Shown: piece after piece, positions 1 through 64,000 of the stretch | How the letters are laid out: the number at the start of each line of letters is the position of its first letter | How positions within the stretch are numbered: the stretch's first letter is position 1 | From: Escherichia coli | GTDB lineage: Bacteria > Pseudomonadota > Gammaproteobacteria > Enterobacterales > Enterobacteriaceae | Length of the DNA: 64,000 bases | Assembly (NCBI RefSeq): GCF_003334765.1 | Contig: NZ_QOWT01000006.1 | Reading direction: 5' to 3' (one strand) | Notes under the pieces: model-generated | Seen by the model: only the letters and a program-made list of their open reading frames with translations | What the model was told of the DNA's origin: nothing | Database searches by the model: none | Translations under genes and position numbers: made by a program

Positions 1-303
1 TGTCGGTTTACCTGTGGTTCCCGAAGAAGCATGAATGCGCACCACTTGTTCCATTGGCACGGCAAAGGTGTCAAAGGGATAGTTGTCGCGCAGATCCTGT
101 TTGGTGGTACAGGGAAATTTACGCAGGTCTGAAAGTTCCCTGAAATCATCAGGATGTACGCCTGCTGCGTCGAATTTGCGCCGATACATCGGCACATTTT
201 CATACGCGTGTTTGAGCGTCCATTTCAGACGCTGTGTTTGCAACGCCTGTAACTCATCAACAGACGCGGTTTCAATCGGGTCAAGCTTTGTATTGGTTAT
301 CAT
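1..303 (-). CDS. paaK: phenylacetate-CoA ligase, 5' portion only (gene runs off window start)
   Basis: Minus-strand ATG at 301-303; translation [22 protein letters not shown]... recognised as PaaK N-terminus; lies directly downstream of paaJ. Confidence 0.9.
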
Positions 304-329
304 TGTAGGGTACTCGCAGGTTGATATGC

Positions 330-1535
330 TCAAACACGCTCCAGAATCATGGCGATGCCCTGACCGACACCGATGCACATGGTGCACAATGCGTAACGAC
401 CGTTACGCCGATGCAGCTCATGGCTGGCAGCCAGTGCCAGGCGGGCACCACTCATTCCCAACGGATGGCCTAAGGCGATAGCGCCTCCGTTGGGGTTAAC
501 ATGTGGGGCATCATCAGGCAGCCCCAATTCGCGTAGTACACCCAACGCCTGGGCCGCGAACGCTTCGTTCAGTTCAATCACGTCCATATCGTGAATACTC
601 AGCCCTGCGCGTTCCAGCACCCGGCGAGTTGCAGGCACCGGACCAAGCCCCATCAGGCGCGGTTCCACCCCGGCGGTTGCCATGGCTACGATACGCGCCC
701 GCGGTGTCAGTCCTTGCGCTGCTGCCATCTGTTCACTGGCAATAATCAACGCAGCGGCTCCGTCATTCACCCCGGAAGCATTGCCTGCGGTAATCACCCC
801 ATTGGCACGAAATGGTGCTTTTAACCCACGTAACTGTTCCAGCGTCGTTTCCGGGCGCAGATGCTCATCATGTTGTATTTCTGTTACAACACCTTTCTTG
901 TTTTTCAACACAACCGGAACAATCTCCTCAGCCAGAATGCCTGAGGATTGCGCTTTTGCCGTACGTTGCTGACTGCGTAGCGCAAAACTATCTTGATCTT
1001 CTCGTGAGATTTTTAACAGTTCAGCTACATTCTCTGCCGTTTCCGGCATGCTGTCAGTTCCAAATTGCTGAGCCATGAGCGGGTTCACAAATCGCCAGCC
1101 AATAGTGGTATCGAACATCTCAGCCTGACGAGAAAATGCACTGGCTGCCTTGCCCATAACAAACGGTGCCCGTGACATTGACTCCACGCCACCGGCGATC
1201 AGCAAATCGCCATCGCCCGCTTTAATCGCCCGTGCGGCAAACCCCAGTGCGTCCAGCCCGGAACCACACAAGCGGTTAATGGTTGTGCCGGAAACACTCT
1301 GCGGCAGCCCCGCCAGTAAAGTCGCCATCCGGGCTACGTTACGGTTATCTTCTCCCGCCTGATTAGCACAGCCGAGGATCACATCATCGATACACTCCGC
1401 ATCGAGACGCGGGTTTCGCACCAGCAGTTCCCGCAAAGGGATAGCAGCCAGATCATCAGCCCGAACACTTGATAATGCCCCGCCGTAGCGACCAATTGGC
1501 GTACGAATTCCGTCACAAATAAAGGCTTCACGCAT
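330..1535 (-). CDS. paaJ: 3-oxoadipyl-CoA / 3-oxo-5,6-dehydrosuberyl-CoA thiolase
   Basis: 401-aa ORF from track; thiolase-family sequence; paa operon synteny. Confidence 0.93.
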
Positions 1536-1957
1536 CAGGCTTCTCCTGTAATGGTGCCGCCGATGCGGTGAGATTTACCGCGAAACAGCGCAACCGTTTT
1601 TTGTTGTTGGTTAACAATTTCGATGTCGTAAACACCGGTTTGCTTGCCCTGATGACGTACCTGCGCAGTAGCAGTTAAGGTGTCTCCGGCAAAGCCTGGA
1701 CGCAAAAAATCAATCGTGCAGGCAGAAGCGACGGCTGCCAGCCCCTGGCTATTGCAGGCGTAGGCAAAGGCAGTATCAGCCAGTGAAAATAGCTGCCCGC
1801 CGTGGCAACTTTGATGACCGTTAAGCATTTGTGCAGTGACGGTCATGGTCACTACAGCAAAGCCTTCATCCATTGAGATAATGTCGATGCCAAGCGCTTT
1901 GGCGCAGGCATCGTTCTCATACATTGCATGGGCATTTTGCCAGGCCTTATGACTCAT
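1535..1957 (-). CDS. paaI: hotdog-fold acyl-CoA thioesterase
   Basis: Track ORF trimmed to ATG at 1955-1957 (MSHKAWQNAH...), 140 aa. Confidence 0.9.
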   Translation of the reverse strand: MSHKAWQNAHAMYENDACAKALGIDIISMDEGFAVVTMTVTAQMLNGHQSCHGGQLFSLADTAFAYACNSQGLAAVASACTIDFLRPGFAGDTLTATAQVRHQGKQTGVYDIEIVNQQQKTVALFRGKSHRIGGTITGEA

Positions 1958-3374
1958 AACCGCTCTCCAGAAGCGCCCGTTGGCGCAGCAATGAACATGG
2001 GCGATAGCGTTCTTCGCCATAGTGATGCTGTAGATTTTCAAGGAGCCTTAATATTCGCTGCCAGCCAAGTTGCGCTCCCCAGGCAAGTGGGCCATATGGA
2101 TAATTCACCCCAAGACGCATGGCGGTATCGATATCCTGTTCAGAGGCCACGCCTTTTTGAAGCGCATCAAGGGCTTCATTGATGATCATTGCTACCGTTC
2201 GCCAAATCAGCATTCCTGGGTAATCTGCAATTTGCAGCACTGTTTTGCCCTGCTGTTGCAGGTAATAAATGGCCTTGCGGGTCGCTGAGTCCGGGTTCAC
2301 CGCTGCAGCAGCAATGGTCACCACCTTGCCCGCCATTTTATCGATCACTACCACCGGGCGTGCCAGTCGTATTGCCAGCGCCTGTGCCGTCTCGCCTTGT
2401 GTCTCAATCAATAAAACATCGTCAATTTCCGTGACACCGTCACTTTTCTTTTCTACTTTCATTGGGCTAAAACTGTCGCTTACCGCTTCCAGGCCAACAA
2501 CTGCCTCACGTTCCGCGCGCCAGTCGTACACGCCCAGCCCACTTTTCTTGCCCAACCGTCCACCAATCACCAGTTCCTGTTGCACCAGCGAAGGTAAAAA
2601 ACGACGCTCCTGCCAGAAAGCGTTAAACACCGAACAGGTGACAGCAAAATTGACGTCCTGACCAATCAGATCGGTTAATTCCAGCGGCCCCATCGGGAAA
2701 CCAGCGCCATCGCGAAGTGCAGCGTCAATCACTTCTGGTGCAGCAACCTGCTCTTCCAGTGCCCGCCAGGCCTCGGAATAATAAGGACGCGCAACACGGT
2801 TAACGATAAATCCAGGAGTCGAATGACAGCGCACAGGCTGCTTACCCCAACTCAACGTTAGTTCACACAACTGCTCAACAACTTCCGCCGCCGTTGCCAG
2901 CCCACTGACCACCTCCACCAACTTCATCACCGGTGCCGGGTTAAAAAAATGCAGCCCCGCAACACGTTCAGGATTTTTTATCTCCGCAGCAATCGCGGTT
3001 ATAGAGATTGACGAAGTGTTAGTGGTCAATAGCGTTTGTGGCGGGCAAACTTCCGCCAGCTGTGCAAAGAGCGCTTTTTTGACTTCCAGACGTTCAGACG
3101 CCGCTTCAATGACCAGGTCCGCAGCTGCCAGCGCGTGAATATCGGTCACCGGGATCAGGCGTTTCAATGTGCGTTCACAGGTTTCAGCAGTCAGTTTTCC
3201 CCGCGTCACGCGTGAATTTAGCCGCGCGTGTATCCCGTCGATTGCGCGGGTCAGCGCTTCAGCAGAAATGTCATACAGTAAAACCTGGTGTCCATGACTG
3301 GCAGCAACTTCAGCAATGCCTGCCCCCATGGTGCCGCTCCCAATCACTGCCACAGTTTGCACATTTATCATCAT
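1947..3374 (-). CDS. paaH: 3-hydroxyadipyl-CoA dehydrogenase (NAD+)
   Basis: Track ORF trimmed to ATG at 3372-3374 (MMINVQTVAVIGSGTMGAGIA, Rossmann motif), 475 aa. Confidence 0.9.
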   Translation of the reverse strand: MMINVQTVAVIGSGTMGAGIAEVAASHGHQVLLYDISAEALTRAIDGIHARLNSRVTRGKLTAETCERTLKRLIPVTDIHALAAADLVIEAASERLEVKKALFAQLAEVCPPQTLLTTNTSSISITAIAAEIKNPERVAGLHFFNPAPVMKLVEVVSGLATAAEVVEQLCELTLSWGKQPVRCHSTPGFIVNRVARPYYSEAWRALEEQVAAPEVIDAALRDGAGFPMGPLELTDLIGQDVNFAVTCSVFNAFWQERRFLPSLVQQELVIGGRLGKKSGLGVYDWRAEREAVVGLEAVSDSFSPMKVEKKSDGVTEIDDVLLIETQGETAQALAIRLARPVVVIDKMAGKVVTIAAAAVNPDSATRKAIYYLQQQGKTVLQIADYPGMLIWRTVAMIINEALDALQKGVASEQDIDTAMRLGVNYPYGPLAWGAQLGWQRILRLLENLQHHYGEERYRPCSLLRQRALLESGYES

Positions 3375-3375
3375 G

Positions 3376-4164
3376 CTATTTCCCCGTGAACTGCGGTGAG
3401 CGTTTAGCCAGGAACGCACTGACACCTTCACGATAATCTGCGCTCCGTCCGGCAAGTCGCTGATAGTCACGTTCCAGATCCAGTTGCGTATCGAGCGTAT
3501 TGGTTTCAGCGCTATTTATCGCTTGCTTGATAAGTCCAAGACCAAATGTCGGTTGTGTCGCCAGATGCCGTGCCAGCTGTTGCGCGGTATCTGCCAGCGT
3601 TTCATCATCAACAACCTGCCAGATCATCCCCCATTCGTGCGCCTGTTCAGCACTCAGTTGATTCCCCAGCAGTGCCAGCCCCATGGCGCGCGCTCGTCCG
3701 GCAACGCGTGGCAGTAACCAGGTTCCACCGCAATCGGGTATTAAGCCTAACTTACTAAACGCCATGACGAATTTTGCTGAACGGGCAGCAATAACGATGT
3801 CGCCCCCCAGTGCCAGTGTTGCGCCTGCCCCTGCCGCCACGCCATTGACTGCACAGATCACCGGTTTTGGCAGTTTTGCCAGGCGACGTACCAGTGGGTT
3901 ATAGAAACGTTCAACTGACATCCCTAAATCCGGTGCGGGGCCTGTGGGATCAACGTTACGATCGTTAAGATCCTGACCAGCACAAAATCCGCGCCCGGCA
4001 CCTGTAAGTAACAGGCAACGGATAGTGTCGTCGCGCTCGACCTGTTTCAGGCACTCTGCCAGTTGTGCGTGCATCTCATCATTAAAACTGTTCAGGCGTT
4101 CCGGGCGGTTGAGCGTTAGTGTCATCACGCCCTTTTCTACATGACTGAGGATGAATTCCATCAT
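3376..4164 (-). CDS. paaG: 1,2-epoxyphenylacetyl-CoA isomerase (crotonase family)
   Basis: 262-aa ORF; enoyl-CoA hydratase/isomerase family sequence; synteny. Confidence 0.92.
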   Translation of the reverse strand: MMEFILSHVEKGVMTLTLNRPERLNSFNDEMHAQLAECLKQVERDDTIRCLLLTGAGRGFCAGQDLNDRNVDPTGPAPDLGMSVERFYNPLVRRLAKLPKPVICAVNGVAAGAGATLALGGDIVIAARSAKFVMAFSKLGLIPDCGGTWLLPRVAGRARAMGLALLGNQLSAEQAHEWGMIWQVVDDETLADTAQQLARHLATQPTFGLGLIKQAINSAETNTLDTQLDLERDYQRLAGRSADYREGVSAFLAKRSPQFTGK

Positions 4165-4931
4165 TAGCGTCCTTTAAAGTCGGGCGTGCGTTTTTGTAAG
4201 AAAGCGGAGATGCCTTCATGACGATCTTCTGTTGCCGCCAGCAAGGTGAATAACTGTCGCTCCTGGGCAAGTCCGGCTTGCAAAGCCACTTCCTGCGACT
4301 GGCGCAGCGCTTGCTTTGCCGCTTGTAAGGCCAGCGGCGAGTGACGTGCCATTTTCGATGCCAGCTGTAAGGCGTATTCGAGGGTTAAATCGCTGGGGAA
4401 GACGTCGCTAACCAGCCCGGCCTGCTGTGCTTGCTGAGCGGTGATACTTTCTCCGCTCAGCACCATTTTGCTGGCTAACGATTTACCGACACTACGGATT
4501 AAACGTTGCGTTCCGCCTGCGCCAGGCATGATGCCGAGAGTGATTTCCGGCAACCCAAAACGCGCGTTCTCTCCGGCAACCACCACATCGCACAACAATG
4601 CCAGTTCGCAACCCGCCCCAAGCGCGTAACCATTGACGGCTGCGATAAGTGGTTTATTAAAGGCCTGCAATCGCGCCCATAGCTGCGGACGTGTATCGTT
4701 TAAGGTGGCCGCGAGATCTTTTTCTGCCATTTCGTTGAGATCGGCCCCAGCGGCAAAAAAGCGTGCATTACCGGTAATCACACAGACCGAAATGCTGGTA
4801 TCGGTAGCCGCAGCTTCCAGTTCATTTACCAGTTGCATCAGCAGGGCATTATTTAGCGCATTACGTGCGGCGGGACGGTTAAGGGTCAGCAACAATACTC
4901 GTTGCTGACGGCTGACGATCAGTTCGCTCAT
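4164..4931 (-). CDS. paaF: 2,3-dehydroadipyl-CoA hydratase (crotonase family)
   Basis: 255-aa ORF; crotonase-fold sequence; synteny. Confidence 0.92.
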   Translation of the reverse strand: MSELIVSRQQRVLLLTLNRPAARNALNNALLMQLVNELEAAATDTSISVCVITGNARFFAAGADLNEMAEKDLAATLNDTRPQLWARLQAFNKPLIAAVNGYALGAGCELALLCDVVVAGENARFGLPEITLGIMPGAGGTQRLIRSVGKSLASKMVLSGESITAQQAQQAGLVSDVFPSDLTLEYALQLASKMARHSPLALQAAKQALRQSQEVALQAGLAQERQLFTLLAATEDRHEGISAFLQKRTPDFKGR

Positions 4932-5998
4932 GCCATCCCCTTCGCGTCAAAGTCAACCACCACATCGCTGGTCAGCGGCAGTGCCTGGCAACTCAACACA
5001 TAACCTGCGGCCAGTTCATCCGGTTCCAGACTGTAATTGGTTTCCATCGCCACTTTGCCACGCAGCACTTTGCATTTGCAGGTCGCACAGACGCCGCCTT
5101 TGCAGGCATAGGGCAGATCCGCCCCCTGGCGCAATGCCGCATCGAGAATGCTTTCATCGTCGGCATTAAGCACGATTTCCCGATCCCGCCCATCCTGACG
5201 TACAGTCACTTTTTGTCCGTCACTTTGCACGTTAACGCTACGTTTGACGCGCGTGCCAGGCGTATTAAACCGCTCCAGATGAATGGTTTTATCTGGCATT
5301 CCCAGTGCTTTTAAGGCGGTTTCCGCGTCATCCATCATCGCCGCCGGACCACAAATAAATGCCTCATCATAAAGACGAAAATTAATGAGCGAGGCCCCAA
5401 GTGACTGTAATTTTTCACCGTCAATACGCCCGTGAAGCAGATCGCTGTCGAGGGTTTCCTGACTGAAAATGCACAACAACTGTAAACGCTGAGGATATTT
5501 GTCTTTCAGGTCTGCCAGTGCCTGGCGAAACATCATGCTCTGGCTGGTACGGTTACCGTAGATCAGGGTGAACTGACTTTCAGGCTCGGTTTGTAAAGTG
5601 GTGGCGATAATCGCCAGCATTGGCGTAATACCTGATCCTGCTGCAATTGCCAGATAGCGCCCCTGGCGTTCGGCCTGCGGCTGATAGCCGAAATGCCCCT
5701 GCGGCACCATGACCTCCAGCGTCATACCCTGGCGGATGTGTTCGCGGGCATAGCGGGAGAAACGTCCGCCTTCAATGGCTTTCACCGCCACACTAATTTC
5801 GCCAGGCAGATAGCTGCGGCAAATGGAGTAACAACGGCGTAATTCTTCACCATCAAAGCTGGCTTTTAAGGTCAAATGTTGACCGGGGCGAAAGCGATAC
5901 GCCTCCTGCAAAGGCTGGGGCACCGCAAAGGTAATGGTCACCGCATCACGGGTTTCCGACTCGACTTTTGCCACTGTTAAGGAATGAAACGTTGTCAT
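4928..5998 (-). CDS. paaE: phenylacetyl-CoA oxygenase reductase subunit (FAD/NAD and 2Fe-2S ferredoxin domains)
   Basis: Track ORF trimmed to ATG at 5996-5998 (MTTFHSLTVAKV...), 356 aa; C-terminal CxxxxCxxC ferredoxin motif. Confidence 0.9.
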   Translation of the reverse strand: MTTFHSLTVAKVESETRDAVTITFAVPQPLQEAYRFRPGQHLTLKASFDGEELRRCYSICRSYLPGEISVAVKAIEGGRFSRYAREHIRQGMTLEVMVPQGHFGYQPQAERQGRYLAIAAGSGITPMLAIIATTLQTEPESQFTLIYGNRTSQSMMFRQALADLKDKYPQRLQLLCIFSQETLDSDLLHGRIDGEKLQSLGASLINFRLYDEAFICGPAAMMDDAETALKALGMPDKTIHLERFNTPGTRVKRSVNVQSDGQKVTVRQDGRDREIVLNADDESILDAALRQGADLPYACKGGVCATCKCKVLRGKVAMETNYSLEPDELAAGYVLSCQALPLTSDVVVDFDAKGMA

Positions 5999-6005
5999 GG
6001 CATCC

Positions 6006-6503
6006 TCAAATACATTTGAAATAATCGAAAGGTTCGCGGCAACTATCGCAGCGGTACAATGCTTTGCAGGCCGTGGAACCAAATTCACTGATAAGTGTGG
6101 TATGGACGCTGGCGCAGCGCGGGCAACGTACTTCTGGCGGCAAATGGGCATGGCAACTGTGTCCGGCGGGCGGGCTAATGCCATACTCTCGCAGACGCTC
6201 ACGGGCATCGGGGGTCATCCAGTCGGTGGTCCATGCCGGGTCGAGTTGCAGCACAACCTGAACGGGGGTAAACCCGTTGGTTGTCATTGCCTCACGTATC
6301 GCGCCAATCAAATGTTCCGTTGCCGGACAACCGGAATATGTCGGCGTAAAGCCGATCACCCATCCTTCTCCCATCTGTGTCACATTACGCACCATGCCTA
6401 AATCAGTAATGGTCAGCACCGGGATCTCCGGGTCCGGGATCTGGCTGAGTAGCGCCCATATCTCATGAACCTGTGGCGGTGCAATGGTGGCCAGACGTTG
6501 CAT
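6006..6503 (-). CDS. paaD: phenylacetate degradation protein PaaD
   Basis: Track ORF trimmed to ATG at 6501-6503 (MQRLATIAPP...), 165 aa. Confidence 0.85.
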   Translation of the reverse strand: MQRLATIAPPQVHEIWALLSQIPDPEIPVLTITDLGMVRNVTQMGEGWVIGFTPTYSGCPATEHLIGAIREAMTTNGFTPVQVVLQLDPAWTTDWMTPDARERLREYGISPPAGHSCHAHLPPEVRCPRCASVHTTLISEFGSTACKALYRCDSCREPFDYFKCI

Positions 6504-6517
6504 ACCCATCTCCTCTG

Positions 6518-7264
6518 TTACCATTGCTGACCGGGCAAGACACGCTGGAGATACTGCATTTCTGCCAGCATGGGTCCAAGGTGTTCGGTATGCAGTCCTT
6601 TTTTACCGCCAGTGCGATACGCCTGCTCTTGCGGTACGTTCAATGTGGCTTCGTTGATCCCGGCAAAAACTTCGGCTTCCCACGCTGCGCGTAAAGTGCG
6701 TGGATCAACCGCAATACCCTCTTCACTCAGTGCAATATCAATCTCGTCGGCATCGAACAGTTCGGCGGTAAAACGCCACAACTTGTTGATGGCCTGCTGC
6801 ATCTTTTGCCCTGATACGTCAGTACCATTGCCCAGTCGCTCCAGCCAGCCACGACTAAAACGCAGGTGATAGCGCGCTTCTTTAATTGCTTTGGCAGAAA
6901 TCGCCGCCAGTTGCGGATCACGGCTTTCCATCAGACGGGTAAAGAGCGCCACATGCCATGCATCGATGAAATACTGGCGTGCAATGGTGTCGGCAAAATT
7001 GCCGTTTGGTTGTTCAACCAACAATAAGTTGCTGAACTGGCGCTCGTCTCGGGTGAAGGCCAGGGTATCTTCATCGCCTTCTCCCGCTAATTCAGCGGCA
7101 TACGATAAGAAGTTGCGTGCCTGACCTAATAAATCGAGGCCAATGTTTGCCAGTGCGAGATCGATTTCCAGTTCCGGTGCGTGACCGCACCATTCACCCA
7201 ACCGCTGGGAGAGCACCAGGCAGTTATCGCCCAGGCGCAAGGTGTAAGCCGTTAACTGATTCAT
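6518..7264 (-). CDS. paaC: phenylacetyl-CoA 1,2-epoxidase subunit C
   Basis: Track ORF trimmed to ATG at 7262-7264 (MNQLTAYTLRL...), 248 aa. Confidence 0.88.
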   Translation of the reverse strand: MNQLTAYTLRLGDNCLVLSQRLGEWCGHAPELEIDLALANIGLDLLGQARNFLSYAAELAGEGDEDTLAFTRDERQFSNLLLVEQPNGNFADTIARQYFIDAWHVALFTRLMESRDPQLAAISAKAIKEARYHLRFSRGWLERLGNGTDVSGQKMQQAINKLWRFTAELFDADEIDIALSEEGIAVDPRTLRAAWEAEVFAGINEATLNVPQEQAYRTGGKKGLHTEHLGPMLAEMQYLQRVLPGQQW

Positions 7265-7272
7265 TTCCGACC

Positions 7273-7560
7273 TCACATGTGCTCAATGCCATCAGGGATG
7301 GTGTAAAACGTTGGATGGCGATAGACCTTGCTTTCAGCCGGATCAAAAAATTCACCGCGTTCTTCCGGTTGCGAGGCAACAATTTCACTCGCCTTCACCA
7401 CCCAAATTGAACATCCTTCGCTACGACGGGTGTAAGCATCACGGGCATTTTCCAGTGCCATCCGCTCATCGGCAGCATGTAAACTGCCAACATGGCGGTG
7501 TGATAAGCCCTGTTTGCCACGCACGAAAACTTCGTATAACGGCCAGTAAACATTACTCAT
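7273..7560 (-). CDS. paaB: phenylacetyl-CoA 1,2-epoxidase subunit B
   Basis: 95-aa ORF; synteny between paaA and paaC. Confidence 0.9.
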   Translation of the reverse strand: MSNVYWPLYEVFVRGKQGLSHRHVGSLHAADERMALENARDAYTRRSEGCSIWVVKASEIVASQPEERGEFFDPAESKVYRHPTFYTIPDGIEHM

Positions 7561-7571
7561 TTTGAATCTCC

Positions 7572-8501
7572 TTATGCGACCTTACGGGCATGTTGTTTTT
7601 GTGCATGGGCCAGCGCTGCTTCCCGTACCCAGGTACCTTCTTCCCAGGCTTTACGTTTGGCGTCGAGCCTCTCCTGATTACAAATTCCGCGACCGTTAAT
7701 TACTTCGTTAAACTCCTGCCAGTCGATCTCACCAAAGCGGTAGTGACCGCTTTCAGTGTCAAAATGCAGATCCGGGTCAGGAACGGTCATACCGAGCATT
7801 TCAACCTGTGGAACGGTGTTATCCACGAAACGCTGGCGGAGTTCGTCGTTGGTGAAACGTTTGATTTTCCAGGTGAGACTTCTGGCGCTGTTTGGCGAGT
7901 TATCATCGTTTGGCCCGAACATCATTAAGGCTGGCCACCAGAAACGGTTAATGGCGTCTTGCAACATCTGCTTTTGAGCTTCGCTGCCCTGCGCCAGTGC
8001 CATGCAGGCTTCAAACCCCTGACGCTGGTGAAAACTCTCTTCTTTGCAGATTTTCACCATTGCTCTGGCATACGGGCCATAAGAAGTGCGGCATAACGCC
8101 ACCTGATTGACGATCGCTGCGCCATCCACCAGCCAGCCGATAACACCGATATCAGCCCAACTCAATGTCGGATAATTAAAGATGGAGGAATATTTCATCC
8201 GTCCGTCGAGCATTTTTTGGTAGATGTCTTCTCTGGCGCAGCCCAGTGTTTCGGCGGCGCTATAGAGATACAGACCATGACCGGCTTCATCCTGCACTTT
8301 GGCCAACAGAATGGCTTTACGCCGCAAGGTTGGTGCGCGAGTGATCCAGTTACCTTCAGGCAACATACCAACAATCTCGGAGTGCGCATGCTGCCCAATC
8401 TGGCGGATCAATGTCTTTCGGTAAGCATCGGGCATCCAGTCCTGTGGCTCGATAGCCGTTTCCTGGGCTATCCGTTGCTCAAAGCGTTCTTCTTGGGTCA
8501 C
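7572..8501 (-). CDS. paaA: phenylacetyl-CoA 1,2-epoxidase catalytic subunit A
   Basis: 309-aa ORF; the start codon read from the sequence is GTG (8499-8501); first gene of the paa catabolic operon. Confidence 0.9.
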
Positions 8502-8514
8502 GTCATCACCTTTA

Positions 8515-8553
8515 CGATTCCAGTTTTCGTGAATTAATTAAAAACACGAATCA
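8515..8553. promoter_or_regulatory. candidate PaaX operator in the paaA promoter (CGATTC-N27-GAATCA)
   Basis: Half-sites read at 8515-8520 and 8548-8553, just upstream of paaA start; resembles the PaaX inverted-repeat operator as recalled from literature. Confidence 0.35.
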
Positions 8554-8727
8554 CATTGTTTTATGAAAGTTACACAATAGTTAAGTAAAATCACAAATTT
8601 TGTATGTTTGAACTGTGACGGATTTCGCACCCTATTTTTATAAATCATTATTTATCAGTGCATTAATGTTTTCCGCAGTTGCTATACAGATCGCATAGTT
8701 AACATTTCGTTAAAAGATCCCTTGCTT

Positions 8728-8742
8728 TTTATGATTCGCGAT
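8728..8742. promoter_or_regulatory. candidate PaaX-type box in the paaZ promoter (TTTATGATTCGCGAT)
   Basis: TGATTCGCG core about 45 bp upstream of paaZ ATG in the divergent paaZ/paaA control region. Confidence 0.3.
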
Positions 8743-8785
8743 TTAACTATTAGCAACAGAAATGTGAAACATCTGGAGAGTAGCG

Positions 8786-10831
8786 ATGCAGCAGTTAGCC
8801 AGTTTCTTATCCGGTACCTGGCAGTCTGGCCGGGGCCGTAGCCGTTTGATTCACCACGCTATTAGCGGCGAGGCGTTATGGGAAGTGACCAGTGAAGGTC
8901 TTGATATGGCGGCTGCCCGCCAGTTTGCCATTGAAAAAGGTGCCCCCGCCCTTCGCGCTATGACCTTTATCGAACGTGCGGCGATGCTTAAAGCGGTCGC
9001 TAAACATCTGCTGAGTGAAAAAGAGCGTTTCTATGCTCTTTCTGCGCAAACAGGCGCAACGCGGGCAGACAGTTGGGTTGATATTGAAGGTGGCATTGGG
9101 ACGTTATTTACTTACGCCAGCCTCGGTAGCCGGGAGCTGCCTGACGATACGCTGTGGCCGGAAGATGAATTGATCCCCTTATCGAAAGAAGGTGGATTTG
9201 CCGCGCGCCATTTACTGACCTCAAAGTCAGGCGTGGCAGTGCATATTAACGCCTTTAACTTCCCCTGCTGGGGAATGCTGGAAAAGCTGGCACCAACGTG
9301 GCTGGGCGGAATGCCAGCCATCATCAAACCAGCTACCGCGACGGCCCAACTGACTCAGGCGATGGTGAAATCAATTGTCGATAGTGGTCTTGTTCCCGAA
9401 GGCGCAATTAGTCTGATCTGCGGTAGTGCTGGCGACTTGTTGGATCATCTGGACAGCCAGGATGTGGTGACTTTCACGGGGTCAGCGGCGACCGGACAGA
9501 TGCTGCGAGTTCAGCCAAATATCGTCGCCAAATCTATCCCCTTCACTATGGAAGCTGATTCCCTGAACTGCTGCGTACTGGGCGAAGATGTCACCCCGGA
9601 TCAACCGGAGTTTGCGCTGTTTATTCGTGAAGTTGTGCGTGAGATGACCACAAAAGCCGGGCAAAAATGTACGGCAATCCGGCGGATTATTGTGCCGCAG
9701 GCATTGGTTAATGCTGTCAGTGATGCTCTGGTTGCGCGATTACAGAAAGTCGTGGTCGGTGATCCTGCTCAGGAAGGCGTGAAAATGGGCGCACTGGTAA
9801 ATGCTGAGCAGCGTGCCGATGTGCAGGAAAAAGTGAACATATTGCTGGCTGCAGGATGCGAGATTCGCCTCGGTGGTCAGGCGGATTTATCTGCTGCGGG
9901 TGCCTTCTTCCCGCCAACCTTATTGTACTGTCCGCAGCCGGATGAAACACCGGCGGTACATGCAACAGAAGCCTTTGGCCCTGTCGCAACGCTGATGCCA
10001 GCACAAAACCAGCGACATGCTCTGCAACTGGCTTGTGCAGGCGGCGGTAGCCTTGCGGGAACGCTGGTGACGGCTGATCCGCAAATTGCGCGTCAGTTTA
10101 TTGCCGACGCGGCACGTACGCATGGGCGAATTCAGATCCTCAATGAAGAGTCGGCAAAAGAATCCACCGGGCATGGCTCCCCACTGCCACAACTGGTACA
10201 TGGTGGGCCTGGTCGCGCAGGAGGCGGTGAAGAATTAGGCGGTTTACGAGCGGTGAAACATTACATGCAGCGAACCGCTGTTCAGGGTAGTCCGACGATG
10301 CTTGCCGCTATCAGTAAACAGTGGGTGCGCGGTGCGAAAGTCGAAGAAGATCGTATTCATCCGTTCCGCAAATATTTTGAGGAGCTACAACCAGGCGACA
10401 GCCTGTTGACTCCCCGCCGCACAATGACAGAGGCCGATATTGTTAACTTTGCTTGCCTCAGCGGCGATCATTTCTATGCACATATGGATAAGATTGCTGC
10501 TGCCGAATCTATTTTCGGTGAGCGGGTGGTGCATGGGTATTTTGTGCTTTCTGCGGCTGCGGGTCTGTTTGTCGATGCCGGTGTCGGTCCGGTCATTGCT
10601 AACTACGGGCTGGAAAGCTTGCGTTTTATCGAACCCGTAAAGCCAGGCGATACCATCCAGGTGCGTCTCACCTGTAAGCGCAAGACGCTGAAAAAACAGC
10701 GTAGCGCAGAAGAAAAACCAACAGGTGTGGTGGAATGGGCTGTAGAGGTATTCAATCAGCATCAAACCCCGGTGGCGCTGTATTCAATTCTGACGCTGGT
10801 GGCCAGGCAGCACGGTGATTTTGTCGATTAA
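8786..10831 (+). CDS. paaZ: bifunctional oxepin-CoA hydrolase / 3-oxo-5,6-dehydrosuberyl-CoA semialdehyde dehydrogenase
   Basis: 681-aa ORF; aldehyde dehydrogenase N-domain plus C-terminal hotdog hydratase domain; divergent from paaA. Confidence 0.93.
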
Positions 10832-10843
10832 TCGGTGAATGAA

Positions 10844-10872
10844 GGGCAACGGCGAATAGTTGCCCTTTTATT
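10844..10872 (+). terminator. rho-independent terminator after paaZ
   Basis: GGGCAAC / GTTGCCC stem followed by TTTTATTT. Confidence 0.6.
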
Positions 10873-10883
10873 TCACTAAGTTT

Positions 10884-10898
10884 TGTGACGTTGTCACA
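10884..10898. promoter_or_regulatory. TGTGAC-N3-GTCACA inverted repeat in the tynA promoter, candidate FeaR site
   Basis: Inverted repeat read directly; same GTGACA motif recurs in the feaB-feaR intergenic region. Confidence 0.3.
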
Positions 10899-11078
10899 TT
10901 ATGCATGATGTGTACATCTATTTTCAGGGCATCCACTGTATGAAAAGCTGGCACACCTGCCAAACAACCTGGCAGGTGCAGGCAATCCCCTTTGCATCAG
11001 TACTGATAATGTGAACCTGACTAAACCGCCCACAGAGCGCGGTTGCTAACAAGAACACAACATCTGACGAGGTTAATA

Positions 11079-21642: not shown

Positions 21643-24600
21643 ATGATTACTATTGACGGTAATGGCGCGGTTGCTTCGGTCGCATTTCGCACCAGTGAAG
21701 TTATCGCCATCTACCCTATTACCCCCAGTTCCACGATGGCAGAACAGGCTGATGCCTGGGCCGGAAACGGCTTAAAGAACGTTTGGGGAGACACACCACG
21801 CGTGGTTGAAATGCAGTCGGAAGCGGGTGCTATCGCTACCGTGCATGGCGCTTTGCAGACGGGTGCCCTTTCAACATCGTTTACGTCATCGCAGGGTTTG
21901 CTGCTGATGATCCCGACGCTGTACAAACTGGCAGGCGAACTAACACCGTTTGTCCTGCATGTAGCGGCACGTACCGTTGCCACACATGCACTCTCTATTT
22001 TTGGCGATCATTCCGACGTTATGGCGGTGCGCCAGACGGGTTGCGCGATGTTGTGTGCAGCAAACGTCCAGGAAGCGCAAGACTTTGCTCTCATTTCGCA
22101 AATCGCGACGCTGAAAAGCCGCGTGCCATTTATTCATTTCTTTGATGGTTTCCGCACGTCCCACGAAATCAATAAAATTGTCCCGCTGGCCGATGACACG
22201 ATTCTTGATCTCATGCCGCAGGTCGAAATTGATGCTCATCGCGCCCGGGCACTCAACCCGGAACATCCGGTGATCCGCGGTACGTCCGCCAATCCTGACA
22301 CTTATTTCCAGTCTCGCGAAGCCACCAACCCATGGTACAACGCGGTCTATGACCATGTTGAACAGGCGATGAATGATTTCTCTGCCGCGACAGGTCGTCA
22401 GTATCAGCCGTTTGAATATTACGGGCATCCGCAAGCGGAACGGGTGATTATCCTGATGGGCTCTGCCATTGGCACCTGTGAAGAAGTGGTTGATGAATTG
22501 CTAACCCGTGGCGAAAAAGTTGGCGTGCTGAAAGTTCGCCTGTACCGCCCCTTCTCCGCTAAACATTTACTGCAAGCTCTGCCGGGATCCGTACGCAGCG
22601 TGGCGGTACTGGACAGAACCAAAGAACCCGGTGCCCAGGCAGAACCGCTCTATCTGGATGTAATGACCGCACTGGCAGAAGCCTTTAATAATGGCGAGCG
22701 CGAAACTCTGCCCCGTGTCATTGGTGGGCGCTATGGTCTTTCATCCAAAGAATTTGGCCCAGACTGTGTACTGGCGGTATTTGCCGAGCTCAACGCGGCT
22801 AAACCGAAAGCGCGCTTTACGGTTGGTATTTACGATGATGTGACCAATCTGTCACTGCCGTTGCCGGAAAACACCCTGCCAAACTCGGCGAAACTGGAAG
22901 CCTTGTTTTATGGCCTTGGTAGTGATGGCAGCGTTTCCGCGACCAAAAACAATATCAAGATTATCGGTAATTCCACGCCGTGGTACGCACAGGGCTATTT
23001 TGTTTACGACTCCAAAAAGGCGGGCGGCCTGACGGTTTCTCACCTTCGAGTGAGCGAACAGCCGATTCGTTCCGCTTATCTCATTTCCCAGGCTGATTTT
23101 GTTGGCTGCCACCAGTTGCAGTTTATCGATAAATATCAGATGGCTGAGCGTTTAAAACCTGGCGGCATTTTCCTGCTCAACACGCCGTACAGCGCAGATG
23201 AAGTGTGGTCGCGCTTGCCGCAAGAAGTTCAGGCCGTGTTAAACCAGAAAAAAGCGCGCTTCTATGTGATTAACGCGGCGAAAATCGCCCGCGAATGTGG
23301 CCTGGCGGCCCGTATTAATACCGTCATGCAGATGGCTTTTTTCCATCTGACGCAAATTCTGCCTGGCGATAGCGCCCTCGCAGAATTGCAGGGTGCGATT
23401 GCCAAAAGTTACAGTAGCAAAGGCCAGGATCTGGTGGAACGCAACTGGCAGGCTCTGGCGCTGGCGCGTGAATCCGTAGAAGAAGTTCCGTTGCAACCGG
23501 TAAATCCGCACAGCGCCAATCGACCGCCAGTGGTTTCCGATGCCGCCCCTGATTTCGTGAAAACCGTAACCGCTGCGATGCTCGCCGGGCTTGGTGACGC
23601 CCTCCCCGTTTCGGCGCTGCCGCCAGACGGCACCTGGCCGATGGGCACTACGCGCTGGGAAAAACGCAATATCGCCGAAGAGATCCCCATCTTGAAAGAG
23701 GAACTCTGTACCCAATGTAACCACTGCGTTGCCGCTTGCCCACACTCAGCTATTCGCGCAAAAGTGGTGCCGCCTGAAGCGATGGAAAACGCCCCTGCCA
23801 GCCTGCATTCGCTGGATGTGAAATCGCGTGATATGCGCGGGCAGAAATATGTCTTGCAGGTGGCACCGGAAGATTGCACCGGTTGTAACCTGTGCGTCGA
23901 AGTTTGCCCGGCGAAAGACCGTCAGAATCCAGAGATTAAAGCCATCAATATGATGTCTCGCCTGGAACATGTCGAAGAAGAGAAAATCAATTACGATTTC
24001 TTCCTCAACCTGCCAGAAATCGACCGTAGCAAACTGGAACGTATTGATATTCGTACATCGCAGCTGATTACACCGCTGTTTGAATATTCAGGTGCTTGCT
24101 CCGGTTGTGGCGAGACGCCGTATATTAAATTACTGACTCAGCTCTATGGCGACCGGATGTTGATCGCTAACGCCACTGGCTGTTCTTCAATTTATGGCGG
24201 TAACCTGCCCTCTACACCGTATACCACCGATGCCAACGGTCGTGGGCCGGCATGGGCGAACTCTCTATTTGAAGATAATGCCGAATTTGGCCTTGGTTTC
24301 CGCCTGACGGTCGATCAACACCGTGTCCGCGTGCTGCGTCTGCTGGATCAATTTGCCGATAAAATCCCGGCGGAATTACTGACGGCGTTGAAATCAGACG
24401 CCACGCCAGAGGTTCGTCGTGAACAGGTTGCAGCTTTACGCCAGCAACTCAACGATGTTGCCGAAGCACATGAACTGCTACGTGATGCAGATGCACTGGT
24501 GGAAAAATCAATCTGGCTGATTGGTGGTGATGGCTGGGCTTACGATATCGGCTTTGGCGGTCTGGATCATGTATTGAGTTTGACGGAAAACGTCAACATT

Positions 24601-25167
24601 CTGGTGCTGGATACGCAATGCTATTCCAACACCGGTGGTCAGGCGTCGAAAGCGACACCGCTGGGTGCAGTAACTAAATTTGGCGAGCACGGCAAACGTA
24701 AAGCGCGTAAAGATCTTGGCGTCAGTATGATGATGTACGGTCATGTTTATGTGGCGCAGATTTCTCTCGGCGCGCAGCTGAACCAGACGGTGAAAGCGAT
24801 TCAGGAAGCGGAAGCGTATCCGGGGCCATCGCTGATCATTGCTTATAGCCCGTGTGAAGAGCATGGTTACGATCTGGCACTCAGCCACGACCAGATGCGC
24901 CAACTCACAGCTACCGGCTTCTGGCCGCTATATCGCTTTGATCCGCGTCGTGCCGATGAAGGCAAACTGCCGCTGGCCTTGGATTCACGCCCGCCGTCAG
25001 AAGCACTGGAAGAAACGTTACTTCACGAGCAACGTTTCCGTCGGCTGAATTCGCAGCAGCCAGAAGTGGCAGAACAGTTATGGAAAGATGCTGCAGCTGA
25101 TTTGCAAAAACGCTATGACTTCCTGGCACAAATGGCCGGAAAAGCGGAAAAAAGCAACACCGATTAA
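21643..25167 (+). CDS. ydbK: pyruvate:flavodoxin/ferredoxin oxidoreductase
   Basis: 1174-aa ORF; two CxxCxxCxxxCP 4Fe-4S ferredoxin motifs and a TPP-binding region. Confidence 0.93.
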   Translation: MITIDGNGAVASVAFRTSEVIAIYPITPSSTMAEQADAWAGNGLKNVWGDTPRVVEMQSEAGAIATVHGALQTGALSTSFTSSQGLLLMIPTLYKLAGELTPFVLHVAARTVATHALSIFGDHSDVMAVRQTGCAMLCAANVQEAQDFALISQIATLKSRVPFIHFFDGFRTSHEINKIVPLADDTILDLMPQVEIDAHRARALNPEHPVIRGTSANPDTYFQSREATNPWYNAVYDHVEQAMNDFSAATGRQYQPFEYYGHPQAERVIILMGSAIGTCEEVVDELLTRGEKVGVLKVRLYRPFSAKHLLQALPGSVRSVAVLDRTKEPGAQAEPLYLDVMTALAEAFNNGERETLPRVIGGRYGLSSKEFGPDCVLAVFAELNAAKPKARFTVGIYDDVTNLSLPLPENTLPNSAKLEALFYGLGSDGSVSATKNNIKIIGNSTPWYAQGYFVYDSKKAGGLTVSHLRVSEQPIRSAYLISQADFVGCHQLQFIDKYQMAERLKPGGIFLLNTPYSADEVWSRLPQEVQAVLNQKKARFYVINAAKIARECGLAARINTVMQMAFFHLTQILPGDSALAELQGAIAKSYSSKGQDLVERNWQALALARESVEEVPLQPVNPHSANRPPVVSDAAPDFVKTVTAAMLAGLGDALPVSALPPDGTWPMGTTRWEKRNIAEEIPILKEELCTQCNHCVAACPHSAIRAKVVPPEAMENAPASLHSLDVKSRDMRGQKYVLQVAPEDCTGCNLCVEVCPAKDRQNPEIKAINMMSRLEHVEEEKINYDFFLNLPEIDRSKLERIDIRTSQLITPLFEYSGACSGCGETPYIKLLTQLYGDRMLIANATGCSSIYGGNLPSTPYTTDANGRGPAWANSLFEDNAEFGLGFRLTVDQHRVRVLRLLDQFADKIPAELLTALKSDATPEVRREQVAALRQQLNDVAEAHELLRDADALVEKSIWLIGGDGWAYDIGFGGLDHVLSLTENVNILVLDTQCYSNTGGQASKATPLGAVTKFGEHGKRKARKDLGVSMMMYGHVYVAQISLGAQLNQTVKAIQEAEAYPGPSLIIAYSPCEEHGYDLALSHDQMRQLTATGFWPLYRFDPRRADEGKLPLALDSRPPSEALEETLLHEQRFRRLNSQQPEVAEQLWKDAAADLQKRYDFLAQMAGKAEKSNTD

Positions 25168-25195
25168 ATGCTCTGGATAAGGATTATCCAATTCT

Positions 25196-25306
25196 AAAAA
25201 AAAAGCCCGGACGACTGTTCGGGCTTGTCTTTTTATATGTTGGAAAATCAGTGGCAATGCAATGGCCCAACAGAAAATAAAATCTGTGACAATAAAGGCA
25301 TATAAC
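25196..25306 (-). ncRNA. micC: MicC small RNA (Hfq-dependent repressor of ompC)
   Basis: Reverse complement matches the recalled MicC sequence (GTTATATGCCTTTATTGTCACAG...), ending in a GCCCGGACG hairpin plus U-run; divergent from ompN. Confidence 0.8.
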
Positions 25307-25533
25307 CCGCGCAGAATAACGTATAGCAAATTAAAAGTATAATTTTTATTTTGTATGTATTATCTTCGATACATTCACCAGACTTATTATCATTTCAGAG
25401 GAATTATTTGATTAAGGTTTTACTTAAGGCGTAACAAATGATATTTATCGGCTAACTGAACTTCTCCTTTAGGATGTTTTCACTCCCCGAAATGGGGATA
25501 AAAGGCAAATAAAATAACTAAAGGATTTATTCA

Positions 25534-26667
25534 ATGAAAAGCAAAGTACTGGCACTTTTAATTCCTGCCCTGCTCGCCGCAGGTGCTGCACATGCAGCCG
25601 AAGTTTATAATAAAGACGGCAACAAATTAGATCTGTATGGCAAAGTTGATGGCCTGCATTATTTTTCTGATAATTCAGCGAAAGATGGCGACCAGAGCTA
25701 TGCGCGTCTGGGTTTTAAAGGCGAAACCCAAATTAACGATCAACTCACTGGCTACGGTCAATGGGAATACAATATTCAGGCAAACAACACTGAATCTTCA
25801 AAAAACCAGTCATGGACCCGTCTGGCATTTGCCGGGCTGAAATTTGCAGATTACGGTTCTTTCGATTACGGACGTAATTATGGCGTAATGTACGACATCG
25901 AAGGCTGGACCGATATGCTGCCTGAATTTGGCGGTGACTCTTATACCAATGCAGACAACTTTATGACTGGTCGAGCCAATGGCGTCGCGACTTATCGTAA
26001 TACTGATTTCTTCGGTCTGGTAAATGGTCTGAACTTCGCGGTGCAGTATCAAGGTAACAACGAAGGAGCCAGTAATGGTCAGGAAGGCACCAACAACGGA
26101 CGTGATGTTCGCCATGAAAACGGTGACGGCTGGGGTCTTTCCACAACATATGATTTAGGCATGGGCTTTAGCGCTGGTGCGGCATACACCTCTTCTGACC
26201 GCACCAATGACCAGGTTAACCATACTGCGGCGGGTGGTGATAAAGCAGACGCGTGGACTGCTGGGCTAAAATACGATGCTAACAATATTTACCTGGCAAC
26301 CATGTATTCAGAAACGCGTAATATGACCCCGTTTGGCGACAGCGATTATGCTGTGGCAAACAAAACCCAGAATTTTGAAGTCACTGCACAGTACCAGTTT
26401 GATTTTGGTCTGCGTCCGGCAGTCTCTTTCCTGATGTCTAAAGGCCGTGACCTGCACGCTGCGGGTGGTGCAGACAACCCGGCAGGTGTTGATGATAAAG
26501 ATCTGGTTAAATACGCCGATATTGGCGCGACTTACTATTTCAATAAAAACATGTCCACCTACGTTGACTATAAAATCAACCTGTTGGATGAAGATGACAG
26601 CTTCTACGCTGCCAATGGCATCTCTACCGATGATATTGTCGCTTTAGGTCTGGTTTATCAGTTCTAA
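25534..26667 (+). CDS. ompN: outer membrane porin N
   Basis: 377-aa ORF; signal peptide and C-terminal ...YQF porin signature. Confidence 0.92.
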
Positions 26668-26675
26668 ATCCTCCT

Positions 26676-26700
26676 GCCCGCTGTTATGGCGGGCTTTTTC
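26676..26700 (+). terminator. rho-independent terminator of ompN
   Basis: GCCCGC / GCGGGC stem followed by TTTTT. Confidence 0.7.
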
Positions 26701-26726
26701 TGCTTATTCTTCCTCCTTTGATCTAA

Positions 26727-27242
<516 letters not shown>

Positions 27243-27248
27243 CACTAA

Positions 27249-27275
27249 CGCCCGCACATTGCTGCGGGCTTTTTG
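27249..27275 (+). terminator. rho-independent terminator of uspF
   Basis: CCCGCA / TGCGGG hairpin followed by TTTTT. Confidence 0.65.
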
Positions 27276-27418
27276 ATTCATTTCGCAAATGTGCTGACAT
27301 TTTCCCCTCTAATCCGTACCATACACGCCACAGTTTTTTATATCAGATTTCTTATGCTGGGCGTTCCGGCATGACGCATACTCTTCTGATGCCATATAAC
27401 GAATTGAGTCGCTTTTAA

Positions 27419-28354
27419 ATGTCGCAAAATCAAGAAATTAGTAAGAAAGAACAATACAACCTGAACAAATTACAAAAACGTCTGCGTCGTAACGTGGGCG
27501 AAGCCATTGCTGACTTCAATATGATTGAAGAAGGCGATCGCATCATGGTTTGCCTCTCCGGGGGTAAAGACAGCTATACCATGCTGGAGATTCTGCGCAA
27601 TTTGCAGCAAAGCGCGCCAATCAATTTTTCGCTGGTGGCTGTTAACCTCGATCAAAAGCAACCGGGCTTCCCGGAACACGTTCTGCCCGAGTATCTTGAA
27701 AAGCTGGGCGTTGAGTACAAGATTGTTGAAGAGAATACTTACGGTATCGTGAAAGAGAAGATTCCAGAGGGCAAAACCACTTGCTCACTGTGTTCTCGCC
27801 TTCGTCGCGGTATCCTTTATCGTACCGCAACGGAACTGGGGGCGACGAAGATCGCGTTGGGTCACCATCGTGACGATATCCTGCAAACGTTGTTCTTAAA
27901 TATGTTCTACGGCGGTAAGATGAAAGGTATGCCTCCGAAACTGATGAGCGATGATGGCAAACATATCGTTATTCGTCCGCTGGCCTACTGCCGCGAGAAA
28001 GATATTCAGCGATTTGCCGATGCAAAAGCGTTCCCGATTATTCCGTGCAACCTGTGCGGTTCACAGCCTAACCTGCAACGTCAGGTGATTGCTGACATGT
28101 TGCGTGACTGGGATAAACGTTATCCAGGGCGTATCGAGACGATGTTCAGCGCGATGCAGAATGTGGTGCCGTCGCATCTGTGCGATACCAACCTGTTCGA
28201 TTTCAAAGGCATCACCCACGGTTCTGAAGTGGTTAACGGGGGTGATCTGGCGTTTGATCGCGAAGAGATCCCACTACAACCGGCGTGCTGGCAGCCAGAA
28301 GAAGATGAAAATCAGTTGGATGAGTTACGGCTGAATGTGGTTGAAGTGAAATAA
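27419..28354 (+). CDS. ttcA: tRNA 2-thiocytidine(32) synthetase
   Basis: 311-aa ORF with SGGKDS PP-loop motif and CxxC pairs; uninterrupted native 3' end. Confidence 0.92.
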
Positions 28355-28357
28355 CCA

Positions 28358-28448
28358 GGATAGCGCCCGATGCGCAAGCGTATCGGGCTACTCTTATGGA
28401 GGCCGGATAAGACGCGGCCAGCGTCGCATCCGGCAATCCCGAATAAGA
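28358..28448. repeat. REP/BIME repetitive extragenic palindromes
   Basis: GCCGGATAAGACGCGGCCAGCGTCGCATCCGGCA-type units read between ttcA and dbpA. Confidence 0.8.
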
Positions 28449-28482
28449 TGTTTACTCTTGCACCCGGCAATTCAACATTTCA

Positions 28483-29856
28483 TTATTTTAATAACCGCAC
28501 CCGGCACGTTTTTCCTTTAATCTTCCCGCCCTGTAACTGTTTCCATGCTTTATGAGCAACAGCCTGACGGACCGCGACATAGACATGCGCCGGATGCACG
28601 GCGATTTTGCCAATATCTGCGCCATCAAGCCCGATATCTCCTGTCAGTGCACCTAATACATCACCCGGGCGCATTTTGGCTTTTTTCCCGCCATCGATAC
28701 ACAACGTTGCCATTTCTGCTTCCAGCGTCGCAATGGAACTATTAGCTGGCGGCGTTTGCCAGTTAAGTTTTATCTGCAACATGTCAGAAATGATATTGGC
28801 CCGCTGTGCTTCTTCCGGAGCACAGAAACTGATCGCCAGACCGCTATTTCCTGCACGAGCTGTACGACCGATGCGATGTACATGAACTTCAGGGTCCCAC
28901 GCCAGCTCAAAGTTCACCACCAGCTCAAGCGATTTAATATCCAGACCACGCGCAGCAACATCAGTCGCGACCAGTACACGGGCGCTACCGTTAGCAAAAC
29001 GTACCAGGGTCTGATCGCGATCGCGTTGCTCCAAATCGCCGTGTAATGACAATGCACTTTGCCCTACTTCATTCAGCGCGTCGCAGACAGCCTGGCAATC
29101 TTTTTTGGTATTGCAAAACACCACGCAAGAGGATGGCTGATGCAAGCTTAATAACCGTTGCAACAGAGGAATTTTGCCTTTGCTGGATGTCTCATAAAAT
29201 TGTTGTTCAATGGGTGGCAAAGCATCTGTTGAGTCAATTTCAATCGCCAAAGGATCGCGTTGCACTCGTCCGCTGATTGCAGCGATGGCTTCCGGCCAGG
29301 TTGCCGAAAACAGAAGCGTCTGTCGAGATGCAGGCGCAAAACGGATGACATCATCAATGGCATCGCTAAATCCCATATCCAGCATGCGGTCGGCCTCATC
29401 CATCACCAGCGTATTCAACGCATCCAGTGATACCGTGCCTTTTTGCAGGTGATCCAGCAAACGCCCCGGCGTTGCCACGATAATATGCGGCGCATGTTGC
29501 AACGAATCACGCTGCATACCGAACGGTTGACCACCGCACAACGTCAAAATTTTGGTATTTGGCAGAAAACGCGCCAGCCGACGCAATTCACCTGCCACCT
29601 GATCCGCCAGTTCACGCGTAGGACACAGCACTAAAGCCTGGGTTTGAAATAGCGACGCATCAATTTGCTGTAACAAGCCGAGGCCAAAAGCCGCCGTTTT
29701 GCCGCTGCCGGTTTTCGCCTGCACGCGAACATCTTTTCCGGCAAGGATCGCCGGAAGCGCGGCGGCCTGCACCGGCGTCATGGTTAAATAACCCAACTCA
29801 TTAAGGTTCGTGAGTTGGGCGGGAGGCAAAACATTCAGGGTAGAAAAAGCGGTCAC
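28483..29856 (-). CDS. dbpA: ATP-dependent DEAD-box RNA helicase (23S rRNA hairpin 92 specific)
   Basis: 457-aa ORF with Walker A (AKTGSGKT), DEAD and SAT motifs. Confidence 0.93.
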   Translation of the reverse strand: MTAFSTLNVLPPAQLTNLNELGYLTMTPVQAAALPAILAGKDVRVQAKTGSGKTAAFGLGLLQQIDASLFQTQALVLCPTRELADQVAGELRRLARFLPNTKILTLCGGQPFGMQRDSLQHAPHIIVATPGRLLDHLQKGTVSLDALNTLVMDEADRMLDMGFSDAIDDVIRFAPASRQTLLFSATWPEAIAAISGRVQRDPLAIEIDSTDALPPIEQQFYETSSKGKIPLLQRLLSLHQPSSCVVFCNTKKDCQAVCDALNEVGQSALSLHGDLEQRDRDQTLVRFANGSARVLVATDVAARGLDIKSLELVVNFELAWDPEVHVHRIGRTARAGNSGLAISFCAPEEAQRANIISDMLQIKLNWQTPPANSSIATLEAEMATLCIDGGKKAKMRPGDVLGALTGDIGLDGADIGKIAVHPAHVYVAVRQAVAHKAWKQLQGGKIKGKTCRVRLLK

Positions 29857-29885
29857 AATCTATTCTCGTGGTCATCGACGCAAAG

Positions 29886-30059
29886 TTAGCAGGCGCGTAT
29901 CCTCGCAGATCTACGCTCACGATGCGACAATTTAATCGGTTCTTCATCGGGTGGTGGGTCAGGCATGGGTTGCGGGCGAGGGATCGGATCGGGCACTGGA
30001 ACAGGATCGCCAGGAATCGGTTCAGGGACAGGAATTTGCAAATAAATAAGTGTCGTCAT
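29886..30059 (-). CDS. 57-codon proline-rich small ORF (MTTLIYLQIPVPEPIPGDPVPVPDPIPRPQPMPDPPPDEEPIKLSHRERRSARIRAC)
   Basis: ATG preceded by GAGGG Shine-Dalgarno at about 5 nt; too short for the ORF track; lies between fnrS and the dbpA start. Confidence 0.45.
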   Translation of the reverse strand: MTTLIYLQIPVPEPIPGDPVPVPDPIPRPQPMPDPPPDEEPIKLSHRERRSARIRAC

Positions 30060-30116
30060 ATTTCCCTCTGGTCATTGGGTGGACTCTTAAAGGGTAGACG
30101 CTGATAAATAACAGGC

Positions 30117-30238
30117 AAAAAAAAGCCGACTCATCAAAGTCGGCGTCGTACGAATCAATTGTGCTATGCAGTAATTCAAAAAAGGAAGTAAGACAATATG
30201 GAGCGCAACGCCCATCGCTTGACGTTGCATTCACCTGC
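30117..30238 (-). ncRNA. fnrS: FnrS small RNA (FNR-activated, Hfq-dependent)
   Basis: Reverse complement matches the recalled FnrS sequence (GCAGGTGAATGCAACGTCAAGCGATGGGCG...), ending in a GCCGACT hairpin plus U-run; about 122 nt. Confidence 0.75.
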
Positions 30239-30273
30239 AAGAGAGATATTGCCCTGAATGGGTAGAGAGTTTA

Positions 30274-30287
30274 TTGACTTCGCTCAA
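30274..30287. promoter_or_regulatory. FNR box (TTGAC-N4-CTCAA) centred about 42 bp upstream of the fnrS 5' end
   Basis: Near-consensus FNR half-sites at class II activation spacing. Confidence 0.55.
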
Positions 30288-30333
30288 ACTTTGCGGCGTT
30301 TTTGTATACAGACAGCCGGAAAAATTGCTTTTG

Positions 30334-31338
<1,005 letters not shown>

Positions 31339-31571
31339 TTATTTTGTAGTCTAGCCTTCTGGCCCTGTTACGCAACATCTCATCACCCCATTACCCTGAA
31401 ATGATTAATAAAATTCTGTCTAAATTGAATACAAAAAGCAAAATGCTTTTCCGTATACAAACCGTGTGAAGTGTTAAATAGCGTCTATCATTATCAGAAT
31501 TATCTGATCATATGACGTGGCTTTTTTGCGATCGGATAGCAACAAAAATTGATAAAAATAACGGGATCTCA

Positions 31572-32804
31572 ATGATTACGCACAACTTCAATACCCTGGA
31601 CTTACTCACCAGTCCTGTCTGGATCGTTTCGCCCTTTGAGGAACAGTTAATTTATGCCAATAGCGCGGCGAAACTGTTGATGCAAGACCTCACGTTTAGT
31701 CAGCTACGAACCGGACCCTATTCCGTCTCCTCACAAAAAGAACTGCCGAAATACCTCTCCGATCTGCAAAACCAACACGATATTATCGAAATCCTCACTG
31801 TTCAGCGTAAAGAAGAGGAAACAGCATTGAGCTGTCGGCTTGTTTTGCGAAAGCTGACAGAAACAGAACCGGTGATTATTTTCGAAGGTATCGAAGCGCC
31901 GGCAACGCTGGGTTTAAAAGCCAGTCGCTCGGCAAATTATCAGCGCAAAAAACAAGGTTTTTATGCGCGCTTTTTTCTGACTAACTCTGCACCAATGTTG
32001 TTGATTGACCCGTCACGAGATGGACAAATCGTCGATGCTAACCTCGCCGCGCTCAATTTCTATGGTTATAACCATGAAACGATGTGCCAGAAACATACCT
32101 GGGAAATAAATATGCTCGGGCGTCGCGTCATGCCTATCATGCATGAAATCTCGCATTTACCCGGTGGTCATAAACCTTTGAATTTTGTTCATAAACTGGC
32201 GGATGGTTCGACTCGTCATGTGCAGACCTATGCCGGACCGATTGAAATTTATGGCGACAAGCTCATGTTATGTATTGTGCATGATATTACTGAGCAAAAA
32301 CGGCTGGAGGAGCAGCTGGAACATGCTGCTCACCATGACGCGATGACCGGATTACTGAATCGGCGACAGTTTTATCACATTACGGAACCAGGCCAAATGC
32401 AGCATCTCGCCATCGCTCAGGATTACAGCTTGTTGCTCATCGACACCGATCGTTTTAAACACATTAACGATCTCTATGGGCATTCTAAAGGTGATGAGGT
32501 GTTATGCGCCCTCGCCCGCACCCTCGAAAGTTGCGCTCGCAAAGGCGATTTGGTGTTTCGTTGGGGAGGCGAAGAGTTTGTCTTATTGCTACCAAGAACC
32601 CCACTGGATACCGCGCTTTCGCTGGCTGAAACTATCCGCGTAAGCGTGGCAAAAGTGAGTATTTCGGGCTTACCACGCTTTACCGTCAGCATTGGTGTGG
32701 CGCATCACGAAGGAAATGAAAGCATCGATGAACTGTTTAAACGCGTTGATGATGCTTTGTATCGGGCGAAAAATGATGGACGCAACCGCGTGCTGGCGGC
32801 ATAA
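31572..32804 (+). CDS. dgcM: PAS-domain diguanylate cyclase
   Basis: Track ORF trimmed to ATG at 31572 (MITHNFNTLDLL...), 410 aa; GGEEF motif present. Confidence 0.9.
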   Translation: MITHNFNTLDLLTSPVWIVSPFEEQLIYANSAAKLLMQDLTFSQLRTGPYSVSSQKELPKYLSDLQNQHDIIEILTVQRKEEETALSCRLVLRKLTETEPVIIFEGIEAPATLGLKASRSANYQRKKQGFYARFFLTNSAPMLLIDPSRDGQIVDANLAALNFYGYNHETMCQKHTWEINMLGRRVMPIMHEISHLPGGHKPLNFVHKLADGSTRHVQTYAGPIEIYGDKLMLCIVHDITEQKRLEEQLEHAAHHDAMTGLLNRRQFYHITEPGQMQHLAIAQDYSLLLIDTDRFKHINDLYGHSKGDEVLCALARTLESCARKGDLVFRWGGEEFVLLLPRTPLDTALSLAETIRVSVAKVSISGLPRFTVSIGVAHHEGNESIDELFKRVDDALYRAKNDGRNRVLAA

Positions 32805-32824
32805 GCCGCGGATGCGTCTCGAGA

Positions 32825-33388
32825 TCAACGACTGCGCTTAGCGTGGCGCTCCCAGTTTTCTTGCTTCGCCTGCGCCGTTTTACGTAGTGCGACGTAACAC
32901 GCCCCGCTGCCGCCATGATGCGGTAGCGCGGTGCAATATGCCTGAACATCATCAAATTCGGTCAGCCAGCGCGCCACATAGCTGCGGACAATATTGGCAT
33001 GCGATTTATCATCCCGCCCTTTACCATGAATAATCAGCACGTTACGCAAACCATCCGCCAGGGCTTGTTGAATAAAACTGAACACCATTTTGCGGCACTC
33101 TTCCACCGGCTGGCGCAAAAGATTCAGGCTCGCCTGTTGCGGATATTTACCACTGCGCAGCTTATCCAGCACCCCATGTTGCAACCCTTCCCGCCGAAAC
33201 TCCAGCGGCTGACTTAGTGGGATGATGTCGAGAAATCCGGTGGTGAGGAAATTATCAAGCTGCAGCGTGTCGATACGCTGCGGCGCACGTTGGTTACGCG
33301 TTGGATGCCAGTGGACATCGGTAGCACGTTTCAGCGGCTGGACATCTTCCATGGCGTCAAGAAACAGCGATTTGTCGTCAAGGTTCAT
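32825..33388 (-). CDS. smrA: Smr-domain putative endonuclease
   Basis: 187-aa ORF; Smr-domain-like C-terminal region; synteny. Confidence 0.85.
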   Translation of the reverse strand: MNLDDKSLFLDAMEDVQPLKRATDVHWHPTRNQRAPQRIDTLQLDNFLTTGFLDIIPLSQPLEFRREGLQHGVLDKLRSGKYPQQASLNLLRQPVEECRKMVFSFIQQALADGLRNVLIIHGKGRDDKSHANIVRSYVARWLTEFDDVQAYCTALPHHGGSGACYVALRKTAQAKQENWERHAKRSR

Positions 33389-33615
33389 GTTACATCCTCC
33401 CGCAATTAAGAGCGCGATATGATAACCAGACCGGGTCGGTCCAACAACGTATTACCCAAATTTCCAGTAATAAGTTCCAAATATTGCCGATATTTTAAGC
33501 AAAATACTTATGCATGATTATTCATTCACGATATTAATAATGTAACTTATATTTTCGTGAAATCTGTCACTGAAGAAAATTGGCAACTAAAGGTTAAAAC
33601 CGTTATAACACAGTC

Positions 33616-33709
33616 ACCGGCGCAGAGGAGACAATGCCGGATTTAAGACGCGGATGCACTGCTGTGTGTACTGTAGAGTCTGGCGGATGTCGACAGACTC
33701 TATTTTTTT
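33616..33709 (+). ncRNA. mcaS: McaS (IsrA) small RNA
   Basis: Matches the recalled McaS sequence ACCGGCGCAGAGGAGACAATGCCGGATTTAAGACGCGGATGCACTG... with GGA motifs and a terminal hairpin plus U7. Confidence 0.8.
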
Positions 33710-33717
33710 ATGCAGTT

Positions 33718-34626
33718 TTAACTTTGCAGATAGCCGCATTCTCGCCGGAATTGCGTGATTAATGACGCGGTCAGTGGTGTCTGGCGACTATCACGCCGCT
33801 GAATCAAATAATAGGCCGCTTTCGGTAAAATTTCGCTAACCGGCAACATCACCAGCCCCTGTCCGTGCAAGGGATCGCAGCCCATTTCTTCAGGCAGTAT
33901 GCTGAGAAAATCGCTTTTTGCCACCAGACTGATACAGGCTGAGAACGTCTCGCAGACTACACCGACCTGTGGCGTTTGCGCCTGATCGTCAAGCAATTCA
34001 CTCAACTGTTTGTAGTAGCTGCCGTGTGGCGTCGGCATTGTCCAGCTGTAATCCAGTAACTGTTTGATCGAACGGGCACCAATGGCGGGGTGTCCCGGGC
34101 GGCAAAAGATCGCGAATTGCTTTTCCAGTAATTTCTCAAAAGTAAATTCGTGGTCGTACGGTCCCTGATAATAGGTATTGATGGTGAAATCCAATTCTCC
34201 CTGACGCAATTCATTAATCATCGACACCAGTTGCCCTTCCATAATGCGTACTTTTACCTGCGGATGCTGCTGATGAAAACGAGATATGACAGCTGGCATC
34301 AGACTGCGGGAAATACTGGCCCCCATGCCGATATTAATCTGCCCTGCCAGTTGCCCTTGTCGTTGGCGAATATCCTCTTGGGCTGCGCGCAGCTCTTCAA
34401 GAATTAGACTGGCGTGCTGATAAAAACTTTCACCGGCATCAGTTAACGTCACGCCTTTACTACGGCGAAAAAAGAGTTGCGCCGCTAACCCTTCTTCTAG
34501 CTCCTGAATAGATTTACTCAGTGCCGGTTGCGACATATTCAACATTCGGCTCGCTCCGCGAATGCTGCCCTGACGAGCCACTTCAACAAAAGCCCGAATT
34601 TGATGAATTTTTACCTGAAAAGCCAT
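33718..34626 (-). CDS. abgR: LysR-family regulator of the abg operon
   Basis: 302-aa ORF with N-terminal LysR HTH; divergent from abgA. Confidence 0.9.
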   Translation of the reverse strand: MAFQVKIHQIRAFVEVARQGSIRGASRMLNMSQPALSKSIQELEEGLAAQLFFRRSKGVTLTDAGESFYQHASLILEELRAAQEDIRQRQGQLAGQINIGMGASISRSLMPAVISRFHQQHPQVKVRIMEGQLVSMINELRQGELDFTINTYYQGPYDHEFTFEKLLEKQFAIFCRPGHPAIGARSIKQLLDYSWTMPTPHGSYYKQLSELLDDQAQTPQVGVVCETFSACISLVAKSDFLSILPEEMGCDPLHGQGLVMLPVSEILPKAAYYLIQRRDSRQTPLTASLITQFRRECGYLQS

Positions 34627-34801
34627 GACGCCACCGATAACCGTTATTTATCAGACCAAAGAAACTGGCATCTACTTTAATGCAGATGATTGTGTCAGGG
34701 TAATTTATGAACGGTTAAAACTGTGAAAAATCAGTTAGTGATAAGTAAAAACTATCGCTACGTGAACCGGGTCACACTTTTTACTGATGACGGGAAAGGT
34801 T

Positions 34802-36112
34802 ATGGAGTCTTTGAATCAATTTGTTAATTCGCTTGCCCCAAAATTATCGCACTGGCGACGTGATTTTCATCACTATGCAGAGTCTGGCTGGGTGGAATTC
34901 CGCACTGCCACCCTTGTTGCGGAAGAATTGCACCAGCTCGGCTATTCACTGGCGCTGGGTCGCGAAGTAGTTAATGAAAGTAGCCGGATGGGATTACCTG
35001 ATGAATTCACTCTACAACGCGAATTCGAGCGCGCTCGTCAACAGGGTGCGCTAGCACAATGGATTGCGGCTTTTGAAGGTGGTTTCACTGGTATCGTCGC
35101 CACCCTGGATACCGGTCGCCCCGGTCCGGTGATGGCTTTCCGTGTCGATATGGACGCGCTGGATCTCAGTGAAGAGCAGGATGTCAGCCATCGCCCCTAC
35201 CGCGACGGTTTTGCGTCATGTAACGCCGGAATGATGCATGCCTGTGGTCATGATGGACATACCGCCATTGGGCTTGGGCTGGCGCATACCCTTAAACAGT
35301 TCGAGTCCGGACTACATGGCGTCATCAAACTGATTTTTCAGCCTGCAGAGGAAGGTACGCGTGGCGCGCGGGCGATGGTCGATGCAGGTGTCGTAGATGA
35401 TGTTGATTATTTTACTGCCGTGCACATTGGCACTGGCGTACCTGCGGGCACCGTGGTGTGCGGCAGTGATAATTTTATGGCAACCACCAAATTTGACGCG
35501 CACTTCACCGGTACCGCCGCTCACGCAGGCGCAAAACCAGAAGACGGTCACAATGCCTTGTTGGCGGCAGCACAAGCCACTCTTGCACTGCATGCAATCG
35601 CCCCGCACAGCGAAGGAGCTTCCAGAGTAAACGTGGGCGTTATGCAGGCAGGAAGCGGTCGTAACGTTGTTCCTGCCTCGGCGTTGCTGAAAGTGGAAAC
35701 ACGCGGGGCCAGCGACGTCATTAATCAATATGTTTTTGACCGTGCACAACAAGCGATTCAGGGCGCAGCAACCATGTATGGTGTCGGCGTTGAAACTCGT
35801 CTGATGGGTGCAGCTACCGCCAGTTCTCCTTCGCCGCAATGGGTCGCATGGTTGCAAAGTCAGGCGGCTCAGGTCGCGGGGGTCAATCAGGCCATTGAAC
35901 GTGTTGAAGCGCCTGCGGGTTCCGAAGATGCCACATTAATGATGGCCCGCGTGCAGCAACATCAAGGGCAAGCCTCCTACGTGGTGTTTGGCACACAGCT
36001 GGCGGCAGGTCATCACAACGAAAAATTCGATTTTGACGAGCAGGTTCTCGCTATTGCCGTCGAAACGCTGGCGCGCACCGCGCTCAATTTTCCCTGGACG
36101 CGAGGTATCTGA
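34802..36112 (+). CDS. abgA: p-aminobenzoyl-glutamate hydrolase subunit A (M20 peptidase)
   Basis: Track ORF trimmed to ATG at 34802 (MESLNQFVNSL...), 436 aa. Confidence 0.9.
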   Translation: MESLNQFVNSLAPKLSHWRRDFHHYAESGWVEFRTATLVAEELHQLGYSLALGREVVNESSRMGLPDEFTLQREFERARQQGALAQWIAAFEGGFTGIVATLDTGRPGPVMAFRVDMDALDLSEEQDVSHRPYRDGFASCNAGMMHACGHDGHTAIGLGLAHTLKQFESGLHGVIKLIFQPAEEGTRGARAMVDAGVVDDVDYFTAVHIGTGVPAGTVVCGSDNFMATTKFDAHFTGTAAHAGAKPEDGHNALLAAAQATLALHAIAPHSEGASRVNVGVMQAGSGRNVVPASALLKVETRGASDVINQYVFDRAQQAIQGAATMYGVGVETRLMGAATASSPSPQWVAWLQSQAAQVAGVNQAIERVEAPAGSEDATLMMARVQQHQGQASYVVFGTQLAAGHHNEKFDFDEQVLAIAVETLARTALNFPWTRGI

Positions 36113-37557
36113 TGCAGGAAATCTATCGTTTTATCGACGATGCGATTGAAGCCGATCGCCAACGTTATACCGATATTGCCGATCAAATCTGGGATCATCC
36201 AGAAACACGTTTTGAAGAGTTCTGGTCAGCGGAGCATCTGGCTTCGGCGCTGGAATCTGCAGGCTTCACCGTTACCCGCAACGTAGGCAATATCCCAAAT
36301 GCCTTTATTGCTTCGTTTGGTCAAGGCAAACCGGTTATCGCCCTGCTGGGAGAATATGACGCCCTGGCAGGTTTAAGTCAGCAAGCAGGTTGCGCGCAAC
36401 CTACATCCGTGACGCCCGGTGAAAATGGTCACGGTTGCGGACACAATTTGCTGGGAACCGCCGCCTTTGCCGCTGCAATAGCCGTCAAGAAATGGCTGGA
36501 ACAATATGGGCAAGGCGGCACGGTGCGCTTTTATGGTTGTCCTGGCGAAGAAGGCGGCTCGGGTAAAACGTTCATGGTTCGCGAGGGGGTATTTGATGAT
36601 GTGGATGCGGCACTCACCTGGCACCCGGAAGCCTTTGCCGGTATGTTCAATACCCGCACGCTGGCAAACATTCAGGCATCATGGCGCTTTAAAGGGATCG
36701 CAGCACATGCCGCGAATTCCCCTCATTTGGGACGCAGCGCCCTTGATGCCGTAACGTTGATGACCACTGGCACCAACTTCCTCAACGAACATATTATTGA
36801 AAAAGCGCGCGTACACTATGCCATCACAAATAGCGGCGGGATCTCGCCCAACGTGGTCCAGGCGCAGGCAGAAGTGCTTTATCTTATCCGCGCCCCCGAA
36901 ATGACCGACGTGCAGCATATTTATGATCGGGTCGCCAAAATCGCCGAAGGTGCGGCATTGATGACCGAAACCACGGTTGAATGCCGCTTCGACAAAGCCT
37001 GTTCCAGTTATCTCCCGAATCGCACCTTAGAAAATGCCATGTACCAGGCCCTATCCCATTTTGGTACCCCGGAATGGAACTCCGAAGAACTGGCTTTTGC
37101 GAAACAAATTCAGGCTACGCTCACCTCCAACGATCGGCAAAACAGTCTGAATAATATCGCCGCAACCGGTGGCGAAAACGGCAAGGTTTTTGCACTACGT
37201 CATCGTGAAACGGTACTGGCGAATGAAGTCGCTCCATATGCCGCCACCGATAACGTGCTTGCGGCATCGACTGATGTCGGCGACGTCAGTTGGAAACTGC
37301 CTGTTGCCCAGTGTTTCAGCCCCTGTTTTGCCGTCGGTACACCGCTACATACGTGGCAACTGGTTAGCCAGGGGCGAACATCTATTGCTCATAAAGGAAT
37401 GCTGCTGGCGGCGAAAACTATGGCAGCAACCACAGTCAATCTCTTCCTTGATTCAGGGCTATTGCAAGAATGCCAACAAGAGCATCAGCAAGTAACGGAC
37501 ACGCAACCGTATCACTGCCCTATCCCGAAAAACGTGACACCGTCACCTTTAAAATAA
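36112..37557 (+). CDS. abgB: p-aminobenzoyl-glutamate hydrolase subunit B (M20 peptidase)
   Basis: 481-aa ORF; start overlaps abgA stop (ATGA). Confidence 0.9.
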   Translation: MQEIYRFIDDAIEADRQRYTDIADQIWDHPETRFEEFWSAEHLASALESAGFTVTRNVGNIPNAFIASFGQGKPVIALLGEYDALAGLSQQAGCAQPTSVTPGENGHGCGHNLLGTAAFAAAIAVKKWLEQYGQGGTVRFYGCPGEEGGSGKTFMVREGVFDDVDAALTWHPEAFAGMFNTRTLANIQASWRFKGIAAHAANSPHLGRSALDAVTLMTTGTNFLNEHIIEKARVHYAITNSGGISPNVVQAQAEVLYLIRAPEMTDVQHIYDRVAKIAEGAALMTETTVECRFDKACSSYLPNRTLENAMYQALSHFGTPEWNSEELAFAKQIQATLTSNDRQNSLNNIAATGGENGKVFALRHRETVLANEVAPYAATDNVLAASTDVGDVSWKLPVAQCFSPCFAVGTPLHTWQLVSQGRTSIAHKGMLLAAKTMAATTVNLFLDSGLLQECQQEHQQVTDTQPYHCPIPKNVTPSPLK

Positions 37558-37593
37558 CAACAACAACGCAAACACAACAACCGAGGAATGCCC

Positions 37594-39120
37594 ATGAGTA
37601 TGTCATCCATACCGTCGTCCTCCCAATCCGGGAAGCTCTATGGCTGGGTCGAAAGAATTGGTAACAAGGTTCCCCATCCTTTTCTGCTCTTTATCTATTT
37701 GATTATCGTACTCATGGTGACGACGGCAATTTTGTCGGCCTTTGGCGTCAGTGCGAAAAACCCGACCGATGGTACGCCGGTCGTGGTGAAAAACCTGCTC
37801 AGTGTGGAAGGATTACACTGGTTTTTACCCAATGTTATTAAAAACTTTAGCGGTTTTGCTCCACTTGGTGCGATCCTGGCGCTGGTTTTAGGTGCCGGTC
37901 TGGCGGAGCGCGTCGGCTTACTGCCAGCACTAATGGTTAAAATGGCATCGCATGTTAATGCCCGCTACGCCAGTTATATGGTGCTGTTTATTGCTTTTTT
38001 CAGCCACATTTCTTCCGATGCGGCGTTAGTGATCATGCCACCGATGGGTGCGCTGATTTTTCTGGCGGTGGGCAGGCATCCAGTTGCAGGTTTACTGGCT
38101 GCCATTGCAGGCGTAGGTTGCGGCTTTACGGCTAATTTACTGATTGTCACAACCGACGTGTTGCTGTCGGGGATCAGCACGGAAGCGGCAGCTGCGTTCA
38201 ATCCGCAAATGCACGTCAGTGTAATTGATAACTGGTATTTTATGGCCAGCTCCGTAGTCGTACTGACGATTGTTGGCGGCCTGATAACCGACAAAATCAT
38301 CGAGCCACGGTTAGGTCAATGGCAGGGAAACAGCGATGAGAAACTGCAGACATTGACCGAAAGTCAGCGTTTTGGTTTACGCATAGCAGGTGTCGTATCG
38401 CTACTTTTTATTGCTGCGATTGCGCTGATGGTGATCCCGCAAAACGGGATATTGCGCGATCCGATTAATCACACCGTGATGCCATCACCCTTTATTAAAG
38501 GTATCGTGCCACTGATCATTCTTTTTTTCTTTGTTGTCTCGCTGGCTTATGGCATCGCTACCCGCACAATTCGACGTCAGGCGGATTTACCGCATTTAAT
38601 GATTGAACCGATGAAAGAGATGGCGGGATTTATCGTGATGGTTTTTCCCCTCGCCCAATTTGTCGCCATGTTTAACTGGAGCAACATGGGGAAATTCATC
38701 GCCGTGGGGCTGACCGATATACTGGAAAGTTCAGGGCTTAGCGGCATCCCGGCGTTTGTCGGTCTGGCGTTGCTTTCCTCTTTCTTATGCATGTTTATTG
38801 CCAGCGGTTCCGCAATCTGGTCGATTCTTGCCCCCATTTTCGTACCAATGTTTATGCTACTTGGCTTTCACCCGGCATTTGCGCAAATCCTCTTTCGTAT
38901 TGCCGACTCATCCGTATTGCCTTTAGCGCCGGTATCTCCTTTTGTTCCACTGTTTCTTGGATTCCTGCAACGCTACAAACCAGACGCGAAACTGGGTACT
39001 TACTATTCGTTAGTCTTGCCCTATCCACTTATCTTTTTGGTGGTATGGCTGCTGATGTTGCTGGCGTGGTATCTTGTCGGTCTGCCGATAGGTCCGGGTA
39101 TTTACCCACGTTTGTCTTAA
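37594..39120 (+). CDS. abgT: p-aminobenzoyl-glutamate transporter
   Basis: Track ORF trimmed to ATG at 37594 (MSMSSIPSS...), 508 aa; polytopic membrane protein. Confidence 0.88.
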
Positions 39121-39130
39121 GAGAGAACGG

Positions 39131-39646
39131 ATGCTGAGATTACTTGAAGAAAAAATTGCCACGCCACTGGGTCCACTGTGGGTGATTTGCGATGAGCAAT
39201 TTCGCCTGCGGGCGGTTGAATGGGAAGAGTACAGCGAACGCATGGTGCAGCTGCTGGACATCCATTATCGCAAAGAAGGCTATGAGCGCATTTCTGCCAC
39301 CAATCCAGGCGGTTTAAGCGACAAGCTTCGTGAATATTTTGCCGGTAATCTTAGCATTATTGATACGCTTCCCACTGCTACGGGGGGGACGCCATTTCAG
39401 CGCGAAGTCTGGAAAACACTACGCACTATCCCCTGCGGGCAGGTAATGCATTACGGCCAACTGGCTGAGCAATTGGGCCGTCCTGGCGCGGCGCGTGCCG
39501 TTGGTGCGGCAAACGGATCGAATCCCATCAGCATCGTCGTACCTTGCCATCGGGTTATTGGCCGAAACGGCACCATGACCGGATATGCAGGCGGAGTTCA
39601 GCGAAAAGAGTGGTTATTGCGCCATGAAGGTTATCTTTTGCTGTAA
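39131..39646 (+). CDS. ogt: O6-alkylguanine-DNA alkyltransferase
   Basis: 171-aa ORF with PCHRV active-site motif. Confidence 0.93.
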
Positions 39647-39807
39647 ACATTAAACAATTTGTGCCAGCTTGTTCACACTTTTATGTAAAGTTACCCTTAA
39701 CAACTTAAGGGTTTTCAAATAGATAGACATATATTTACATCTAATATCGGAATTCTCTGCTGTTAAGGTTTGCTTAGACTTACTTGCTCCCTAAAAAGAT
39801 GTTAAAA

Positions 39808-39821
39808 TTGACAAATATCAA
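39808..39821. promoter_or_regulatory. FNR box (TTGAC-AAAT-ATCAA) in the fnr promoter (autoregulation)
   Basis: Consensus FNR site 20-33 bp upstream of the fnr ATG. Confidence 0.7.
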
Positions 39822-39840
39822 TTACGGCTTGAGCAGACCT

Positions 39841-40593
39841 ATGATCCCGGAAAAGCGAATTATACGGCGCATTCAGTCTGGCGGTTGTGCTATCCATTGC
39901 CAGGATTGCAGCATCAGCCAGCTTTGCATCCCGTTCACACTCAACGAACATGAGCTTGATCAGCTTGATAATATCATTGAGCGGAAGAAGCCTATTCAGA
40001 AAGGCCAGACGCTGTTTAAGGCTGGTGATGAACTTAAATCGCTTTATGCCATCCGCTCCGGTACGATTAAAAGTTATACCATCACTGAGCAAGGCGACGA
40101 GCAAATCACTGGTTTCCATTTAGCAGGCGACCTGGTGGGATTTGACGCCATCGGCAGCGGCCATCACCCGAGCTTCGCGCAGGCGCTGGAAACCTCGATG
40201 GTATGTGAAATCCCGTTCGAAACGCTGGACGATTTGTCCGGTAAAATGCCGAATCTGCGTCAGCAGATGATGCGTCTGATGAGCGGTGAAATCAAAGGCG
40301 ATCAGGACATGATCCTGCTGTTGTCGAAGAAAAATGCCGAGGAACGTCTGGCTGCATTCATCTACAACCTGTCCCGTCGTTTTGCCCAACGCGGCTTCTC
40401 CCCTCGTGAATTCCGCCTGACGATGACTCGTGGCGATATCGGTAACTATCTGGGCCTGACGGTAGAAACCATCAGCCGTCTGCTGGGTCGCTTCCAGAAA
40501 AGCGGCATGCTGGCAGTCAAAGGTAAATACATCACCATCGAAAATAACGATGCGCTGGCCCAGCTTGCTGGTCATACGCGTAACGTTGCCTGA
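39841..40593 (+). CDS. fnr: fumarate/nitrate reduction global regulator FNR
   Basis: Track ORF trimmed to ATG at 39841 ([29 protein letters not shown]...), 250 aa; N-terminal Cys cluster. Confidence 0.95.
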
Positions 40594-40744
40594 TTTTTCC
40601 GCATAACTCACTATCCTTCTGTCATATCATTAAATTTTTCTGATTTATTGATCTGGCAGAAGGTTCATCACTGTTTCATTCACCAGATATGGGTTAATCT
40701 TTTAATTACAAACTGCGTTGACAGTTGTTGTAAGGAGACCCTGT

Positions 40745-41695
40745 ATGGCTATGTATCAGAACATGCTCGTTGTTATCGATCCTAACCAGGACGACCAACC
40801 AGCATTGCGGCGAGCTGTTTATTTACATCAACGGATTGGTGGCAAAATTAAAGCCTTTTTGCCGATCTATGACTTCTCATACGAAATGACCACCCTGCTC
40901 TCCCCGGACGAACGTACCGCTATGCGTCAGGGCGTCATCAGCCAGCGTACAGCCTGGATCCACGAGCAGGCAAAATATTATCTCAATGCTGGCGTTCCCA
41001 TTGAAATTAAAGTGGTCTGGCATAACCGTCCTTTCGAAGCCATCATTCAGGAAGTGATCAGCGGCGGACACGATTTGGTGCTAAAAATGGCGCACCAACA
41101 TGACCGTCTGGAAGCGGTGATTTTTACGCCAACGGACTGGCATCTGTTACGCAAATGCCCAAGCCCGGTGTGGATGGTGAAAGACCAGCCGTGGCCGGAA
41201 GGAGGCAAGGCGCTGGTGGCGGTGAATCTCGCCAGTGAAGAGCCGTATCATAATGCGCTCAATGAAAAACTGGTCAAAGAGACGATCGAACTGGCAGAAC
41301 AAGTCAACCATACCGAAGTTCATCTGGTTGGCGCTTATCCGGTAACGCCAATTAATATCGCGATTGAACTGCCGGAATTTGACCCGAGCGTTTATAACGA
41401 TGCCATTCGTGGGCAACATTTGCTGGCAATGAAAGCCCTGCGGCAGAAATTCGGCATTAATGAAAACATGACGCACGTAGAAAAAGGTCTGCCAGAAGAG
41501 GTGATTCCTGATTTGGCGGAGCACTTACAGGCGGGGATTGTGGTTCTGGGCACGGTAGGACGCACCGGTATTTCAGCAGCATTCCTCGGCAACACGGCGG
41601 AACAGGTGATTGATCATCTTCGCTGCGACCTGCTGGTCATTAAACCTGACCAGTATCAGACACCCGTTGAACTGGATGACGAAGAAGACGATTAA
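40745..41695 (+). CDS. uspE: tandem-domain universal stress protein E
   Basis: Track ORF trimmed to ATG at 40745 ([12 protein letters not shown]...), 316 aa. Confidence 0.9.
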
Positions 41696-41715
41696 CGACT
41701 CTTCAATAACTGACA

Positions 41716-41742
41716 AGGCCCGAGTTATCGGGCCTATTTTTT
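41716..41742. terminator. rho-independent terminator between uspE and ynaJ
   Basis: AGGCCCGA / TCGGGCCT hairpin followed by TTTTTT. Confidence 0.7.
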
Positions 41743-41744
41743 AC

Positions 41745-42002
41745 TTACTGCTCTTCGCCGCCAAGGAAATAAATTCCCAACGGGATTGCCAGCAACACAG
41801 TAAAGACCAGGCTATAAACAAAAATCATCGATGACTGAATCACATACATTGATGTCGTCCACTCAGACAGCGGAATATTGTACTGTTCTATAACGCCGCC
41901 GATGGTCGCGCGAGTCACAACCGACGCCGCAATAATGAAAACCGCCAACAAACCAAAGAGAAATTTCTTCCCTTTCGCTGACTTCAGTTTCGCCATAATC
42001 AT
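41745..42002 (-). CDS. ynaJ: DUF2534 small inner-membrane protein
   Basis: 85-aa ORF with two predicted transmembrane segments; synteny. Confidence 0.8.
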   Translation of the reverse strand: MIMAKLKSAKGKKFLFGLLAVFIIAASVVTRATIGGVIEQYNIPLSEWTTSMYVIQSSMIFVYSLVFTVLLAIPLGIYFLGGEEQ

Positions 42003-42245
42003 GATGTAATCCTTGTGCAGACAAATTTCTTGTTACCTAAACGTAACAATACCATGACATTTCACCGTTGTCTGCTCTGAAAACCTCACCTCTTAGCTGG
42101 ATTTACAATCAACGCATTGATTAGTTAGCTAATGTTGCTACTTCCTTCCCTGACTATTGATGATCTGAATGAATTGTCGCGGTAAAATAGCCCCGCCAGG
42201 GGTTTCCGGCATGACGACAATTATCTGGAGGAGCCTGATAAAACA

Positions 42246-43277
42246 ATGATCGCTGAACTGTTTACAAATAATGCGCTTAATCTGGTCATTATTTTCGGTA
42301 GCTGCGCAGCATTGATTCTGATGAGCTTTTGGTTTCGCCGTGGAAATCGTAAAAGAAAAGGATTTTTATTCCATGCGGTGCAATTTTTAATCTACACCAT
42401 AATTATCAGTGCTGTTGGTAGCATTATTAATTATGTTATAGAAAACTATAAACTCAAATTTATCACCCCAGGCGTTATCGATTTTATCTGTACGTCCCTG
42501 ATTGCGGTTATTCTGACGATTAAGCTATTTCTGCTGATTAATCAGTTTGAAAAACAGCAGATTAAAAAAGGTCGCGATATCACCAGTGCGCGGATTATGT
42601 CGCGTATCATCAAAATCACCATTATTGTGGTGCTTGTTCTGCTTTATGGCGAACATTTCGGCATGAGCCTTTCTGGCTTGCTGACCTTTGGTGGTATTGG
42701 TGGTCTGGCTGTCGGTATGGCCGGTAAAGATATTCTGAGTAACTTCTTTTCCGGGATTATGCTCTATTTCGACCGTCCTTTCAGTATTGGCGACTGGATC
42801 CGTTCACCGGACAGAAATATCGAAGGTACAGTAGCGGAAATTGGCTGGCGAATTACCAAAATTACGACCTTTGATAATCGTCCATTGTACGTACCGAACT
42901 CGCTGTTTTCGTCGATCAGCGTAGAAAACCCAGGACGAATGACCAACCGCCGCATTACCACGACCATTGGTTTACGTTATGAGGATGCGGCAAAAGTGGG
43001 CGTTATTGTCGAAGCTGTACGTGAGATGCTGAAAAATCACCCGGCCATCGACCAGCGACAAACCTTACTGGTTTATTTCAACCAGTTTGCTGACTCTTCA
43101 TTGAATATTATGGTTTATTGCTTTACCAAAACCACGGTATGGGCTGAATGGCTTGCTGCACAGCAAGACGTTTATTTGAAGATTATCGATATTGTACAGT
43201 CACACGGCGCGGACTTTGCCTTCCCCAGCCAGACGCTGTATATGGATAACATTACACCGCCGGAACAGGGTCGCTAA
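42246..43277 (+). CDS. ynaI: MscS-family low-conductance mechanosensitive channel
   Basis: 343-aa ORF; N-terminal transmembrane helices and MscS-like C-terminal domain. Confidence 0.88.
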
Positions 43278-43287
43278 ATCAGACATC

Positions 43288-43317
43288 ACTGGCGTTATGC
43301 ACAAGGGTAACGCCAGT
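43288..43317. terminator. hairpin between convergent ynaI and mppA (10-bp stem ACTGGCGTTA / TAACGCCAGT)
   Basis: Inverted repeat read directly; no strong U-tract. Confidence 0.4.
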
Positions 43318-43327
43318 TCCCATCACA

Positions 43328-44941
43328 TCAATGCTTCACAATATACATAGTCCGACTGTACGCCACATCTTCAGGATTATTAATGGGATAACCTTTCAGC
43401 CACGGCTTGATTAATCGTCCATTGGTATATTGATAAATTGGTGCAATCGGTGCTTGCTCCATGAGGATTTTTTCTGCCGCGTTGTAATCGGCATTACGCG
43501 CTTTAACGGTATTTTCCGTCGATGCCTGGGCCAGAACTTTGTCATATGCCGGATTGTTAAAGCGTGAAATATTTCCTGAATGCGTTGACGTTAATAATGT
43601 CAGGAAAGTGGAGGGTTCATTATAATCCCCCACCCACGAGGCGCGGATAACATCAAAATTGCCGGTGTTACGGCTATCGATATAGGTTTTCCATTCCTGA
43701 TTTTGCAATTTAACATCTACGCCAAGGTTCTTTTTCCACATCGATGCTACAGCAATCGCAATTTTTTGATGGTTTTCTGAAGTGTTATACAAAAGCGTCA
43801 GCTTCAGCGGTTTTTGCGGACCATAACCAGCTGCGCTCAACAAAGTTTTTGCCTGCGCATTCAGTTCTTCCTGACTCATTTGTTCAAACGGCGAAGGTTC
43901 CGGCGTAAATCCCGCGGTAACATCTGGTGTAAAATGCCACGCTGGCTTTTCGCCCGTCCCTAATACTTTTTCGGTCATCAGGCGGCGATCTATCGTCATA
44001 CTTAATGCCAGACGAACGCGCTGATCTGCCGTCGGCCCTTTTTGCGTGTTAAACGCATAATAATAGGTCCCGAGCTGCGGCGGCGTATAAACCTGCCCCG
44101 GAATATCCTTCAACAGCTTCTGATACATATTTTTCGGGAAGGATTCGGTGATATCAATATCCCCCGCGAGGTAACGCTTAGTGGCTGCGGATTCCTGATT
44201 AATTGGCAGGAAGGTCACTTTTTGCAGTACCGTTTTGGCGTTATCCCAATAATGGGTATTCGGTACCACGACCAGTTTTTCATTGACTACGCGCTCTTTA
44301 AGAACATAAGCGCCATTGCCGATCAGATTTCCGGGTTTCGTCCACTCTTTACCGCTTTCTACGTTGGCTTTTTGCACCGGGAAGAAGGCAAAGTTAGCGG
44401 TTAAATTCACAAACCACGGCAACGGTTTATCAAGCTGAATTTTCAAAGTATGGGCATCAACTGCGGTGACGCCAAGCTGGTCAGGCGTAGCTTTACCATC
44501 AATAATCGCCTGTGCGTTGTTGATTCCCGCCAGCGCGGCAAACCATGCAAATGGCGACAATGTTTTTGGGTCCACCAGACGTTGCCAGCTGTAGACAAAA
44601 TCTTGCGCCGTTACCGGTGTGCCATCCGCCCATTTTGCGTTATCGCGCAGGGTAAAAGTCCAGATACGGTTGTCATTACTTTTCCACTGAGTCGCAACGC
44701 CGGGGACAATCTCCCCTTTTTCGTTCTGATTCACCAGACCTTCAAACAGATCGCGAATGACCTGAATCTCTGGCAGGCCCACGGCTTTAGCGGGATCCAG
44801 CGACGCAGGCTCATCTTTAATGTGGCGCACCAGCTCCTGCTTCTCTGCCAGTACTGTGCCGCTCGGAACTTCTGCAGCATACGAAAGAGAAATGCTGCTG
44901 ACCAACAGCGCACAACACGTGACTGAAACAGAGTGCTTCAT
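43328..44941 (-). CDS. mppA: periplasmic murein tripeptide (L-Ala-gamma-D-Glu-mDAP) binding protein
   Basis: Track ORF trimmed to ATG at 44939-44941 (MKHSVSVTCCALLVSSISLSYA signal peptide), 537 aa; SBP family 5. Confidence 0.9.
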   Translation of the reverse strand: MKHSVSVTCCALLVSSISLSYAAEVPSGTVLAEKQELVRHIKDEPASLDPAKAVGLPEIQVIRDLFEGLVNQNEKGEIVPGVATQWKSNDNRIWTFTLRDNAKWADGTPVTAQDFVYSWQRLVDPKTLSPFAWFAALAGINNAQAIIDGKATPDQLGVTAVDAHTLKIQLDKPLPWFVNLTANFAFFPVQKANVESGKEWTKPGNLIGNGAYVLKERVVNEKLVVVPNTHYWDNAKTVLQKVTFLPINQESAATKRYLAGDIDITESFPKNMYQKLLKDIPGQVYTPPQLGTYYYAFNTQKGPTADQRVRLALSMTIDRRLMTEKVLGTGEKPAWHFTPDVTAGFTPEPSPFEQMSQEELNAQAKTLLSAAGYGPQKPLKLTLLYNTSENHQKIAIAVASMWKKNLGVDVKLQNQEWKTYIDSRNTGNFDVIRASWVGDYNEPSTFLTLLTSTHSGNISRFNNPAYDKVLAQASTENTVKARNADYNAAEKILMEQAPIAPIYQYTNGRLIKPWLKGYPINNPEDVAYSRTMYIVKH

Positions 44942-44998
44942 AAGTTTCCCTCTAACCGACATTAAAATTGATGCGTAATTATTTGTTTCGCCTTAAAG

Positions 44999-45028
44999 AA
45001 ATGCAAACAACTTCCATCAAAAAAGTGA
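44999..45028. repeat. 30-bp repeat copy A (AAATGCAAACAACTTCCATCAAAAAAGTGA), 58-87 bp upstream of mppA
   Basis: 28/30 identity to copy B at 47470-47499. Confidence 0.8.
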
Positions 45029-45277
45029 CAAAGGAAGCATCAAATGTTTTAAGTATCAATATATCAAATCAGATTTAGTGTAAATAATAGTCTCCAAAAT
45101 GCGGTAAAGCACATAGAACTCCGAACACTACGTTCGGGCTTCGCACGTTCAAACCCGTTTTCGGTATCATAATCAGCATCTGTCGCCATTGTACGAAGAA
45201 TAAAAAATGACCAAAACGTTGAAAGGAACTGAGAATACGTTAAGAGAAGAATTAAATTAATGTATCAGCAAGTAGTG

Positions 45278-46177
45278 CTAAACAGCACCTTTATACTTCA
45301 GCCTATCTATAAATAATGAGAATGCCGAGCCAGCATGTCGACGGTGTGGATAGTACAGGTGATAACCGGGTAAATCTGGTGTGAATTTATCCAAAACACG
45401 TATCAGTTTTTTTTCTTTAATAGCCCGCTCAACCTGATCATAAGGTAGATACGCCAATCCATGCCCATCAATTGCAGCATCAATGATCAGGTCTATCGTA
45501 TTCAGTAAAAGCTGACCTTCCATGCGAACACGAACTTCACGTCCACCGCGTATTAATCTCCAGCGATTTGCTGTACCCGATGTGGGAAGATACAAATTAA
45601 TTGCCTGATGATCTATTAATTGTGACACTGACGTTGGAACACTTCGGCGAGAAAAATAATCCGGTGAGCCAACAATAGCCATTGGTATATCTGGCCCGAT
45701 TCGAATGGCGATCATATCTTTATCCATCTCCCCACCCAGACGGACGCCTGCATCAAAACGTTCAGAAACGACATCGGTCAAACCATAATCAATGGTGAGC
45801 TGAATATCAATTTCAGGATGCGATTTCAGGAATGTGCGCATTGCTGGTAACAATATCGTTTTTGCTGCATGTTCTACAGTAGTAATACGTATTGTCCCGG
45901 ATGGGCGGTTCTGCAGATCGCTCAGGGATGCCATGGCTGAATCTATGTCATGCAACATAGGGCCAAGAACAGACAAAAGATGCTCGCCCGCTTCAGTTGG
46001 AACAACGCTGCGCGTGGTTCGCGTCAGAAGCCGCAATCCCAATCGTTCTTCTATACGACGCACTATCTGGCTTAAAGCTGACTGCGCCATGCTCAGGCGG
46101 GCTGCTGCACGAGTGAAGCTACGCTCCTCTGCAACGACGACAAACGCCATCAGATCAGCGATTTCTTCACGCTTCAT
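45278..46177 (-). CDS. pgrR: LysR-family regulator of peptidoglycan recycling
   Basis: 299-aa ORF with N-terminal LysR HTH; divergent from ycjY. Confidence 0.88.
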   Translation of the reverse strand: MKREEIADLMAFVVVAEERSFTRAAARLSMAQSALSQIVRRIEERLGLRLLTRTTRSVVPTEAGEHLLSVLGPMLHDIDSAMASLSDLQNRPSGTIRITTVEHAAKTILLPAMRTFLKSHPEIDIQLTIDYGLTDVVSERFDAGVRLGGEMDKDMIAIRIGPDIPMAIVGSPDYFSRRSVPTSVSQLIDHQAINLYLPTSGTANRWRLIRGGREVRVRMEGQLLLNTIDLIIDAAIDGHGLAYLPYDQVERAIKEKKLIRVLDKFTPDLPGYHLYYPHRRHAGSAFSLFIDRLKYKGAV

Positions 46178-46201
46178 TCAGTATCTCCATGCAATCTATT
46201 A

Positions 46202-46244
46202 ATCATTTAAATGATAGGTCTAATCATGATTTTGGGTCTAATCA
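46202..46244. promoter_or_regulatory. candidate PgrR operator: 14-bp palindrome ATCATTTAAATGAT plus two GGTCTAATCA direct repeats
   Basis: Palindrome at 46202-46215; direct repeats at 46217-46226 and 46235-46244 in the pgrR/ycjY divergent region. Confidence 0.4.
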
Positions 46245-46302
46245 ACTTAATGATCAATATCTATAGTGATATCACCAACCGTTAAAACGAACCGACAACT
46301 CC

Positions 46303-47260
46303 ATGAGGAACGGAATGATGAATAATAAAGTCAGCTTCACTAACAGCAATAATCCAACCATCTCTTTGTCTGCAGTGATCTATTTCCCTCCAAAATTTGA
46401 TGAAACCCGTCAGTATCAGGCAATTGTGTTATCTCACCCAGGTGGGGGCGTTAAAGAACAAACGGCCGGAACCTATGCCAAAAAACTGGCGGAAAAGGGA
46501 TTTGTCACTATTGCTTATGACGCATCTTATCAAGGTGAAAGTGGCGGCGAGCCGCGTCAGTTAGAAAACCCATACATTCGTACTGAAGACATCAGTGCCG
46601 TGATTGATTACCTGACAACGCTTTCTTATGTCGACAATACCCGAATTGGTGCGATGGGAATTTGTGCCGGTGCAGGATATACAGCCAATGCTGCAATTCA
46701 GGATCGCCGCATCAAGGCCATCGGTACCGTTAGTGCGGTCAATATTGGTTCGATATTCCGTAATGGTTGGGAAAACAATGTGAAATCTATTGATGCCCTG
46801 CCATACGTTGAAGCGGGTTCAAACGCCAGAACCAGCGATATTAGCAGCGGAGAATACGCCATTATGCCACTGGCACCAATGAAGGAGTCCGATGCGCCGA
46901 ACGAAGAACTGCGTCAGGCCTGGGAGTATTACCACACCCCTCGCGCGCAGTATCCAACAGCACCGGGTTACGCTACTTTGCGCAGCCTTAAGTTACGCTA
47001 CTTTGCGCAGCCTTAACCAGATTATTACCTATGATGCTTACCATATGGCGGAAGTGTACCTGACTCAGCCGACGCAGATTGTGGCGGGCAGCCAGGCAGG
47101 GAGCAAATGGATGAGTGACGACCTGTACGATCGAGCATCAAGCCAGGATAAACGCTATCACATTGTTGAAGGCGCAAACCATATGGATCTTTATGACGGC
47201 AAAGCCTATGTGGCTGAAGCAATTTCAGTATTAGCTCCGTTCTTTGAGGAAACTCTGTAA
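46303..47260 (+). pseudogene. ycjY: ycjY (dienelactone hydrolase / S9-like hydrolase) disrupted by a 25-bp tandem duplication
   Basis: Track ORFs 46303..47016 and 46892..47260 are in different frames; deleting one 25-bp copy fuses them into one ORF of about 310 codons. Confidence 0.8.
46967..47016 (+). repeat. perfect 25-bp tandem duplication (GTTACGCTACTTTGCGCAGCCTTAA x2) inside ycjY
   Basis: Read directly at 46967-46991 and 46992-47016. Confidence 0.95.
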
Positions 47261-47325
47261 TGAAACATATTCAAATCCGCAATAGTGATATGGACTGGCA
47301 TATTGCTGCCAATAATCTGGGATAA
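47260..47325 (+). CDS. ymjD: 21-codon ORF (MKHIQIRNSDMDWHIAANNLG), possible deletion remnant
   Basis: ATG overlaps the ycjY stop (TAATG); name recalled from K-12 annotation with uncertainty. Confidence 0.4.
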   Translation: MKHIQIRNSDMDWHIAANNLG

Positions 47326-47330
47326 TTTTC

Positions 47331-47513
47331 ATGAAAAATGTACTGATTCTTGGTGCTGGCGGTCAGATAGCCCGCCATGTGATTAATCAACTGGCAGATA
47401 AGCAAACCATTAAACAAACTTTATTTGCCCGTCAGCCAGCAAAAATCCACAAACCCTATCCAACTAATAAAATGCAAACAACTTCCGGCAAAAAAGTGAT
47501 ACAAGATCGATGA
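47331..47513 (+). pseudogene. ymjC: N-terminal fragment of an NAD(P)-binding (NmrA-like) protein
   Basis: 60-aa ORF with Rossmann motif ILGAGGQIARH; truncated, and its 3' end runs into repeat copy B. Confidence 0.6.
47470..47499. repeat. 30-bp repeat copy B (AAATGCAAACAACTTCCGGCAAAAAAGTGA), 96-125 bp upstream of mpaA
   Basis: 28/30 identity to copy A. Confidence 0.8.
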
Positions 47514-47594
47514 CATAGCGTTGAAGAAAAGGATTTGATAATCCGCAAAATTTGCACAACACTGCCTGTAATACTTCCTGAACCAGAGACGATC

Positions 47595-48297
47595 ATGACC
47601 GTAACCCGCCCACGCGCCGAACGCGGCGCATTTCCGCCCGGAACAGAACATTACGGACGTTCATTATTGGGCGCGCCGTTAATCTGGTTTCCTGCCCCTG
47701 CAGCCAGCCGCGAAAGTGGTTTGATTCTGGCTGGCACTCACGGTGATGAAAACTCTTCGGTCGTCACGCTCTCCTGTGCTCTGCGGACGTTGACACCTTC
47801 TTTGCGCCGTCATCATGTGGTGCTGTGTGTGAATCCTGACGGCTGCCAGTTGGGGTTACGGGCCAATGCTAATGGTGTGGATTTAAACAGAAACTTTCCG
47901 GCGGCGAACTGGAAGGAAGGTGAAACCGTTTATCGCTGGAACAGCGCCGCTGAAGAACGCGATGTCGTATTACTGACAGGTGACAAACCTGGCTCCGAAC
48001 CTGAAACCCAGGCGCTGTGCCAGCTTATACACCGCATTCAACCTGCCTGGGTGGTCTCATTCCACGATCCACTGGCCTGTATTGAAGATCCCAGACACAG
48101 CGAATTAGGCGAATGGCTGGCTCAGGCGTTTGAATTGCCTCTGGTAACCAGCGTCGGTTATGAAACGCCTGGCTCTTTCGGCAGTTGGTGTGCAGATCTG
48201 AACTTGCATTGCATCACCGCAGAGTTTCCGCCCATCTCCTCCGACGAAGCCAGCGAAAAATATCTCTTTGCGATGGCAAACTTGCTGCGCTGGCATC

Positions 48298-48323
<26 letters not shown>
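47595..48323 (+). CDS. mpaA: murein peptide amidase A (gamma-D-Glu-mDAP amidase, M14 family)
   Basis: Track ORF trimmed to ATG at 47595 (MTVTRPRAERG...), 242 aa. Confidence 0.88.
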
Positions 48324-49273
<950 letters not shown>

Positions 49274-49381
49274 TGTTGTCGCGGTGGTCTGCGGATTAAG
49301 CGCAAATAGCGTTTGCTGTGTTATTGACAGTTAGCATAAACTAGGTGTGACGTTAACTATATGTAAACAGGAAAGATAATC

Positions 49382-49888
49382 ATGTCACAAACCGTTCATT
49401 TCCAGGGCAACCCGGTTACAGTCGCCAATTCCATCCCGCAGGCGGGTAGCAAAGCGCAGACTTTTACTCTCGTGGCAAAAGATCTGTCTGACGTCACCCT
49501 CGGTCAGTTTGCGGGTAAACGCAAAGTGCTGAACATTTTCCCGAGTATTGATACCGGTGTTTGCGCCGCATCAGTACGTAAGTTTAACCAACTGGCAACT
49601 GAGATCGACAACACCGTTGTGCTGTGTATCTCTGCCGATCTGCCGTTCGCCCAGTCTCGTTTCTGCGGCGCAGAAGGTCTGAACAACGTTATCACCCTCT
49701 CCACTTTCCGTAACGCTGAATTTCTGCAAGCTTACGGTGTGGCAATTGCTGATGGCCCACTGAAAGGTCTGGCAGCGCGTGCCGTTGTGGTTATTGACGA
49801 AAATGACAATGTGATTTTCAGCCAGCTGGTGGATGAAATCACCACCGAGCCGGATTACGAAGCAGCTCTGGCTGTACTGAAAGCATAA
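49382..49888 (+). CDS. tpx: thiol peroxidase (atypical 2-Cys peroxiredoxin)
   Basis: 168-aa ORF; recognised Tpx sequence. Confidence 0.93.
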
Positions 49889-49893
49889 TTTAA

Positions 49894-49925
49894 TATGCCT
49901 GATGGTGTTGCACCATCAGGCATAT
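49894..49925. terminator. bidirectional terminator palindrome between tpx and tyrR
   Basis: ATATGCCTGATGGTG / CACCATCAGGCATAT arms. Confidence 0.6.
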
Positions 49926-49931
49926 TCGCGC

Positions 49932-51473
49932 TTACTCTTCGTTCTTCTTCTGACTCAGACCATATTCCCGCAACTTATTGGCAATCGCGGTATGTGAAAC
50001 GCCGAGACGTTTTGCCAGTTTGCGCGTGCTGGGATAATTGCGATAAAGCTGGGTTAATACCGAGCGTTCAAAACGGCTGGTGATTTCGTCCAGCGAACCT
50101 TCCATCGCATCTTCGCCCACGGCTACCGTTGCGGCGTCATAATCCGGCAACAAAATATCCTGTGGACGCAGCTCATAACCGTCCAGTTGTGTCAGTGCGC
50201 GATAGATAGCGTTCTTTAACTGCCGCACATTTCCCGGCCACGCATAACGCGTAAGTACAGTATTCAGGTCAGCGGCCAGTTTCGGACGCGGCACGCCCTG
50301 CTCGTCGGCAAAGCGGGCGACGAACAGCTCAGTTAACGGCATGATGTCCTGCGGACAGTCACGTAGCGGCGGCAGATTGAGCGTCAACACGTTCAGACGA
50401 TAATAGAGATCTTCACGGAACATGCCTTTTTGCACCAGTTCGACCAGATTCTTCTGCGTAGCGCAAATCACCCGCACATCGACATGCACCTCATGGTCTT
50501 CGCCAACCCGACGGAAAGTGCCATCATTAAGGAAACGCAGTAATTTCGCCTGCATCCGTGGTGACATTTCCCCTATTTCATCCAACAGCACCGAACCACC
50601 GTTCGCCTGCTCAAAGAATCCTTTCTTCCCTTCCGGAGCATGACCAAACAGTTCACTCTCGACCGCATCTTCCGGTATAGACGCACAGTTCAGCGCCAGG
50701 TAAGGTTTGCCCGCTCTGGGGCTTGCCTGATGGCAGGCGTAGGCAAAGAGATCTTTACCTGTACCTGTGTCACCCGTAATCAGCAGCGGCGCGCTTAGCA
50801 TCGCCAGTTTCTGCGCCTGTTCGACAACATGCTTCATTTTCGGGCTGACGGCGACAATTTGACTGAAGGCGCTGACGTCCTGGGCGGCGACATTTTGCAA
50901 CTGGCGGCCCATACGAATCGTTGATCGCAACATCACCACCGCACCGGTCAGGACGTGTTGATCATTTTCATCCTGAAGATAAACAGGCGTAATCTCCATC
51001 AGGAAATTCTGCCCATTAATAACGACATGCTCGTTATGCGAATCTTGCGGTTCGCTTTCCAGCCAACGTAAAAAATTAAAGCCGTTAATCAATTGTGCGG
51101 CGGTATGGTTGCGCAGGCGATCCAATTTTTGCCCAAAAAGCTGACAGCTCGCCGGGTTCGCCATATCCACTTTGCTTTTCATATCGACAGAGAGCACAGG
51201 TTCAGGCAACGCCTCCAGTAACGCGCTCAACGCCAGATGCTCACGTTCGGAAGGCATCCACGGGACAGTACGCACATCGGTAACACCCGCAATACGGCGT
51301 ATTTCGGCCATCAGACTGCTGAAACTCTCAAACTCCAGTTCAGCAAAATTGAGGTAGATTCGCCCAATGGGATCAATCTCAATACCGCGTAAATCAATGC
51401 CTCTTAGCACGAGTAGATCGAGTAATTCGCGGGTCAGACCGAGTCGGTCTTCACAAAAGACTTCCAGACGCAT
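49932..51473 (-). CDS. tyrR: sigma-54-type AAA+ transcriptional regulator of aromatic amino acid genes
   Basis: Track ORF trimmed to ATG at 51471-51473 (MRLEVFCEDRLGL...), 513 aa; Walker A GDTGTGKD and C-terminal HTH. Confidence 0.93.
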   Translation of the reverse strand: MRLEVFCEDRLGLTRELLDLLVLRGIDLRGIEIDPIGRIYLNFAELEFESFSSLMAEIRRIAGVTDVRTVPWMPSEREHLALSALLEALPEPVLSVDMKSKVDMANPASCQLFGQKLDRLRNHTAAQLINGFNFLRWLESEPQDSHNEHVVINGQNFLMEITPVYLQDENDQHVLTGAVVMLRSTIRMGRQLQNVAAQDVSAFSQIVAVSPKMKHVVEQAQKLAMLSAPLLITGDTGTGKDLFAYACHQASPRAGKPYLALNCASIPEDAVESELFGHAPEGKKGFFEQANGGSVLLDEIGEMSPRMQAKLLRFLNDGTFRRVGEDHEVHVDVRVICATQKNLVELVQKGMFREDLYYRLNVLTLNLPPLRDCPQDIMPLTELFVARFADEQGVPRPKLAADLNTVLTRYAWPGNVRQLKNAIYRALTQLDGYELRPQDILLPDYDAATVAVGEDAMEGSLDEITSRFERSVLTQLYRNYPSTRKLAKRLGVSHTAIANKLREYGLSQKKNEE

Positions 51474-51543
51474 GGGAACCTTCACCTGAAAAAAGAACAA
51501 TTAATATGATGATATGACACTATTTGGATAGCAGGAAGGTTTC

Positions 51544-51561
51544 TGTCAACAATCATTGACA
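51544..51561. promoter_or_regulatory. TyrR box (TGTCAA-N6-TTGACA) upstream of tyrR
   Basis: Palindrome matching the TGTAAA-N6-TTTACA consensus, about 70 bp upstream of the tyrR start. Confidence 0.45.
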
Positions 51562-51620
51562 CAAAGACGGAAAAACGGGCACTTCGGCGTAAAGATATCC
51601 GGTCAGCACCCGATATTGCA

Positions 51621-52682
51621 TTATTTTTCGCTGGGCGTTTTGCCTTTTTGCAGCGTTTCTTTCACCTGACCGATAAGCTGACGACGGAAATCCCCGAGGC
51701 GAGGTTTGTCATCGTCAATCCACGGCAGCGGGCGGCAAAGCTCCATAGCTTTAATCCCGAGTCGTGCCGTCAGAAGTCCTGCACCAATCCCCTGAGCTGC
51801 GCGGGTAGACAAACGAGCAGCGAGATCTTGCGACATCCAGTCCATCCCCACTTCGCGCACCAGTTCGCTGGCTCCGGCAAAAGCGATATTCAGCAATACC
51901 AGCTTAAACAGACGCAAACGGCTGTAATACCCCAGTTCAATGCCATACAGCGTGGCGATGCGATTAATTAAACGCAGATTGCGCCAGGCGATAAACGCCA
52001 TATCGACCAACGCCAGCGGGCTGACCGCAATCATCAACGTTGATTCCGCCGCCGAACGGCTGATTTCGCGCCGCGCCTGGGCATCTAAAACTGGCTGGAC
52101 CAAATGCGCATACAGGCTGACCACTTCACGGTCGTTTTGCGTTTCATGGATTGAGGCATACCAGCGTTGCAGCGCCGGATGCGACTGATCAATACCCGCC
52201 TGCTGCGCCAGTTTTTCGCAAAATGCGCGGCCTTTGCCCGTGCCGTGGCTATGCAATAAATCACGCGCTTCGTCGCGTTCATGGGCGCGCTGTCGCAAGC
52301 GCCATAAGCGCCGCCACTCTGTTACCACAGAACCTACGCCAGCGCCGATAATCAATGCCCCAGCGGCACATCCACCCAGCGCCACCCAGTCCTGGGTTTG
52401 CCAGGCATTCATTGTCCACTGTACACCCTGCCCGACAACGCTTGCGCCAAACAGAGCCAGCCCTCCCATCACCATTTTGCGCCACAGGCTGCGTTTCGGA
52501 CGTAACGCTGCGTCCATTACCGCTTCGACTTGCCCCTCTTCTTCCTGCGCTTCGTCGAGCGTGGCCGGGGCAAAATTTTGCGCCTGATTTTCGTCAAAGG
52601 TCTGCTGCGCCCTGAATTTAGGATTCTGATCGACCTCCAGAGGACCGTCGAAATCAATACGTGGTTTTAACGGTTCGGTCAT
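51621..52682 (-). CDS. ycjF: UPF0283/DUF697 inner-membrane protein
   Basis: 353-aa ORF with a central hydrophobic hairpin; start overlaps ycjX stop. Confidence 0.88.
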
Positions 52683-54076
52683 CGCAATTTATCTCCTATT
52701 AAAAATTCCAGCGCAGCATCAAGACGAATATGCGGTAGTGGTTTGTCGACATCCATCACCTGCGGACGAAATGCCTCAAACTGGAAGCCTTGCTTATCCC
52801 AGAACGCCTGACCAGGCAAACGTGCGGGAACTTCGCCAGGATAAACAGTGAGCGGTGCGCCATCGCTAAGTCGATTACCACGCAGCGCCGGGATTTTCTC
52901 ACCGTTAACATCAATAATGCCGCTGGTGGTCGCCTGAACTGACGCCAGCCCCAGGCAGTCCATGCTGATCCCTTCGAACGCCGCATTTTGCCAGGCATCC
53001 TGAATCAGTTGTTGCAGTAATGAAACCATATTAGCGTGCTGATCGATGGTCACATGGTCCGCTTTAGTGGCAGCAAACAATAGCTTATCGATAACCGGCG
53101 AAAACAAACGCCGGAACAGGGTACGCTGCCCGTAGTGAAAACTTTGCATCAGCTGCGTCAGTGCCAGACGCATATCATTAAATGCCTGTGGCCCACTGTT
53201 GAGAGGTTGCAGGCAATCCACCAGCACAATCTGGCGGTCAAAGCGCAGAAAATGATTCTTATAGAACCCCTTCACCACCTTCTCGCAGTAATAATTAAAG
53301 CGCTCGCGCAGCATTCCGGCATTGGTATGCTTATCGGCCTGCGCCAGTTTGGACTCGCCCCAGGTATCGACATCCGGCCACGGGAAGAATTGCAGCGCGG
53401 GCGCACCTGCCATATCTCCCGGCAAGACAAAGCGCCCAGGCTGAATAAAGTGCAGCCCCTGCTCTTTACAGTGGTGGAGATAATCGGTCCACGCGGCGGC
53501 AATGTCCGCCAGCCGGTTTTCGTCGGCAGGCGCTAGCGGGTCCAGCCCTTCGCTCATCATTCGCCATTTCGCCGACCATTCTCCGCGCTGACCATTGAGT
53601 AAGCCCGTCATCTGGCGCGACCAGCTTAAATAGTCCTGCGCCAGCATCGGCAGGTCGAGCAACCATTCGCCGGGATAATCCACAATTTCCAGATACAGCG
53701 TGGAGGTATCCTTAAAGTGGCGTAGCAGCGAATCATTCGATTTAAAACGTAGCGCCAGGCGGATTTCACTGACGCCGCGCGTTGGCGTTGGCCAGGCGGG
53801 TGGATCGCCATATAACTGCGCCAGCCCTTCGTCATAGGTGAAGCGCGGAATGCCAAAGTCACGCTGGGGAATGCGTTTCACGCCCAGCAGGCGCTCTTCA
53901 CGCACCGCACTTAACAGCGGCAAACGTGCTCCGGCGTGAATATTAAGCAACTGATTAACCATCGCGGTGATAAACGCTGTTTTGCCGCTGCGGCTAAGTC
54001 CGGTTACAGCGAGGCGCAGATGTCTGTCGACACCCCGATTCACCAGCGCATTGAGTTCATTTTTAAGTCGCTTCAT
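52679..54076 (-). CDS. ycjX: P-loop NTPase (DUF463), heat-shock regulon
   Basis: 465-aa ORF with Walker A GLSRSGKT. Confidence 0.88.
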
Positions 54077-54231
54077 TGCTGTCCTGTGCTGCTCTGAAGA
54101 CCAGAAAAAAAATCATTCGTAAGGATATGAATGTGGGGGCCAGGCCATTGATTATCAACTGCCCGTGTTGTCATCGACCGGCGAACTCCATAAGATGTGC
54201 AGCATTCACGTTCGGACGGAGTTCCTGACCT

Positions 54232-55230
54232 ATGTCCCCTACTATTTATGATATTGCCAGGGTTGCAGGCGTATCAAAATCCACCGTATCACGCGTGCTG
54301 AATAAGCAAACTAATATCTCCCCGGAAGCGCGCGAAAAAGTGTTACGGGCCATTGAAGAATTACAGTATCAGCCAAACAAGCTGGCCCGCGCGCTGACCT
54401 CTTCGGGTTTTGATGCCATTATGGTGATTTCTACCCGTTCGACCAAAACTACGGCGGGTAATCCGTTTTTCTCTGAAGTTTTGCATGCCATCACCGCCAA
54501 AGCTGAAGAAGAAGGTTTCGACGTGATATTACAAACGTCGCACAATCCGGCAGAAGATCTGCAAAAATGCGAAAGCAAAATTAAGCAGAAAATGATTAAA
54601 GGCATTATTATGCTCAGTTCGCCAGCGGATGAGTCATTTTTTGCCCAACTCGATAAATATGATATTCCGGTGGTGGTGATTGGCAAAGTTGAAGGTCAAT
54701 ATGCCCATGTTTATTCTGTCGATACCGATAATTTTGGCGACAGCATTGCGTTGACCGATGCATTAATTGAAAGTGGGCATCAAAATATTGCCTGCCTGCA
54801 TGCTCCGCTTGATGTCCATGTTTCGGTTGATCGCGTTAATGGTTATAAGCAGAGCCTGGCTGCGCATAATATTGCAGTGCGTGATGAATGGATTGTTGAT
54901 GGCGGTTATACCCATGAAACTGCATTAAAAGCAGCACGGCAATTATTAAGCCAGTCACCGTTGCCTGAGGCGGTGTTTGCCACTGACAGCCTGAAATTAA
55001 TGAGCATTTATCGTGCGGCAGCAGAGAAAAATATTGCTATTCCGCAGCAGTTAGCGGTGGTGGGTTATAGCAATGAAACGCTGTCATTTATTTTAACGCC
55101 TGCACCGGGCGGCATCGATGTTCCGACGCAGGAGTTAGGTCAACAAAGCTGCGAGTTATTATTCCGCTTAATTTCTGGAAAACCGTCACCACAGAATATT
55201 ACCGTTGCCACGCATATGACGCTGAAATAA
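54232..55230 (+). CDS. ycjW: LacI-family transcriptional regulator
   Basis: 332-aa ORF with N-terminal LacI HTH ([21 protein letters not shown]). Confidence 0.9.
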
Positions 55231-55235
55231 ATACC

Positions 55236-55340
55236 AGCTACCTTGCCTGAATGCCAGATGCGATGCTAGCGCATCTTATCCGGCCTACATTTATAGATCG
55301 GATAAAGTACTCGCGCCGCATCCGGCAATTTAGCCCATTA
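55236..55340. repeat. REP/BIME repetitive extragenic palindromes
   Basis: GCATCTTATCCGGCCTAC ... CGCGCCGCATCCGGCA units between ycjW and ompG. Confidence 0.75.
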
Positions 55341-56246
55341 TCAGAACGAGTAATTTACGCCGACACCTGCATAATGGAATTTATCACTGTCGCCTTCGTC
55401 GTGATCCTGCCACTCAAACGCGTATTCCAGCGAAACGGAAAGTCCGTTCTGGAAATCATAACCGTAAAATAAACCTACACGGTTAAAATCATGGCCTTCA
55501 CGTTCAATATCATCCTGCCAGTCCCAGTTACTCCAGCGATCCAGCCCAATGCGCGTATACGGCGTCACCGAGTGGTTGCCGAGCGTCAGCGGCAAATAGG
55601 CGCGAATTTCTTGCGTGGAAAACTCACCGTTATTGCGGCTGTCGTCCATATTGAAGCCGCGCTCGAGATAATAGTTCACTCGCAAGGCAACCGTTTCGTT
55701 GAAGGTATATTGCAGACCTGTTTCCGTTTCGACACGGGTATCAGCGTAACCGGTAGTGTTCAGATCGTTGGCAAATTTATACATCGACAACCAACCGTTG
55801 AAACGTAAATCGTCAGTCAGTTTCACATCCCAGTCTGGCGCGATTTTCCAGCGCTGCATATTCGCCGTGTCTTTACCCGGTTCATCAACGTAGTGATAAC
55901 CATAATTACGGAAACCGCCGGTCAGGCCGAAACTGAAATCATCGTTTTCGAGGAACTGATAATGCACCTCCAGCTCCGGGCGATCAAACCACGTTCCACG
56001 TTTACCCGCGCTATAATCTACCGGCCCTTCCTGATAATAGGCCAGAGCAATTCTCCACGGCCCGTTGGCGGCATTAAAATAGACTGAAGGCTCCGCCAGC
56101 CCATCCATATCTTCGCCATAACCCTCGACGTTTTCTATTTCGTACATCGCGCCGATATTAAAGTGCCAGTCGTTCCTTTCCTCGGCCTGTGCGCAGGCCA
56201 TTCCCGCACACATCACCAGTGCGGTACAGGGTAATAACTTTTTCAT
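55341..56246 (-). CDS. ompG: outer membrane porin G (monomeric 14-strand)
   Basis: 301-aa ORF with signal peptide and C-terminal ...VNYSF. Confidence 0.92.
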   Translation of the reverse strand: MKKLLPCTALVMCAGMACAQAEERNDWHFNIGAMYEIENVEGYGEDMDGLAEPSVYFNAANGPWRIALAYYQEGPVDYSAGKRGTWFDRPELEVHYQFLENDDFSFGLTGGFRNYGYHYVDEPGKDTANMQRWKIAPDWDVKLTDDLRFNGWLSMYKFANDLNTTGYADTRVETETGLQYTFNETVALRVNYYLERGFNMDDSRNNGEFSTQEIRAYLPLTLGNHSVTPYTRIGLDRWSNWDWQDDIEREGHDFNRVGLFYGYDFQNGLSVSLEYAFEWQDHDEGDSDKFHYAGVGVNYSF

Positions 56247-56290
56247 TATTGTTCCTTGTATTATCCTGGGGGAATGCCTTCCCCCTGTAT

Positions 56291-64000: not shown

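Follow-up and report, generated by a model that had tools for sequence, protein, structure and literature searches.

The Rac attachment site in the 5′ end of ttcA is unoccupied in a natural close relative of Escherichia coli K-12

To all appearances, and with little room for doubt, the interval between uspF and dbpA in this E. coli is an unoccupied attB for Rac-type lambdoid prophages, located in the 5′ end of an intact ttcA in a natural close relative of K-12. In the window, by which we mean the whole stretch of 64,000 nucleotides that was analysed, uspF (26808..27242, + strand), ttcA (27419..28354, + strand), two REP-like palindromes and dbpA (28483..29856, − strand) follow one another without intervening phage DNA. 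A first, sequence-only reading of this DNA had described the same gene order, a full ttcA of 311 codons and a Rac attachment site that is unoccupied and lacks integrase and phage genes, and all of these claims held up in the analyses below. An empty ttcA site is already known and in itself of minor importance. Our result identifies the strain as a natural close K-12 relative that is Rac-free at ttcA, and it corrects the position of the Rac target within the gene.

The genes flanking the site were identified from the open reading frames and from NCBIfam matches. uspF encodes universal stress protein F (144 aa) and matches equivalog NF011581 over its full length (302 bits, cutoff 166), and dbpA, which is convergent with ttcA, encodes a 457-aa ATP-dependent RNA helicase that matches NF008744 (770.6 bits, cutoff 524). 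Between them lies the gene for tRNA 2-thiocytidine(32) synthetase. Its 311-codon product gave a full-length match to the TtcA equivalog NF007972 (513.5 bits, cutoff 272) and aligned with MG1655 TtcA without gaps, with 307 of 311 residues identical. The alignment contains SGGKDS at residues 47–52, CSLC at 122–125 and CNLC at 210–213, which are the PP-loop motif and the two CxxC cysteine motifs of the TtcA family. We conclude that the open reading frame encodes TtcA, with a predicted tRNA s2C32 activity. Downstream, the 128-bp ttcA–dbpA spacer (28355–28482) shows no base differences from MG1655. It carries the REP-like palindromes GCCCGATGCGCAAGCGTATCGGGC (28365–28388, + strand) and GCCGGATGCGACGCTGGCCGCGTCTTATCCGGC (28402–28434, − strand), the second inverted relative to the first as in a BIME-like pair; both fit a regular expression derived from the REP consensus of E. 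coli, and the MG1655 feature table gave no REP annotation for comparison.

In MG1655, Rac is inserted at the 5′ end of ttcA, not at the 3′ end. The gene (1411013..1411948, minus strand) abuts intR on the side of its start codon, with intR beginning 51 bp past that codon, and the annotated prophage (1411899..1434958, 23,060 bp) takes in the first 50 nt of ttcA. At the opposite end of the prophage, next to uspF, 51 nt of the ttcA 5′ end are left as ttcC (1434958..1435008). The sequence-only reading was right to place a ttcA remnant, ttcC, next to uspF in MG1655; in placing the integration of Rac at the ttcA 3′ end, it named the wrong end. The annotation of the Rac target should be corrected accordingly to the ttcA 5′ end, at codons 9–17.

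To place the junctions at the level of single bases, we walked into the site from both sides. Moving rightward from uspF, the window follows the uspF/ttcC side of MG1655 through position 27468, inclusive; moving leftward from inside ttcA, it follows the ttcA side of MG1655 back to 27443. The bases in common form a 26-bp identity core, AAGAAAGAACAATACAACCTGAACAA (27443..27468, + strand), which is shared by both K-12 junctions and corresponds to ttcA codons 9–17. The full segment of ttcA that Rac duplicates is 50 nt long (27419..27468, + strand), as delimited by the walks from both sides, the alignment and the MG1655 annotation. Over these 50 nt the window is identical to the K-12 ttcC remnant (50/50). 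Compared with the phage-supplied 5′ end of K-12 ttcA, it differs at 27422–27425, 27434 and 27441–27442, and at all seven of these diagnostic positions it has the chromosomal (ttcC) base and not the phage one. Because every difference to the left of the core segregates cleanly between the two junctions, strand exchange by IntR probably takes place inside the 26-bp core. The core is present in a single copy in the 64-kb window when up to three mismatches are allowed, and no match was found in 100 shuffles. A single-copy core was what the sequence-only reading had proposed to confirm, which we could do, but within the ttcA 3′ end, where the core does not lie. Its remark that no duplicated ttcA 3′ end is present needs correction in one detail: the duplication in K-12 that matters concerns the 5′ end.

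These features fit a simple model of integration. Rac-type phages carry a 50-nt imitation of the start of ttcA (the start codon and 16 codons) that matches the chromosome exactly in its final 26 nt. K-12 retains both versions of these 50 nt, the chromosomal one next to uspF as ttcC and the phage one at the head of the working ttcA. The sequence shows that the phage supplies the start codon, the first 8 codons and the upstream region for ttcA, and that integration leaves the gene whole and strands its original 5′ end as ttcC. In the model, the tyrosine integrase IntR would exchange strands within the 26-bp core, and integration would thereby swap the promoter region, ribosome-binding site and first 8 codons of ttcA for phage sequence, with four residue changes as the outcome. 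In the window, the chromosomal 5′ version is joined directly to the rest of ttcA, and the TtcA′ form described below is encoded behind the native upstream region. We predict that the ttcA site should still be a target for Rac-like phages.

Prophages that carry a replacement end of their target gene are familiar from phage 21 in icd and from P22 and many others in tRNA genes. Like them, Rac has in its attachment region a duplicate of one end of the gene that it targets, and this gene stays intact. It differs from them in that the 5′ end is what is replaced, start codon and expression signals included, and in that the copy is imperfect, such that four residues are changed.

The four residues at which the window protein departs from K-12 TtcA are at positions 2, 3, 6 and 8, where the N terminus reads MSQNQEIS in place of MQENQQIT (K-12 continues as MQENQQITKK). 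Liu et al. 2015 (Sci Rep 5:16074, PMC4632033) described Rac as lying between ttcA and ttcC and showed experimentally that its excision alters four residues near the TtcA N terminus, owing to an imperfect match of the two attachment sites. They reported that strains without a rac-like prophage in ttcA have the same TtcA′ that K-12 makes on excision, which they termed restoring the "ancient copy", and that TtcA and TtcA′ behave differently under carbenicillin. The window protein is this published TtcA′ variant, and our finding is thus a re-observation of a state already described. In the strains treated in that study, K-12 BW25113 delta-rac and HS, IAI1, UMN026 and ATCC 8739, uspF–ttcA is uninterrupted and TtcA′ is encoded, as in the window; there is no difference of substance from these Rac-free strains, and the background of the window is unusually near K-12. 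The MG1655 lysogen (uspF–ttcC–Rac–intR–ttcA–dbpA) has flanks and spacers about 99.97% identical to those of the window, the same core and the same ttcA from codon 9 onwards. It differs in its 23,060-bp prophage, in its two copies of the core and in the start of ttcA, where the phage supplies the first 24 nt and the region upstream, whereas the window has one copy of the core and a chromosomal first 24 nt and upstream region.

The native upstream region of ttcA is the 176-bp uspF–ttcA spacer (27243..27418, + strand), which is identical to the uspF–ttcC spacer of MG1655 and is the region displaced by phage DNA in Rac lysogens. A terminator scan of this spacer found a terminator-like hairpin with a T run for uspF (27250–27269). 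Expression of ttcA from the native spacer in the window, and with it synthesis of TtcA′ from the gene's own promoter, is a prediction. A promoter scan of the region returned one site (27294–27322) that scored 9/12, a score that shuffled sequence reached as well, and the number of sites did not exceed that in shuffled sequence. In an Rfam scan of the window, we found only the small RNA genes MicC (25189–25309, − strand), FnrS (30121–30238, − strand) and McaS (33616–33711, + strand), all full length, and no match at the ttcA site.

We aligned MG1655 1370000–1470000 to the whole 64-kb window and found that three collinear blocks span it entirely (1–27468, 27426–42128 and 42125–64000, with identities of 99.975%, 99.966% and 99.872%). 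The two sequences are about 99.97% identical and collinear throughout, apart from two large differences: the window has neither the 23-kb Rac nor IS5F. Because the three alignments cover the whole window, there is no room for prophage genes. Consistent with this, a blastn search of the 64-kb window with MG1655 Rac (23,060 bp) gave a sole match of 43 bp (27426–27468), which is the attachment arm, and no integrase, intR, xisR or phage genes are present in the interval or elsewhere in the 64 kb. The sequence-only reading had stated that the strain lacks the Rac-encoded functions recET, trkG and ralR; this holds for the locus and for the 64-kb window, which is the scope of the evidence.

We found that the empty site is common. 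Among the 5411 complete E. coli genomes with a match, uspF–ttcA–dbpA is in one piece in 2488 (46%), a K-12-type intR adjoins ttcA in 1834, and the K-12-type right end of Rac lies beside uspF in 843; other or mosaic integrases occupy the same site in the remaining genomes. Over 25 kb spanning the site, the window matches many isolates of human, pig, cattle and water origin at 100% identity. The window also carries a rare marker, a perfect 25-bp tandem duplication (GTTACGCTACTTTGCGCAGCCTTAA twice, 46967–47016) inside ycjY, which splits this 306-aa hydrolase gene into two open reading frames (46303..47016 and 46892..47260). MG1655, LAU-OXA and 0H18 have the 25-bp sequence once and ycjY intact. 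Of 5238 matching genomes, about 53 carry the duplication, which is therefore a marker of a natural clade. At least six isolates (BS74R-D, H3, SHP24, EH09-18-41, VE-F10 and O157:H16 98-3133) combine the duplication with an uninterrupted 100% match, and the empty site is therefore common to a natural clade.

The occupants of the site vary from strain to strain: in PK13 and 0H18 the cargo consists of transporters and regulators, and in LAU-OXA it comprises lysis genes, a nuclease and a methyltransferase. LAU-OXA, a natural Rac-positive strain, differs from the window by two non-attachment SNPs over 21.2 kb of flank and has the window alleles at both sites where MG1655 departs. Its Rac-like prophage (1–20043 of the retrieved segment) has 11.3 kb, from intR to ydaV, in common with K-12 Rac, at 99.46% identity. 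The MG1655 and LAU-OXA copies differ by 61 mismatches over the 11.3 kb. Of these, 45 fall within about 1.1 kb at a mosaic junction, and the other 16 are scattered across about 10 kb, with none in the last 2.2 kb next to ttcA. Beyond the mosaic junction, the cargo of the LAU-OXA prophage differs from that of K-12 Rac and includes a holin, an endolysin, a nuclease, a cytosine methyltransferase and Hok/Gef. The chromosomal flanks of the same two strains differ at about four sites over the 14.7 kb compared in both. Rac carriage varies between almost identical chromosomal backgrounds, and near-identical strains that differ in Rac are natural near-isogenic pairs for studying what the prophage costs or contributes. 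Other candidates for such comparisons were rejected: PK13 and 0H18 have flanks that are only about 99% identical, which is too distant for recent history, and TP6-2, considered as an independent natural Rac-positive relative, has IS5 at the K-12 position between ynaJ and ynaI together with MG1655 alleles, which makes it K-12-like rather than independent.

The sequence-only reading had called the configuration of the window ancestral. As a name for the sequence state the term is right, because ttcA of the window opens with the same 50 nt that K-12 has retained, as ttcC, from before integration. As a statement about the history of the strain it goes beyond what the sequence can show, since precise excision by IntR and XisR regenerates exactly the same bases. 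We considered two histories. That the lineage was never occupied, with the Rac-type prophages of K-12 and LAU-OXA gained later and separately, has in our view an even chance of being correct. It agrees with the 5′ arm of the window being the pre-integration sequence, with the empty site being the commonest single state (46% of genomes) and with this state being clade-wide, given at least six natural isolates that join the rare ycjY duplication to an uninterrupted site. In addition, to judge from the mismatches between MG1655 and LAU-OXA, the two prophages look less closely related to each other than their hosts do. However, Rac is excision-proficient and its precise excision would leave an identical sequence, recombination with incoming lambdoid phages could also produce the extra prophage divergence, and the few flank SNPs form a star pattern in which no site groups two of the three lineages. 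Only about four positions are informative when the window, MG1655 and LAU-OXA are compared, and each of them is private to one lineage. The excess of prophage divergence over flank divergence is suggestive and leans towards separate acquisitions on an empty ancestor, although it is not decisive, with 45 of the 61 mismatches at the mosaic junction.

The second history, in which the lineage once held Rac and lost it by precise IntR/XisR excision that restored the original ttcA 5′ end, has a chance that we place somewhat under even. Liu et al. reported that Rac is excision-proficient and that its excision regenerates exactly this attB and TtcA′, and close relatives do carry Rac at the site, with LAU-OXA separated from the window by two non-attachment SNPs in 21 kb and K-12 by 10 SNPs in 64 kb. 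Excision is free of scars, however, and leaves nothing in the sequence that could reveal a past prophage; the loss would also have to precede a clade of natural isolates, and the Rac copies of the relatives are not identical to one another. Returning to the never-occupied history, a more specific version of it is that the window represents the immediate pre-integration chromosome of the K-12 lineage, with K-12 and relatives such as LAU-OXA each lysogenized after parting from this nearly identical lineage without Rac. We hold this version tentatively, with a little less than even confidence. If it is true, K-12 Rac would be a recent lysogenization, not the multi-million-year resident "fossil" as which it is often described; the age of Rac quoted by Liu et al. 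is more than 4.5 Myr.

It is unlikely, in our estimate, that the site is empty and yet Rac-type functions (recET, kilR and a trkG-like gene) are provided by a Rac-like prophage elsewhere in the genome. Such an arrangement has a precedent in CFT073, whose rac is integrated at a site other than ttcA (PMC4632033), and Rac-like prophages are mosaic with varied cargo, as in PK13, 0H18 and LAU-OXA.

At a finer scale, 10 SNPs outside the attachment arm and several other changes separate the window from MG1655. One A is absent at window position 19402 relative to MG1655 1443025, in the ldhA–ydbH intergenic region. With one additional C, at 56414, ycjV is an intact open reading frame of 360 aa (56291..57373, − strand), free of the K-12 frameshift that gives the ycjV/ymjB pseudogenes. 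IS5F, which lies between ynaI and ynaJ in K-12, is also missing, and its intact target is seen at 42125–42128 as a 4-bp overlap of alignment blocks. Of the three K-12 markers IS5F, the ycjV frameshift and Rac, the window has none. A laboratory strain of K-12 from which Rac had been cured or deleted would have the 99.97% flank identity to MG1655 but is a highly improbable source, given the absence of IS5F and of the ycjV frameshift, the 10 SNPs, the 1-bp indel and the 25-bp duplication, and given that the K-12-like TP6-2 has IS5 here plus MG1655 alleles, in contrast to the window. IS5F, ycjV and the SNPs were the grounds on which a delta-rac laboratory derivative of K-12 was rejected. The window is natural E. 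coli and comes from a very close K-12 relative, not from a K-12 derivative.

We also noted features of the more distant genomes. In 0H18, the Rac-like element beside uspF (1871–13680 of the retrieved segment) begins with IS1, and its cargo of an MFS transporter, a gamma-glutamylcyclotransferase, a LysR regulator and a BCCT transporter replaces the tail/trkG region of K-12; on the other flank, a second IS1 truncates abgT. In PK13, an element of about 10.4 kb between smrA and abgR (27478–37857 of the retrieved segment) looks like a phage satellite, with genes for an integrase, a RepA-family helicase, an Icd-like protein, a capsid protein, a head-decoration protein and a small terminase. The flank alignments of PK13 overlap by 20 bp at window positions 33526–33545, about 70 bp from the McaS gene, which marks an apparent second empty integration site in the window.

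Follow-up and report, generated by a model that had tools for sequence, protein, structure and literature searches.

Several described systems resemble parts of the locus analysed here. In Salmonella, the proline-rich leaders mgtL and mgtP sense via translation, and nascent chains rich in D/E-P can abort translation. The mgtL and mgtP peptides are 17 to 18 amino acids long and act only in cis, through alternative structures of the leader RNA. The arrest peptide SecM carries the motif IRAG(P), TonB contains a polyproline (EP/KP) region, and the small protein SgrT is encoded inside the sRNA SgrS. The gene ynaL shares a feature with each of them. Like mgtL and mgtP, it is a short proline-rich ORF with D/E-P motifs, followed on its own strand by a larger gene; unlike them, no alternative structures were found, about 30 of its residues are strongly conserved and the gene exists without the downstream gene. 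The C-terminal RSARIRAC of the YnaL protein bears a superficial resemblance to the SecM motif. The alternating X-Pro tract of YnaL, expected to form an extended rigid rod, recalls the polyproline region of TonB, but YnaL has neither a membrane anchor nor a C-terminal domain. Against TonB profiles, YnaL obtained 20.8 bits with NCBIfam (cut-off 315), on the proline tract only, and E = 0.75 with Pfam TonB_N. Membership of the TonB family was rejected, these scores being far under the cut-offs and the likeness one of composition, not of homology. Finally, as for SgrS and SgrT, a small-protein gene and the gene of a regulatory sRNA, here fnrS, are physically linked; ynaL differs in that it starts past the fnrS terminator, possibly with a promoter of its own.

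The gene was found in the window, that is, the whole stretch of 64,000 nucleotides of Escherichia coli DNA that was analysed, and the coordinates of all features are gathered in Table 1. The ORF consists of 57 codons followed by TAA and is encoded on the minus strand, between an ATG at 30059-30057 and a stop codon at 29888-29886. Among the 57 residues of the protein, 16 are Pro, 8 are D/E and 7 are K/R. A GAGGG motif stands 4 nt 5' of the ATG, 57 nt separate the last T of the fnrS terminator T-run from this ATG, and 29 nt separate the TAA from the GTG of dbpA (29856). An earlier sequence-only reading had given the same coordinates, strand, codon number, translation and distances to both neighbours, all of which were confirmed, and its good Shine-Dalgarno was recovered as well, the motif being conserved in nearly all the loci compared. 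The ORF corresponds to ynaL, a small-protein gene of Enterobacteriaceae that was already known, annotated and shown to be translated; as regards this identity alone, we consider the assignment practically certain.

Table 1. Features of the fnrS-ynaL-dbpA region, in window coordinates
Feature	Coordinates	Strand	Remarks
fnrS sRNA gene and intrinsic terminator	30121..30238	-	Rfam RF01796, 134.8 bits
Candidate ynaL promoter	30091..30118	-	Inferred; TTGCCT (30113-30118), 16-nt spacer, TACCCT (30091-30096)
ynaL Shine-Dalgarno AGAGGGA	30063..30069	-	GGAGGG in most genera; kept with the ATG in nearly all 29 loci
ynaL coding sequence	29886..30059	-	Identical to WP_001296046.1; PF23677, E = 2.2e-40
Proline-rich core DPVPVPDPIPRPQPMPDPPPDEEPI	29934..30008	-	Selected as peptide: residues fixed, synonymous sites free
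Block A CCGATTAAATTGTCGCATC	29921..29939	-	Nucleotide-invariant bar a few positions; absent where there is no ynaL-dbpA junction
Block B AGATCTGCGAGGATACGCGCCTGC	29889..29912	-	Conserved putative nucleic-acid element over ynaL codons 50-57
dbpA initiation region	29843..29869	-	Weak Shine-Dalgarno ACGAGA (29864-29869), GTG (29854-29856), conserved first five codons
dbpA, ATP-dependent 23S rRNA helicase	28483..29856	-	Gene 3' of ynaL in E. coli

A region of 601 nt around ynaL was searched with megablast and found as a single copy in 5393 of the 5426 complete E. coli genomes, all at least 95% identical. This region is 100% identical to records carrying an annotated ynaL (WP_001296046.1) between zntB and dbpA, and among the matches listed every E. 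coli record labels the CDS ynaL, with the product protein YnaL or proline-rich small protein YnaL. Residues 1-57 align with positions 1-57 of the Pfam model PF23677 (136.8 bits). The ORF had been described as unannotated-looking in the sequence-only reading, which does not hold since RefSeq already annotates it as ynaL. Experimental evidence is also on record. Nakahigashi et al. 2016 (PMC4909307) list the identical ORF as IVP7 in their TetRP supplement (1407332-1407505 in older K-12 coordinates), with a start-site signal in this initiation-arrested ribosome profiling; IVP7 was one of five sORFs picked for genomic Venus fusions, and the text gives no result for IVP7 alone. The gene was named ynaL by VanOrsdel et al. 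2018 (PMC6001520), who tabulate the identical sequence, placed between fnrS and dbpA, and report it as an unidentified positive of tetracycline-arrested ribosome profiling. They detected the protein via a chromosomal SPA tag and immunoblot and remarked on a possible ynaL-dbpA operon. Our literature search returned no later paper on YnaL function and none naming YnaL in an E. coli context; nor did it return anything linking dbpA with intrinsic ribosome destabilisation. Thus, the suggestion that the ORF encodes a genuine small protein was correct but not new (IVP7 in 2016, the SPA tag in 2018, RefSeq, Pfam), and ynaL, named since 2018, is not a discovery.

Relatives of YnaL were collected by searching 5.8 billion proteins, which yielded 162 of them at E ≤ 0.001; among the matches listed, all 120 relatives carried PF23677. 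Those with a genus name belong to Escherichia, Citrobacter, Salmonella, Enterobacter, Klebsiella, Raoultella, Kosakonia, Leclercia, Lelliottia, Pseudocitrobacter and others, and homologs occur in at least 14 genera. The family is small, since an exhaustive profile search of 1.84 billion representatives retrieved 37 YnaL clusters only. A divergent subgroup is found in Mixta and Erwinia (Erwiniaceae), Phytobacter and Scandinavium. It keeps the core SDPVPTDPVPIPDPIPxPQPxPDPPP and ends with ...DPPPH(R/M), whereas the other members end with ...EEPIKLSHxxxRSARIRAC. For the comparison of loci, 29 genome loci were fetched, with one genome per species. The ynaL ORF was intact in all 29, length differences being in frame only, and a few rare frameshifted variants were met among the database proteins. 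Frameshifts or stops in close relatives had been named beforehand as a sign against the gene; none was seen in 30+ species, where only in-frame indels occurred. Two length variants of the X-Pro tract were observed, an in-frame deletion of 11 codons in E. coli E69 (locus L009, 2501-2641) and a duplication of 10 residues in an allele of Salmonella enterica (P0053). Such polymorphisms are consistent with repeat slippage tolerated only in frame.

Substitution rates were calculated with the Nei-Gojobori method, each sequence being compared with E. coli. Over the 40 C-terminal codons of ynaL, dN/dS ranged from 0.01 to 0.2 at dS of 0.6 to 1.3; over the N-terminal 17 codons or so, dN was about equal to dS. 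The substitution pattern, a check put forward in the sequence-only reading, thus favours coding, with the low dN/dS values falling in the core. In the proline tract the residues do not change, but the third positions of the Pro codons vary freely, a pattern present in the ynaL frame only, and 1 of the 18 amino-acid-conserved degenerate codons uses a single codon in all species. Residues being fixed and third positions free, the selected object in this tract is the peptide. The proline-rich core is conserved as far as Erwiniaceae. Judged by these patterns, the comparison shows selection at the amino-acid level on an acidic tract of about 30 residues with Pro at every second residue. The model built by AlphaFold2 from the family alignment contains no helix and no strand, with a mean pLDDT of 77, values of 82-93 for residues 11-40 and a pTM of 0.24. 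High local confidence without secondary structure, together with this low pTM, points to an extended polyproline-type rod, and YnaL is predicted to adopt such a shape and not a globular fold; on a proline repeat, the AlphaFold confidence may concern local geometry only.

The 3' third of ynaL shows a different type of conservation, which indicates selection on the nucleotide sequence of two blocks, A and B. Block A corresponds to codons 41-46 (CCG ATT AAA WTG TCG CAT) and codons 50-56 of block B read AGA TCT GCG AGG ATA CGC GCC, the rare AGA, AGG and ATA included. Both are conserved at the nucleotide level across 19 to 20 species from some eight genera, whereas the three intervening codons vary freely, and both occur in exactly one place per E. 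coli genome. In the ynaL tail a single codon is used at 10 of the 11 amino-acid-conserved degenerate codons, versus 0 of 90 over codons 50-149 of dbpA (Fisher p = 6e-13). In Kosakonia cowanii, ynaL stops early, after ...EEPIKLSR, in a 49-aa allele on record on 130 contigs, and another locus (L040) shares this early stop. In both, block B is intact yet untranslated, within a spacer of 62 nt before dbpA. In Klebsiella and Raoultella, the ORF runs 4 to 5 codons beyond block B and stops 14 nt before dbpA. The distance from the GAGGA of block B to the dbpA start nevertheless remained between 45 and 48 nt in 33 loci (a single outlier was an artefact of pattern matching), so that it is fixed while the ynaL stop sits anywhere from 14 to 62 nt upstream of dbpA. 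The retention of block B where it is untranslated suggests that a nucleic-acid element is conserved and not a peptide, and its fixed distance from dbpA, whatever the position of the stop, suggests a cis element of the dbpA leader. The basic tail, which the sequence-only reading had taken as a feature of the peptide, appears instead to be an incidental translation of block B, RSARIRAC.

Candidates for the nature of the blocks were considered. The Rfam scan of the ynaL-dbpA leader gave no match at E ≤ 10, and a sigma-70 promoter scan of both strands of ynaL detected none that would account for blocks A and B. Motifs for sigma-54, sigma-E and sigma-28 were unconvincing on manual inspection, the candidate -12 GC being lost in Enterobacter. 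The fold of the ynaL-dbpA junction had a stability of z = -0.18 relative to shuffles. All predicted RNA pairs involving the blocks are invariant; no compensatory changes are visible because the predicted partners never vary. Block B contains a 3-bp hairpin that is disrupted in Kosakonia. Similarity or complementarity of the blocks to h89-h93 of the 23S rRNA, the DbpA substrate, was rejected with a local alignment score below the shuffle mean on both strands. Pairing of FnrS with the ynaL-dbpA mRNA was not supported, since the best duplex reached -27.5 kcal/mol and 82 of 100 shuffled mRNAs were equal or better. Finally, block B does not travel with dbpA, being absent 5' of the stand-alone dbpA of Erwinia.

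The junction with dbpA is tight in most genomes, with a ynaL-dbpA spacer of 14-30 nt in 30+ species and 62 nt in K. cowanii, and no terminator-like site was found in the 29-nt spacer of the window. In 33 junction loci dbpA starts with GTG, and in K. cowanii (L039) with TTG; its Shine-Dalgarno is weak (GAGA). A small hairpin is predicted at this Shine-Dalgarno and start, with one-sided changes only. Some genomes lack the junction. In Phytobacter, Mixta and an Enterobacter-like genome (L035, L037 and L038), there is no adjacent dbpA, the ynaL homolog is convergent with ttcA, and it has a strong Shine-Dalgarno and its own terminator-like hairpin. The order in Erwinia (L036) is ynaL, terminator-like hairpin, ttcA and dbpA, with ttcA inverted, and the stand-alone dbpA has the same GTG start and weak Shine-Dalgarno. 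This initiation region is thus ancestral and not an adaptation to coupling. With dbpA missing or displaced by ttcA, the locus has been rearranged around a constant zntB-fnrS-ynaL core. The existence of homologs with their own hairpin and no adjacent dbpA argues that control of dbpA cannot be the primary role of the family, and ynaL does not depend on dbpA.

Other observations were made in this neighbourhood. A 9-bp hairpin (GCCCAACUC...GAGUUGGG) lies inside dbpA at 29791-29820 of the window, minus strand, in codons 13 to 22 or so, about 36-66 nt past the start codon. Three of its pairs show compensatory changes across genera (for one of them, AU 6, GU 5 and GC 5). Between 24000 and 33500 of the window, the gene order of the strain is ompN, nifJ, uspF, ttcA, dbpA, ynaL, fnrS, zntB, dgcM. 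At least 80% of this segment is matched in a single place by only 3505 of the 5426 E. coli genomes, which indicates that the neighbourhood varies between strains. Immediately 5' of zntB, RefSeq annotates a 15-codon ORF as protein YnaN (L001, 1923-1970).

On the other side, fnrS lies immediately 5' of ynaL in all 39 loci, and about 61 nt separate the end of the Rfam fnrS model from the ynaL ATG in most of them. The TTGCCT hexamer directly follows the T-run of the fnrS terminator, the candidate promoter overlapping the end of this run. The 16-nt spacing is kept in 17 of 20 species with a variable spacer sequence, and the -10 hexamer is 31-33 nt from the ATG. The same geometry is found in Phytobacter, Erwinia and Mixta with other nAnnnT hexamers. 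The candidate falls below the threshold of the consensus scanner, its -10 matching at 3 of 6 positions, and in two Citrobacter loci a 9-nt deletion in the spacer counts against the promoter reading. TTGCCT/TACCCT looks like a weak promoter of ynaL that overlaps the terminator of fnrS; another possibility is that, in some genera, ACCCU pairs with the ynaL Shine-Dalgarno (AGGGU).

The explanation that we prefer as a whole combines the identity of the ORF as ynaL, selection on both peptide and nucleotide sequence, a YnaL protein acting in trans and a secondary coupling to dbpA, and we hold it with somewhat better than even confidence. For its mechanistic part, action of YnaL in trans as a free-standing small protein, which is the most likely mechanism, we would put the chances at about even. 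It is favoured because of the selection at the amino-acid level, the stable accumulation of the tagged protein and the survival of ynaL as a monocistronic gene. The gene would be transcribed from the weak promoter overlapping the fnrS terminator, by read-through of this terminator, or by both. The working part of YnaL would be the acidic extended rod of polyproline-II type, which may serve as a ligand or spacer for some partner. In Escherichia and its relatives, where dbpA follows directly without a terminator, the two genes would be co-transcribed. The last 12 or so codons of ynaL would be read through the cis-acting element of the dbpA leader, and ribosomes finishing ynaL would probably help to open or load the weak dbpA GTG site, as a secondary and lineage-specific role. 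Co-transcription with some translational coupling is plausible in E. coli.

That a chance ORF in DNA rich in proline codons is mistaken for a gene seems next to impossible. Several other frames on both strands of this CCN-rich stretch are also open over 40-80 codons, so that openness alone is weak evidence for ynaL; an overlapping antisense ORF was rejected on the same ground, the open frames being compositional and inconsistently maintained. However, the Shine-Dalgarno and ATG are conserved, homologs extend over at least 14 genera, dN/dS is much smaller than 1, and this is the only frame in which the variation falls at third positions. Published data add a start-site signal for translation and an epitope-tagged protein. 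This substitution pattern by codon position and these experiments indicate a real gene. As to what the gene does, the upstream ORF affecting dbpA translation proposed in the sequence-only reading is possible in E. coli, in line with the tight conserved spacing, but this is not the primary role of the family. In a stronger form, ynaL would mainly be a leader ORF whose translation controls that of dbpA, either through termination-reinitiation or because the initiation region of dbpA is opened, and the peptide, once released, would be functionless; we rate this as possible though rather unlikely. In 30+ species, 14-30 nt and no terminator separate the ynaL stop from the dbpA GTG, and the nucleotide-invariant blocks stand just upstream of dbpA. 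Against this, the arrangement is kept in K. cowanii although its ynaL ends 62 nt before dbpA, and homologs without a neighbouring dbpA survive, with a terminator-like hairpin of their own. The GTG start and weak GAGA Shine-Dalgarno of dbpA, also in favour of a leader ORF, are found on the stand-alone Erwinia dbpA as well. In RNAalifold predictions, codons 38-46 of ynaL can pair with the start of dbpA, or the Shine-Dalgarno with the GTG, yet the junction fold is no more stable than its shuffles and has no compensatory changes. Moreover, the residues of the Pro tract are strongly selected, which pure delivery of ribosomes does not need. A mainly cis-acting role in most Enterobacteriaceae would likewise be compatible with the short, fixed distance that they keep between ynaL and dbpA.

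Two further alternatives place the function in the nascent chain. YnaL could be a translational sensor that signals proline, EF-P or Mg2+ status to downstream expression, its nascent chain either causing EF-P-dependent polyproline pausing at DPPPD or destabilising the ribosome from within as MgtL does. We consider it improbable. The 16 Pro among 57 residues, in alternating D/E-P motifs, and a nearly invariant PDPPPD are what such a sensor would display, but E. albertii and the Citrobacter youngae group have PSP, with no two prolines side by side, in place of PPP, and C. amalonaticus has PPQ. In addition, the full-length tagged protein accumulates, no alternative RNA structures were detected at the junction, and there is nothing downstream to regulate in the free-standing homologs. 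An arrest peptide of SecM or TnaC type, made of RSARIRAC beside the stop codon and working from within the exit tunnel, has a very low probability in our estimate. Within the dbpA-linked subgroup its residues S51, R53, I54 and R55 do not vary; against an arrest function, the block is conserved at every synonymous site, 4 to 5 extra codons follow it in Klebsiella and Raoultella, and the Erwiniaceae subgroup has no tail at all. Its persistence without translation in K. cowanii and L040 essentially excludes a SecM-like arrest peptide.

The analysis has consequences for the study of this locus. The existence of ynaL without an adjacent dbpA makes a purely leader role unlikely, and the search for the function of YnaL is narrowed, the selected peptide being the proline-rich core and not the basic tail. 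In the published work, the SPA and Venus tags were placed at the 3' end of ynaL, immediately after block B. These C-terminal insertions would have disrupted or displaced the dbpA-leader element, and tagging or deleting ynaL would disturb the block element, which is relevant when effects on dbpA are interpreted. The only new leads are this dbpA-leader element, conserved even when untranslated, and the adjacency of fnrS and ynaL across two families. In a joint reading that we regard as speculative and doubtful, the undescribed element in the 3' third of ynaL (blocks A and B, the latter kept when untranslated and always 45-48 nt away from the start of dbpA) may control DbpA synthesis. Separately, fnrS and ynaL would form a conserved module of an sRNA and a small protein in Enterobacteriaceae and Erwiniaceae, YnaL being produced by terminator read-through or from the terminator-overlapping promoter under FNR-related conditions.

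Follow-up and report, generated by a model that had tools for sequence, protein, structure and literature searches.

The interval between the divergent genes ynaJ and ynaI in the Escherichia coli DNA described here (positions 42003 to 42245 of the window, i.e., of the whole 64-kb stretch that was analysed) very probably, at roughly 95%, represents an intact, species-typical spacer and an ancestral empty site that was never entered by IS5. According to this reading, the IS5F copy of K-12 was inserted at a TTAG sequence that is still unoccupied in the window, and the DNA comes from a wild strain that is closely related to K-12 and lacks the Rac prophage. The absence of IS5 at this location is the norm for the species, and the locus is the ordinary majority allele of an already known, K-12-specific IS polymorphism.

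The gene order in the window is abgT, ogt, fnr, uspE, ynaJ (-), ynaI (+), mppA, pgrR, and comparison of the gene order places it in the reverse orientation of MG1655. The ynaJ gene (41745 to 42002, minus strand, start codon at 42002-42000) encodes a DUF2534 family inner-membrane protein of 85 amino acids; its ORF is 100% identical to the b1332 flank in MG1655, and the same gene is annotated as ynaJ in the identical locus of strain SHP24. The ynaI gene (42246 to 43277, plus strand, with its ATG starting at 42246) encodes an MscS-family low-conductance mechanosensitive channel of 343 amino acids, is identical to b1330 of MG1655, and is annotated as such in the SHP24 locus. The uninterrupted spacer between these genes measures 243 bp (42% G+C) and is the unoccupied form of the locus in which IS5F resides in K-12. 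The ORF list contained no transposase-like ORF in 42003-42245, neither the IS5 terminal repeat GGAAGGTGCGAATAAG nor the 16-bp IS5 terminal inverted repeats GGAAGGTGCGAA(T/C)AAG were detected in the 64-kb window when up to 3 mismatches were allowed, and the full 1195-bp IS5F of MG1655 gave no blastn match to the window. Likewise, an element of approximately 1.2 kb encoding an InsH/Ins5A transposase was found neither among the ORFs of the interval nor by blastn of the whole window, and a 4-bp YTAR direct duplication around an insert is absent from the window, the flanks being contiguous. The coordinates given in an earlier note on this DNA, which had described the interval as 243 bp of ordinary intergenic DNA without a transposase ORF or IS repeats, proved exact, and its description agrees with the empty repeat search and blastn result.

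The annotation of NC_000913.3 places "insertion sequence:IS5F" at 1396044-1397238, including insH4 (b1331), between ynaI (b1330) and ynaJ (b1332). This bears out the statement in the earlier note that K-12 MG1655 carries an IS5 (insH) copy between these genes, and removes the possibility, raised in the same note, that MG1655 might have no IS5 at this position. Moreover, a publication of the Saier laboratory includes this copy, named "ynaI/ynaJ", among the 11 IS5 copies of strain BW25113 (PMC11677980, Table 1). The MG1655 spacer of 1442 bp corresponds exactly to the 243 bp of the window plus the 1195 bp of IS5 and a target duplication of 4 bp. Alignment of the window by blastn to 90 kb of MG1655 yielded three colinear alignments (12428-27468, 27426-42128, and 42125-64000) that were separated by only two breaks, the first corresponding to Rac and the second to the position of IS5F. 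At the latter break, the alignments overlap by exactly 4 bp, 42125 to 42128, which pinpoints TTAG (CTAA on the MG1655 plus strand) as the IS5 target that is present as a single copy in the window and doubled around IS5F in K-12; this is the target-site duplication for which the earlier note had proposed an alignment to MG1655. The consensus of IS5 targets is YTAR, with which TTAG/CTAA is in agreement. CTAA and CTAG have both been named as IS5 sites (PMC11677980).

In the multiple alignment, the K-12 sequence on the ynaJ side runs from GATTAGTTAG directly into GGAAGGT, the ynaI side shows CACCTTCC adjoined by TTAGCTAATG, and the plus-strand flanks of IS5 in MG1655 read gCTAA and CTAAc. The window contains GATTAGTTAGCTAATG at this position, in which the two K-12 flanks meet across a single target copy, and no footprint is seen. 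The TTAG that directly precedes the target (42121-42124) is native and is also found in K-12. The flanking genes and the spacer of MG1655 are identical to the window base for base (100%), and the two loci differ in that MG1655 contains the 1195-bp IS5F and a second copy of the TTAG target, which occurs once and is unoccupied in the window. Short reads often mis-assemble repeats such as IS5, and an IS5 copy that is present in the real genome could have been collapsed out of the assembly; however, collapsed IS copies normally break contigs and do not vanish, and an IS that was skipped would leave the duplicated target (TTAGTTAG plus TTAG), whereas the window has the sequence that is found in 5056 uninterrupted complete genomes. 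Such an assembly artefact is considered the least probable of the alternatives, with a negligible chance of being correct.

The other break in the alignment with MG1655 coincides with the Rac attachment region, which is unoccupied in the window (27426 to 27468, the overlap of the MG1655 alignments that flank Rac) and is located in the 5' end of ttcA, an intact ORF of 311 amino acids (27419-28354, plus strand). The window joins MG1655 position 1434959 directly to position 1411941 with a 43-bp overlap (27426-27468), demonstrating that Rac is precisely missing, and no Rac sequence was found anywhere in the 64-kb window. The absence of the Rac prophage that had been claimed earlier is therefore upheld, both by the alignment jump at the att site and by the lack of Rac sequence. 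The 5' end of ttcA differs from that of K-12 at positions 27434, 27441, and 27442, since it is native in the window and supplied by Rac in K-12. Some K-12 derivatives are Rac-free, and absence of Rac alone is indecisive for the lineage.

A comparison of the 64 kb with MG1655 revealed only 10 substitutions, along with two 1-bp indels and a single 25-bp duplication. Three markers of the K-12 lineage, i.e., IS5F between ynaI and ynaJ, the Rac cryptic prophage in ttcA, and the ycjV/ymjB frameshift pseudogene, are all lacking in the window. Since both IS5F and Rac are absent, the source is, as judged from its sequence, not a K-12 laboratory strain, and the small number of differences from MG1655 (10 substitutions and few indels in 64 kb) identifies it, on the same basis, as a very close wild relative of K-12 instead of a distant background. 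The non-K-12 background that was proposed earlier therefore stands insofar as the source is not a K-12 laboratory strain, but the evolutionary distance that the term suggests needs qualification.

Individual differences were also noted outside the spacer. An extra C at 56419, relative to MG1655 position 1381774, turns the ycjV/ymjB pseudogene pair of K-12 into a single intact gene in the window, and SHP24 carries the identical sequence, annotated there as encoding an intact ATP-binding protein of an ABC transporter. A 25-bp tandem duplication (two copies of GTTACGCTACTTTGCGCAGCCTTAA) at 46967-47016 frameshifts ycjY into ORFs 46303-47016 and 46892-47260; MG1655 contains one 25-bp copy and an intact ycjY of 306 amino acids, and the identical SHP24 locus is annotated as "frameshifted". 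At 19407, between ldhA and ydbH, the A-run has one base fewer than its counterparts in MG1655 and SHP24, which is due to a private indel or else to an error in sequencing the homopolymer; the best 25-kb matches also display a single 1-bp gap.

The best matches to the window are isolates from humans, pigs, and food. The swine faeces isolate SHP24 is 100% identical to the window over 25000-64000, and within 1-25153 the two are distinguished by 7 substitutions and 1 indel; the confinement of these mismatches to one part of the window is consistent with a recombination boundary or simply with a closely related clone. Over 1-25000, the closest strains are ML35, H3, the IAL72xx strains, and NCTC9087, and none of the 5426 complete genomes provided a perfect match to 1-25000 or an exact match to the whole window.

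These comparisons bear on two further origins of the empty site. A K-12 derivative could have lost both IS5F and Rac at a later stage, whether these were excised precisely or were removed scarlessly by genome engineering, as in reduced-genome strains free of IS elements, and would then resemble the window in being 99.98% identical to MG1655 outside both elements and in having both of them precisely missing, with one TTAG and one att core left behind. Such a loss is nevertheless highly improbable in view of the 10 SNPs in 64 kb, the absence of the K-12 ycjV frameshift, the presence of a 25-bp ycjY duplication that MG1655 does not have, and the 39 kb that are identical to wild swine and human isolates. 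Moreover, IS excision is very rare, with one case among the 857 IS events recorded in mutation-accumulation lines (PMC5009759), because of which a site that was never occupied is favoured over one from which the element was lost. The excision of IS5F has left no footprint at 42125-42128 if it occurred, the sequence matching thousands of empty sites exactly. Hybrid laboratory strains do exist, and the evidence spans the 64-kb window only, such that this segment of a K-12 genome might have been replaced by DNA of a wild relative via conjugation or transduction, which would have restored the empty site. However, not a single K-12-private marker was seen across the 64 kb and there is no positive sign of a recombination boundary, leaving a K-12 hybrid with a probability as slight as that of secondary loss.

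The absence of an element cannot be tested against chance, and the frequency of the empty site was taken as the relevant measure. The state of the spacer was scored with a 343-bp query centred on it among 5426 complete E. coli genomes, of which 5056 (93%) have an uninterrupted spacer, and the best match to the query reached an identity of 99% or more in 5365 of the 5423 records that had a match. Uninterrupted genomes span all major lineages, including O157:H7, O127:H6, NC101, UPEC, ETEC, and environmental strains. The exact junction between IS5F and the ynaJ side, detected by a 141-bp query across it, occurs in 346 complete genomes; 60 of these 346 carriers were listed by name, and all 60 are K-12 laboratory derivatives, including MG1655 variants, C600, J53, DH5alpha, DH1, NCM3722, RR1, HST04, and ER strains. 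Empty sites are thereby spread over many lineages, and occupied ones belong, as far as the 60 named carriers of the 346 are concerned, to a single clone. Some 21 genomes fall outside both categories, with a spacer that is not intact and without the K-12 junction (one of these, WEM25, was looked at), and the region had no match in 3 of the 5426 genomes. Members of the majority class, such as SHP24 (NZ_CP104788.1), ST540, NCTC9066, O157:H7, and NC101, share the 243-bp spacer, with 100% identity to the 343-bp query in many of them, and the window fits into this class without any notable difference.

Parsimony across these genomes suggests that the empty site is the ancestral state. Given that the empty state is widespread, that the named junction carriers are all K-12, and that excision is rare, the preferred explanation is a site that was never occupied and an IS5F that is private to K-12. 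A single copy of IS5F (insH4) would have entered the K-12 lineage at the TTAG corresponding to 42125-42128, upstream of both genes, with 122 bp separating it from the start codon of ynaJ and 117 bp from that of ynaI. The insertion would have duplicated 4 bp and moved ynaJ and ynaI 1.2 kb apart, and the inserted IS5 would separate both promoters without destroying either of them.

The beach-water isolate WEM25 (NZ_CP061530.1) has an independent insertion in the spacer between ynaJ and ynaI, where its annotation shows an IS1A transposase. The overlap of the WEM25 flank alignments assigns the 9-bp target of this insertion to 42137 to 42145, i.e., 9 bp from the IS5 target of K-12. The events differ in the element involved and in the length of its target (9 bp for IS1A), and the window lacks this insertion as well. 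Because IS5 in K-12 and IS1A in WEM25 landed only 9 bp apart, the AT-rich centre of the spacer (42121-42145) might be a structural hot spot for IS elements, with IS5F perhaps having altered how the YnaI channel and/or YnaJ are expressed in K-12, although this combined proposal is regarded as doubtful. If it is true, the published ynaI expression data from K-12 would be unrepresentative of the species, and the window would provide the natural reference allele.

With respect to the regulation of both genes, an Rfam scan of 41600-42400 (E<=1) returned no match, and hence no known RNA element in the spacer, and a scan of 41650-42400 with the standard sigma-70 consensus detected no promoter. A looser scan provided weak matches that agree with only 8 of 12 consensus positions. 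They comprise a candidate ynaI promoter at 42135-42164 (TTGCTA/GATGAT), an alternative candidate for ynaI at 42160-42188 (ATGATC/TAAAAT), and a candidate ynaJ promoter at 42074-42046 (CAGACA/TG-TATTGT). Every one of these candidates falls on its own gene's side of 42125-42128, which suggests that the insertion point leaves each core promoter next to the gene that it serves. If the candidates are real, IS5 in K-12 would replace everything upstream of about -40 to -70 of each promoter.

Two other sequence features of the spacer were considered as regulatory elements and dropped. The perfect palindrome TTGTTAC-N6-GTAACAA (42030-42049) lies between 28 and 47 bp upstream of ynaJ, counted from the start codon, where it partly coincides with the candidate ynaJ promoter region; it was not retained as an operator because the divergent strain AST85 carries changes in the right arm and in the palindrome's spacer, at positions 42039, 42040, 42042, and 42044. 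On the minus strand, a hairpin resembling a terminator (42211-42194) was within chance expectation, with 2 such hairpins found versus 0.7 +/- 0.9 in shuffled sequences. The G+C-rich hairpin (GCCCCGCCAGGGGT) at 42191-42211, in the presumed ynaI leader, carries the same minus-strand flag and is likewise no more than chance would give.

IS5 insertions are known to activate adjacent operons, including bglGFB, flhDC, glpFK, and fucAO. Assays of such activating insertions have been used previously (PMC11677980). The geometry of IS5F in K-12 is similar, as the element is positioned upstream of promoters and approximately 120 bp from two start codons; the likeness is one of geometry and concerns K-12 only, the window being without IS5. 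In the K-12 strain Frag1, the ynaI transcript is easy to detect and exceeds that of mscS in abundance (PMC3508906), which indicates that IS5 does not silence ynaI. A literature search did not yield any study of the effect of IS5F on ynaI or ynaJ expression, or of occupied versus empty alleles. The suggestion in the earlier note that ynaI may be regulated differently in this DNA puts the comparison the wrong way round: if there is any regulatory difference at ynaI, it would make K-12 the deviant, derived allele and the window the norm.

A documented consequence of this IS5 copy concerns genome stability in K-12. In a W3110 CGSC stock, IS5 b1331 recombined with a second IS5 next to ogt, resulting in deletion of ynaJ-uspE-fnr, and the same publication refers to fnr deletions that had been reported before for MG1655 stocks of the CGSC (PMC2072959). 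The window represents the same locus as in these deletion-bearing K-12 stocks, but is without IS5 b1331. With an empty site, one of the recombination partners is missing, because of which this IS5-IS5 route to fnr loss would be unavailable in the strain from which the window derives.

Finally, the ynaI expression study mentioned above relied on a strain of K-12 (PMC3508906), where IS5 breaks the upstream region at 117 bp from the start codon, and the native promoter context of ynaI, as found in the window, appears not to have been studied previously. Overall, the finding is of little importance and is useful mainly as a strain marker: K-12 is characterised by IS5F at ynaI/ynaJ together with Rac at ttcA, and the joint absence of the two marks a non-laboratory strain despite near-identical DNA.

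Follow-up and report, generated by a model that had tools for sequence, protein, structure and literature searches.

A 12-codon open reading frame overlapping the ynaI start codon in Escherichia: a possible young by-product of the leader or, less probably, a constitutive coupling element

The window analysed in this study, a stretch of 64,000 nt of DNA, is derived from a non-K-12 Escherichia coli strain and contains the genes fnr, uspE, ynaJ (minus strand), ynaI (plus strand) and mppA (minus strand) in the order found on the E. coli chromosome. The position of the N-terminal methionine of YnaI, a mechanosensitive channel protein, is common to several genera in a cross-genus comparison. Directly upstream of ynaI lies a short open reading frame (uORF), whose stop codon overlaps the ynaI start codon. 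No CDS is annotated between ynaI and IS5 or ynaJ in NC_000913.3 (MG1655) or NZ_AP018808.1, and the uORF is likewise unannotated in MG1655 and the other RefSeq genomes checked. In K-12 strains, IS5 is inserted 121 nt 5' of the ynaI ATG, at a TTAG that corresponds to positions 42125-42128 of the window; the window contains no IS5 at this locus. The features of the region are as follows.

42157..42168, plus strand: motif TTGATGATCTGA, from its cross-genus alignment a possible weak -35 element (ATGATC, 17-nt spacing) or activator site
42183..42188, plus strand: TAAAAT, predicted -10 hexamer of the ynaI promoter, nearly invariant in 13 of 14 leaders, with diverging flanks
42197..42237, plus strand: predicted leader hairpin, folding energy -14.3 kcal/mol, a tentative prediction
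42198..42202, plus strand: AGGGG, Shine-Dalgarno (SD)-like element of the uORF, duplex with the 16S rRNA 3' end -6.0 kcal/mol
42211..42249, plus strand: uORF of 12 codons plus the TGA stop, from the sequence and the ORF list; the stop overlaps the ynaI ATG as ATGA
42227..42233, plus strand: GGAGGAG, SD of ynaI, duplex -9.3 kcal/mol, invariant in Escherichia
42243..42245, plus strand: ACA directly 5' of the ynaI AUG, reported MazF cleavage site (PMC5001579, Table 1)
42246..42305, plus strand: start of ynaI, a block of extreme nucleotide conservation, including synonymous sites, among seven Escherichia lineages, continuous with the SD and spacer
42246..43277, plus strand: ynaI, low-conductance mechanosensitive channel of the MscS family, 343 aa, from the RefSeq annotation of identical DNA

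The first-pass annotation had described an ORF of 12 codons that starts at the ATG at 42211, is preceded by AGGGG, encloses the ynaI SD and ends with a TGA on the ynaI ATG, and all of these elements were confirmed in the sequence. The uORF reads ATG (42211-42213), ACG, ACA, ATT, ATC, TGG, AGG, AGC, CTG, ATA, AAA, CAA and TGA (42247-42249). The ynaI ATG occupies 42246-42248, and the shared ATGA thus spans 42246-42249. AGGGG is present at 42198-42202, 8 nt before the uORF ATG, and this spacing (7-8 nt) is near-optimal. The ynaI SD, which falls within codons 6-8 of the uORF, is separated from its own start codon by a long spacer; GGAGGAG lies 12 nt and its GGAGG core 14 nt from the ATG. The uORF frame stays open in the 5' direction to a second ATG at 42169, which would give 26 codons. 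We rejected this longer version because its ATG has no SD (duplex +0.6 kcal/mol), is located in the predicted promoter spacer, upstream of both the -10 box and the predicted transcription start, and has been lost in E. albertii and the L083 lineage. ORFs on the minus strand (42221..42289, 42154..42246 and 42138..42212) were also discarded, as all of them fall upstream of the start site mapped for ynaJ (approximately position 42039); in addition, the ORF at 42221..42289 has no SD as judged by eye, and its stop codon is not conserved.

An alignment of 14 leader sequences from Escherichia, Citrobacter and Salmonella revealed that the box GTAAAATA, which contains TAAAAT, is nearly invariant. Escherichia, the Citrobacter freundii group and Salmonella also keep most of ATGATCTG, which lies approximately 20 nt 5' of this box. 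The sequence between the TAAAAT box and the ynaI SD is completely different from genus to genus. If TAAAAT serves as the -10 hexamer, transcription is predicted to start near G42195. The resulting leader of ~51 nt would include the 12-codon uORF and exclude the ATG at 42169. A scan of 41700-42400 for the sigma-70 consensus identified no promoter on either strand, and no start site in the Cappable-seq tables matched ynaI. The SMRT-Cappable-seq operon table obtained from K-12 laboratory cultures also contains no start site for b1330 (ynaI), whereas it does give start sites for mppA, insH-ynaJ, ynaJ, uspE and fnr. The missing b1330 start indicates that transcription of ynaI is weak in such cultures.

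To describe the variation of the uORF, ynaI loci were compared using one genome per species. Seven Escherichia lineages were included (E. coli, E. whittamii, E. albertii, the L083 lineage and three other Escherichia lineages). The uORF ATG at position -35, the open frame and the ATGA overlap are kept in all seven. In six of them the uORF SD retains a strength of -6.0 to -6.5 kcal/mol; in L083 it has been weakened to -3.7 kcal/mol. The predicted peptide varies at 3 of its 12 positions within the genus (T3S, I4T and K11T), and of six variable sites in the uORF, three represent non-synonymous changes. Codons 2-4 are variable at 5 of 12 sites, a rate like that of unconstrained spacer (0.46 variable sites per site). 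The SD and spacer (42226-42245) contain 1 variable site in 20, and TTTCCGGCATGAC (42203-42215) is almost invariant across Escherichia. The first 60 nt of ynaI contain 2 variable sites, whereas every other complete 60-nt bin of the gene contains 10-20, and one third-codon position varies in this first stretch versus 8-15 per 20 codons elsewhere. The first 19 nt of ynaI are identical also in most Citrobacter. Because the conservation runs 60 nt into ynaI, it is not explained by coding of the uORF. The conserved 3' two-thirds of the uORF is part of a broader constraint, at the nucleotide level, on the region where ribosomes bind for ynaI, and the variation among these lineages points to no detectable constraint on the uORF peptide.

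The first-pass annotation had proposed conservation of the uORF frame as a check. By this check the result is mixed: all seven Escherichia lineages have the frame, but it is absent from Salmonella, most Citrobacter and all of the more distant orthologous leaders. The ynaI loci of C. amalonaticus, Yersinia, Proteus, Providencia and Morganella and the others compared do not contain the uORF. Salmonella leaders have no ATG whatsoever, and their ynaI start reads ATGT. In most leaders of the C. freundii group, the overlapping frame has no start codon, and unrelated mini-ORFs (MSDDI* and MIFS*) are found instead. The TAAAAT box and a GGAG SD are conserved in these close genera lacking the uORF. In C. 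gillenii-type Citrobacter (L016 and L019), one of these mini-ORFs has lost its TAG and now runs into ATGA. An overlapping uORF thus arose independently in these species, which suggests that the arrangement appears readily. Outside Escherichia, an ATG-started overlapping uORF was found in 3 of the 24 ynaI leaders of the ATGA type (~12%). In Salmonella and C. amalonaticus S646, which lack a uORF, GGAG(G) is likewise placed 12 nt from the start, and the distant SD alone is apparently sufficient there.

The chance level of the arrangement was estimated using dinucleotide-preserving shuffles of the upstream sequence, with the ATGA start given. The overlap itself is not an independent feature because YnaI begins with Met-Ile (ATG ATC), an N-terminus common to the YnaI proteins of Escherichia and most Citrobacter. 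An ATG-started ORF ending on ATGA occurred in 23-25% of the free shuffles and in 13-35% of those in which the SD and spacer were held fixed, and one of at least 12 codons occurred in 8-12% of shuffles. Therefore, the bare ORF, without regard to its SD, is not beyond chance. The combination of such an ORF with an SD of -6.0 kcal/mol or stronger at -18 to -4 was obtained in 0.6-1.8% of shuffled leaders. Although this makes an ORF with a decent ribosome-binding site uncommon for any one leader, a few dozen are expected in a genome of ~4,300 genes.

In the predicted fold of the leader, the side containing the uORF SD and AUG (CAGG, UUUCCGG and AUGA) pairs with the side containing the ynaI SD (UUAU, CUGGAGG and CCUG), such that UUUCCGG (42203-42209) is paired with the SD segment CUGGAGG and the uORF AUG with UUAU. 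The uORF SD and AUG would thus be mostly base-paired. According to the prediction, the uORF AUG is unpaired with a probability of at most 0.1 and the ynaI SD with one of 0-0.2, and the predicted cost of opening is 9.5-11.8 kcal/mol for the ynaI site versus 5.5-8.9 kcal/mol for the uORF site. However, we do not regard the hairpin as a conserved structure. Its stability is not significant when compared with shuffles (z = -1.37; 20 of 200 shuffles fold as well), no covariation was detected (5 of the 15 pairs vary, and every change breaks its pair), and the leaders of other genera form no equivalent stable fold. A permissive Rfam scan of 41500-43500 yielded no match at E <= 1, and no terminator was detected on the plus strand between the uORF and ynaI (42211-42246). 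On the minus strand, a terminator-like hairpin followed by a T-run is present at 42211..42194.

A rough thermodynamic comparison, which combines the duplex and opening energies with a spacing penalty as in the Salis RBS model, predicts that initiation at the uORF exceeds direct initiation at ynaI several-fold. Edwards et al. (PMC3508906) found more ynaI mRNA than mscS mRNA in a K-12 derivative, in which chromosomally encoded YnaI was undetectable. Abundant mRNA with undetectable protein fits a poor ynaI ribosome-binding region. ynaI is also among the mRNAs cleaved by MazF, and the cleaved ACA is 3 nt from the start (PMC5001579). Its expression is responsive to YdeO (PMC4222967); it is co-expressed with GadY but was stated not to be a GadY target, and the papers found report no sRNA partner of ynaI. 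As to translation of the uORF, the accessible part of the ribosome-profiling small-ORF supplement of Stringer et al. (2021) contains no match to ynaI, the peptide or the K-12 coordinates, and neither ynaI nor the uORF was matched in the tables from acid-stress ribosome profiling or in the small-gene tables of O157:H7 Sakai. With ynaI so little transcribed in K-12 cultures, the lack of a match carries little weight.

Two readings of the uORF carry most of the weight: it may be an inert by-product of the ynaI leader, or it may serve constitutive coupling. We prefer the former, to which we assign an approximately even chance: the uORF would be a young, Escherichia-restricted by-product that is untranslated or is translated with negligible effect. 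According to this reading, the overlap would be forced by the conserved Met-Ile start (ATG ATC) of YnaI, the frame through the conserved SD and spacer (TGG AGG AGC CTG ATA AAA CAA) would be free of stops by chance, and an in-frame ATG would have appeared by chance 35 nt upstream of the ynaI start. The peptide would be functionless and would sense nothing, and initiation on ynaI would be set by its own strong, distant GGAGGAG, the element conserved across genera. Any ribosome starting at 42211 would have to cross this SD and terminate on the ynaI AUG, and the sole consequence to be expected would be constitutive coupling. The by-product reading is consistent with the presence of an ATG-started ORF on ATGA in 13-35% of shuffled leaders, the independent origin of a similar uORF in C. 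gillenii-type Citrobacter and the absence of the uORF outside Escherichia, where the close genera nevertheless keep the TAAAAT box and GGAG SD. It also accounts for codons 2-4 varying like unconstrained intergenic DNA, with half of the six changes in the uORF as a whole being non-synonymous, and for an invariant portion that coincides with the SD and spacer and continues into ynaI. The uORF has no RefSeq annotation and, as far as the accessible tables extend, no match in three ribosome-profiling small-ORF studies. However, that negative evidence is weak, with no ynaI start detected in K-12 laboratory cultures, and the ribosome-binding site of the uORF is respectable (an AUG with an SD of -6.0 kcal/mol at 7-8 nt, a combination found in 0.6-1.8% of shuffles). 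Moreover, all seven Escherichia lineages retain the ATG, frame and stop and six retain the SD, the segment TTTCCGGCATGAC hardly varies, and the ynaI site looks so poor (12-14 nt, costly opening) that ribosomes delivered by the uORF could matter. Such delivery is what constitutive positive coupling, a possible but clearly less favoured reading, would entail, the peptide itself being irrelevant. A 30S subunit would bind at AGGGG-N8-AUG as soon as the 5' end of the nascent mRNA is exposed, and the translating ribosome would melt the hairpin that sequesters the ynaI SD, terminate at the UGA within AUGA and reinitiate on the ynaI AUG, so that the uORF would compensate for a badly spaced SD. The ATGA overlap, the position of the uORF near the 5' end and inside the predicted transcript, its near-optimally spaced SD as compared with 12-14 nt at ynaI, the lower opening cost of its site and the rarity of an ORF with SD in shuffles argue for coupling, as does its retention in all of the Escherichia lineages examined. 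Both termination-reinitiation at 4-nt overlaps and ribosome delivery by short uORFs are described mechanisms (PMC6728339; PMC12548453), and more ynaI than mscS mRNA with undetectable YnaI would point to a limitation at the translation step (PMC3508906). Against coupling, Salmonella and C. amalonaticus S646 share the distant SD and have no uORF, the uORF is absent from every other genus, and the similar ORF of Citrobacter has a separate, chance origin. Its SD is degraded in L083, the part of the uORF outside the SD shows neutral-looking variation, and the hairpin has neither comparative support nor significantly greater stability than shuffles. The small-ORF tables searched give no experimental sign of its translation, although the low transcription of ynaI limits their power. 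More specifically, most ribosomes in Escherichia might reach the ynaI AUG via the uORF, with termination-reinitiation at AUGA setting the YnaI output; this model, in which AGGGG-AUG would be the real entry point because the ynaI SD is 12-14 nt away and base-paired, can be put forward only tentatively. The sequence anatomy, the chance rates and the conservation pattern are shown directly by the data above; both the absence of a selected function of the uORF and the transcription start near 42195 are what we infer from them.

The other explanations appear considerably less probable. An element acting at the RNA or DNA level over approximately 42195-42305 could explain the conservation and leave the uORF incidental; it might be the hairpin that sequesters the SD, a site at which an sRNA or a protein contacts the ribosome-binding region, or an antisense transcript. 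The conserved sequence does take in the SD and spacer, both arms of the hairpin and, synonymous sites included, the initial 60 nt of ynaI, but not the loop (codons 2-4), and the minus strand contains the terminator-like hairpin and T-run at 42211..42194. However, each change in the stem breaks a pair instead of covarying, and neither an Rfam match, nor a promoter-like site on either strand, nor a reported sRNA partner was found, making such an element unlikely. Repression by the uORF, which we regard as slightly less likely still, would have ribosomes from 42211 cover the ynaI SD and block 30S loading, with reinitiation too inefficient to raise YnaI above a low level. The ynaI SD is indeed located inside codons 6-8, ynaI mRNA is detectable but accompanied by very little YnaI protein and channel activity (PMC3508906), and occlusion of a ribosome-binding site by ribosomes translating a uORF is reported as a mechanism (PMC13285730). 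Nevertheless, ATGA overlaps generally couple positively (PMC6728339), the uORF is not conserved beyond Escherichia, and the long spacing and base-paired SD already explain low YnaI without any uORF. The first-pass annotation had also suggested leader-peptide control, that is, a sensing peptide that would switch ynaI by attenuation or stalling in the manner of trpL, tnaC, secM, mgtL or toiL. The position in the ynaI leader is suitable, and Edwards et al. (PMC3508906) mention 'potential attenuation-based regulation' for MscS homologues. However, the sensing form of the proposal is not supported and is highly improbable: 3 of the 12 residues vary within Escherichia, other genera do not have the ORF, runs of regulatory codons are missing from the uORF, the plus strand carries no intrinsic terminator between the uORF and ynaI, and no leader or attenuator family of Rfam was matched. 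Furthermore, with the uORF ending on the ynaI AUG, alternative terminator and antiterminator structures would have no space to form.

Gene pairs that overlap by ATGA and are coupled by termination-reinitiation are known (Huber et al. 2019, PMC6728339; reviewed in PMC12548453), and the review describes hairpin opening as the second of two coupling models. The ynaI arrangement has the identical 4-nt overlap and a downstream SD located inside the upstream ORF, and the expected mechanism would be similar, with the terminating ribosome reinitiating and translation unfolding the local structure. Unlike these pairs, in which a conserved protein gene lies upstream, ynaI is preceded by a 12-codon, unannotated and genus-restricted ORF known from sequence alone. 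A role of short uORFs in bringing ribosomes to the gene behind them has also been proposed (Shell et al. 2015, cited in PMC12548453). The uORF of ynaI resembles ribosome-delivering uORFs in being a short leader ORF with an irrelevant peptide and a stop at or next to a poorly accessible downstream start. Known examples of such uORFs are uof-fur of E. coli and tap-repA of plasmid R1, in which the dependence of the downstream gene has been shown by mutation and the uORF start is targeted by a regulatory RNA (RyhB and CopA, respectively). In contrast to these two systems, the ynaI uORF has been recognized from its sequence only, has no known regulator and is conserved in one genus. It shares with trpL, tnaC, secM, mgtL and toiL-topAI (toiL: PMC12121999) a location as a short ORF in the 5' leader of a regulated gene. 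Sensing leaders, however, have conserved peptides or regulatory codons and stalling tied to a terminator, to Rho or to SD-unmasking structures, all of which are lacking in the ynaI uORF.

If real, the ynaI uORF joins a known kind of coupled uORF; otherwise it is a chance ORF, and it is ordinary either way. A functional uORF would be another short leader ORF that feeds ribosomes to a poorly initiating gene, which is unsurprising in concept, but it would provide a handle on the small amounts of YnaI produced despite the mRNA level and would be useful for work on the MscS paralogues. Entry of ribosomes via the uORF would turn its start into a point of control specific to the genus, on which an sRNA or the leader structure, for instance, might act and which MazF could bypass by cutting at the ACA that adjoins the ynaI AUG, and the coexistence of abundant ynaI mRNA with scarce protein would in part be explained. 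If the uORF is inert, which is about equally likely, the locus would illustrate that chance readily produces ATGA-overlapping uORFs where a gene begins with ATG-A and its SD lies in an open upstream frame, and the uORF would merit no more study. Within E. coli, the 318-nt segment comprising the ynaJ-ynaI spacer and the ynaI start was matched in 5,423 of the 5,426 complete genomes, and at an identity of at least 99% in 5,361 of those matched.

The first 60 nt of ynaI (42246-42305) are near-invariant among the seven Escherichia lineages compared, with only 2 variable sites, against 10-20 in each of the other full bins covering the rest of the gene. Variation at third-codon positions is likewise restricted to 1 site in these 60 nt versus 8-15 in the other full bins. 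The conserved block reaches upstream of the start codon, back to about 42223, and the first 19 nt of ynaI, ATGATCGCTGAACTGTTTA, are identical in most Citrobacter. At the start of uspE, the drop in synonymous change is milder than that at the ynaI start. Conservation at the ynaI start is much stronger than the usual reduction in synonymous change at gene starts. The near-invariance of 42246-42305 suggests an unrecognised constraint on the ynaI ribosome-binding region, for example, an antisense transcript, a structure, or a site bound by an sRNA or protein.

Features of the ynaI leader and upstream region
42211..42194, minus strand: terminator-like hairpin, TGCCGGAAACCCCTGGCG then GGGCTATTTT, opposite the start of the 12-codon upstream ORF (uORF, 42211-42249)
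42157-42168: TTGATGATCTGA, conserved in Escherichia, the Citrobacter freundii group and Salmonella
TAAAAT at 42183-42188: contained in GTAAAATA, which is conserved in the same three groups
Locus positions about 1440-1470 in Citrobacter, ~30-60 nt before the ynaI ATG: mini-ORFs, ATG TCA GAT GAT ATT TAG and ATG ATA TTT AGC TAA

Regarding the antisense option, the TGCCGGAAACCCCTGGCG/GGGCTATTTT hairpin could terminate an antisense transcript running across the ynaI ribosome-binding region; a sigma-70 consensus scan of 41700-42400 detected no antisense promoter for such a transcript. The ACA at 42243-42245, which directly adjoins the ynaI AUG, is the cleavage site reported for ynaI by a MazF-regulon study, at a distance of 3 nt (PMC5001579). 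A MazF cut at 42243-42245 would yield a nearly leaderless ynaI mRNA that lacks both the uORF and the Shine-Dalgarno sequence.

The Citrobacter ynaI leaders (loci L009-L019 and L042) contain mini-ORFs that are unrelated to the uORF. In the Citrobacter gillenii-type species (L016 and L019), the TAG of the first mini-ORF is replaced by TTG, and the frame is thereby extended to a 15-codon uORF that likewise terminates on the ynaI ATGA. The overlapping arrangement seen in Escherichia seems to have arisen independently in these species.

TTGATGATCTGA and GTAAAATA are separated by a constant 14 nt (the TTGATG hexamer and TAAAAT lie 20 nt apart), and the remaining ynaI upstream spacer has diverged among Escherichia, the C. 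freundii group and Salmonella. The downstream motif is probably the -10 box of ynaI, accompanied upstream by either a weak -35 element or a site for an activator (EvgA/YdeO are regulators to which ynaI responds). The conserved pair (42157-42168 and 42183-42188) was not detected by the consensus sigma-70 scan.

The 81-nt stretch 42185-42265 differs somewhere from the window in 1,211 of 5,418 genomes. Four variant E. coli strains were compared with the window: their differences within this stretch are located at 42190-42192, in the discriminator predicted to separate the -10 box from the start site, and the uORF is unchanged in each of them. CFT073 and CFSAN061771 carry a C-to-T change at 42191.

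K-12 strains have IS5 (insH4) inserted at TTAG (42125-42128), a site that precedes the ynaI ATG by 121 nt and the conserved promoter-region motif by ~30 nt. Most E. coli genomes, like the window, lack this insertion; therefore, published K-12 data on ynaI expression may not be representative of the native upstream region. In the E. coli laboratory strain TOP10 (NZ_CP080620.1, locus L001, 1536-2696), the ynaI upstream sequence is fused to aqpZ/ybjD exactly where IS5 inserts (query position 123). The 390-nt gap of this locus carries no IS5 annotation, and the junction presumably represents an IS5-mediated rearrangement.

Follow-up and report, generated by a model that had tools for sequence, protein, structure and literature searches.

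A 30-nt direct repeat around the pgrR cassette of Escherichia coli is probably a duplicated piece of the ancestral mppA-mpaA control region

Two near-identical 30-mers lie upstream of the murein-peptide genes mppA and mpaA in the 64-kb stretch of Escherichia coli DNA that was analysed here (the window). We consider it very probable that they are a duplicated piece of the ancestral mppA-mpaA control region that flanks a foreign cassette and now serves as a substrate for recombination. Copy A, AAATGCAAACAACTTCCATCAAAAAAGTGA, is found at 44999-45028 and copy B, AAATGCAAACAACTTCCGGCAAAAAAGTGA, at 47470-47499, both on the + strand. The two copies, whose starts are 2471 nt apart, are identical at 28 of 30 positions, which form a left block of 17 nt and a right block of 11 nt; we call A the 'AT' type and B the 'GG' type, the latter being the same as the single copy in the outgroup spacers. 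A scan of the whole 64-kb window with up to three mismatches returned these two copies only, and the 30-mer is not expected by chance (mean 0.00, maximum 0 in 100 dinucleotide shuffles of the window). The pair given in the preliminary description is thus real, and its coordinates, strand and identity were confirmed by the direct read and the shuffles. The same holds for its distances to the two genes: mppA (murein tripeptide binding protein, 43328..44941, minus strand) starts with the ATG at 44941, which places copy A 58-87 nt upstream, and mpaA (murein tripeptide amidase, 47595..48323, plus strand) starts at 47595, which places copy B 96-125 nt upstream. Both genes were identified as ORFs, and the RefSeq annotation of near-identical genomes matches the gene names used in the window. 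The copies do bracket the pgrR-ycjY-ymjD-ymjC segment, and the 30-mer is part of the control region of both murein-peptide genes. A dispersed repeat family of the REP, ERIC or MITE type was considered and rejected, given the two copies in the window and a median of one place per E. coli genome for each copy type.

The ancestral state of the locus was reconstructed from 80 loci of other species, retrieved through MpaA. In about 75 of these mppA and mpaA are direct divergent neighbours with no cassette between them, an arrangement seen in E. albertii, E. whittamii and other Escherichia lineages as well as in Citrobacter, Enterobacter, Kluyvera, Leclercia and Pluralibacter. The spacer between the neighbouring genes is mostly 182-185 nt long; in the Escherichia relatives it is exactly 182 nt and contains a single 30-mer. 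It is conspicuous that the E. coli spacer gives the same length once the island and one copy are taken away, i.e. 44942-45028 (87 nt) and 47500-47594 (95 nt) add up to 182 nt, and this sum is colinear base for base with the empty sites L004, L005, L007, L008 and L012. In each of the latter a lone 30-mer stands 58 nt from mppA and 95 nt from mpaA. Across genera the ancestral copy is conserved and keeps its position with respect to both genes; the check proposed for other Enterobacteriaceae does find conservation, albeit of one copy where the cassette is absent. In the ancestor, mppA and mpaA would have stood back to back, about 182 nt apart, with one 30-mer in the middle of the spacer. As the empty sites have one 30-mer and 182 nt and the present locus has two copies, the repeat records the entry of the entire cassette; sequence comparison shows that the 30 nt of the apparent insertion point now stand at either end of the cassette. 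After copy A there is also an 11/17 patch of homology to the spacer. Among the 80 loci this spacer is interrupted by one other insert, the cdt operon of Salmonella arizonae/diarizonae, which has no flanking repeat.

The island between the copies (45029..47469) measures 2,441 bp here, against 3,978 bp for the intact version in L002 (2530-6507); other Escherichia species and other genera lack it in their 182-nt spacer. Its left arm carries a queH pseudogene fragment (45088..45180, minus strand), recognised from its translation and the RefSeq annotation of L002 and L092; it gave no match in NCBIfam and is probably a relic of the donor context. There follow pgrR (ycjZ), the LysR-type regulator of the cassette (45278..46177, minus strand; ORF, annotation and homologues), and the alpha/beta hydrolase gene ycjY (46315..47260, plus strand; ORF and annotation), whose reading frame a 25-bp tandem duplication at 46967-47016 has shifted in this strain. 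A second alpha/beta hydrolase gene survives as the remnant ymjD (47260..47325, plus strand), whose residues 1-18 match the N-terminus of the intact 310-aa gene annotated in L002 with one position differing. The last gene, ymjC (47331..47468, plus strand), is reduced to the N-terminal 46 codons of an SDR gene, as seen in the alignment with the intact gene.

Relatives of this cassette are found elsewhere. Homologous LysR-hydrolase-hydrolase-SDR modules with about 79% nucleotide identity are present on conjugative Klebsiella plasmids and on Raoultella, Kluyvera and Serratia chromosomes, in a different neighbourhood in each case, and the pgrR homologues of other genera (87-89% identity) adjoin the same hydrolase genes. 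The homology begins exactly at the LysR stop codon and ends about 70 nt past the SDR gene. The island arms (left, 248 bp; right, 115-185 bp) match no DNA beside the homologous cassettes, and at the Serratia, Klebsiella, Raoultella and Kluyvera cassette loci we found no queH fragment, island arm or 30-mer-like sequence. A donor search through the second-hydrolase and PgrR homologues at these loci yielded no direct donor. Judging from these comparisons, the cassette is foreign to the mppA-mpaA locus, and the four genes (pgrR, ycjY, the second hydrolase and an SDR/NmrA-type oxidoreductase) would have entered the spacer in the lineage leading to E. coli.

The two copies have different surroundings. 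A consensus promoter match for mppA was found on the minus strand at 45007-44978 and can be read as TTTGCA-18-AATAAT or as TTGCAT-17-AATAAT. The predicted -10 hexamer, AATAAT (44978..44983), lies in the conserved block ATGCGTAATTATTTGTTTCG, and the predicted -35 hexamer, TTGCAT (45001-45006), at the left end of copy A; both are inside the most conserved blocks of 75 enterobacterial spacers. The remainder of copy A is a T-rich stretch upstream of the predicted -35. Copy A thus appears to overlap a predicted, genus-conserved mppA -35 and the upstream part of the promoter, and after the insertion it would have stayed with mppA, supplying the -35 hexamer and the T-rich upstream part, as suggested by consensus and conservation. 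As to the expression of this gene, the literature records covariation of mppA with ynaI and GadY, and an RpoS holoenzyme peak in mppA-ynaI.

On the other side, copy B would remain in front of the native mpaA leader, where it has no demonstrated role. This leader (47500..47594, plus strand) comes from the ancestral spacer, being colinear with the empty sites, and has TTTGATAATCCGC and TTTGCACAACACTGCC as conserved blocks. The literature searched gave no support for a GcvB link of the conserved CACAACA block upstream of mpaA. Copy B is more variable than copy A in E. coli: it has an extra A in L002 and a C-to-T change in L003. Among 5,426 complete E. coli genomes copy A is recognisable in 5,252 (4,666 exact) and copy B in 4,543 (3,691 exact), a rough comparison given that the word-based search used different 10-nt flanks for the two copies.

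The copies still recombine within E. coli. A contiguous 182-nt empty site is present in 173 of the 5,426 genomes, and in 14 of these 173 the 'AT' specific to copy A is joined to the right flank of copy B. In other words, the cassette was deleted precisely and the 182-nt spacer restored; true excisions are firm for these 14 'AT'-type genomes only. At the 'GG'-type empty sites, roughly 150 in number and some of them ST648-like, the island may never have been present. One case of an empty site is CP131_Sichuan (L085), in which an empty site with the chimeric AT copy is flanked by 1,671 and 1,764 nt that have no mismatch to the window. Gene conversion between copies A and B is seen in island-bearing genomes as well, as O145:H28 and others have the island and two copies of the 'AT' type. 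On this population evidence the pair acts today chiefly as a recombination substrate, in gene conversion as well as in precise cassette deletion.

The ORFs and annotation of all three island forms comprise pgrR, the hydrolases, the SDR gene and the queH fragment only; neither an intact nor a decayed ORF for an integrase, excisionase or transposase was found in any of them, and no terminal inverted repeats were found at the island ends. The likeliest route would be a one-off illegitimate insertion that duplicated 30 nt, either through fill-in of a staggered break or through a replication template switch that left the spacer and returned to it 30 nt upstream. Insertion by a dedicated integrase or transposase would be less likely. 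One such alternative, in our opinion improbable, is an integrative element driven by an integrase that it later lost; the 30-mer would be its attachment site and the two copies attL and attR. It would fit the length, since 30 bp is typical of an att identity segment, and also the single copy in the empty site and the precise excision; the decayed queH fragment in the left arm indicates that internal deletions have happened, and a partial phage-integrase gene adjoins the homologous cassette in Kluyvera cryocrescens. Nevertheless, besides the missing recombinase genes and inverted repeats there is no tRNA or tmRNA target, the homologous cassettes elsewhere lack this or any similar flanking sequence, and in the 80 genomes from other species this site is not used with this repeat by any further element, the cdt insertion of Salmonella arizonae being repeat-less. 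The preliminary description had offered a recombination scar left by the truncation of ymjC, and this was right in kind but named the wrong event, as the scar marks the insertion of the whole cassette. A 665-bp deletion took the rest of ymjC (microhomology AAT or AATA), and its right end lies 1-4 nt to the left of copy B, the one point in favour of copy B as its by-product. ORF 47331-47513 does span copy B, yet the homology to the intact SDR gene ends at about 47468, just before it. Strains with the intact 212-aa SDR gene have copy B 166-185 nt past the stop codon, so that the absence of the repeat from such strains, named beforehand as evidence against the pair, was not observed; in L002, L003 and L092 copy B is at the same distance from mpaA. 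As copy B is present in intact-SDR strains, the truncation did not create it, and moreover the same sequence is the single copy in species without the cassette. On this comparative evidence the ymjC truncation is refuted as the source of copy B, and we give it practically no credence.

Two further readings ascribe a function to the pair. According to one, selection keeps both copies as operators of one regulator that has continued to co-regulate murein tripeptide uptake (mppA) and degradation (mpaA) after the two genes were split, which we regard as unlikely. Conservation of the ancestral 30-mer among genera reaches further than the -35 hexamer (GAAATGCAAAyAACTT and AAAaTTGA), and in several genera, e.g. 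Leclercia, the 30-mer contains the dyad CAACTT-N8-AAGTTG; its position would let one factor contact both divergent promoters. Only mpaA gains from the duplication, since a plain insertion just to the right of the 30-mer leaves mppA intact. However, Escherichia has a degenerate form of the dyad, copy B varies more than copy A in E. coli and has fewer exact matches, no factor is known for the 30-mer, and the mppA -35 and upstream element explain the conservation equally well. Resemblance of the 30-mer to PurR, CytR, CRP and TyrR sites is presumably limited to half-sites. PgrR was rejected as a candidate for binding, since published SELEX work puts its target in the ycjY/ycjZ spacer inside the island and not at the 30-mer (PMC5934670). 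A shared cis-regulatory element, as first proposed, therefore stands in a historical sense, with one ancestral copy between divergent genes overlapping the predicted mppA -35; it does not extend to the two present copies, which bear no sign of co-regulatory upkeep. It is unlikely that the 30-mer is an operator coupling mppA and mpaA across Enterobacteriaceae, so that only an operator-duplicating insertion was tolerated and two working copies resulted, or else the footprint of an uncharacterised insertion mechanism that duplicates about 30 bp without a resident recombinase. The other functional reading, in which mppA and mpaA share a small RNA or structured leader that the 30-mer encodes or forms part of, has nothing to recommend it except the position upstream of two related genes, and we judge it extremely improbable. 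An Rfam scan of 44700-47800 at a permissive threshold gave no match reaching threshold, with two weak matches elsewhere in the region and none at or near either copy; the fold energies of both strands of both copies are no better than those of shuffled sequences (z from -1.3 to +1.7), and there is no terminator beside copy A or copy B. Copy A is, furthermore, upstream of the predicted mppA -10 and would hence lie outside the mppA transcript. The suggestion of an unannotated small RNA or leader was accordingly abandoned.

The duplicated control-region piece changes the reading of the locus. The 'peptidoglycan recycling regulator' name of pgrR rests in part on mpaA, which is listed in a PgrR-controlled ycjY-ymjDC-mpaA unit (PMC5934670). 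The comparisons place pgrR in a mobile regulator-hydrolase-oxidoreductase cassette, which is found on plasmids and in other genera where nothing ties it to murein genes; that the cassette stands between mppA and mpaA is due to the chance of insertion, and the ancestral upstream region of mpaA has been kept. As an evolutionary scar the 30-mer pair is of an ordinary kind, although this instance of it is undescribed. It shows neatly, in nature, how one short repeat can keep a promoter whole after an insertion and also permit the precise loss of the insert, and the intact, decayed, converted and excised states of the island all segregate within one species.

The pair can be compared with several known systems. 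It shares with attL/attR islands and prophages the direct repeats around acquired DNA, the single copy in the empty site and its regeneration upon precise loss, but differs from them in that the locus lacks an integrase, an excisionase and a tRNA target, other elements do not reuse the site in the 80 genomes, and the cassette is repeat-less elsewhere. In transposon target-site duplication, too, a stretch of the target is single before the insertion and stands on both sides after it; such duplications are usually 2-15 bp long, however, so the 30 bp seen here is well beyond the range, and the locus has neither a transposase nor terminal inverted repeats. As in compact divergent promoter regions, the ancestral 30-mer occupies the centre of a 182-nt spacer between divergent, functionally linked genes, shows conservation among genera and coincides in part with one predicted -35, whereas the E. 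coli region is split and partly duplicated, and no shared regulator is known for mppA and mpaA. The deletion between short direct repeats known in E. coli (slipped misalignment or short-homology recombination) accounts for the current behaviour of the 30-mer pair rather than for its origin. The precise loss of 2.4-4 kb together with one copy is the same, the chimeric survivors place the crossover inside the repeat, and there is no difference in kind.

The two 30-mers lie on the same (+) strand, copy A ('AT' type) at 44999-45028 and copy B ('GG' type) at 47470-47499, and direct reading gives TTCCATCAAAA in the former and TTCCGGCAAAA in the latter. Coordinates and the 28/30 identity agree with the preliminary description. 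A scan of the whole window with up to 3 mismatches returned these two copies only, and no match was found in 100 shuffles. The start codons are at 44941 on the minus strand for mppA (murein tripeptide binding protein) and at 47595 for mpaA (murein tripeptide amidase), so the distances reported earlier, 58-87 nt for copy A from mppA and 96-125 nt for copy B from mpaA, are right. The gene order, according to the RefSeq annotation of near-identical E. coli genomes, is ynaI, mppA(-), pgrR(-), ycjY(+), SDR fragment(+), mpaA(+), ycjG(-). A literature search found no published mention of the repeat.

Eight proteins were mapped onto 80 loci, one genome per species, retrieved through MpaA. In about 75 of the 80, mppA and mpaA are adjoining divergent genes, mostly with spacers of 182-185 nt, and none of these loci has pgrR, ycjY or the SDR gene between them. 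The taxa include E. albertii, E. whittamii, three more Escherichia lineages, Citrobacter, Enterobacter, Leclercia, Kluyvera, Pluralibacter and others. The spacers of the five Escherichia loci are all exactly 182 nt long and colinear with window positions 44942-45028 plus 47500-47594 (87 + 95 = 182). Each has a single 'GG'-type 30-mer, at 58 nt from mppA and at 95 nt from mpaA. Judging from this colinearity, the segment 45029-47469 (the island) is an insertion, and 30 nt of the insertion point now stand on either side of it. The preliminary description had proposed a search of other Enterobacteriaceae; the 30-mer is conserved there, as a single copy in uninterrupted spacers.

Foreign DNA seems to have landed in the mppA-mpaA spacer more than once. 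Apart from the E. coli island, only one insertion was seen there: Salmonella enterica subsp. arizonae and diarizonae (L024 5449-7677; L026) carry a cdt toxin operon of three genes, which code for a protein of the CdtB family (NCBIfam NF011787, E = 1e-113) and its two putative lipoprotein partners. No repeat flanks this operon, and the conserved blocks of the mppA-side promoter are replaced.

The population data show that copies A and B recombine. A contiguous mppA-mpaA site is present in 173 of 5,426 complete E. coli genomes. In 14 of the 173 a junction-specific query found copy B's right flank joined to the 'AT' dinucleotide, which otherwise marks copy A in essentially all island-bearing genomes (5,252); the rest fit the 'GG' type (verified in one locus, L086). 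In the empty-site E. coli CP131_Sichuan (L085) the single copy is chimeric and the flanks (1,671 + 1,764 nt) have 0 mismatches to the window; such a copy would be the expected leftover of a crossover inside the rightmost 11 nt of the repeat. In O145:H28, O139:H1 and some swine strains the island is still there and both copies have 'AT'; in E. coli O145 RM9872 (L092 992-1021 and 5001-5030) the two are 30/30 identical. About 61 genomes have two 'AT'-type places, and an island with two 'AT' copies indicates gene conversion between them. Copy A and its flank can be recognised in 5,252 genomes (exact in 4,666), copy B in 4,543 (exact in 3,691; one known variant has an additional A, another a C-to-T change), a rough comparison that fits constraint on copy A and little on copy B.

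The region has three structural forms in E. coli. Besides ycjY, the full form (L002) has another alpha/beta hydrolase of 310 aa and an SDR that is intact (212 aa). Most of this second hydrolase is missing in the second form (L003). The K-12-like form, to which L001 and the window belong, lacks a further 665 bp, the SDR gene being shortened to 46 codons (ymjC). The 665-bp deletion ends 1-4 nt left of copy B, with AAT/AATA microhomology. The repeat had been considered a possible scar of the ymjC deletion. This is ruled out, because copy B is found in all three forms at a constant distance from mpaA, and in the intact-SDR forms the SDR stop codon lies 166-185 nt upstream of it.

Many E. coli lineages are losing the cassette or have it in a state of decay. 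ymjD and ymjC (window 47260-47468; L002 4736-6324) are what is left of the second hydrolase (310 aa) and of an SDR/NmrA-type gene (212 aa). Other E. coli have both genes intact, and the full, hydrolase-deleted and K-12-like doubly deleted forms each make up about one third of an evenly spaced genome sample. O145 strains have a frameshift in the second hydrolase. In the window, ycjY holds a perfect 25-bp tandem duplication (46967-47016, GTTACGCTACTTTGCGCAGCCTTAA twice) that is missing in K-12-like genomes (6,476 vs 6,501 nt) and frameshifts the gene into two ORFs, 46303-47016 and 46892-47260. The K-12-type deletion junction creates a sigma-70-like match directed to mpaA (TCCACA-16-TAAAAT, 47446-47473), a consensus match within chance expectation that reaches with its second hexamer into the start of copy B.

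As to how the 30 bp were duplicated, a single illegitimate event seems likelier to us than an integrase, because there is no recombinase or transposase gene in any island form, no tRNA target or terminal inverted repeats at the island, and no such flanking repeat at homologous cassettes elsewhere or at the Salmonella cdt operon. The incoming DNA could have entered a staggered break that was then filled in on both sides of it; alternatively, replication could have switched template and re-entered the spacer 30 nt upstream. In the most intact form, the island's first 17 nt after copy A (CACAGGAAGCATAAAAT, L002 2530-2546) match the ancestral sequence right of the 30-mer (TACAAGATCGATAACAT) at 11 of 17 positions, which exceeds chance for AT-rich DNA but was noticed post hoc; the duplication may at first have been longer and have left this trace, or the match may go back to a homeologous join.

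The cassette can be recognised as a mobile module. Between the pgrR stop codon and a point about 70 nt beyond the SDR gene it has ~79% nucleotide identity to homologous cassettes on conjugative Klebsiella plasmids and on Raoultella, Kluyvera, Klebsiella and Serratia chromosomes, with different neighbours every time; more distant versions are on Rhizobium and Agrobacterium plasmids. Since the same module recurs in different surroundings, PgrR is a LysR regulator belonging to the cassette itself. Its SELEX site is the ycjY/ycjZ spacer, within the island (PMC5934670). The left arm of the E. coli island (248 bp) carries a queH pseudogene fragment and the right arm is 115-185 bp; neither arm has a match next to the homologous cassettes, and no direct donor was found. 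In Kluyvera cryocrescens (CP134165.1, L095 6000-6602) a partial phage-integrase gene lies directly 3' of the pgrR homologue, where other genera have unrelated neighbours.

Alignment of 75 uninterrupted spacers gave four or five conserved blocks. Those on the mppA side are ATGCGTAATTATTTGTTTCG, GAAATGCAAAyAACTT and then AAAaTTGA, and the first two contain, on the minus strand, AATAAT and TTGCAT at a spacing of 17 nt; a consensus scan gives the site as TTTGCA-18-AATAAT (45007-44978). On consensus and conservation, copy A would span the predicted mppA -35 hexamer and the T-rich stretch upstream. An unannotated small RNA or leader had also been suggested. This is not supported: the repeat showed no RNA family match and no folding above chance, and the predicted -10 lies downstream of copy A. 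The mpaA-side blocks, TTTGATAATCCGC and TTTGCACAACACTGCC, are outside the repeat, in the 95 nt retained by mpaA. By direct count TTTGCACAACACTGCC is at about 47553-47568, 27-42 nt upstream of the mpaA ATG, and is almost invariant in the 75 enterobacterial spacers. It includes CACAACA, the C/A-rich motif of GcvB sRNA targets; no GcvB-mpaA link was found in the literature.

The main value of these results is interpretive: pgrR and its hydrolase operon arrived late and separated mppA from mpaA, an ancestral pair; mpaA still has its own upstream region. The one-copy empty site, the foreign insert and the precise excision are those of a repeat-flanked insertion. The two copies behave like the attL and attR of an integrated island, but differ from an integrase island in that there is no recombinase and the site is not reused. 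They also behave like a target-site duplication; unlike in a transposon, however, there are no transposase and no inverted repeats, and 30 bp is too long. The mppA/mpaA repeat is a new example of a familiar type of scar.

Follow-up and report, generated by a model that had tools for sequence, protein, structure and literature searches.

The divergent spacer between the LysR-type regulator gene pgrR and the hydrolase gene ycjY of Escherichia coli is crowded with short symmetric and repeated words, and the question that it raises is whether these words are the site at which PgrR binds its own promoter, and at which bases it would do so. The window analysed here is a 64-kb stretch of E. coli DNA that contains the whole locus. 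An earlier note, made from its sequence, had taken a 14-bp palindrome and the direct repeats beside it for a LysR-type binding and activation site, through which PgrR would control both itself and the ycjY operon. Its assignment of the two genes was correct, as judged from the open reading frames and from the RefSeq annotation of identical DNA:

45278-46177, minus strand: pgrR (ycjZ), LysR-type transcriptional regulator of 299 aa.
46315-47260, plus strand: ycjY, alpha/beta hydrolase, the first gene of the regulated operon and frameshifted in this strain.

The closest database clusters to the regulator (99% identical) are named PgrR and carry PF00126 and PF03466. The protein has the LysR-type order of domains, with HTH_1 at the N-terminus and LysR_substrate at the C-terminus, in agreement with RefSeq. 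With pgrR on the minus strand and ycjY on the plus strand, regulator and target are oriented as at a LysR-type divergent promoter, and the spacer of 137 bp between them holds the palindrome and the repeats. The sequence belongs to E. coli: 5243 of 5426 complete genomes of the species matched a 2.2-kb query taken around these elements, the spacer is identical to that of K-12, and between 46178 and 47604 the sole difference from K-12 MG1655 is one 25-bp duplication in ycjY. The duplication is a perfect tandem (46967-47016, two copies of GTTACGCTACTTTGCGCAGCCTTAA) that shifts the reading frame, and RefSeq annotates ycjY as a frameshifted pseudogene in VE-F10, a strain that is 100% identical. In the interval between ycjY and mpaA (47270-47530), the counterpart of the K-12 mini-genes ymjD and ymjC is annotated in other E. 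coli genomes either as an "SDR family oxidoreductase", which is intact, or as a "NAD-dependent dehydratase", which is partial. The second gene of the operon has thus decayed in this lineage, with mpaA directly downstream.

A reading of the sequence and a script both recovered the perfect palindrome, the two direct repeats and the TAATCA and TGATCA words that the earlier note had described. The features to which we refer below are:

46199-46267, unstranded: conserved regulatory block of 69 bp, with the candidate operator sites and two overlapping, predicted divergent promoters.
46202-46215, unstranded: perfect 14-bp palindrome ATCATTTAAATGAT, of the form ATCA-N6-TGAT and its own reverse complement, at K-12 positions 1391953-1391966.
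46217-46226, plus strand: GGTCTAATCA copy 1, direct repeat, spanning about -57 to -48 relative to the start predicted for ycjY, a candidate activation-site half.
46235-46244, plus strand: GGTCTAATCA copy 2, direct repeat, spanning about -39 to -30 relative to the start predicted for ycjY.
46239-46254, plus strand: second, imperfect dyad TAATCAACTTAATGAT, also ATCA-N6-TGAT, centred at about -26.5 of the predicted ycjY start, a candidate distal or repressing sub-site.

The palindrome has the geometry of a dyad, with the centres of its ATCA and TGAT half-sites 10 bp apart. The word TAATCA starts at 46200, 46221 and 46239, so that successive copies lie 21 and 18 bp apart, or about two helical turns, and TGATCA follows at 46251-46256. 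Elements beyond those listed in the earlier note were also present: a repeat finder returned two related 16-mers 39 bp apart, TAATCATTTAAATGAT (46200-46215) and TAATCAACTTAATGAT, and there are two 10-bp palindromes, AATCATGATT (46222-46231) and GTGATATCAC (46266-46275). The T-N11-A signature is absent in its strict form, with no symmetric T-N11-A register anywhere in 46196-46220. Because the palindrome is of even length, its symmetry-related T/A pairs are T-N10-A and T-N14-A instead. T-N11-A is typical of LysR-type operators and not obligatory, and its absence marks a variant site format, not an exclusion from the class.

A palindrome of this length is not unusual by itself. Across the 64-kb window there are three perfect palindromes of at least 14 bp against 5.3 expected, and thus no enrichment. 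The clustering of this palindrome with other elements within 125 bp is remarkable. In 5000 dinucleotide shuffles of the stretch 46178-46302, ATCA/TGAT words (nine observed, 3.3 expected) gave P = 4e-4, a palindrome of at least 14 bp P = 0.015, three palindromes of at least 10 bp P = 0.0014, and a direct repeat of at least 10 bp P = 0.008. The palindrome of at least 14 bp and the direct repeat of at least 10 bp occurred jointly in 2 of 10,000 shuffles (P about 2e-4). The exact pattern TAATCA-N4-AATGAT occurs twice in the 64 kb, both times in the pgrR/ycjY spacer.

Of 5426 complete E. coli genomes, 5223 carry the spacer, and in 4383 it is at least 99% identical. Single-nucleotide differences in five sampled variants fall only at 46191, 46228, 46233, 46283 and 46294, of which 46228 and 46233 alone lie inside the conserved block, and they spare the palindrome, both repeats and CTATAGT (46261-46267). 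For comparison across genera we used PgrR orthologues of 85-88% identity from Citrobacter, Kluyvera, Pseudocitrobacter, Shimwellia and Serratia-labelled contigs, together with Escherichia sp. at 98%. Over nine lineages, mean column identity in the block was 0.94 and 49 of its 69 columns were invariant. Identity between E. coli and the other genera was 0.81-0.93 in the block, as against 0.19-0.55 in the pgrR leader and 0.49-0.71 in the ycjY leader.

Conservation inside the block is uneven. The palindrome and its flanks (46199-46216) are invariant in 17 of 18 columns, the exception being a central base that differs in a single genome; for copy 2 of GGTCTAATCA the figure across genera is 8 of 10 columns, and CTATAGT is unchanged in 12 of 12 aligned sequences. 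Copy 1 differs at two bases outside Escherichia and reads AGTCCAATCA in the Citrobacter/Kluyvera clade. In the second dyad the left arm and TTAAT are invariant, and the right arm changes from TGAT to TAAT, TGGT or TTGA between genera. TGATCA, AATCATGATT and GTGATATCAC all vary between genera, and 46228, inside AATCATGATT, varies also within E. coli. Together this indicates strong purifying selection on the palindrome and the second copy of GGTCTAATCA, both between genera and in the wider family; copy 1 and the small palindromes are lineage-specific. The conservation on which the earlier note's proposal depends is thus found for the palindrome and copy 2, but copy 1 is confined to enterics and TGATCA, AATCATGATT and GTGATATCAC are variable.

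That PgrR binds somewhere in this spacer is established in the literature. Genomic SELEX found ycjY/ycjZ among the PgrR targets, with a regulon of ycjG, ycjXF-tyrR and ycjY-ymjDC-mpaA (PMC5934670), in agreement with the binding proposed in the earlier note at the resolution of the spacer. DAP-seq gave a PgrR fold of 5632 at the pgrR promoter, compared with 4413 for LacI at lacZYA (PMC10505187 Supplementary Data 6). In PPTP-seq, pgrR was negatively autoregulated: CRISPRi of pgrR raised the pgrR promoter, with a significant response of 0.97 in glucose, and a strain with tunable PgrR confirmed the effect (PMC10505187). These data show very strong binding of PgrR to the spacer in vitro, and repression of its own gene. 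The ycjY promoter gave values of 0.60, 0.28 and 0.34 on the same knock-down, each placed in the no-response class (PMC10505187), and the effect of PgrR on ycjY is weak under the conditions tested. Control of pgrR and the ycjY operon by PgrR, as the earlier note had it, is therefore borne out by the published regulon and the autoregulation, but the response of ycjY to knock-down is weak and non-significant. Its description of the site as one for binding and activation is supported in the first part, through PgrR binding in the spacer by genomic SELEX and DAP-seq and a dyad centred near -65 of the predicted ycjY promoter. The label of an activation site finds no support in the available data, since RefSeq names PgrR a repressor and the rise of the ycjY promoter on knock-down was weak and non-significant.

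The published evidence resolves PgrR to the spacer, and we infer its base-level contacts from conservation and geometry. At other reported targets, the ycjG/tpx spacer and the region upstream of mppA gave no match to the motif at up to two mismatches over 12 specified positions, and the sfm and ydjE regions of K-12 gave only matches of 9/12, at background level. On these searches the motif looks specific to the pgrR/ycjY spacer. A separate observation concerns positions 42106-42123, 4 kb from pgrR. They form an 18-bp near-palindrome, CAATCAACGCATTGATTA (AATCAA-N4-TTGATT), in the spacer that separates ynaI from a divergent open reading frame of 85 aa (41745-42002, minus strand, probably ynaJ). 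The element is similar to the PgrR half-site TAATCA, but it came up only as a two-mismatch hit, of which about six are expected by chance.

The arrangement extends well beyond the enterics. Ten PgrR-like regulators of 55-70% identity from alpha- and gammaproteobacteria were all encoded divergently from a YcjY-like DLH/Peptidase_S15 hydrolase, and an eleventh locus, listed without its DNA, has the same gene order. The helix-turn-helix and recognition-helix segments of these distant regulators almost match those of PgrR. When the regulator-proximal part of the distant spacers was aligned with the enteric spacers (13 sequences, almost ungapped), the hydrolase strand showed a shared order of elements: TAnnnT, GATTAGA, a run of A (AAAA), TGCATGA, and CCTATCA-N6-TGAT(A)A. 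The E. coli palindrome is homologous to the CCTATCA-N6-TGATAA dyad of the regulator/hydrolase spacers in distant proteobacteria, and GATTAGA is copy 2 of GGTCTAATCA read on the opposite strand. Enteric copy 1 aligns with an unrelated TGCATGA(G/A)CC in the distant loci. Of the 12 loci in which the position could be read, 11 have 52.5-53.5 bp between the TAnnnT hexamer and the dyad centre.

This homology is clear only through the ungapped alignment. In a k-mer enrichment of the ten distant spacers, with the 20 nt beside the regulator ATG removed, TATCA was not at the top and ATCTA/TAGAT, TTGCA and TGCATG came first. The distance to the regulator gene also differs: the dyad centre precedes the regulator ATG by 9 nt in the distant loci, where it overlaps a GAGG ribosome-binding site, and by 31-32 nt in enterics. 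In an Acuticoccus locus (L030, around 1165-1190), two tandem copies of TAGTTATAAGTG double the left dyad arm, which shifts the otherwise constant distance between dyad and -10. We also considered TTGTTAATTAACAA, a 14-bp palindrome beside a 58% homologue (L010), as a co-evolved operator and rejected it, as the counterpart in the alignment is ATTA-N6-TGAT beside the start codon. Separately, IncF plasmids and Citrobacter carry a PgrR-like regulator of about 88% identity, beside two tandem YcjY-like hydrolases and without mpaA. On the Klebsiella variicola plasmid NZ_CP103422.1 (L016, 3159-6049) the cassette also carries an SDR and a flavin oxidoreductase; a second such locus is L002, 321-2874. The spacer of these loci keeps the same palindrome. 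This suggests that the cassette is mobile and that the link to peptidoglycan is specific to E. coli.

To place the conserved elements with respect to transcription, we assigned promoters to both genes:

46211-46216, minus strand: TATCAT, predicted pgrR -10, inside the right arm of the palindrome, with a predicted start near 46204, which is K-12 position 1391964.
46240-46235, minus strand: TAGACC, predicted pgrR -35, separated from TATCAT by an 18-nt spacer.
46262-46267, plus strand: TATAGT, predicted ycjY -10, invariant, with a predicted start near 46274, which is K-12 position 1391894.

In a promoter scan, TAGACC-18-TATCAT was the only sigma-70-like match in the region (9/12), and the same hexamers are listed for pgrR as a constitutive promoter (PMC3946193). 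The -10 positions keep TAT-A in 13 of 13 sequences of the enteric and distant alignment. We propose TATAGT as the ycjY -10 because the hexamer is invariant and lies at a family-wide fixed distance from the dyad; the hexamer at the corresponding -35 position would be TAATCA (46239-46244), which is weak. A different ycjY promoter, ATGATA-19-TCTAAT, has been proposed (PMC3946193), and in the actual sequence the spacer of that pair is 20 nt. Relative to the start predicted from TATAGT, the dyad centre falls at -65.5 and the two repeats at -57 to -48 and -39 to -30. Two hexamers fall within copy 2 of GGTCTAATCA: TAATCA at the ycjY -35 position, and the pgrR -35 TAGACC on the opposite, minus strand. 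The negative autoregulation of pgrR is consistent with a dyad over its predicted -10 and +1. The supplements of Cappable-seq and SMRT-Cappable-seq hold no mapped transcription starts at pgrR/ycjY, and the leaders gave no Rfam match to a structured RNA at E of 1 or below.

Holoenzyme SELEX has placed strong peaks of RpoE (intensity 17.2) and RpoH (4.4) in the spacer (46178-46314), and pgrR and ycjY were called RpoE-dependent (PMC5493296). A search of both strands of 46150-46330 for a sigma-E promoter (GGAACTT, 15-17 nt, then TCTGA, TCAAA or TCTAA) returned no pair that reaches 9/12, and the RpoE peak is at odds with a spacer that lacks a sigma-E-like -35/-10 pair.

The predicted promoter also touches on how PgrR is annotated. 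Many database "PgrR" homologues are given as 309 aa, started at an ATG inside the right arm of the palindrome (46204-46206 of the window, minus strand). This ATG is in frame with pgrR in the Citrobacter clade (L002, 2971-3900). In E. coli it opens an ORF of only 10 codons, whose TGA overlaps the pgrR ATG, and a pgrR start near 46204 would exclude it. The 309-aa start is probably an annotation artefact.

We consider it likely that the block 46199-46267 is a PgrR operator laid over two back-to-back promoters, in which the palindrome would be the primary site and the downstream TAATCA elements would be secondary contacts; this assignment draws on sequence comparison. Half-sites 10 bp apart in ATCA-N6-TGAT would fit one dimer of winged-helix domains, and the palindrome is probably the high-affinity recognition site. 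On the pgrR promoter as predicted, it would cover positions from about -11 to +3, and PgrR bound over the -10 and start would block its own transcription. The centre of the palindrome, near -65 of the predicted ycjY promoter, would occupy the canonical LysR position. The other half of a PgrR tetramer could contact the downstream TAATCA elements, in copy 1, in copy 2 and in the imperfect dyad near -27. We hypothesize that PgrR on the distal element, over the spacer between -35 and -10, keeps ycjY-ymjDC-mpaA low, as in the reported repression. By analogy with BenM, CbnR and AtzR, we speculate that a ligand would shift the tetramer to the proximal element and so release or activate the promoter. 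A dyad arm doubles as the pgrR -10, and in distant loci the spacer and right arm of the dyad overlap the ribosome-binding site, so that the conservation could in part reflect other causes.

The most serious alternative is that the conserved words are mainly the core hexamers of two overlapping divergent promoters (TATCAT and TAGACC for pgrR, TATAGT and TAATCA for ycjY), with the symmetry as a by-product, and that PgrR contacts other or fewer bases. This would agree with the single sigma-70-like match being a listed constitutive promoter (PMC3946193), with the SELEX peaks that RNA polymerase holoenzymes alone yield in the spacer (PMC3946193, PMC5493296), and with the left arm of the dyad, which varies across the family in a -10-like manner (TATCAT, TATCAA, TATAAG, TATTAT). 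However, these hexamers leave the 49 invariant columns of 69 unexplained, as they do the conserved right arm TGAT, the bases that flank the spacer and the fixed 53-bp distance from the dyad to the opposite -10, and a 5632-fold DAP-seq peak needs a strong, specific PgrR site in the spacer. We regard this alternative as improbable, though it deserves some weight. The two readings are compatible in that the operator may overlap the promoter.

It is considerably less probable that the ATCA/TGAT array is the site of another protein, such as a Fur-type box or a site for a nucleoid protein like H-NS. Positions 46213-46231 match the 19-bp Fur consensus GATAATGATAATCATTATC at 13/19, but the window holds 15 hits of at least 13/19 on its two strands, many of them inside genes, and the palindrome itself reaches only 11/19; Fur control of these genes is unreported in the literature searched. 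For H-NS, knock-down of hns raised the ycjY promoter in PPTP-seq (0.88, class 1; PMC10505187), and the G+C content of the spacer is 33%. Co-occurrence of the module with PgrR-like regulators across proteobacterial classes argues instead for the cognate regulator. As for the view that the short words came together by chance in AT-rich DNA and have no function, which the ordinariness of a 14-bp palindrome at the 64-kb scale and the variable AATCATGATT, GTGATATCAC and TGATCA would allow, the local joint P of about 2e-4, the experimental binding peaks and above all the fixed geometry kept across genera and classes make it barely credible, and the conservation data effectively refute it.

With a PgrR operator as the preferred reading, the spacer can be set beside known systems. 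At classic LysR-type divergent promoters a recognition site lies near -65 and activation sub-sites near -35, between which the tetramer slides, as described for BenM/CatM, CbnR, AtzR and OxyR. The pgrR/ycjY spacer is like these in that the regulator diverges from its target, in a dyad about 65 bp upstream of the predicted start that overlaps the negatively autoregulated pgrR promoter, and in weaker related elements at about -50, -35 and -27. It is unlike them in that its dyad is of even length and not T-N11-A, and in that PgrR is reported only as a repressor, without a known inducer. The NahR/DntR type of LysR box is TTCA-N6-TGAT. The PgrR site shares its format of 14 bp, with 4-bp arms, a 6-bp spacer and the same right arm TGAT, but its left arm is ATCA and not TTCA, which makes the pgrR/ycjY site perfectly symmetric. 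As far as they were compared, PgrR and NahR show no close kinship, and the resemblance is in site format only.

In 2013 Shimada, Yamazaki and Ishihama (Genes Cells 18:123) reportedly carried out genomic SELEX of PgrR (YcjZ) that covered the ycjY/pgrR spacer of K-12, a region that also has entries in RegulonDB and EcoCyc. The DNA, the regulator and the targets (ycjY-ymjDC-mpaA and pgrR) are the same here, and as a regulator-target pair the locus is ordinary and already documented. What is added, some of which may already be in the 2013 paper, is the base-level anatomy, the proposed ycjY -10 TATAGT and the conservation of a module with fixed geometry across classes; the known category is unchanged.

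More tentatively, and at somewhat less than even odds in our judgement, the spacer may be the E. coli copy of an ancient regulator-hydrolase module of fixed geometry that is spread through the alpha- and gammaproteobacteria and also carried on Klebsiella plasmids. PgrR would then ancestrally and mainly exert ligand-responsive control of a YcjY-type hydrolase, and of a neighbouring SDR oxidoreductase, of which ymjC/ymjD are the decayed remains in K-12. The link to mpaA and peptidoglycan recycling would be secondary, specific to E. coli and brought about by read-through, and the three TAATCA words would form a sliding-tetramer switch for an inducer.

The general picture of LysR-type regulation is left as it was. 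For this locus, comparison between genomes indicates at the base level which part of its own promoter a published regulator most likely occupies, and the analysis proposes a ycjY -10 that departs from the published prediction. Clear targets for mutagenesis are each arm of the palindrome, each copy of GTCTAATCA and the distal dyad. The family-wide conservation suggests that the primary regulon of PgrR is the hydrolase gene and not peptidoglycan recycling, which could guide the search for its ligand.

Follow-up and report, generated by a model that had tools for sequence, protein, structure and literature searches.

The ycjY gene in the window, the whole 64-kb stretch of Escherichia coli DNA analysed here, is interrupted by a perfect head-to-tail repeat of 2 x 25 bp (GTTACGCTACTTTGCGCAGCCTTAA; positions 46967–46991 and 46992–47016), and is very probably a lineage-specific loss-of-function pseudogene, formed by one duplication of 25 bp and inherited vertically since. 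A preliminary description of this DNA had proposed pseudogenisation of ycjY by tandem duplication, and the reading frames, prevalence, flanking haplotypes and secondary decay of the allele support that proposal. The features by which a pseudogene is recognised are present: close relatives have an intact orthologue, the indel breaks the frame, conserved residues are lost and the lesion is heritable. The features of the locus, in window coordinates, are as follows.

45278–46177, minus strand: pgrR (ycjZ), a LysR-type regulator gene divergent from the ycjY operon; intact in the window.
46315–47016, plus strand: truncated 5′ ycjY frame of 233 aa as PGAP starts it, or of 237 aa if translation begins at ATG 46303.
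46892–47260, plus strand: 122-aa ORF whose first 33 residues are out of frame and whose remainder is YATLRSL plus the native C-terminus; 65 contigs have it called as a gene.
46967–46991, plus strand: repeat copy 1 (GTTACGCTACTTTGCGCAGCCTTAA), the native ycjY copy; it starts on the third base of the G218 codon and stops after two bases of the N226 codon (numbering of the 306-aa protein).
46992–47016, plus strand: repeat copy 2, the extra copy, read in the shifted frame as K-L-R-Y-F-A-Q-P; its final three bases are the premature stop TAA (47014–47016).
47017–47260, plus strand: 3′ part of ycjY, out of frame with the 5′ part and corresponding to native residues N226–L306.
47260–47325, plus strand: ymjD-like remnant of 21 codons (MKHIQIRNSDMDWHIAANNLG followed by a stop), the N-terminal stub of a second alpha/beta-hydrolase gene.
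47331–47468, plus strand: ymjC-like fragment, labelled 'NAD-dependent dehydratase, incomplete' by PGAP; a pseudogene in two-copy and single-copy genomes alike.
47595–48323, plus strand: mpaA, which encodes murein tripeptide amidase and closes the operon; intact. MpaA WP_000219122.1 is common to carriers ML35, SHP24, NCTC9087, 98-3133, E423 and FORC 064 as well as three single-copy relatives, and carrier VE-F10 has MpaA under a different accession (WP_063123451.1).

The repeat was described earlier at 46967–47016, and its coordinates, the gene that it interrupts, the frames, the stop and the restored ORF are all confirmed. Tandem Repeats Finder gives it a score of 100 with 100% matches, and the junction in carriers reads ...GCAGCCTTAAGTTACGC.... 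No third match to GTTACGCTACTTTGCGCAGCCTTAA is present in the 64-kb window with up to 3 mismatches, the unit has 0 matches in 100 shuffles of the sequence, and simple arithmetic predicts ~6e-11 perfect 25-bp tandem duplications by chance per 64 kb of random sequence. Extension by a single base fails on both sides (46966 is g versus a at 46991; 47017 is c versus g at 46992), so the junctions have no microhomology, which the earlier description had named, beside slippage, as one of two possible routes to the duplication. Searches for inverted repeats flanking the duplication and for promoter or terminator signals newly made by it found none. A replication template-switch or slippage error is probably the origin of the duplication, though its junctions lack microhomology.

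The insertion is eight codons plus one base long and is not a multiple of three. A ribosome moving past Leu225 would read eight wrong codons (KLRYFAQP) and halt at the TAA that ends copy 2, which lies 81 codons short of the native end. The 233-aa product thus specified contains 225 native residues and 8 out-of-frame residues after Leu225 (C-terminus ...LRSLKLRYFAQP), retaining the nucleophile motif G-I-C117-A-G. In-silico removal of one copy yields one uninterrupted frame, 310 codons long or 306 counted from the annotated start, reading ...PGYATLRSLNQIITYDAYH..., in agreement with the ~310 codons given in the preliminary description; the list of ORFs likewise bears out its statements that the upstream frame ends at 47014–47016 and that the C-terminal coding sequence lies in the ORF at 46892–47260.

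Over residues 1–306 the restored protein shows 100% identity to PDB 5XB6 ("Uncharacterized protein YcjY"), the YcjY protein of K-12 (b1327), and across 650 bp the only difference between K-12 MG1655 and the window is the 25-bp gap. The neighbourhood is also the same, with mppA, pgrR (divergent), ycjY, ymjD/ymjC remnants, mpaA, ycjG, tpx and tyrR in the K-12 order; the O157:H7 counterpart of ymjD is still full length, though frameshifted. The allele in the window differs from K-12 YcjY in that it encodes residues 1–225 plus 8 junk residues, without His281 and the last two core strands. YcjY is a cytoplasmic alpha/beta hydrolase with an uncharacterised substrate, and its gene heads the PgrR-controlled ycjY-ymjD-ymjC-mpaA operon. 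The ycjY-ymjDC-mpaA genes belong to the regulon of PgrR, a peptidoglycan recycling regulator (PMC5934670). Over-expression of ycjY leads to filamentation (PMC3614548), and its GxCxG motif once put YcjY forward as a candidate cPHB polymerase (PMC3709699). Pfam matches to the restored protein are generic for alpha/beta hydrolases (Peptidase_S15, DLH, Abhydrolase_1) and those in NCBIfam are all sub-threshold; function as a UilS-type lactonase, the best of the latter, was dropped as a candidate because its 86.6 bits are far below the cutoff of 400.

The next solved relative is PA2218 of Pseudomonas aeruginosa (PDB 2HDW; E = 2.6e-45), a structural-genomics target and a member of the same COG1073-like family with both the G-I-C-x-G elbow and the G-A-x-H-x-D-L-Y-D motif. 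It differs in having ~40% identity and an N-terminal extension; its function is equally uncharacterised, and the comparison is relevant only for conservation of the C-terminus. In YcjY the characteristic alpha/beta-hydrolase elements, G115-I-C117-A-G119 after strand 106–116 and H281 after strand 271–276, occur together in the restored protein only, the actual product of the window having the nucleophile elbow without the catalytic His.

YcjY was aligned with 41 full-length homologues (31–60% identity) that came out of a search of 1.84 billion representative proteins. C117, P244, G250, H281, Y285 and F301 are among the nearly invariant positions and are each conserved at 90% or more; C117 is in the nucleophile elbow upstream of the break, and the others are all downstream and conserved at 95% or more. 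YATLRSL (residues 219–225) is among the least conserved stretches, with a mean top-residue frequency of 0.37 and only S224 reaching 0.79. The preliminary description had raised the question of whether this heptad sits in a conserved region: the heptad itself does not, and the region downstream, including the catalytic His, does show conservation.

An AlphaFold model of YcjY built on the homologue alignment (pLDDT 97.4, pTM 0.94) has a mostly helical insertion at residues 140–240, between core strands 133–139 and 245–250. After the break it contains strands 245–250 and 271–276, helices 256–265, 283–286 and 288–305, and the His281 loop. The segment N226–L306, left out of frame in the window, holds strand 245–250, helix 256–265, strand 271–276, His281, Tyr285 and the C-terminal helix, and with these 81 residues missing the protein loses two core strands and the loop of the near-invariant His281, which pairs with the Cys117 nucleophile, as well as Tyr285 and the C-terminal helix. 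Conservation and the model together indicate that the 233-aa product would be catalytically dead, because two core strands and His281 are lost, and, judged against canonical alpha/beta-hydrolase architecture, it is probably also unstable.

The question of whether two copies occur in ycjY of other E. coli, posed at the outset, is answered by a search with a 250-bp query across the repeat against 5,426 complete E. coli genomes, 5,236 of which match the locus. Fifty-three of the 5,236 have the two-copy allele (at least 99% over the full 250 bp), and the remaining genomes sampled span 225 bp and have one copy (~99% single-copy). A 650-bp query recovers the same 53 carriers; each of the 51 that were listed matches the window at 100%. 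A 100-bp query was uninformative, since BLAST broke it in two and single-copy genomes then reached 100%. The sources of the carriers, spread over several continents, are humans, chickens, pigs, dogs, a crow, an opossum, cucumber, lettuce and wastewater; among the carriers are NCTC9087, NCTC9041, the O157:H16 strain 98-3133, the O2:H16 strain BA92, and the classic laboratory strain ML35. The two-copy allele is already recorded in RefSeq annotation, and hence known: PGAP labels it "ycjY, alpha/beta hydrolase, frameshifted" in all carriers examined, among them ML35, 98-3133, SHP24, NCTC9087, E423 and FORC 064. A literature search for published discussion of the ycjY 25-bp duplication found none.

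These observations bear on the suggestion, also made in the preliminary description, that the second copy is an assembly or sequencing error and that the true copy number is one. Mis-assembly can produce short tandem duplications, as a general possibility only. However, the same allele is present in 53 independently sequenced complete genomes obtained with different technologies, and the exact 233-aa product is encoded on at least 1,000 public contigs (NCBI, ENA, JGI, Logan), with GenBank accessions available. Among the complete genomes is that of the 1950s isolate ML35, a 169x PacBio assembly with two rounds of Illumina polishing with Pilon (PMC5814495). The probability that the duplication is an artefact is accordingly close to nil.

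Further lesions are found both within the carrier lineage and elsewhere. In VE-F10, PEC399 and NZ_OZ121069.1, three of the carriers, ycjY also contains another perfect tandem duplication, of 56 bp, corresponding to window positions 46755–46810, and PGAP labels the gene in this form "frameshifted; internal stop". As 56 + 25 = 81 is a multiple of three, this duplication was considered as a compensating suppressor, and was ruled out by the in-frame stops between the two duplications (...PYVDSVMVGKTM and then a stop). It is disruptive, the pattern expected of a gene already free from selection. In other genomes a 240-aa YcjY product is encoded on at least 1,000 contigs and, from comparison of the protein with the wild-type codons, is consistent with a 1-bp deletion in GCGCCGAAC; the idea that it is the O157:H7 version of the gene was dropped, ycjY being intact in O157:H7 strain FRIK2533. 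Shorter products of 155, 127 and 82 aa occur on 83–112 contigs each, and Ec1115 has an IS3 insertion in ycjY. The sequence data point to relaxed selection on ycjY.

One metagenome scaffold, FERR18-1_SAMN06350202_METAG-scaffold_238 (L012), matches the window over 6.9 kb with a single difference, a G missing from AAGGAG, and has an uninterrupted 314-aa ORF that includes the duplication. As this is a single contig and the missing base belongs to a GG homopolymer, sequencing error and true intragenic suppression are equally likely. If real, the frame-reopening deletion hints that some selection for the YcjY C-terminus may persist.

The L012 deletion, which restores the frame, is one of several observations that could be taken to mean that the gene is split yet functional, either through reassembly of the 233-aa fragment with a C-terminal fragment initiated at ATG 46892, or through a +1 slip at CCU-UAA-C giving complete YcjY with eight extra residues in the variable cap region. 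The break does sit in the least conserved, non-core part of YcjY, a good Shine-Dalgarno-like AAGGAG (46882–46887) lies 4 nt ahead of ATG 46892, and a +1 shift at the premature stop, as read from the sequence, re-enters the native frame. Translation of the 122-aa ORF from this ATG is putative, and its product would bear 33 junk residues. Inspection of 47005–47020 finds no recognised slippery motif, and there is neither a slippery sequence of known type nor a stimulatory element. Unlike genes with programmed ribosomal frameshifts, the two-frame arrangement is not conserved, 99% of E. coli genomes and 41 of the 41 aligned homologues having one continuous ORF. The upstream 56-bp duplication places internal stops in three carriers, and ycjY is inactivated in other lineages too. 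A functional split gene is thus scarcely credible, and loss of function is the preferred reading.

Several comparisons address whether the allele arose once. The window is the same as strain SHP24, without difference, over the 36.6 kb shared in the alignment. Flanking SNPs were compared over ~44 kb in nine genomes (six carriers and three single-copy relatives); SNPs in the carriers are all derived and form a nested pattern, and none conflicts with duplication state. Four SNPs are common to 98-3133 and FORC 064, one further SNP is common to both and ML35, and E423 carries ten SNPs of its own. ETEC4073, the closest of the single-copy genomes, shows the basal haplotype plus two SNPs private to it.

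Longer searches were calibrated for the cost of the gap. With the 650-bp query, all 625 aligned bases of K-12 MG1655 match and its score falls 163 bits short of the self-match; it differs by the gap alone, so the 25-bp gap costs 163 bits. In a 22-kb search the best single-copy genomes score exactly 163 bits under the window, and hence differ from it by the duplication only. The 49 carriers listed in this search belong to one closely related haplotype set with 0–6 SNPs per 22 kb. When the FORC 064 haplotype is the query, the top ranks go to 49 carriers, the highest-scoring single-copy genomes have the score of the basal haplotype minus the gap, and no single-copy genome has FORC 064-derived SNPs. 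At the hyc-hyp locus (24.9 kb), 1.5 Mb away, carriers make up 30 of the 60 best matches versus ~1% of the database, and all six genomes identical to the SHP24 query there are carriers; the top matches all fall within 0–2 SNPs per 25 kb, too few to split carriers from single-copy relatives. The carriers therefore appear to be close relatives genome-wide, and both the ~44-kb SNPs in nine genomes and the score rankings fit one event.

A mutational hotspot at which the identical 25-bp duplication arose several times independently would be an alternative to a single event. The 56-bp duplication, likewise perfect and in tandem, shows that short duplications do arise in ycjY, and the flanking haplotype is common to carriers and non-carriers, as recurrence would allow. 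Against this, the listed carriers are uniform (51 identical over 650 bp, and 49 in the 22-kb search on one related haplotype set) and strongly clustered genome-wide, the other 99% of E. coli, including all other phylogroups, are single-copy, and neither microhomology nor an inverted repeat is present to make these end points recur. Recurrent origin is improbable, and a single duplication followed by vertical inheritance is the reading retained here. The preliminary description had called the pseudogenisation recent. This holds insofar as the haplotype is otherwise identical to that of single-copy relatives over 22 kb, but the lineage in which the allele is fixed counts a 1950s strain among its members and spans many hosts and countries.

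The site had also been put forward as phase-variable. On this reading slippage would remove and restore a 25-bp repeat often enough to be useful, and so switch YcjY between off and on inside a population. Deletion is an inherent tendency of tandem direct repeats, exact loss of one copy would give back the wild-type gene, and single-copy genomes with an otherwise identical 22-kb haplotype exist; those single-copy genomes that have the basal haplotype, such as ETEC4073, CP8-3 and BR1220, might conceivably be revertants instead of outgroups. There is also a formal likeness to the contingency loci of Haemophilus, Neisseria and Campylobacter, simple-sequence repeats within coding regions whose copy number sets the frame and where loss of a unit would switch the gene on. 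The unit in ycjY differs from these in being 25 nt long (versus 1–9 nt) and present only twice, not a multi-copy tract of short units, and it has no copy-number spectrum, no detected revertants and secondary inactivation of the gene. A synthetic three-copy query is covered in one piece by none of the 5,426 genomes. The distribution of the allele follows clade, neither the FORC 064-type nor the SHP24-type carrier sublineage having single-copy members, and the allele is unchanged in the 1950s strain ML35 and in isolates from many hosts and from vegetables. Lastly, the 56-bp duplication in one sublineage does not compensate for the 25-bp duplication and would not be tolerable for a maintained switch. 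Phase variation of YcjY is thus very unlikely.

A variant of this idea is that the two-copy allele is a slowly reversible off state, in which exact deletion of one repeat or second-site indels restore YcjY when murein-peptide metabolism demands it, L012 being a real suppressor. It is likewise very unlikely, and the population data do not call for it; were it true, the L012 deletion would mark residual selection for the C-terminal half of YcjY.

The evidence fits best with a simple history for the pseudogene. A single 25-bp duplication would have occurred on a K-12-like haplotype, leaving a 233-aa product that lacks the C-terminal 81 residues and is predicted to be inactive. The haplotypes suggest that the allele was stable after its origin and was passed down vertically. 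Under relaxed selection one sublineage may then have gained the second disruptive duplication, with other lineages breaking ycjY in different ways. This course resembles that of ordinary E. coli pseudogenes labelled 'frameshifted' by PGAP, with an intact orthologue nearby, a single clonal frame-breaking indel and later decay in a sublineage. The lesion itself differs in being a 25-bp tandem duplication without microhomology, in contrast to the usual homopolymer indel or IS insertion.

The duplication is very probably ordinary gene decay, and neither an error nor a genetic switch. Its significance beyond bookkeeping is little, although it is a convenient clade marker for a K-12-like E. coli sublineage. 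Repeated independent inactivation of ycjY (the 25-bp and 56-bp duplications, the putative 1-bp deletion, the truncations and the IS3 insertion) suggests that the gene is dispensable in many niches. The carriers (ML35, the O157:H16 and O2:H16 isolates and several NCTC strains) are predicted to be natural ycjY null mutants, and such natural nulls could help to assign a function to this uncharacterised hydrolase of the PgrR regulon.

Three carriers of the 25-bp duplication in ycjY (VE-F10, PEC399 and NZ_OZ121069.1) have an additional perfect 56-bp tandem duplication within the same gene, formed from a segment that is present as a single copy in the window. The two duplications together regain register (56 + 25 = 81), but despite this there are internal stops between them, and PGAP labels the doubly duplicated gene as 'frameshifted; internal stop'.

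Features in and near ycjY (window coordinates unless a locus is named)
46755-46810: segment equivalent to the 56-bp tandem duplication of VE-F10 (NZ_AP027946.1; L016 689-800)
46884-46885: GG, site of the 1-bp deletion in metagenome scaffold_238
47260-47325: 21-codon open reading frame MKHIQIRNSDMDWHIAANNLG*, directly 3′ of ycjY
45407: 1-bp deletion in pgrR of strain 98-3133
33061-56422: private SNPs of E423 (locus L008)
55474-55513, within ompG (minus strand): 21-bp tandem repeat

The reading frame is reopened in one metagenome contig, FERR18-1_SAMN06350202_METAG-scaffold_238 (ENA ERZ28580107; L012 3001-3945), in which one G of AAGGAG is missing and which otherwise matches the window identically across 6.9 kb. 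The loss of this G in combination with the 25-bp duplication generates an uninterrupted 314-aa ycjY open reading frame (P0027), approximately 35 residues of which are read from a different frame. As it is seen on this one contig only, the missing G is either a true intragenic suppressor or a homopolymer error.

There are also ycjY lesions of other types. An IS3-family transposase interrupts the gene in the single-copy strain Ec1115 (NZ_CP126614.1; L014 1949-4205), and this is an independent inactivation. Further truncated ycjY products are common among public assemblies (P0018, P0034, P0035 and P0036); one of 240 aa is encoded on at least 1,000 contigs and, judged from its protein sequence, would fit the loss of 1 bp from GCGCCGAAC, and shorter ones, of 155, 127 and 82 aa, each occur on 83-112 contigs.

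In the O157:H16 strain 98-3133 the divergently transcribed pgrR is annotated as frameshifted too (L007 23179-24077), which leaves this strain with pseudogenes of ycjY and of its repressor alike. The matching span in STECUZB006 is, like that of 98-3133, 1 bp below the query length in both searches, and the pgrR deletion may be common to the two strains. An annotated frameshift is also present in ycjN, coding for an ABC transporter substrate-binding protein, in the single-copy relative CP8-3_Sichuan (L003 42969-44260). The ompG repeat is weak (1.9 copies, 78% matches) and keeps frame, its period corresponding to seven codons.

Carriers and their very close relatives vary at the site adjoining ttcA (L005, L006, L009, L010 1-5268 versus L004, L007, L008, L011 1-5143). 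Rac-type prophage genes (recE, recT, ralR, xisR and intR) are located beside ttcA in the carriers NCTC9087, ML35 and FORC 064 and in single-copy BR1220, and nifJ-ompN-uspF occupy this position in the carriers SHP24, 98-3133 and E423 and in single-copy ETEC4073. In RM10410 and two Z1323 strains, the 22-kb region contains an extra ~11 kb insertion with prophage genes. E423 has ten private SNPs in ~44 kb compared with 0-5 in other carriers, an excess that might stem from a mutator past, a patch of recombination or the quality of the assembly. A carrier subgroup (H256-H260 and H262-H267; E2, Z1323CEC0010, TUM3755, TB4019, TB4328 and others) has a match 11 bp shorter than the FORC 064 query, and the indel, lying at some point in window 31099-55999, would mark another carrier sublineage.

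The short open reading frame directly 3′ of ycjY encodes an N-terminal stub, left over from a second alpha/beta hydrolase that is distantly related. The gene for this hydrolase is full length yet frameshifted in O157:H7 FRIK2533 (L013 1569-2499), and in O157:H7 it is followed on its 3′ side by an intact SDR oxidoreductase gene. The K-12-type ymjD/ymjC arrangement is the remnant of a deletion.

Follow-up and report, generated by a model that had tools for sequence, protein, structure and literature searches.

We studied a 64,000-nucleotide stretch of Escherichia coli DNA (hereafter the window) that carries the gene pair ycjX-ycjF on its minus strand. The ycjX coding sequence (52679..54076, from the ORF list and the raw sequence) specifies 465 aa assigned to the YcjX/DUF463 family of GTPases, and ycjF (51621..52682) specifies 353 aa assigned to the YcjF/TIGR01620 family of inner-membrane proteins, based on the ORF list, the TIGR01620 match and the RefSeq annotation. 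The start codon of ycjF (ATG) occupies positions 52682-52680 and the stop codon of ycjX (TGA) positions 52681-52679, and therefore both genes overlap by four bases (ATGA, 52679..52682, minus strand); the junction reads ...AGGAGATAAATTGCGATGACC... in the raw sequence. An AGGAG motif within the 3' end of ycjX (52692..52696, minus strand) is a putative Shine-Dalgarno sequence and would work as the ribosome-binding site of ycjF. On the same strand, 147 bp beyond ycjF, lies tyrR (49932..51473), whereas the other side of ycjX is occupied by the divergent ycjW, followed by ompG, ycjV and ycjU (ORF list and annotation).

The 2456 bases that span ycjX-ycjF were 100% identical to many E. coli chromosomes, in which the two genes are annotated as "YcjX family protein" and "YcjF family protein", and DNA of the pair was found in 5414 of 5426 complete E. 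coli genomes. The gene names given in the original prediction, which had been made without database searches, were borne out by this identity with annotated DNA and by the matches to DUF463, DUF697 and TIGR01620 (see below); its description of a 4-bp overlap and of a location directly upstream of tyrR also proved accurate. The locus is an ordinary, already annotated ycjX-ycjF pair and nothing new was discovered in it. As judged by the match scores to the three protein families, a chance origin of the observation is excluded.

About 78 nt upstream of the ycjX ATG we found a sigma-32-like promoter, TTGATA-N14-CCCCA(CAT), i.e., TTGATA-N14-CCCCACAT, at 54134..54158 of the minus strand. Compared by its letters with the consensus used here (TTGAAA, a spacer of 13-15 nt, and CCCCATNT), this putative promoter is a good match, and the pattern TTGAWA-N12-15-CCCCA had a single match in the whole window versus 0.29 expected by chance. 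A similar element was present at -73 to -82 in nine of 80 orthologous loci (see below), as compared with 1.35% of random windows; the loci with an element at this position were mostly from Enterobacteriaceae, and some of them had pspD immediately upstream. In their account of this region, Huvet et al. report a sigma-32 promoter here and attribute it to Nonaka et al. 2006 (PMC3041696). Induction of the pair by heat and by phage has been shown by others: ycjX and ycjF are listed among the early heat-responsive genes (PMC7572479), and both go up at the RNA and protein level, together with the psp genes, during phiX174 infection (PMC8125068). The link to heat shock that had been proposed for the pair is consistent with both the promoter motif and this literature (PMC3041696, PMC7572479).

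Just past the ycjF stop codon there is a terminator-like hairpin followed by a run of T (51571..51612, minus strand), with an RNA folding energy of -22.3 kcal/mol (z = -2.1), which may function as a transcriptional terminator. Because a ycjX-ycjF-tyrR transcription unit has been cited (PMC3041696), we read this hairpin as one that would allow partial read-through into tyrR. A palindrome resembling a TyrR box was also observed just before tyrR; the hairpin and the palindrome fit an arrangement of partial read-through into tyrR plus the gene's own control. A scan for sigma-70 promoters and terminators inside ycjX and ycjF gave nothing above the shuffled expectation.

Residues 20-464 of YcjX aligned with the full length (1-443 of 443) of the Pfam DUF463 model (PF04317) with E = 7.6e-181. 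We inspected the protein, aligned with its 80 orthologues (n = 81), for the motifs of nucleotide-binding proteins, and putative G1, G3 and G4 motifs were recognized. The Walker A or G1 motif GLSRSGKT that had been pointed out in YcjX is indeed present, at residues 26-33 (53978..54001, minus strand, as read from the sequence); its residues G26, G31, K32 and T33 were invariant in the 81 aligned sequences, whose G1 consensus was VTGLSxSGKTAF. The Walker B or G3 motif DYPGE (residues 133-137; 53666..53680, minus strand), including the conserved Glu137, was likewise invariant in 81/81. The alignment placed a guanine-specificity G4 motif of the [NT]KxD type, TKAD, at residues 337-340 (53057..53068, minus strand); position 337 was either T or S, K338 and D340 were kept in 80 of the 81 sequences (consensus [TS]KAD), and TKAD aligned with SKVD in the sequence of the Shewanella structure described next.

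YcjX matched the chains of PDB entries 6NZ4, 6NZ5 and 6NZ6, entitled "YcjX Stress Protein", with E values of about 1e-123, and shares the fold of this solved structure. These are structures of the Shewanella oneidensis homologue, and GDP is bound in it according to the entry titles; in the form in which it is cited in PMC11237479, the study of Tsai et al. [quoted passage not shown] Binding of GTP/GDP by the Shewanella homologue is thus established by others. [quoted passage not shown] The solved protein comes from another species and consists of YcjX alone without YcjF, and therefore these structures are silent on the partner and on the cellular role.

YcjF matched the NCBIfam model TIGR01620 with 432.8 bits (cut-off of 160) and Pfam DUF697 (PF05128) with E = 1.2e-55, and a search at an E value of 0.001 or lower gave a family of 1472 clusters at 50% identity. 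A structure search found neither a solved structure of YcjF nor a solved relative. The AlphaFold2 model of YcjF alone was all-helical, with a pLDDT of 85.6 and a pTM of 0.74, and in it residues 1-60 form an acidic, poorly ordered tail. The tail would be followed by a transmembrane helical hairpin, predicted from hydropathy and the AlphaFold2 model at residues ~66-121 (52320..52487, minus strand): hydropathy peaks near residues 80 and 110 coincide with the modelled hairpin, whose helices span residues 66-95 and 99-144 with pLDDT >90, and the second of these long helices is predicted to run on into the cytoplasm. A third hydrophobic stretch, at about residues 213-233, may be re-entrant. The DUF697 domain, all-helical in the model, covers residues 183-341 (51660..52136, minus strand; Pfam PF05128) and has D200, D227, R234, Y246, G298 and R317 as invariant residues.

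Near the start of the acidic tail there is a conserved motif, LKPRIDFD (residues 5-12; 52647..52670, minus strand), for which the modelling predicts a beta strand docked on YcjX (see below). The motif is conserved within an otherwise variable tail: among 109 diverse family members, 72 had F at position 11 and 31 more had L, I, V or Y there, with basic and beta-branched residues preceding this position.

DUF697 domains may be fused to GTPase domains elsewhere. We looked for such fusions by a profile search of 5.8 billion proteins, which gave only close YcjF orthologues carrying PF05128 alone, and by Foldseek against AFDB50, which gave only YcjF/TIGR01620 proteins; P0077, the sole long YcjF representative (510 aa), had no recognisable extra domain.

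The conservation of the pair was surveyed in one genome per species, giving 80 loci from Enterobacterales, Vibrionales, Aeromonadales, Pasteurellales and Alteromonadales. In every one of the 80 species loci ycjF was found directly behind ycjX on the same strand, in agreement with the conserved two-gene module of the original prediction, and the 4-bp ATGA overlap was kept in 69. Three distant YcjF homologues (30-32% identity) were also encoded right after a DUF463 gene, two of these three pairs with the 4-bp overlap, and no psp genes were found near any of them (0/3). The ycjX-ycjF pair is the conserved unit, because the distant pairs keep their adjacency without psp genes nearby. Note that in Rodentibacter an opposite-strand gene lies between ycjX and ycjF, which shows that translational coupling in the strict sense does not hold everywhere.

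In most loci the ORFs ahead of ycjX corresponded to PspA, PspB, PspC and PspD, with PspF encoded divergently, as confirmed by NCBIfam. A psp gene was located upstream of ycjX in 63 of the 80 loci and ended no more than 150 nt from the ycjX start in 46, and tyrR followed ycjF in 67. In Yersinia the pair belongs to a pspABCD-ycjXF operon (PMC3467454), described for Yersinia enterocolitica, with genes orthologous to those of E. coli and the same overlap between ycjX and ycjF; in the Yersinia loci of our survey (L029, L030 and L060) YcjX was 80-81% identical to the E. coli protein. In contrast with this operon, the E. coli pair is split from psp by ycjW, ompG, ycjV and further genes, and its ycjX has its own sigma-32-type promoter. 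In the window the pair is accordingly located neither in nor next to a pspABC(D) operon. The same genes stand between psp and ycjX in some Citrobacter and Enterobacter genomes, whereas in Escherichia albertii (locus L002) pspD is only 509 bp from ycjX. As psp adjoins ycjX in most species and ycjW-ompG-ycjV are wedged between them in E. coli, the gene order of E. coli is the derived one. This result agrees with and extends those of Huvet et al. (PMC3041696) and Popp et al. (PMC9239133). The psp operon is a more widespread genomic link of the pair than tyrR or heat shock.

Translational coupling and invariant adjacency suggest that YcjX and YcjF form a complex. We modelled the pair as a fusion, YcjX-(GGGGS)6-YcjF, in one AlphaFold2 run with an alignment of 16 paired rows plus the unpaired rows of each half, checked as block-correct. 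The fusion model had a pLDDT of 83.8 and a pTM of 0.83; by our own estimate, made with no control run, a pTM of about 0.5 would be expected for 465 + ~290 ordered and ~90 disordered residues if the mutual placement of YcjX and YcjF were uncertain. The difference between the fusion and the single-protein model was located in the YcjF tail, where residues 6-15 reached a pLDDT of 93 in the fusion versus 66-67 in YcjF alone, and a new beta strand appeared at residues 9-11. The N-terminal motif of YcjF is accordingly drawn by the model as docked on YcjX, a contact that we regard as predicted. In a mirror-tree comparison the distances of YcjX and YcjF were correlated with r = 0.957, and the partial correlation given TyrR was 0.74 (p = 0.001), the highest among the compared pairs, although we give this co-evolution little weight, shared phylogeny being a confounder. 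The complex, as it comes out of these models, is a prediction and not a proof.

We propose that ycjX-ycjF constitutes a membrane-anchored small-GTPase switch acting in inner-membrane stress, a reading that we favour by a small balance of probability. YcjX would be a cytoplasmic Ras/Arf/Rag-like GTPase with large insertions, and YcjF an inner-membrane protein with a two-helix hairpin, both ends in the cytoplasm, an all-helical DUF697 domain and an acidic disordered N-terminal tail carrying the short conserved docking motif. The two proteins would be co-produced through translational coupling and form a complex, in which YcjF may recruit YcjX to the membrane, partly via its N-terminal motif (~residues 5-12); binding and hydrolysis of GTP by YcjX would then determine which state the complex adopts. 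The pair would be turned on under stress of the cytoplasmic membrane or of the proteome, through the sigma-32 heat-shock promoter in E. coli and, in most related bacteria, probably by read-through from the neighbouring pspABC(D) operon, and it may contribute, together with the Psp system, to the upkeep of the inner membrane. The physical complex, the recruitment to the membrane and the role in membrane stress are the parts of this proposal that we infer.

A bolder reading would make YcjX-YcjF the bacterial equivalent of those small-GTPase switches that eukaryotes tether to membranes, working on the same principle as SR-beta, Sar1, Arf or Rag: a Ras-like GTPase would be captured by the short N-terminal docking motif of a dedicated inner-membrane receptor, YcjF/DUF697, and the two proteins would jointly sense or repair damage of the cytoplasmic membrane in parallel to PspA. 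We put this forward tentatively, as a possibility with the balance tilted against it. The sequence identity of YcjX with the GTPases of such switches (SR-beta/SR-alpha, Sar1/Sec12, Arf/Arl, Rag/Ragulator) is only 10-19%, YcjX differs from them in having ~465 aa with large insertions, and its partner YcjF (DUF697) is unrelated to any eukaryotic partner. The likeness, as far as it goes, is one of analogy and not of family membership.

The conserved neighbourhood described above raises the alternative that YcjXF belongs to the Psp system itself as an accessory effector module, working directly with PspA/B/C rather than as a parallel independent switch. The location of pspF-pspABC(D) immediately ahead of ycjX in most of the 80 species, with a psp gene within 150 nt of ycjX in 46, the Yersinia operon (PMC3467454), the joint induction of psp genes and ycjXF in phiX174 infection (PMC8125068) and a partial correlation of 0.63 between YcjX and PspA distances all point in that direction. 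However, psp is not adjacent in the E. coli window, where ycjW, ompG and ycjV are upstream instead, ycjX has its own sigma-32-type promoter, and the distant ycjX-ycjF pairs have no psp genes nearby. The published evidence also argues against a strong role in Psp: among non-polar deletions in Yersinia, robust Psp phenotypes were obtained only for pspF, pspA, pspB and pspC and not for ycjXF (PMC3467454), DUF463 is present in genomes without Psp (PMC9239133), and Huvet et al. consider the link to psp loose, with psp and ycjXF of E. coli expressed under different conditions (PMC3041696). We regard direct membership in the Psp system as unlikely.

It is also quite unlikely that YcjX and YcjF are merely co-expressed and form no complex, YcjX being a soluble GTPase that acts elsewhere, e.g., during heat shock in translation or in the quality control of proteins, and YcjF having a separate role in the membrane. 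Such a separation of tasks would have to be reconciled with an adjacency kept in 80/80 loci and in distant lineages, with its 4-bp overlap, with the fusion pTM of 0.83 and the order gained specifically by the N-terminal motif of YcjF, and with a YcjX-YcjF co-evolution that exceeds the one with neighbouring genes.

We likewise considered a "split" dynamin-like machine, in which the GTPase YcjX and a separate, membrane-anchored helical stalk or paddle provided by YcjF would remodel or seal the inner membrane, like BDLP, LeoA and IniA. The model of YcjF alone did give weak matches to dynamin stalks; despite them, we demoted this idea to a minor and very improbable alternative because the G domain of YcjX is not dynamin-like. 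BDLP, LeoA and IniA are, besides, one polypeptide each, whereas YcjX-YcjF are two, and we know of no oligomerisation of YcjX-YcjF.

That the pair serves in phage defence or conflict in the manner of the DO-GTPase systems (Kaur et al. 2020, PMC7159879) is hardly credible, even though the psp-linked GTPase is counted among the DO-GTPases in PMC11237479, YcjX resembles the DO-GTPase/GAP1 systems as a TRAFAC-class GTPase with a conserved Walker B glutamate (E137 in 81/81) of a kind often membrane-associated, and the pair is induced by phiX174 infection (PMC8125068): its annotated neighbours (ycjF, tyrR, ycjW and the psp genes) include no GAP1 protein, paired paralogous GTPase or variable effector gene, and, unlike mobile defence islands, it is core and syntenic, being present in 5414/5426 E. 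coli genomes and at a fixed position across Enterobacterales. Neither YcjX nor YcjF matched any PADLOC defence model, and the idea of a defence system was rejected.

The membrane-anchored GTPase switch thus remains our preferred reading of a pair that is already known and under-characterised. A full-text literature search on ycjX/ycjF found the gene in no title or abstract, no published mechanism, and no mechanistic study beyond the 2019 structure; the statements that the mechanism is poorly defined and that the system is under-characterised, not new, were right. As the result of a sequence scan the pair adds nothing new, being annotated in essentially every E. coli genome and having a solved homologue structure for one partner. 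All that the analysis adds is a concrete prediction, open to testing, for the way in which YcjX might be recruited by YcjF. The pair is very widely conserved and still without an assigned cellular function, is induced by stress and stands beside the psp operon in many pathogens, and the question about it is narrowed to whether the N-terminal motif of YcjF recruits the YcjX GTPase to the membrane and to what the GTP cycle controls. If the parallel with eukaryotic membrane-tethered switches were true, two widespread domains that lack an assigned function would gain a defined one, together with an interface that can be tested.

The N-terminal tail of YcjF, which is disordered, contained a second conserved short motif at residues 23-30 (window 52593-52616), with leucine at position 23, and with position 29 occupied by phenylalanine or some other hydrophobic residue that precedes an aspartate or glutamate. 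This motif resembled the first N-terminal one (residues 5-12, predicted to dock on YcjX), and it showed no gain of order in the AlphaFold2 model of YcjX fused to YcjF through a (GGGGS)6 linker. In YcjX (window 52682-54076), residues 212-226 and 316-326 were modeled with low confidence (pLDDT of about 55), suggesting that both segments are flexible loops, possibly switch-like in nature; the 212-226 segment was highly conserved.

In Rodentibacter (Pasteurellaceae), the usual 4-bp overlap between ycjX and ycjF was broken by an inserted ORF of 293 aa, located on the opposite strand between the two genes (L077, positions 9424-10305, and also loci L079 and L081). A search of complete E. coli genomes for ycjX-ycjF DNA gave 5418 matching places, six of them in records labeled as plasmids; two genomes presented partial matches only.

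Two features were found in the negative strand between ycjF and tyrR. Immediately 3' of the ycjF stop codon lies a hairpin followed by a U run, similar to an intrinsic terminator (51571-51612; -22.3 kcal/mol, z = -2.1), which suggests that ycjX-ycjF transcription reaches tyrR only in part. The second was a palindrome, TGTCAATGATTGTTGACA (51544-51561), similar to a TyrR box, whose consensus is TGTAAA-N6-TTTACA; this putative site would be consistent with tyrR autoregulation.

On the other side of the pair, the window holds ycjW, ompG, ycjV and ycjU (54232-58046), which together with further genes separate ycjX from the phage shock protein (psp) operon. Within this block, ycjV is an intact ORF of 360 aa (56291-57373, negative strand), unlike its counterpart in E. 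coli ER1709 (L001), a pseudogene with a frameshift according to the annotation; the strain from which the window derives is therefore predicted to carry a functional ycjV. In a scan of 80 species, each represented by one genome, either pspD or pspC was found directly upstream of ycjX in the majority, among them Escherichia albertii (L002, positions 7491-8001). Because psp genes adjoin ycjX in these genomes, the sugar-utilisation/ompG block appears to have been inserted into an ancestral sap-pspF-pspABCD-ycjXF-tyrR-tpx order.
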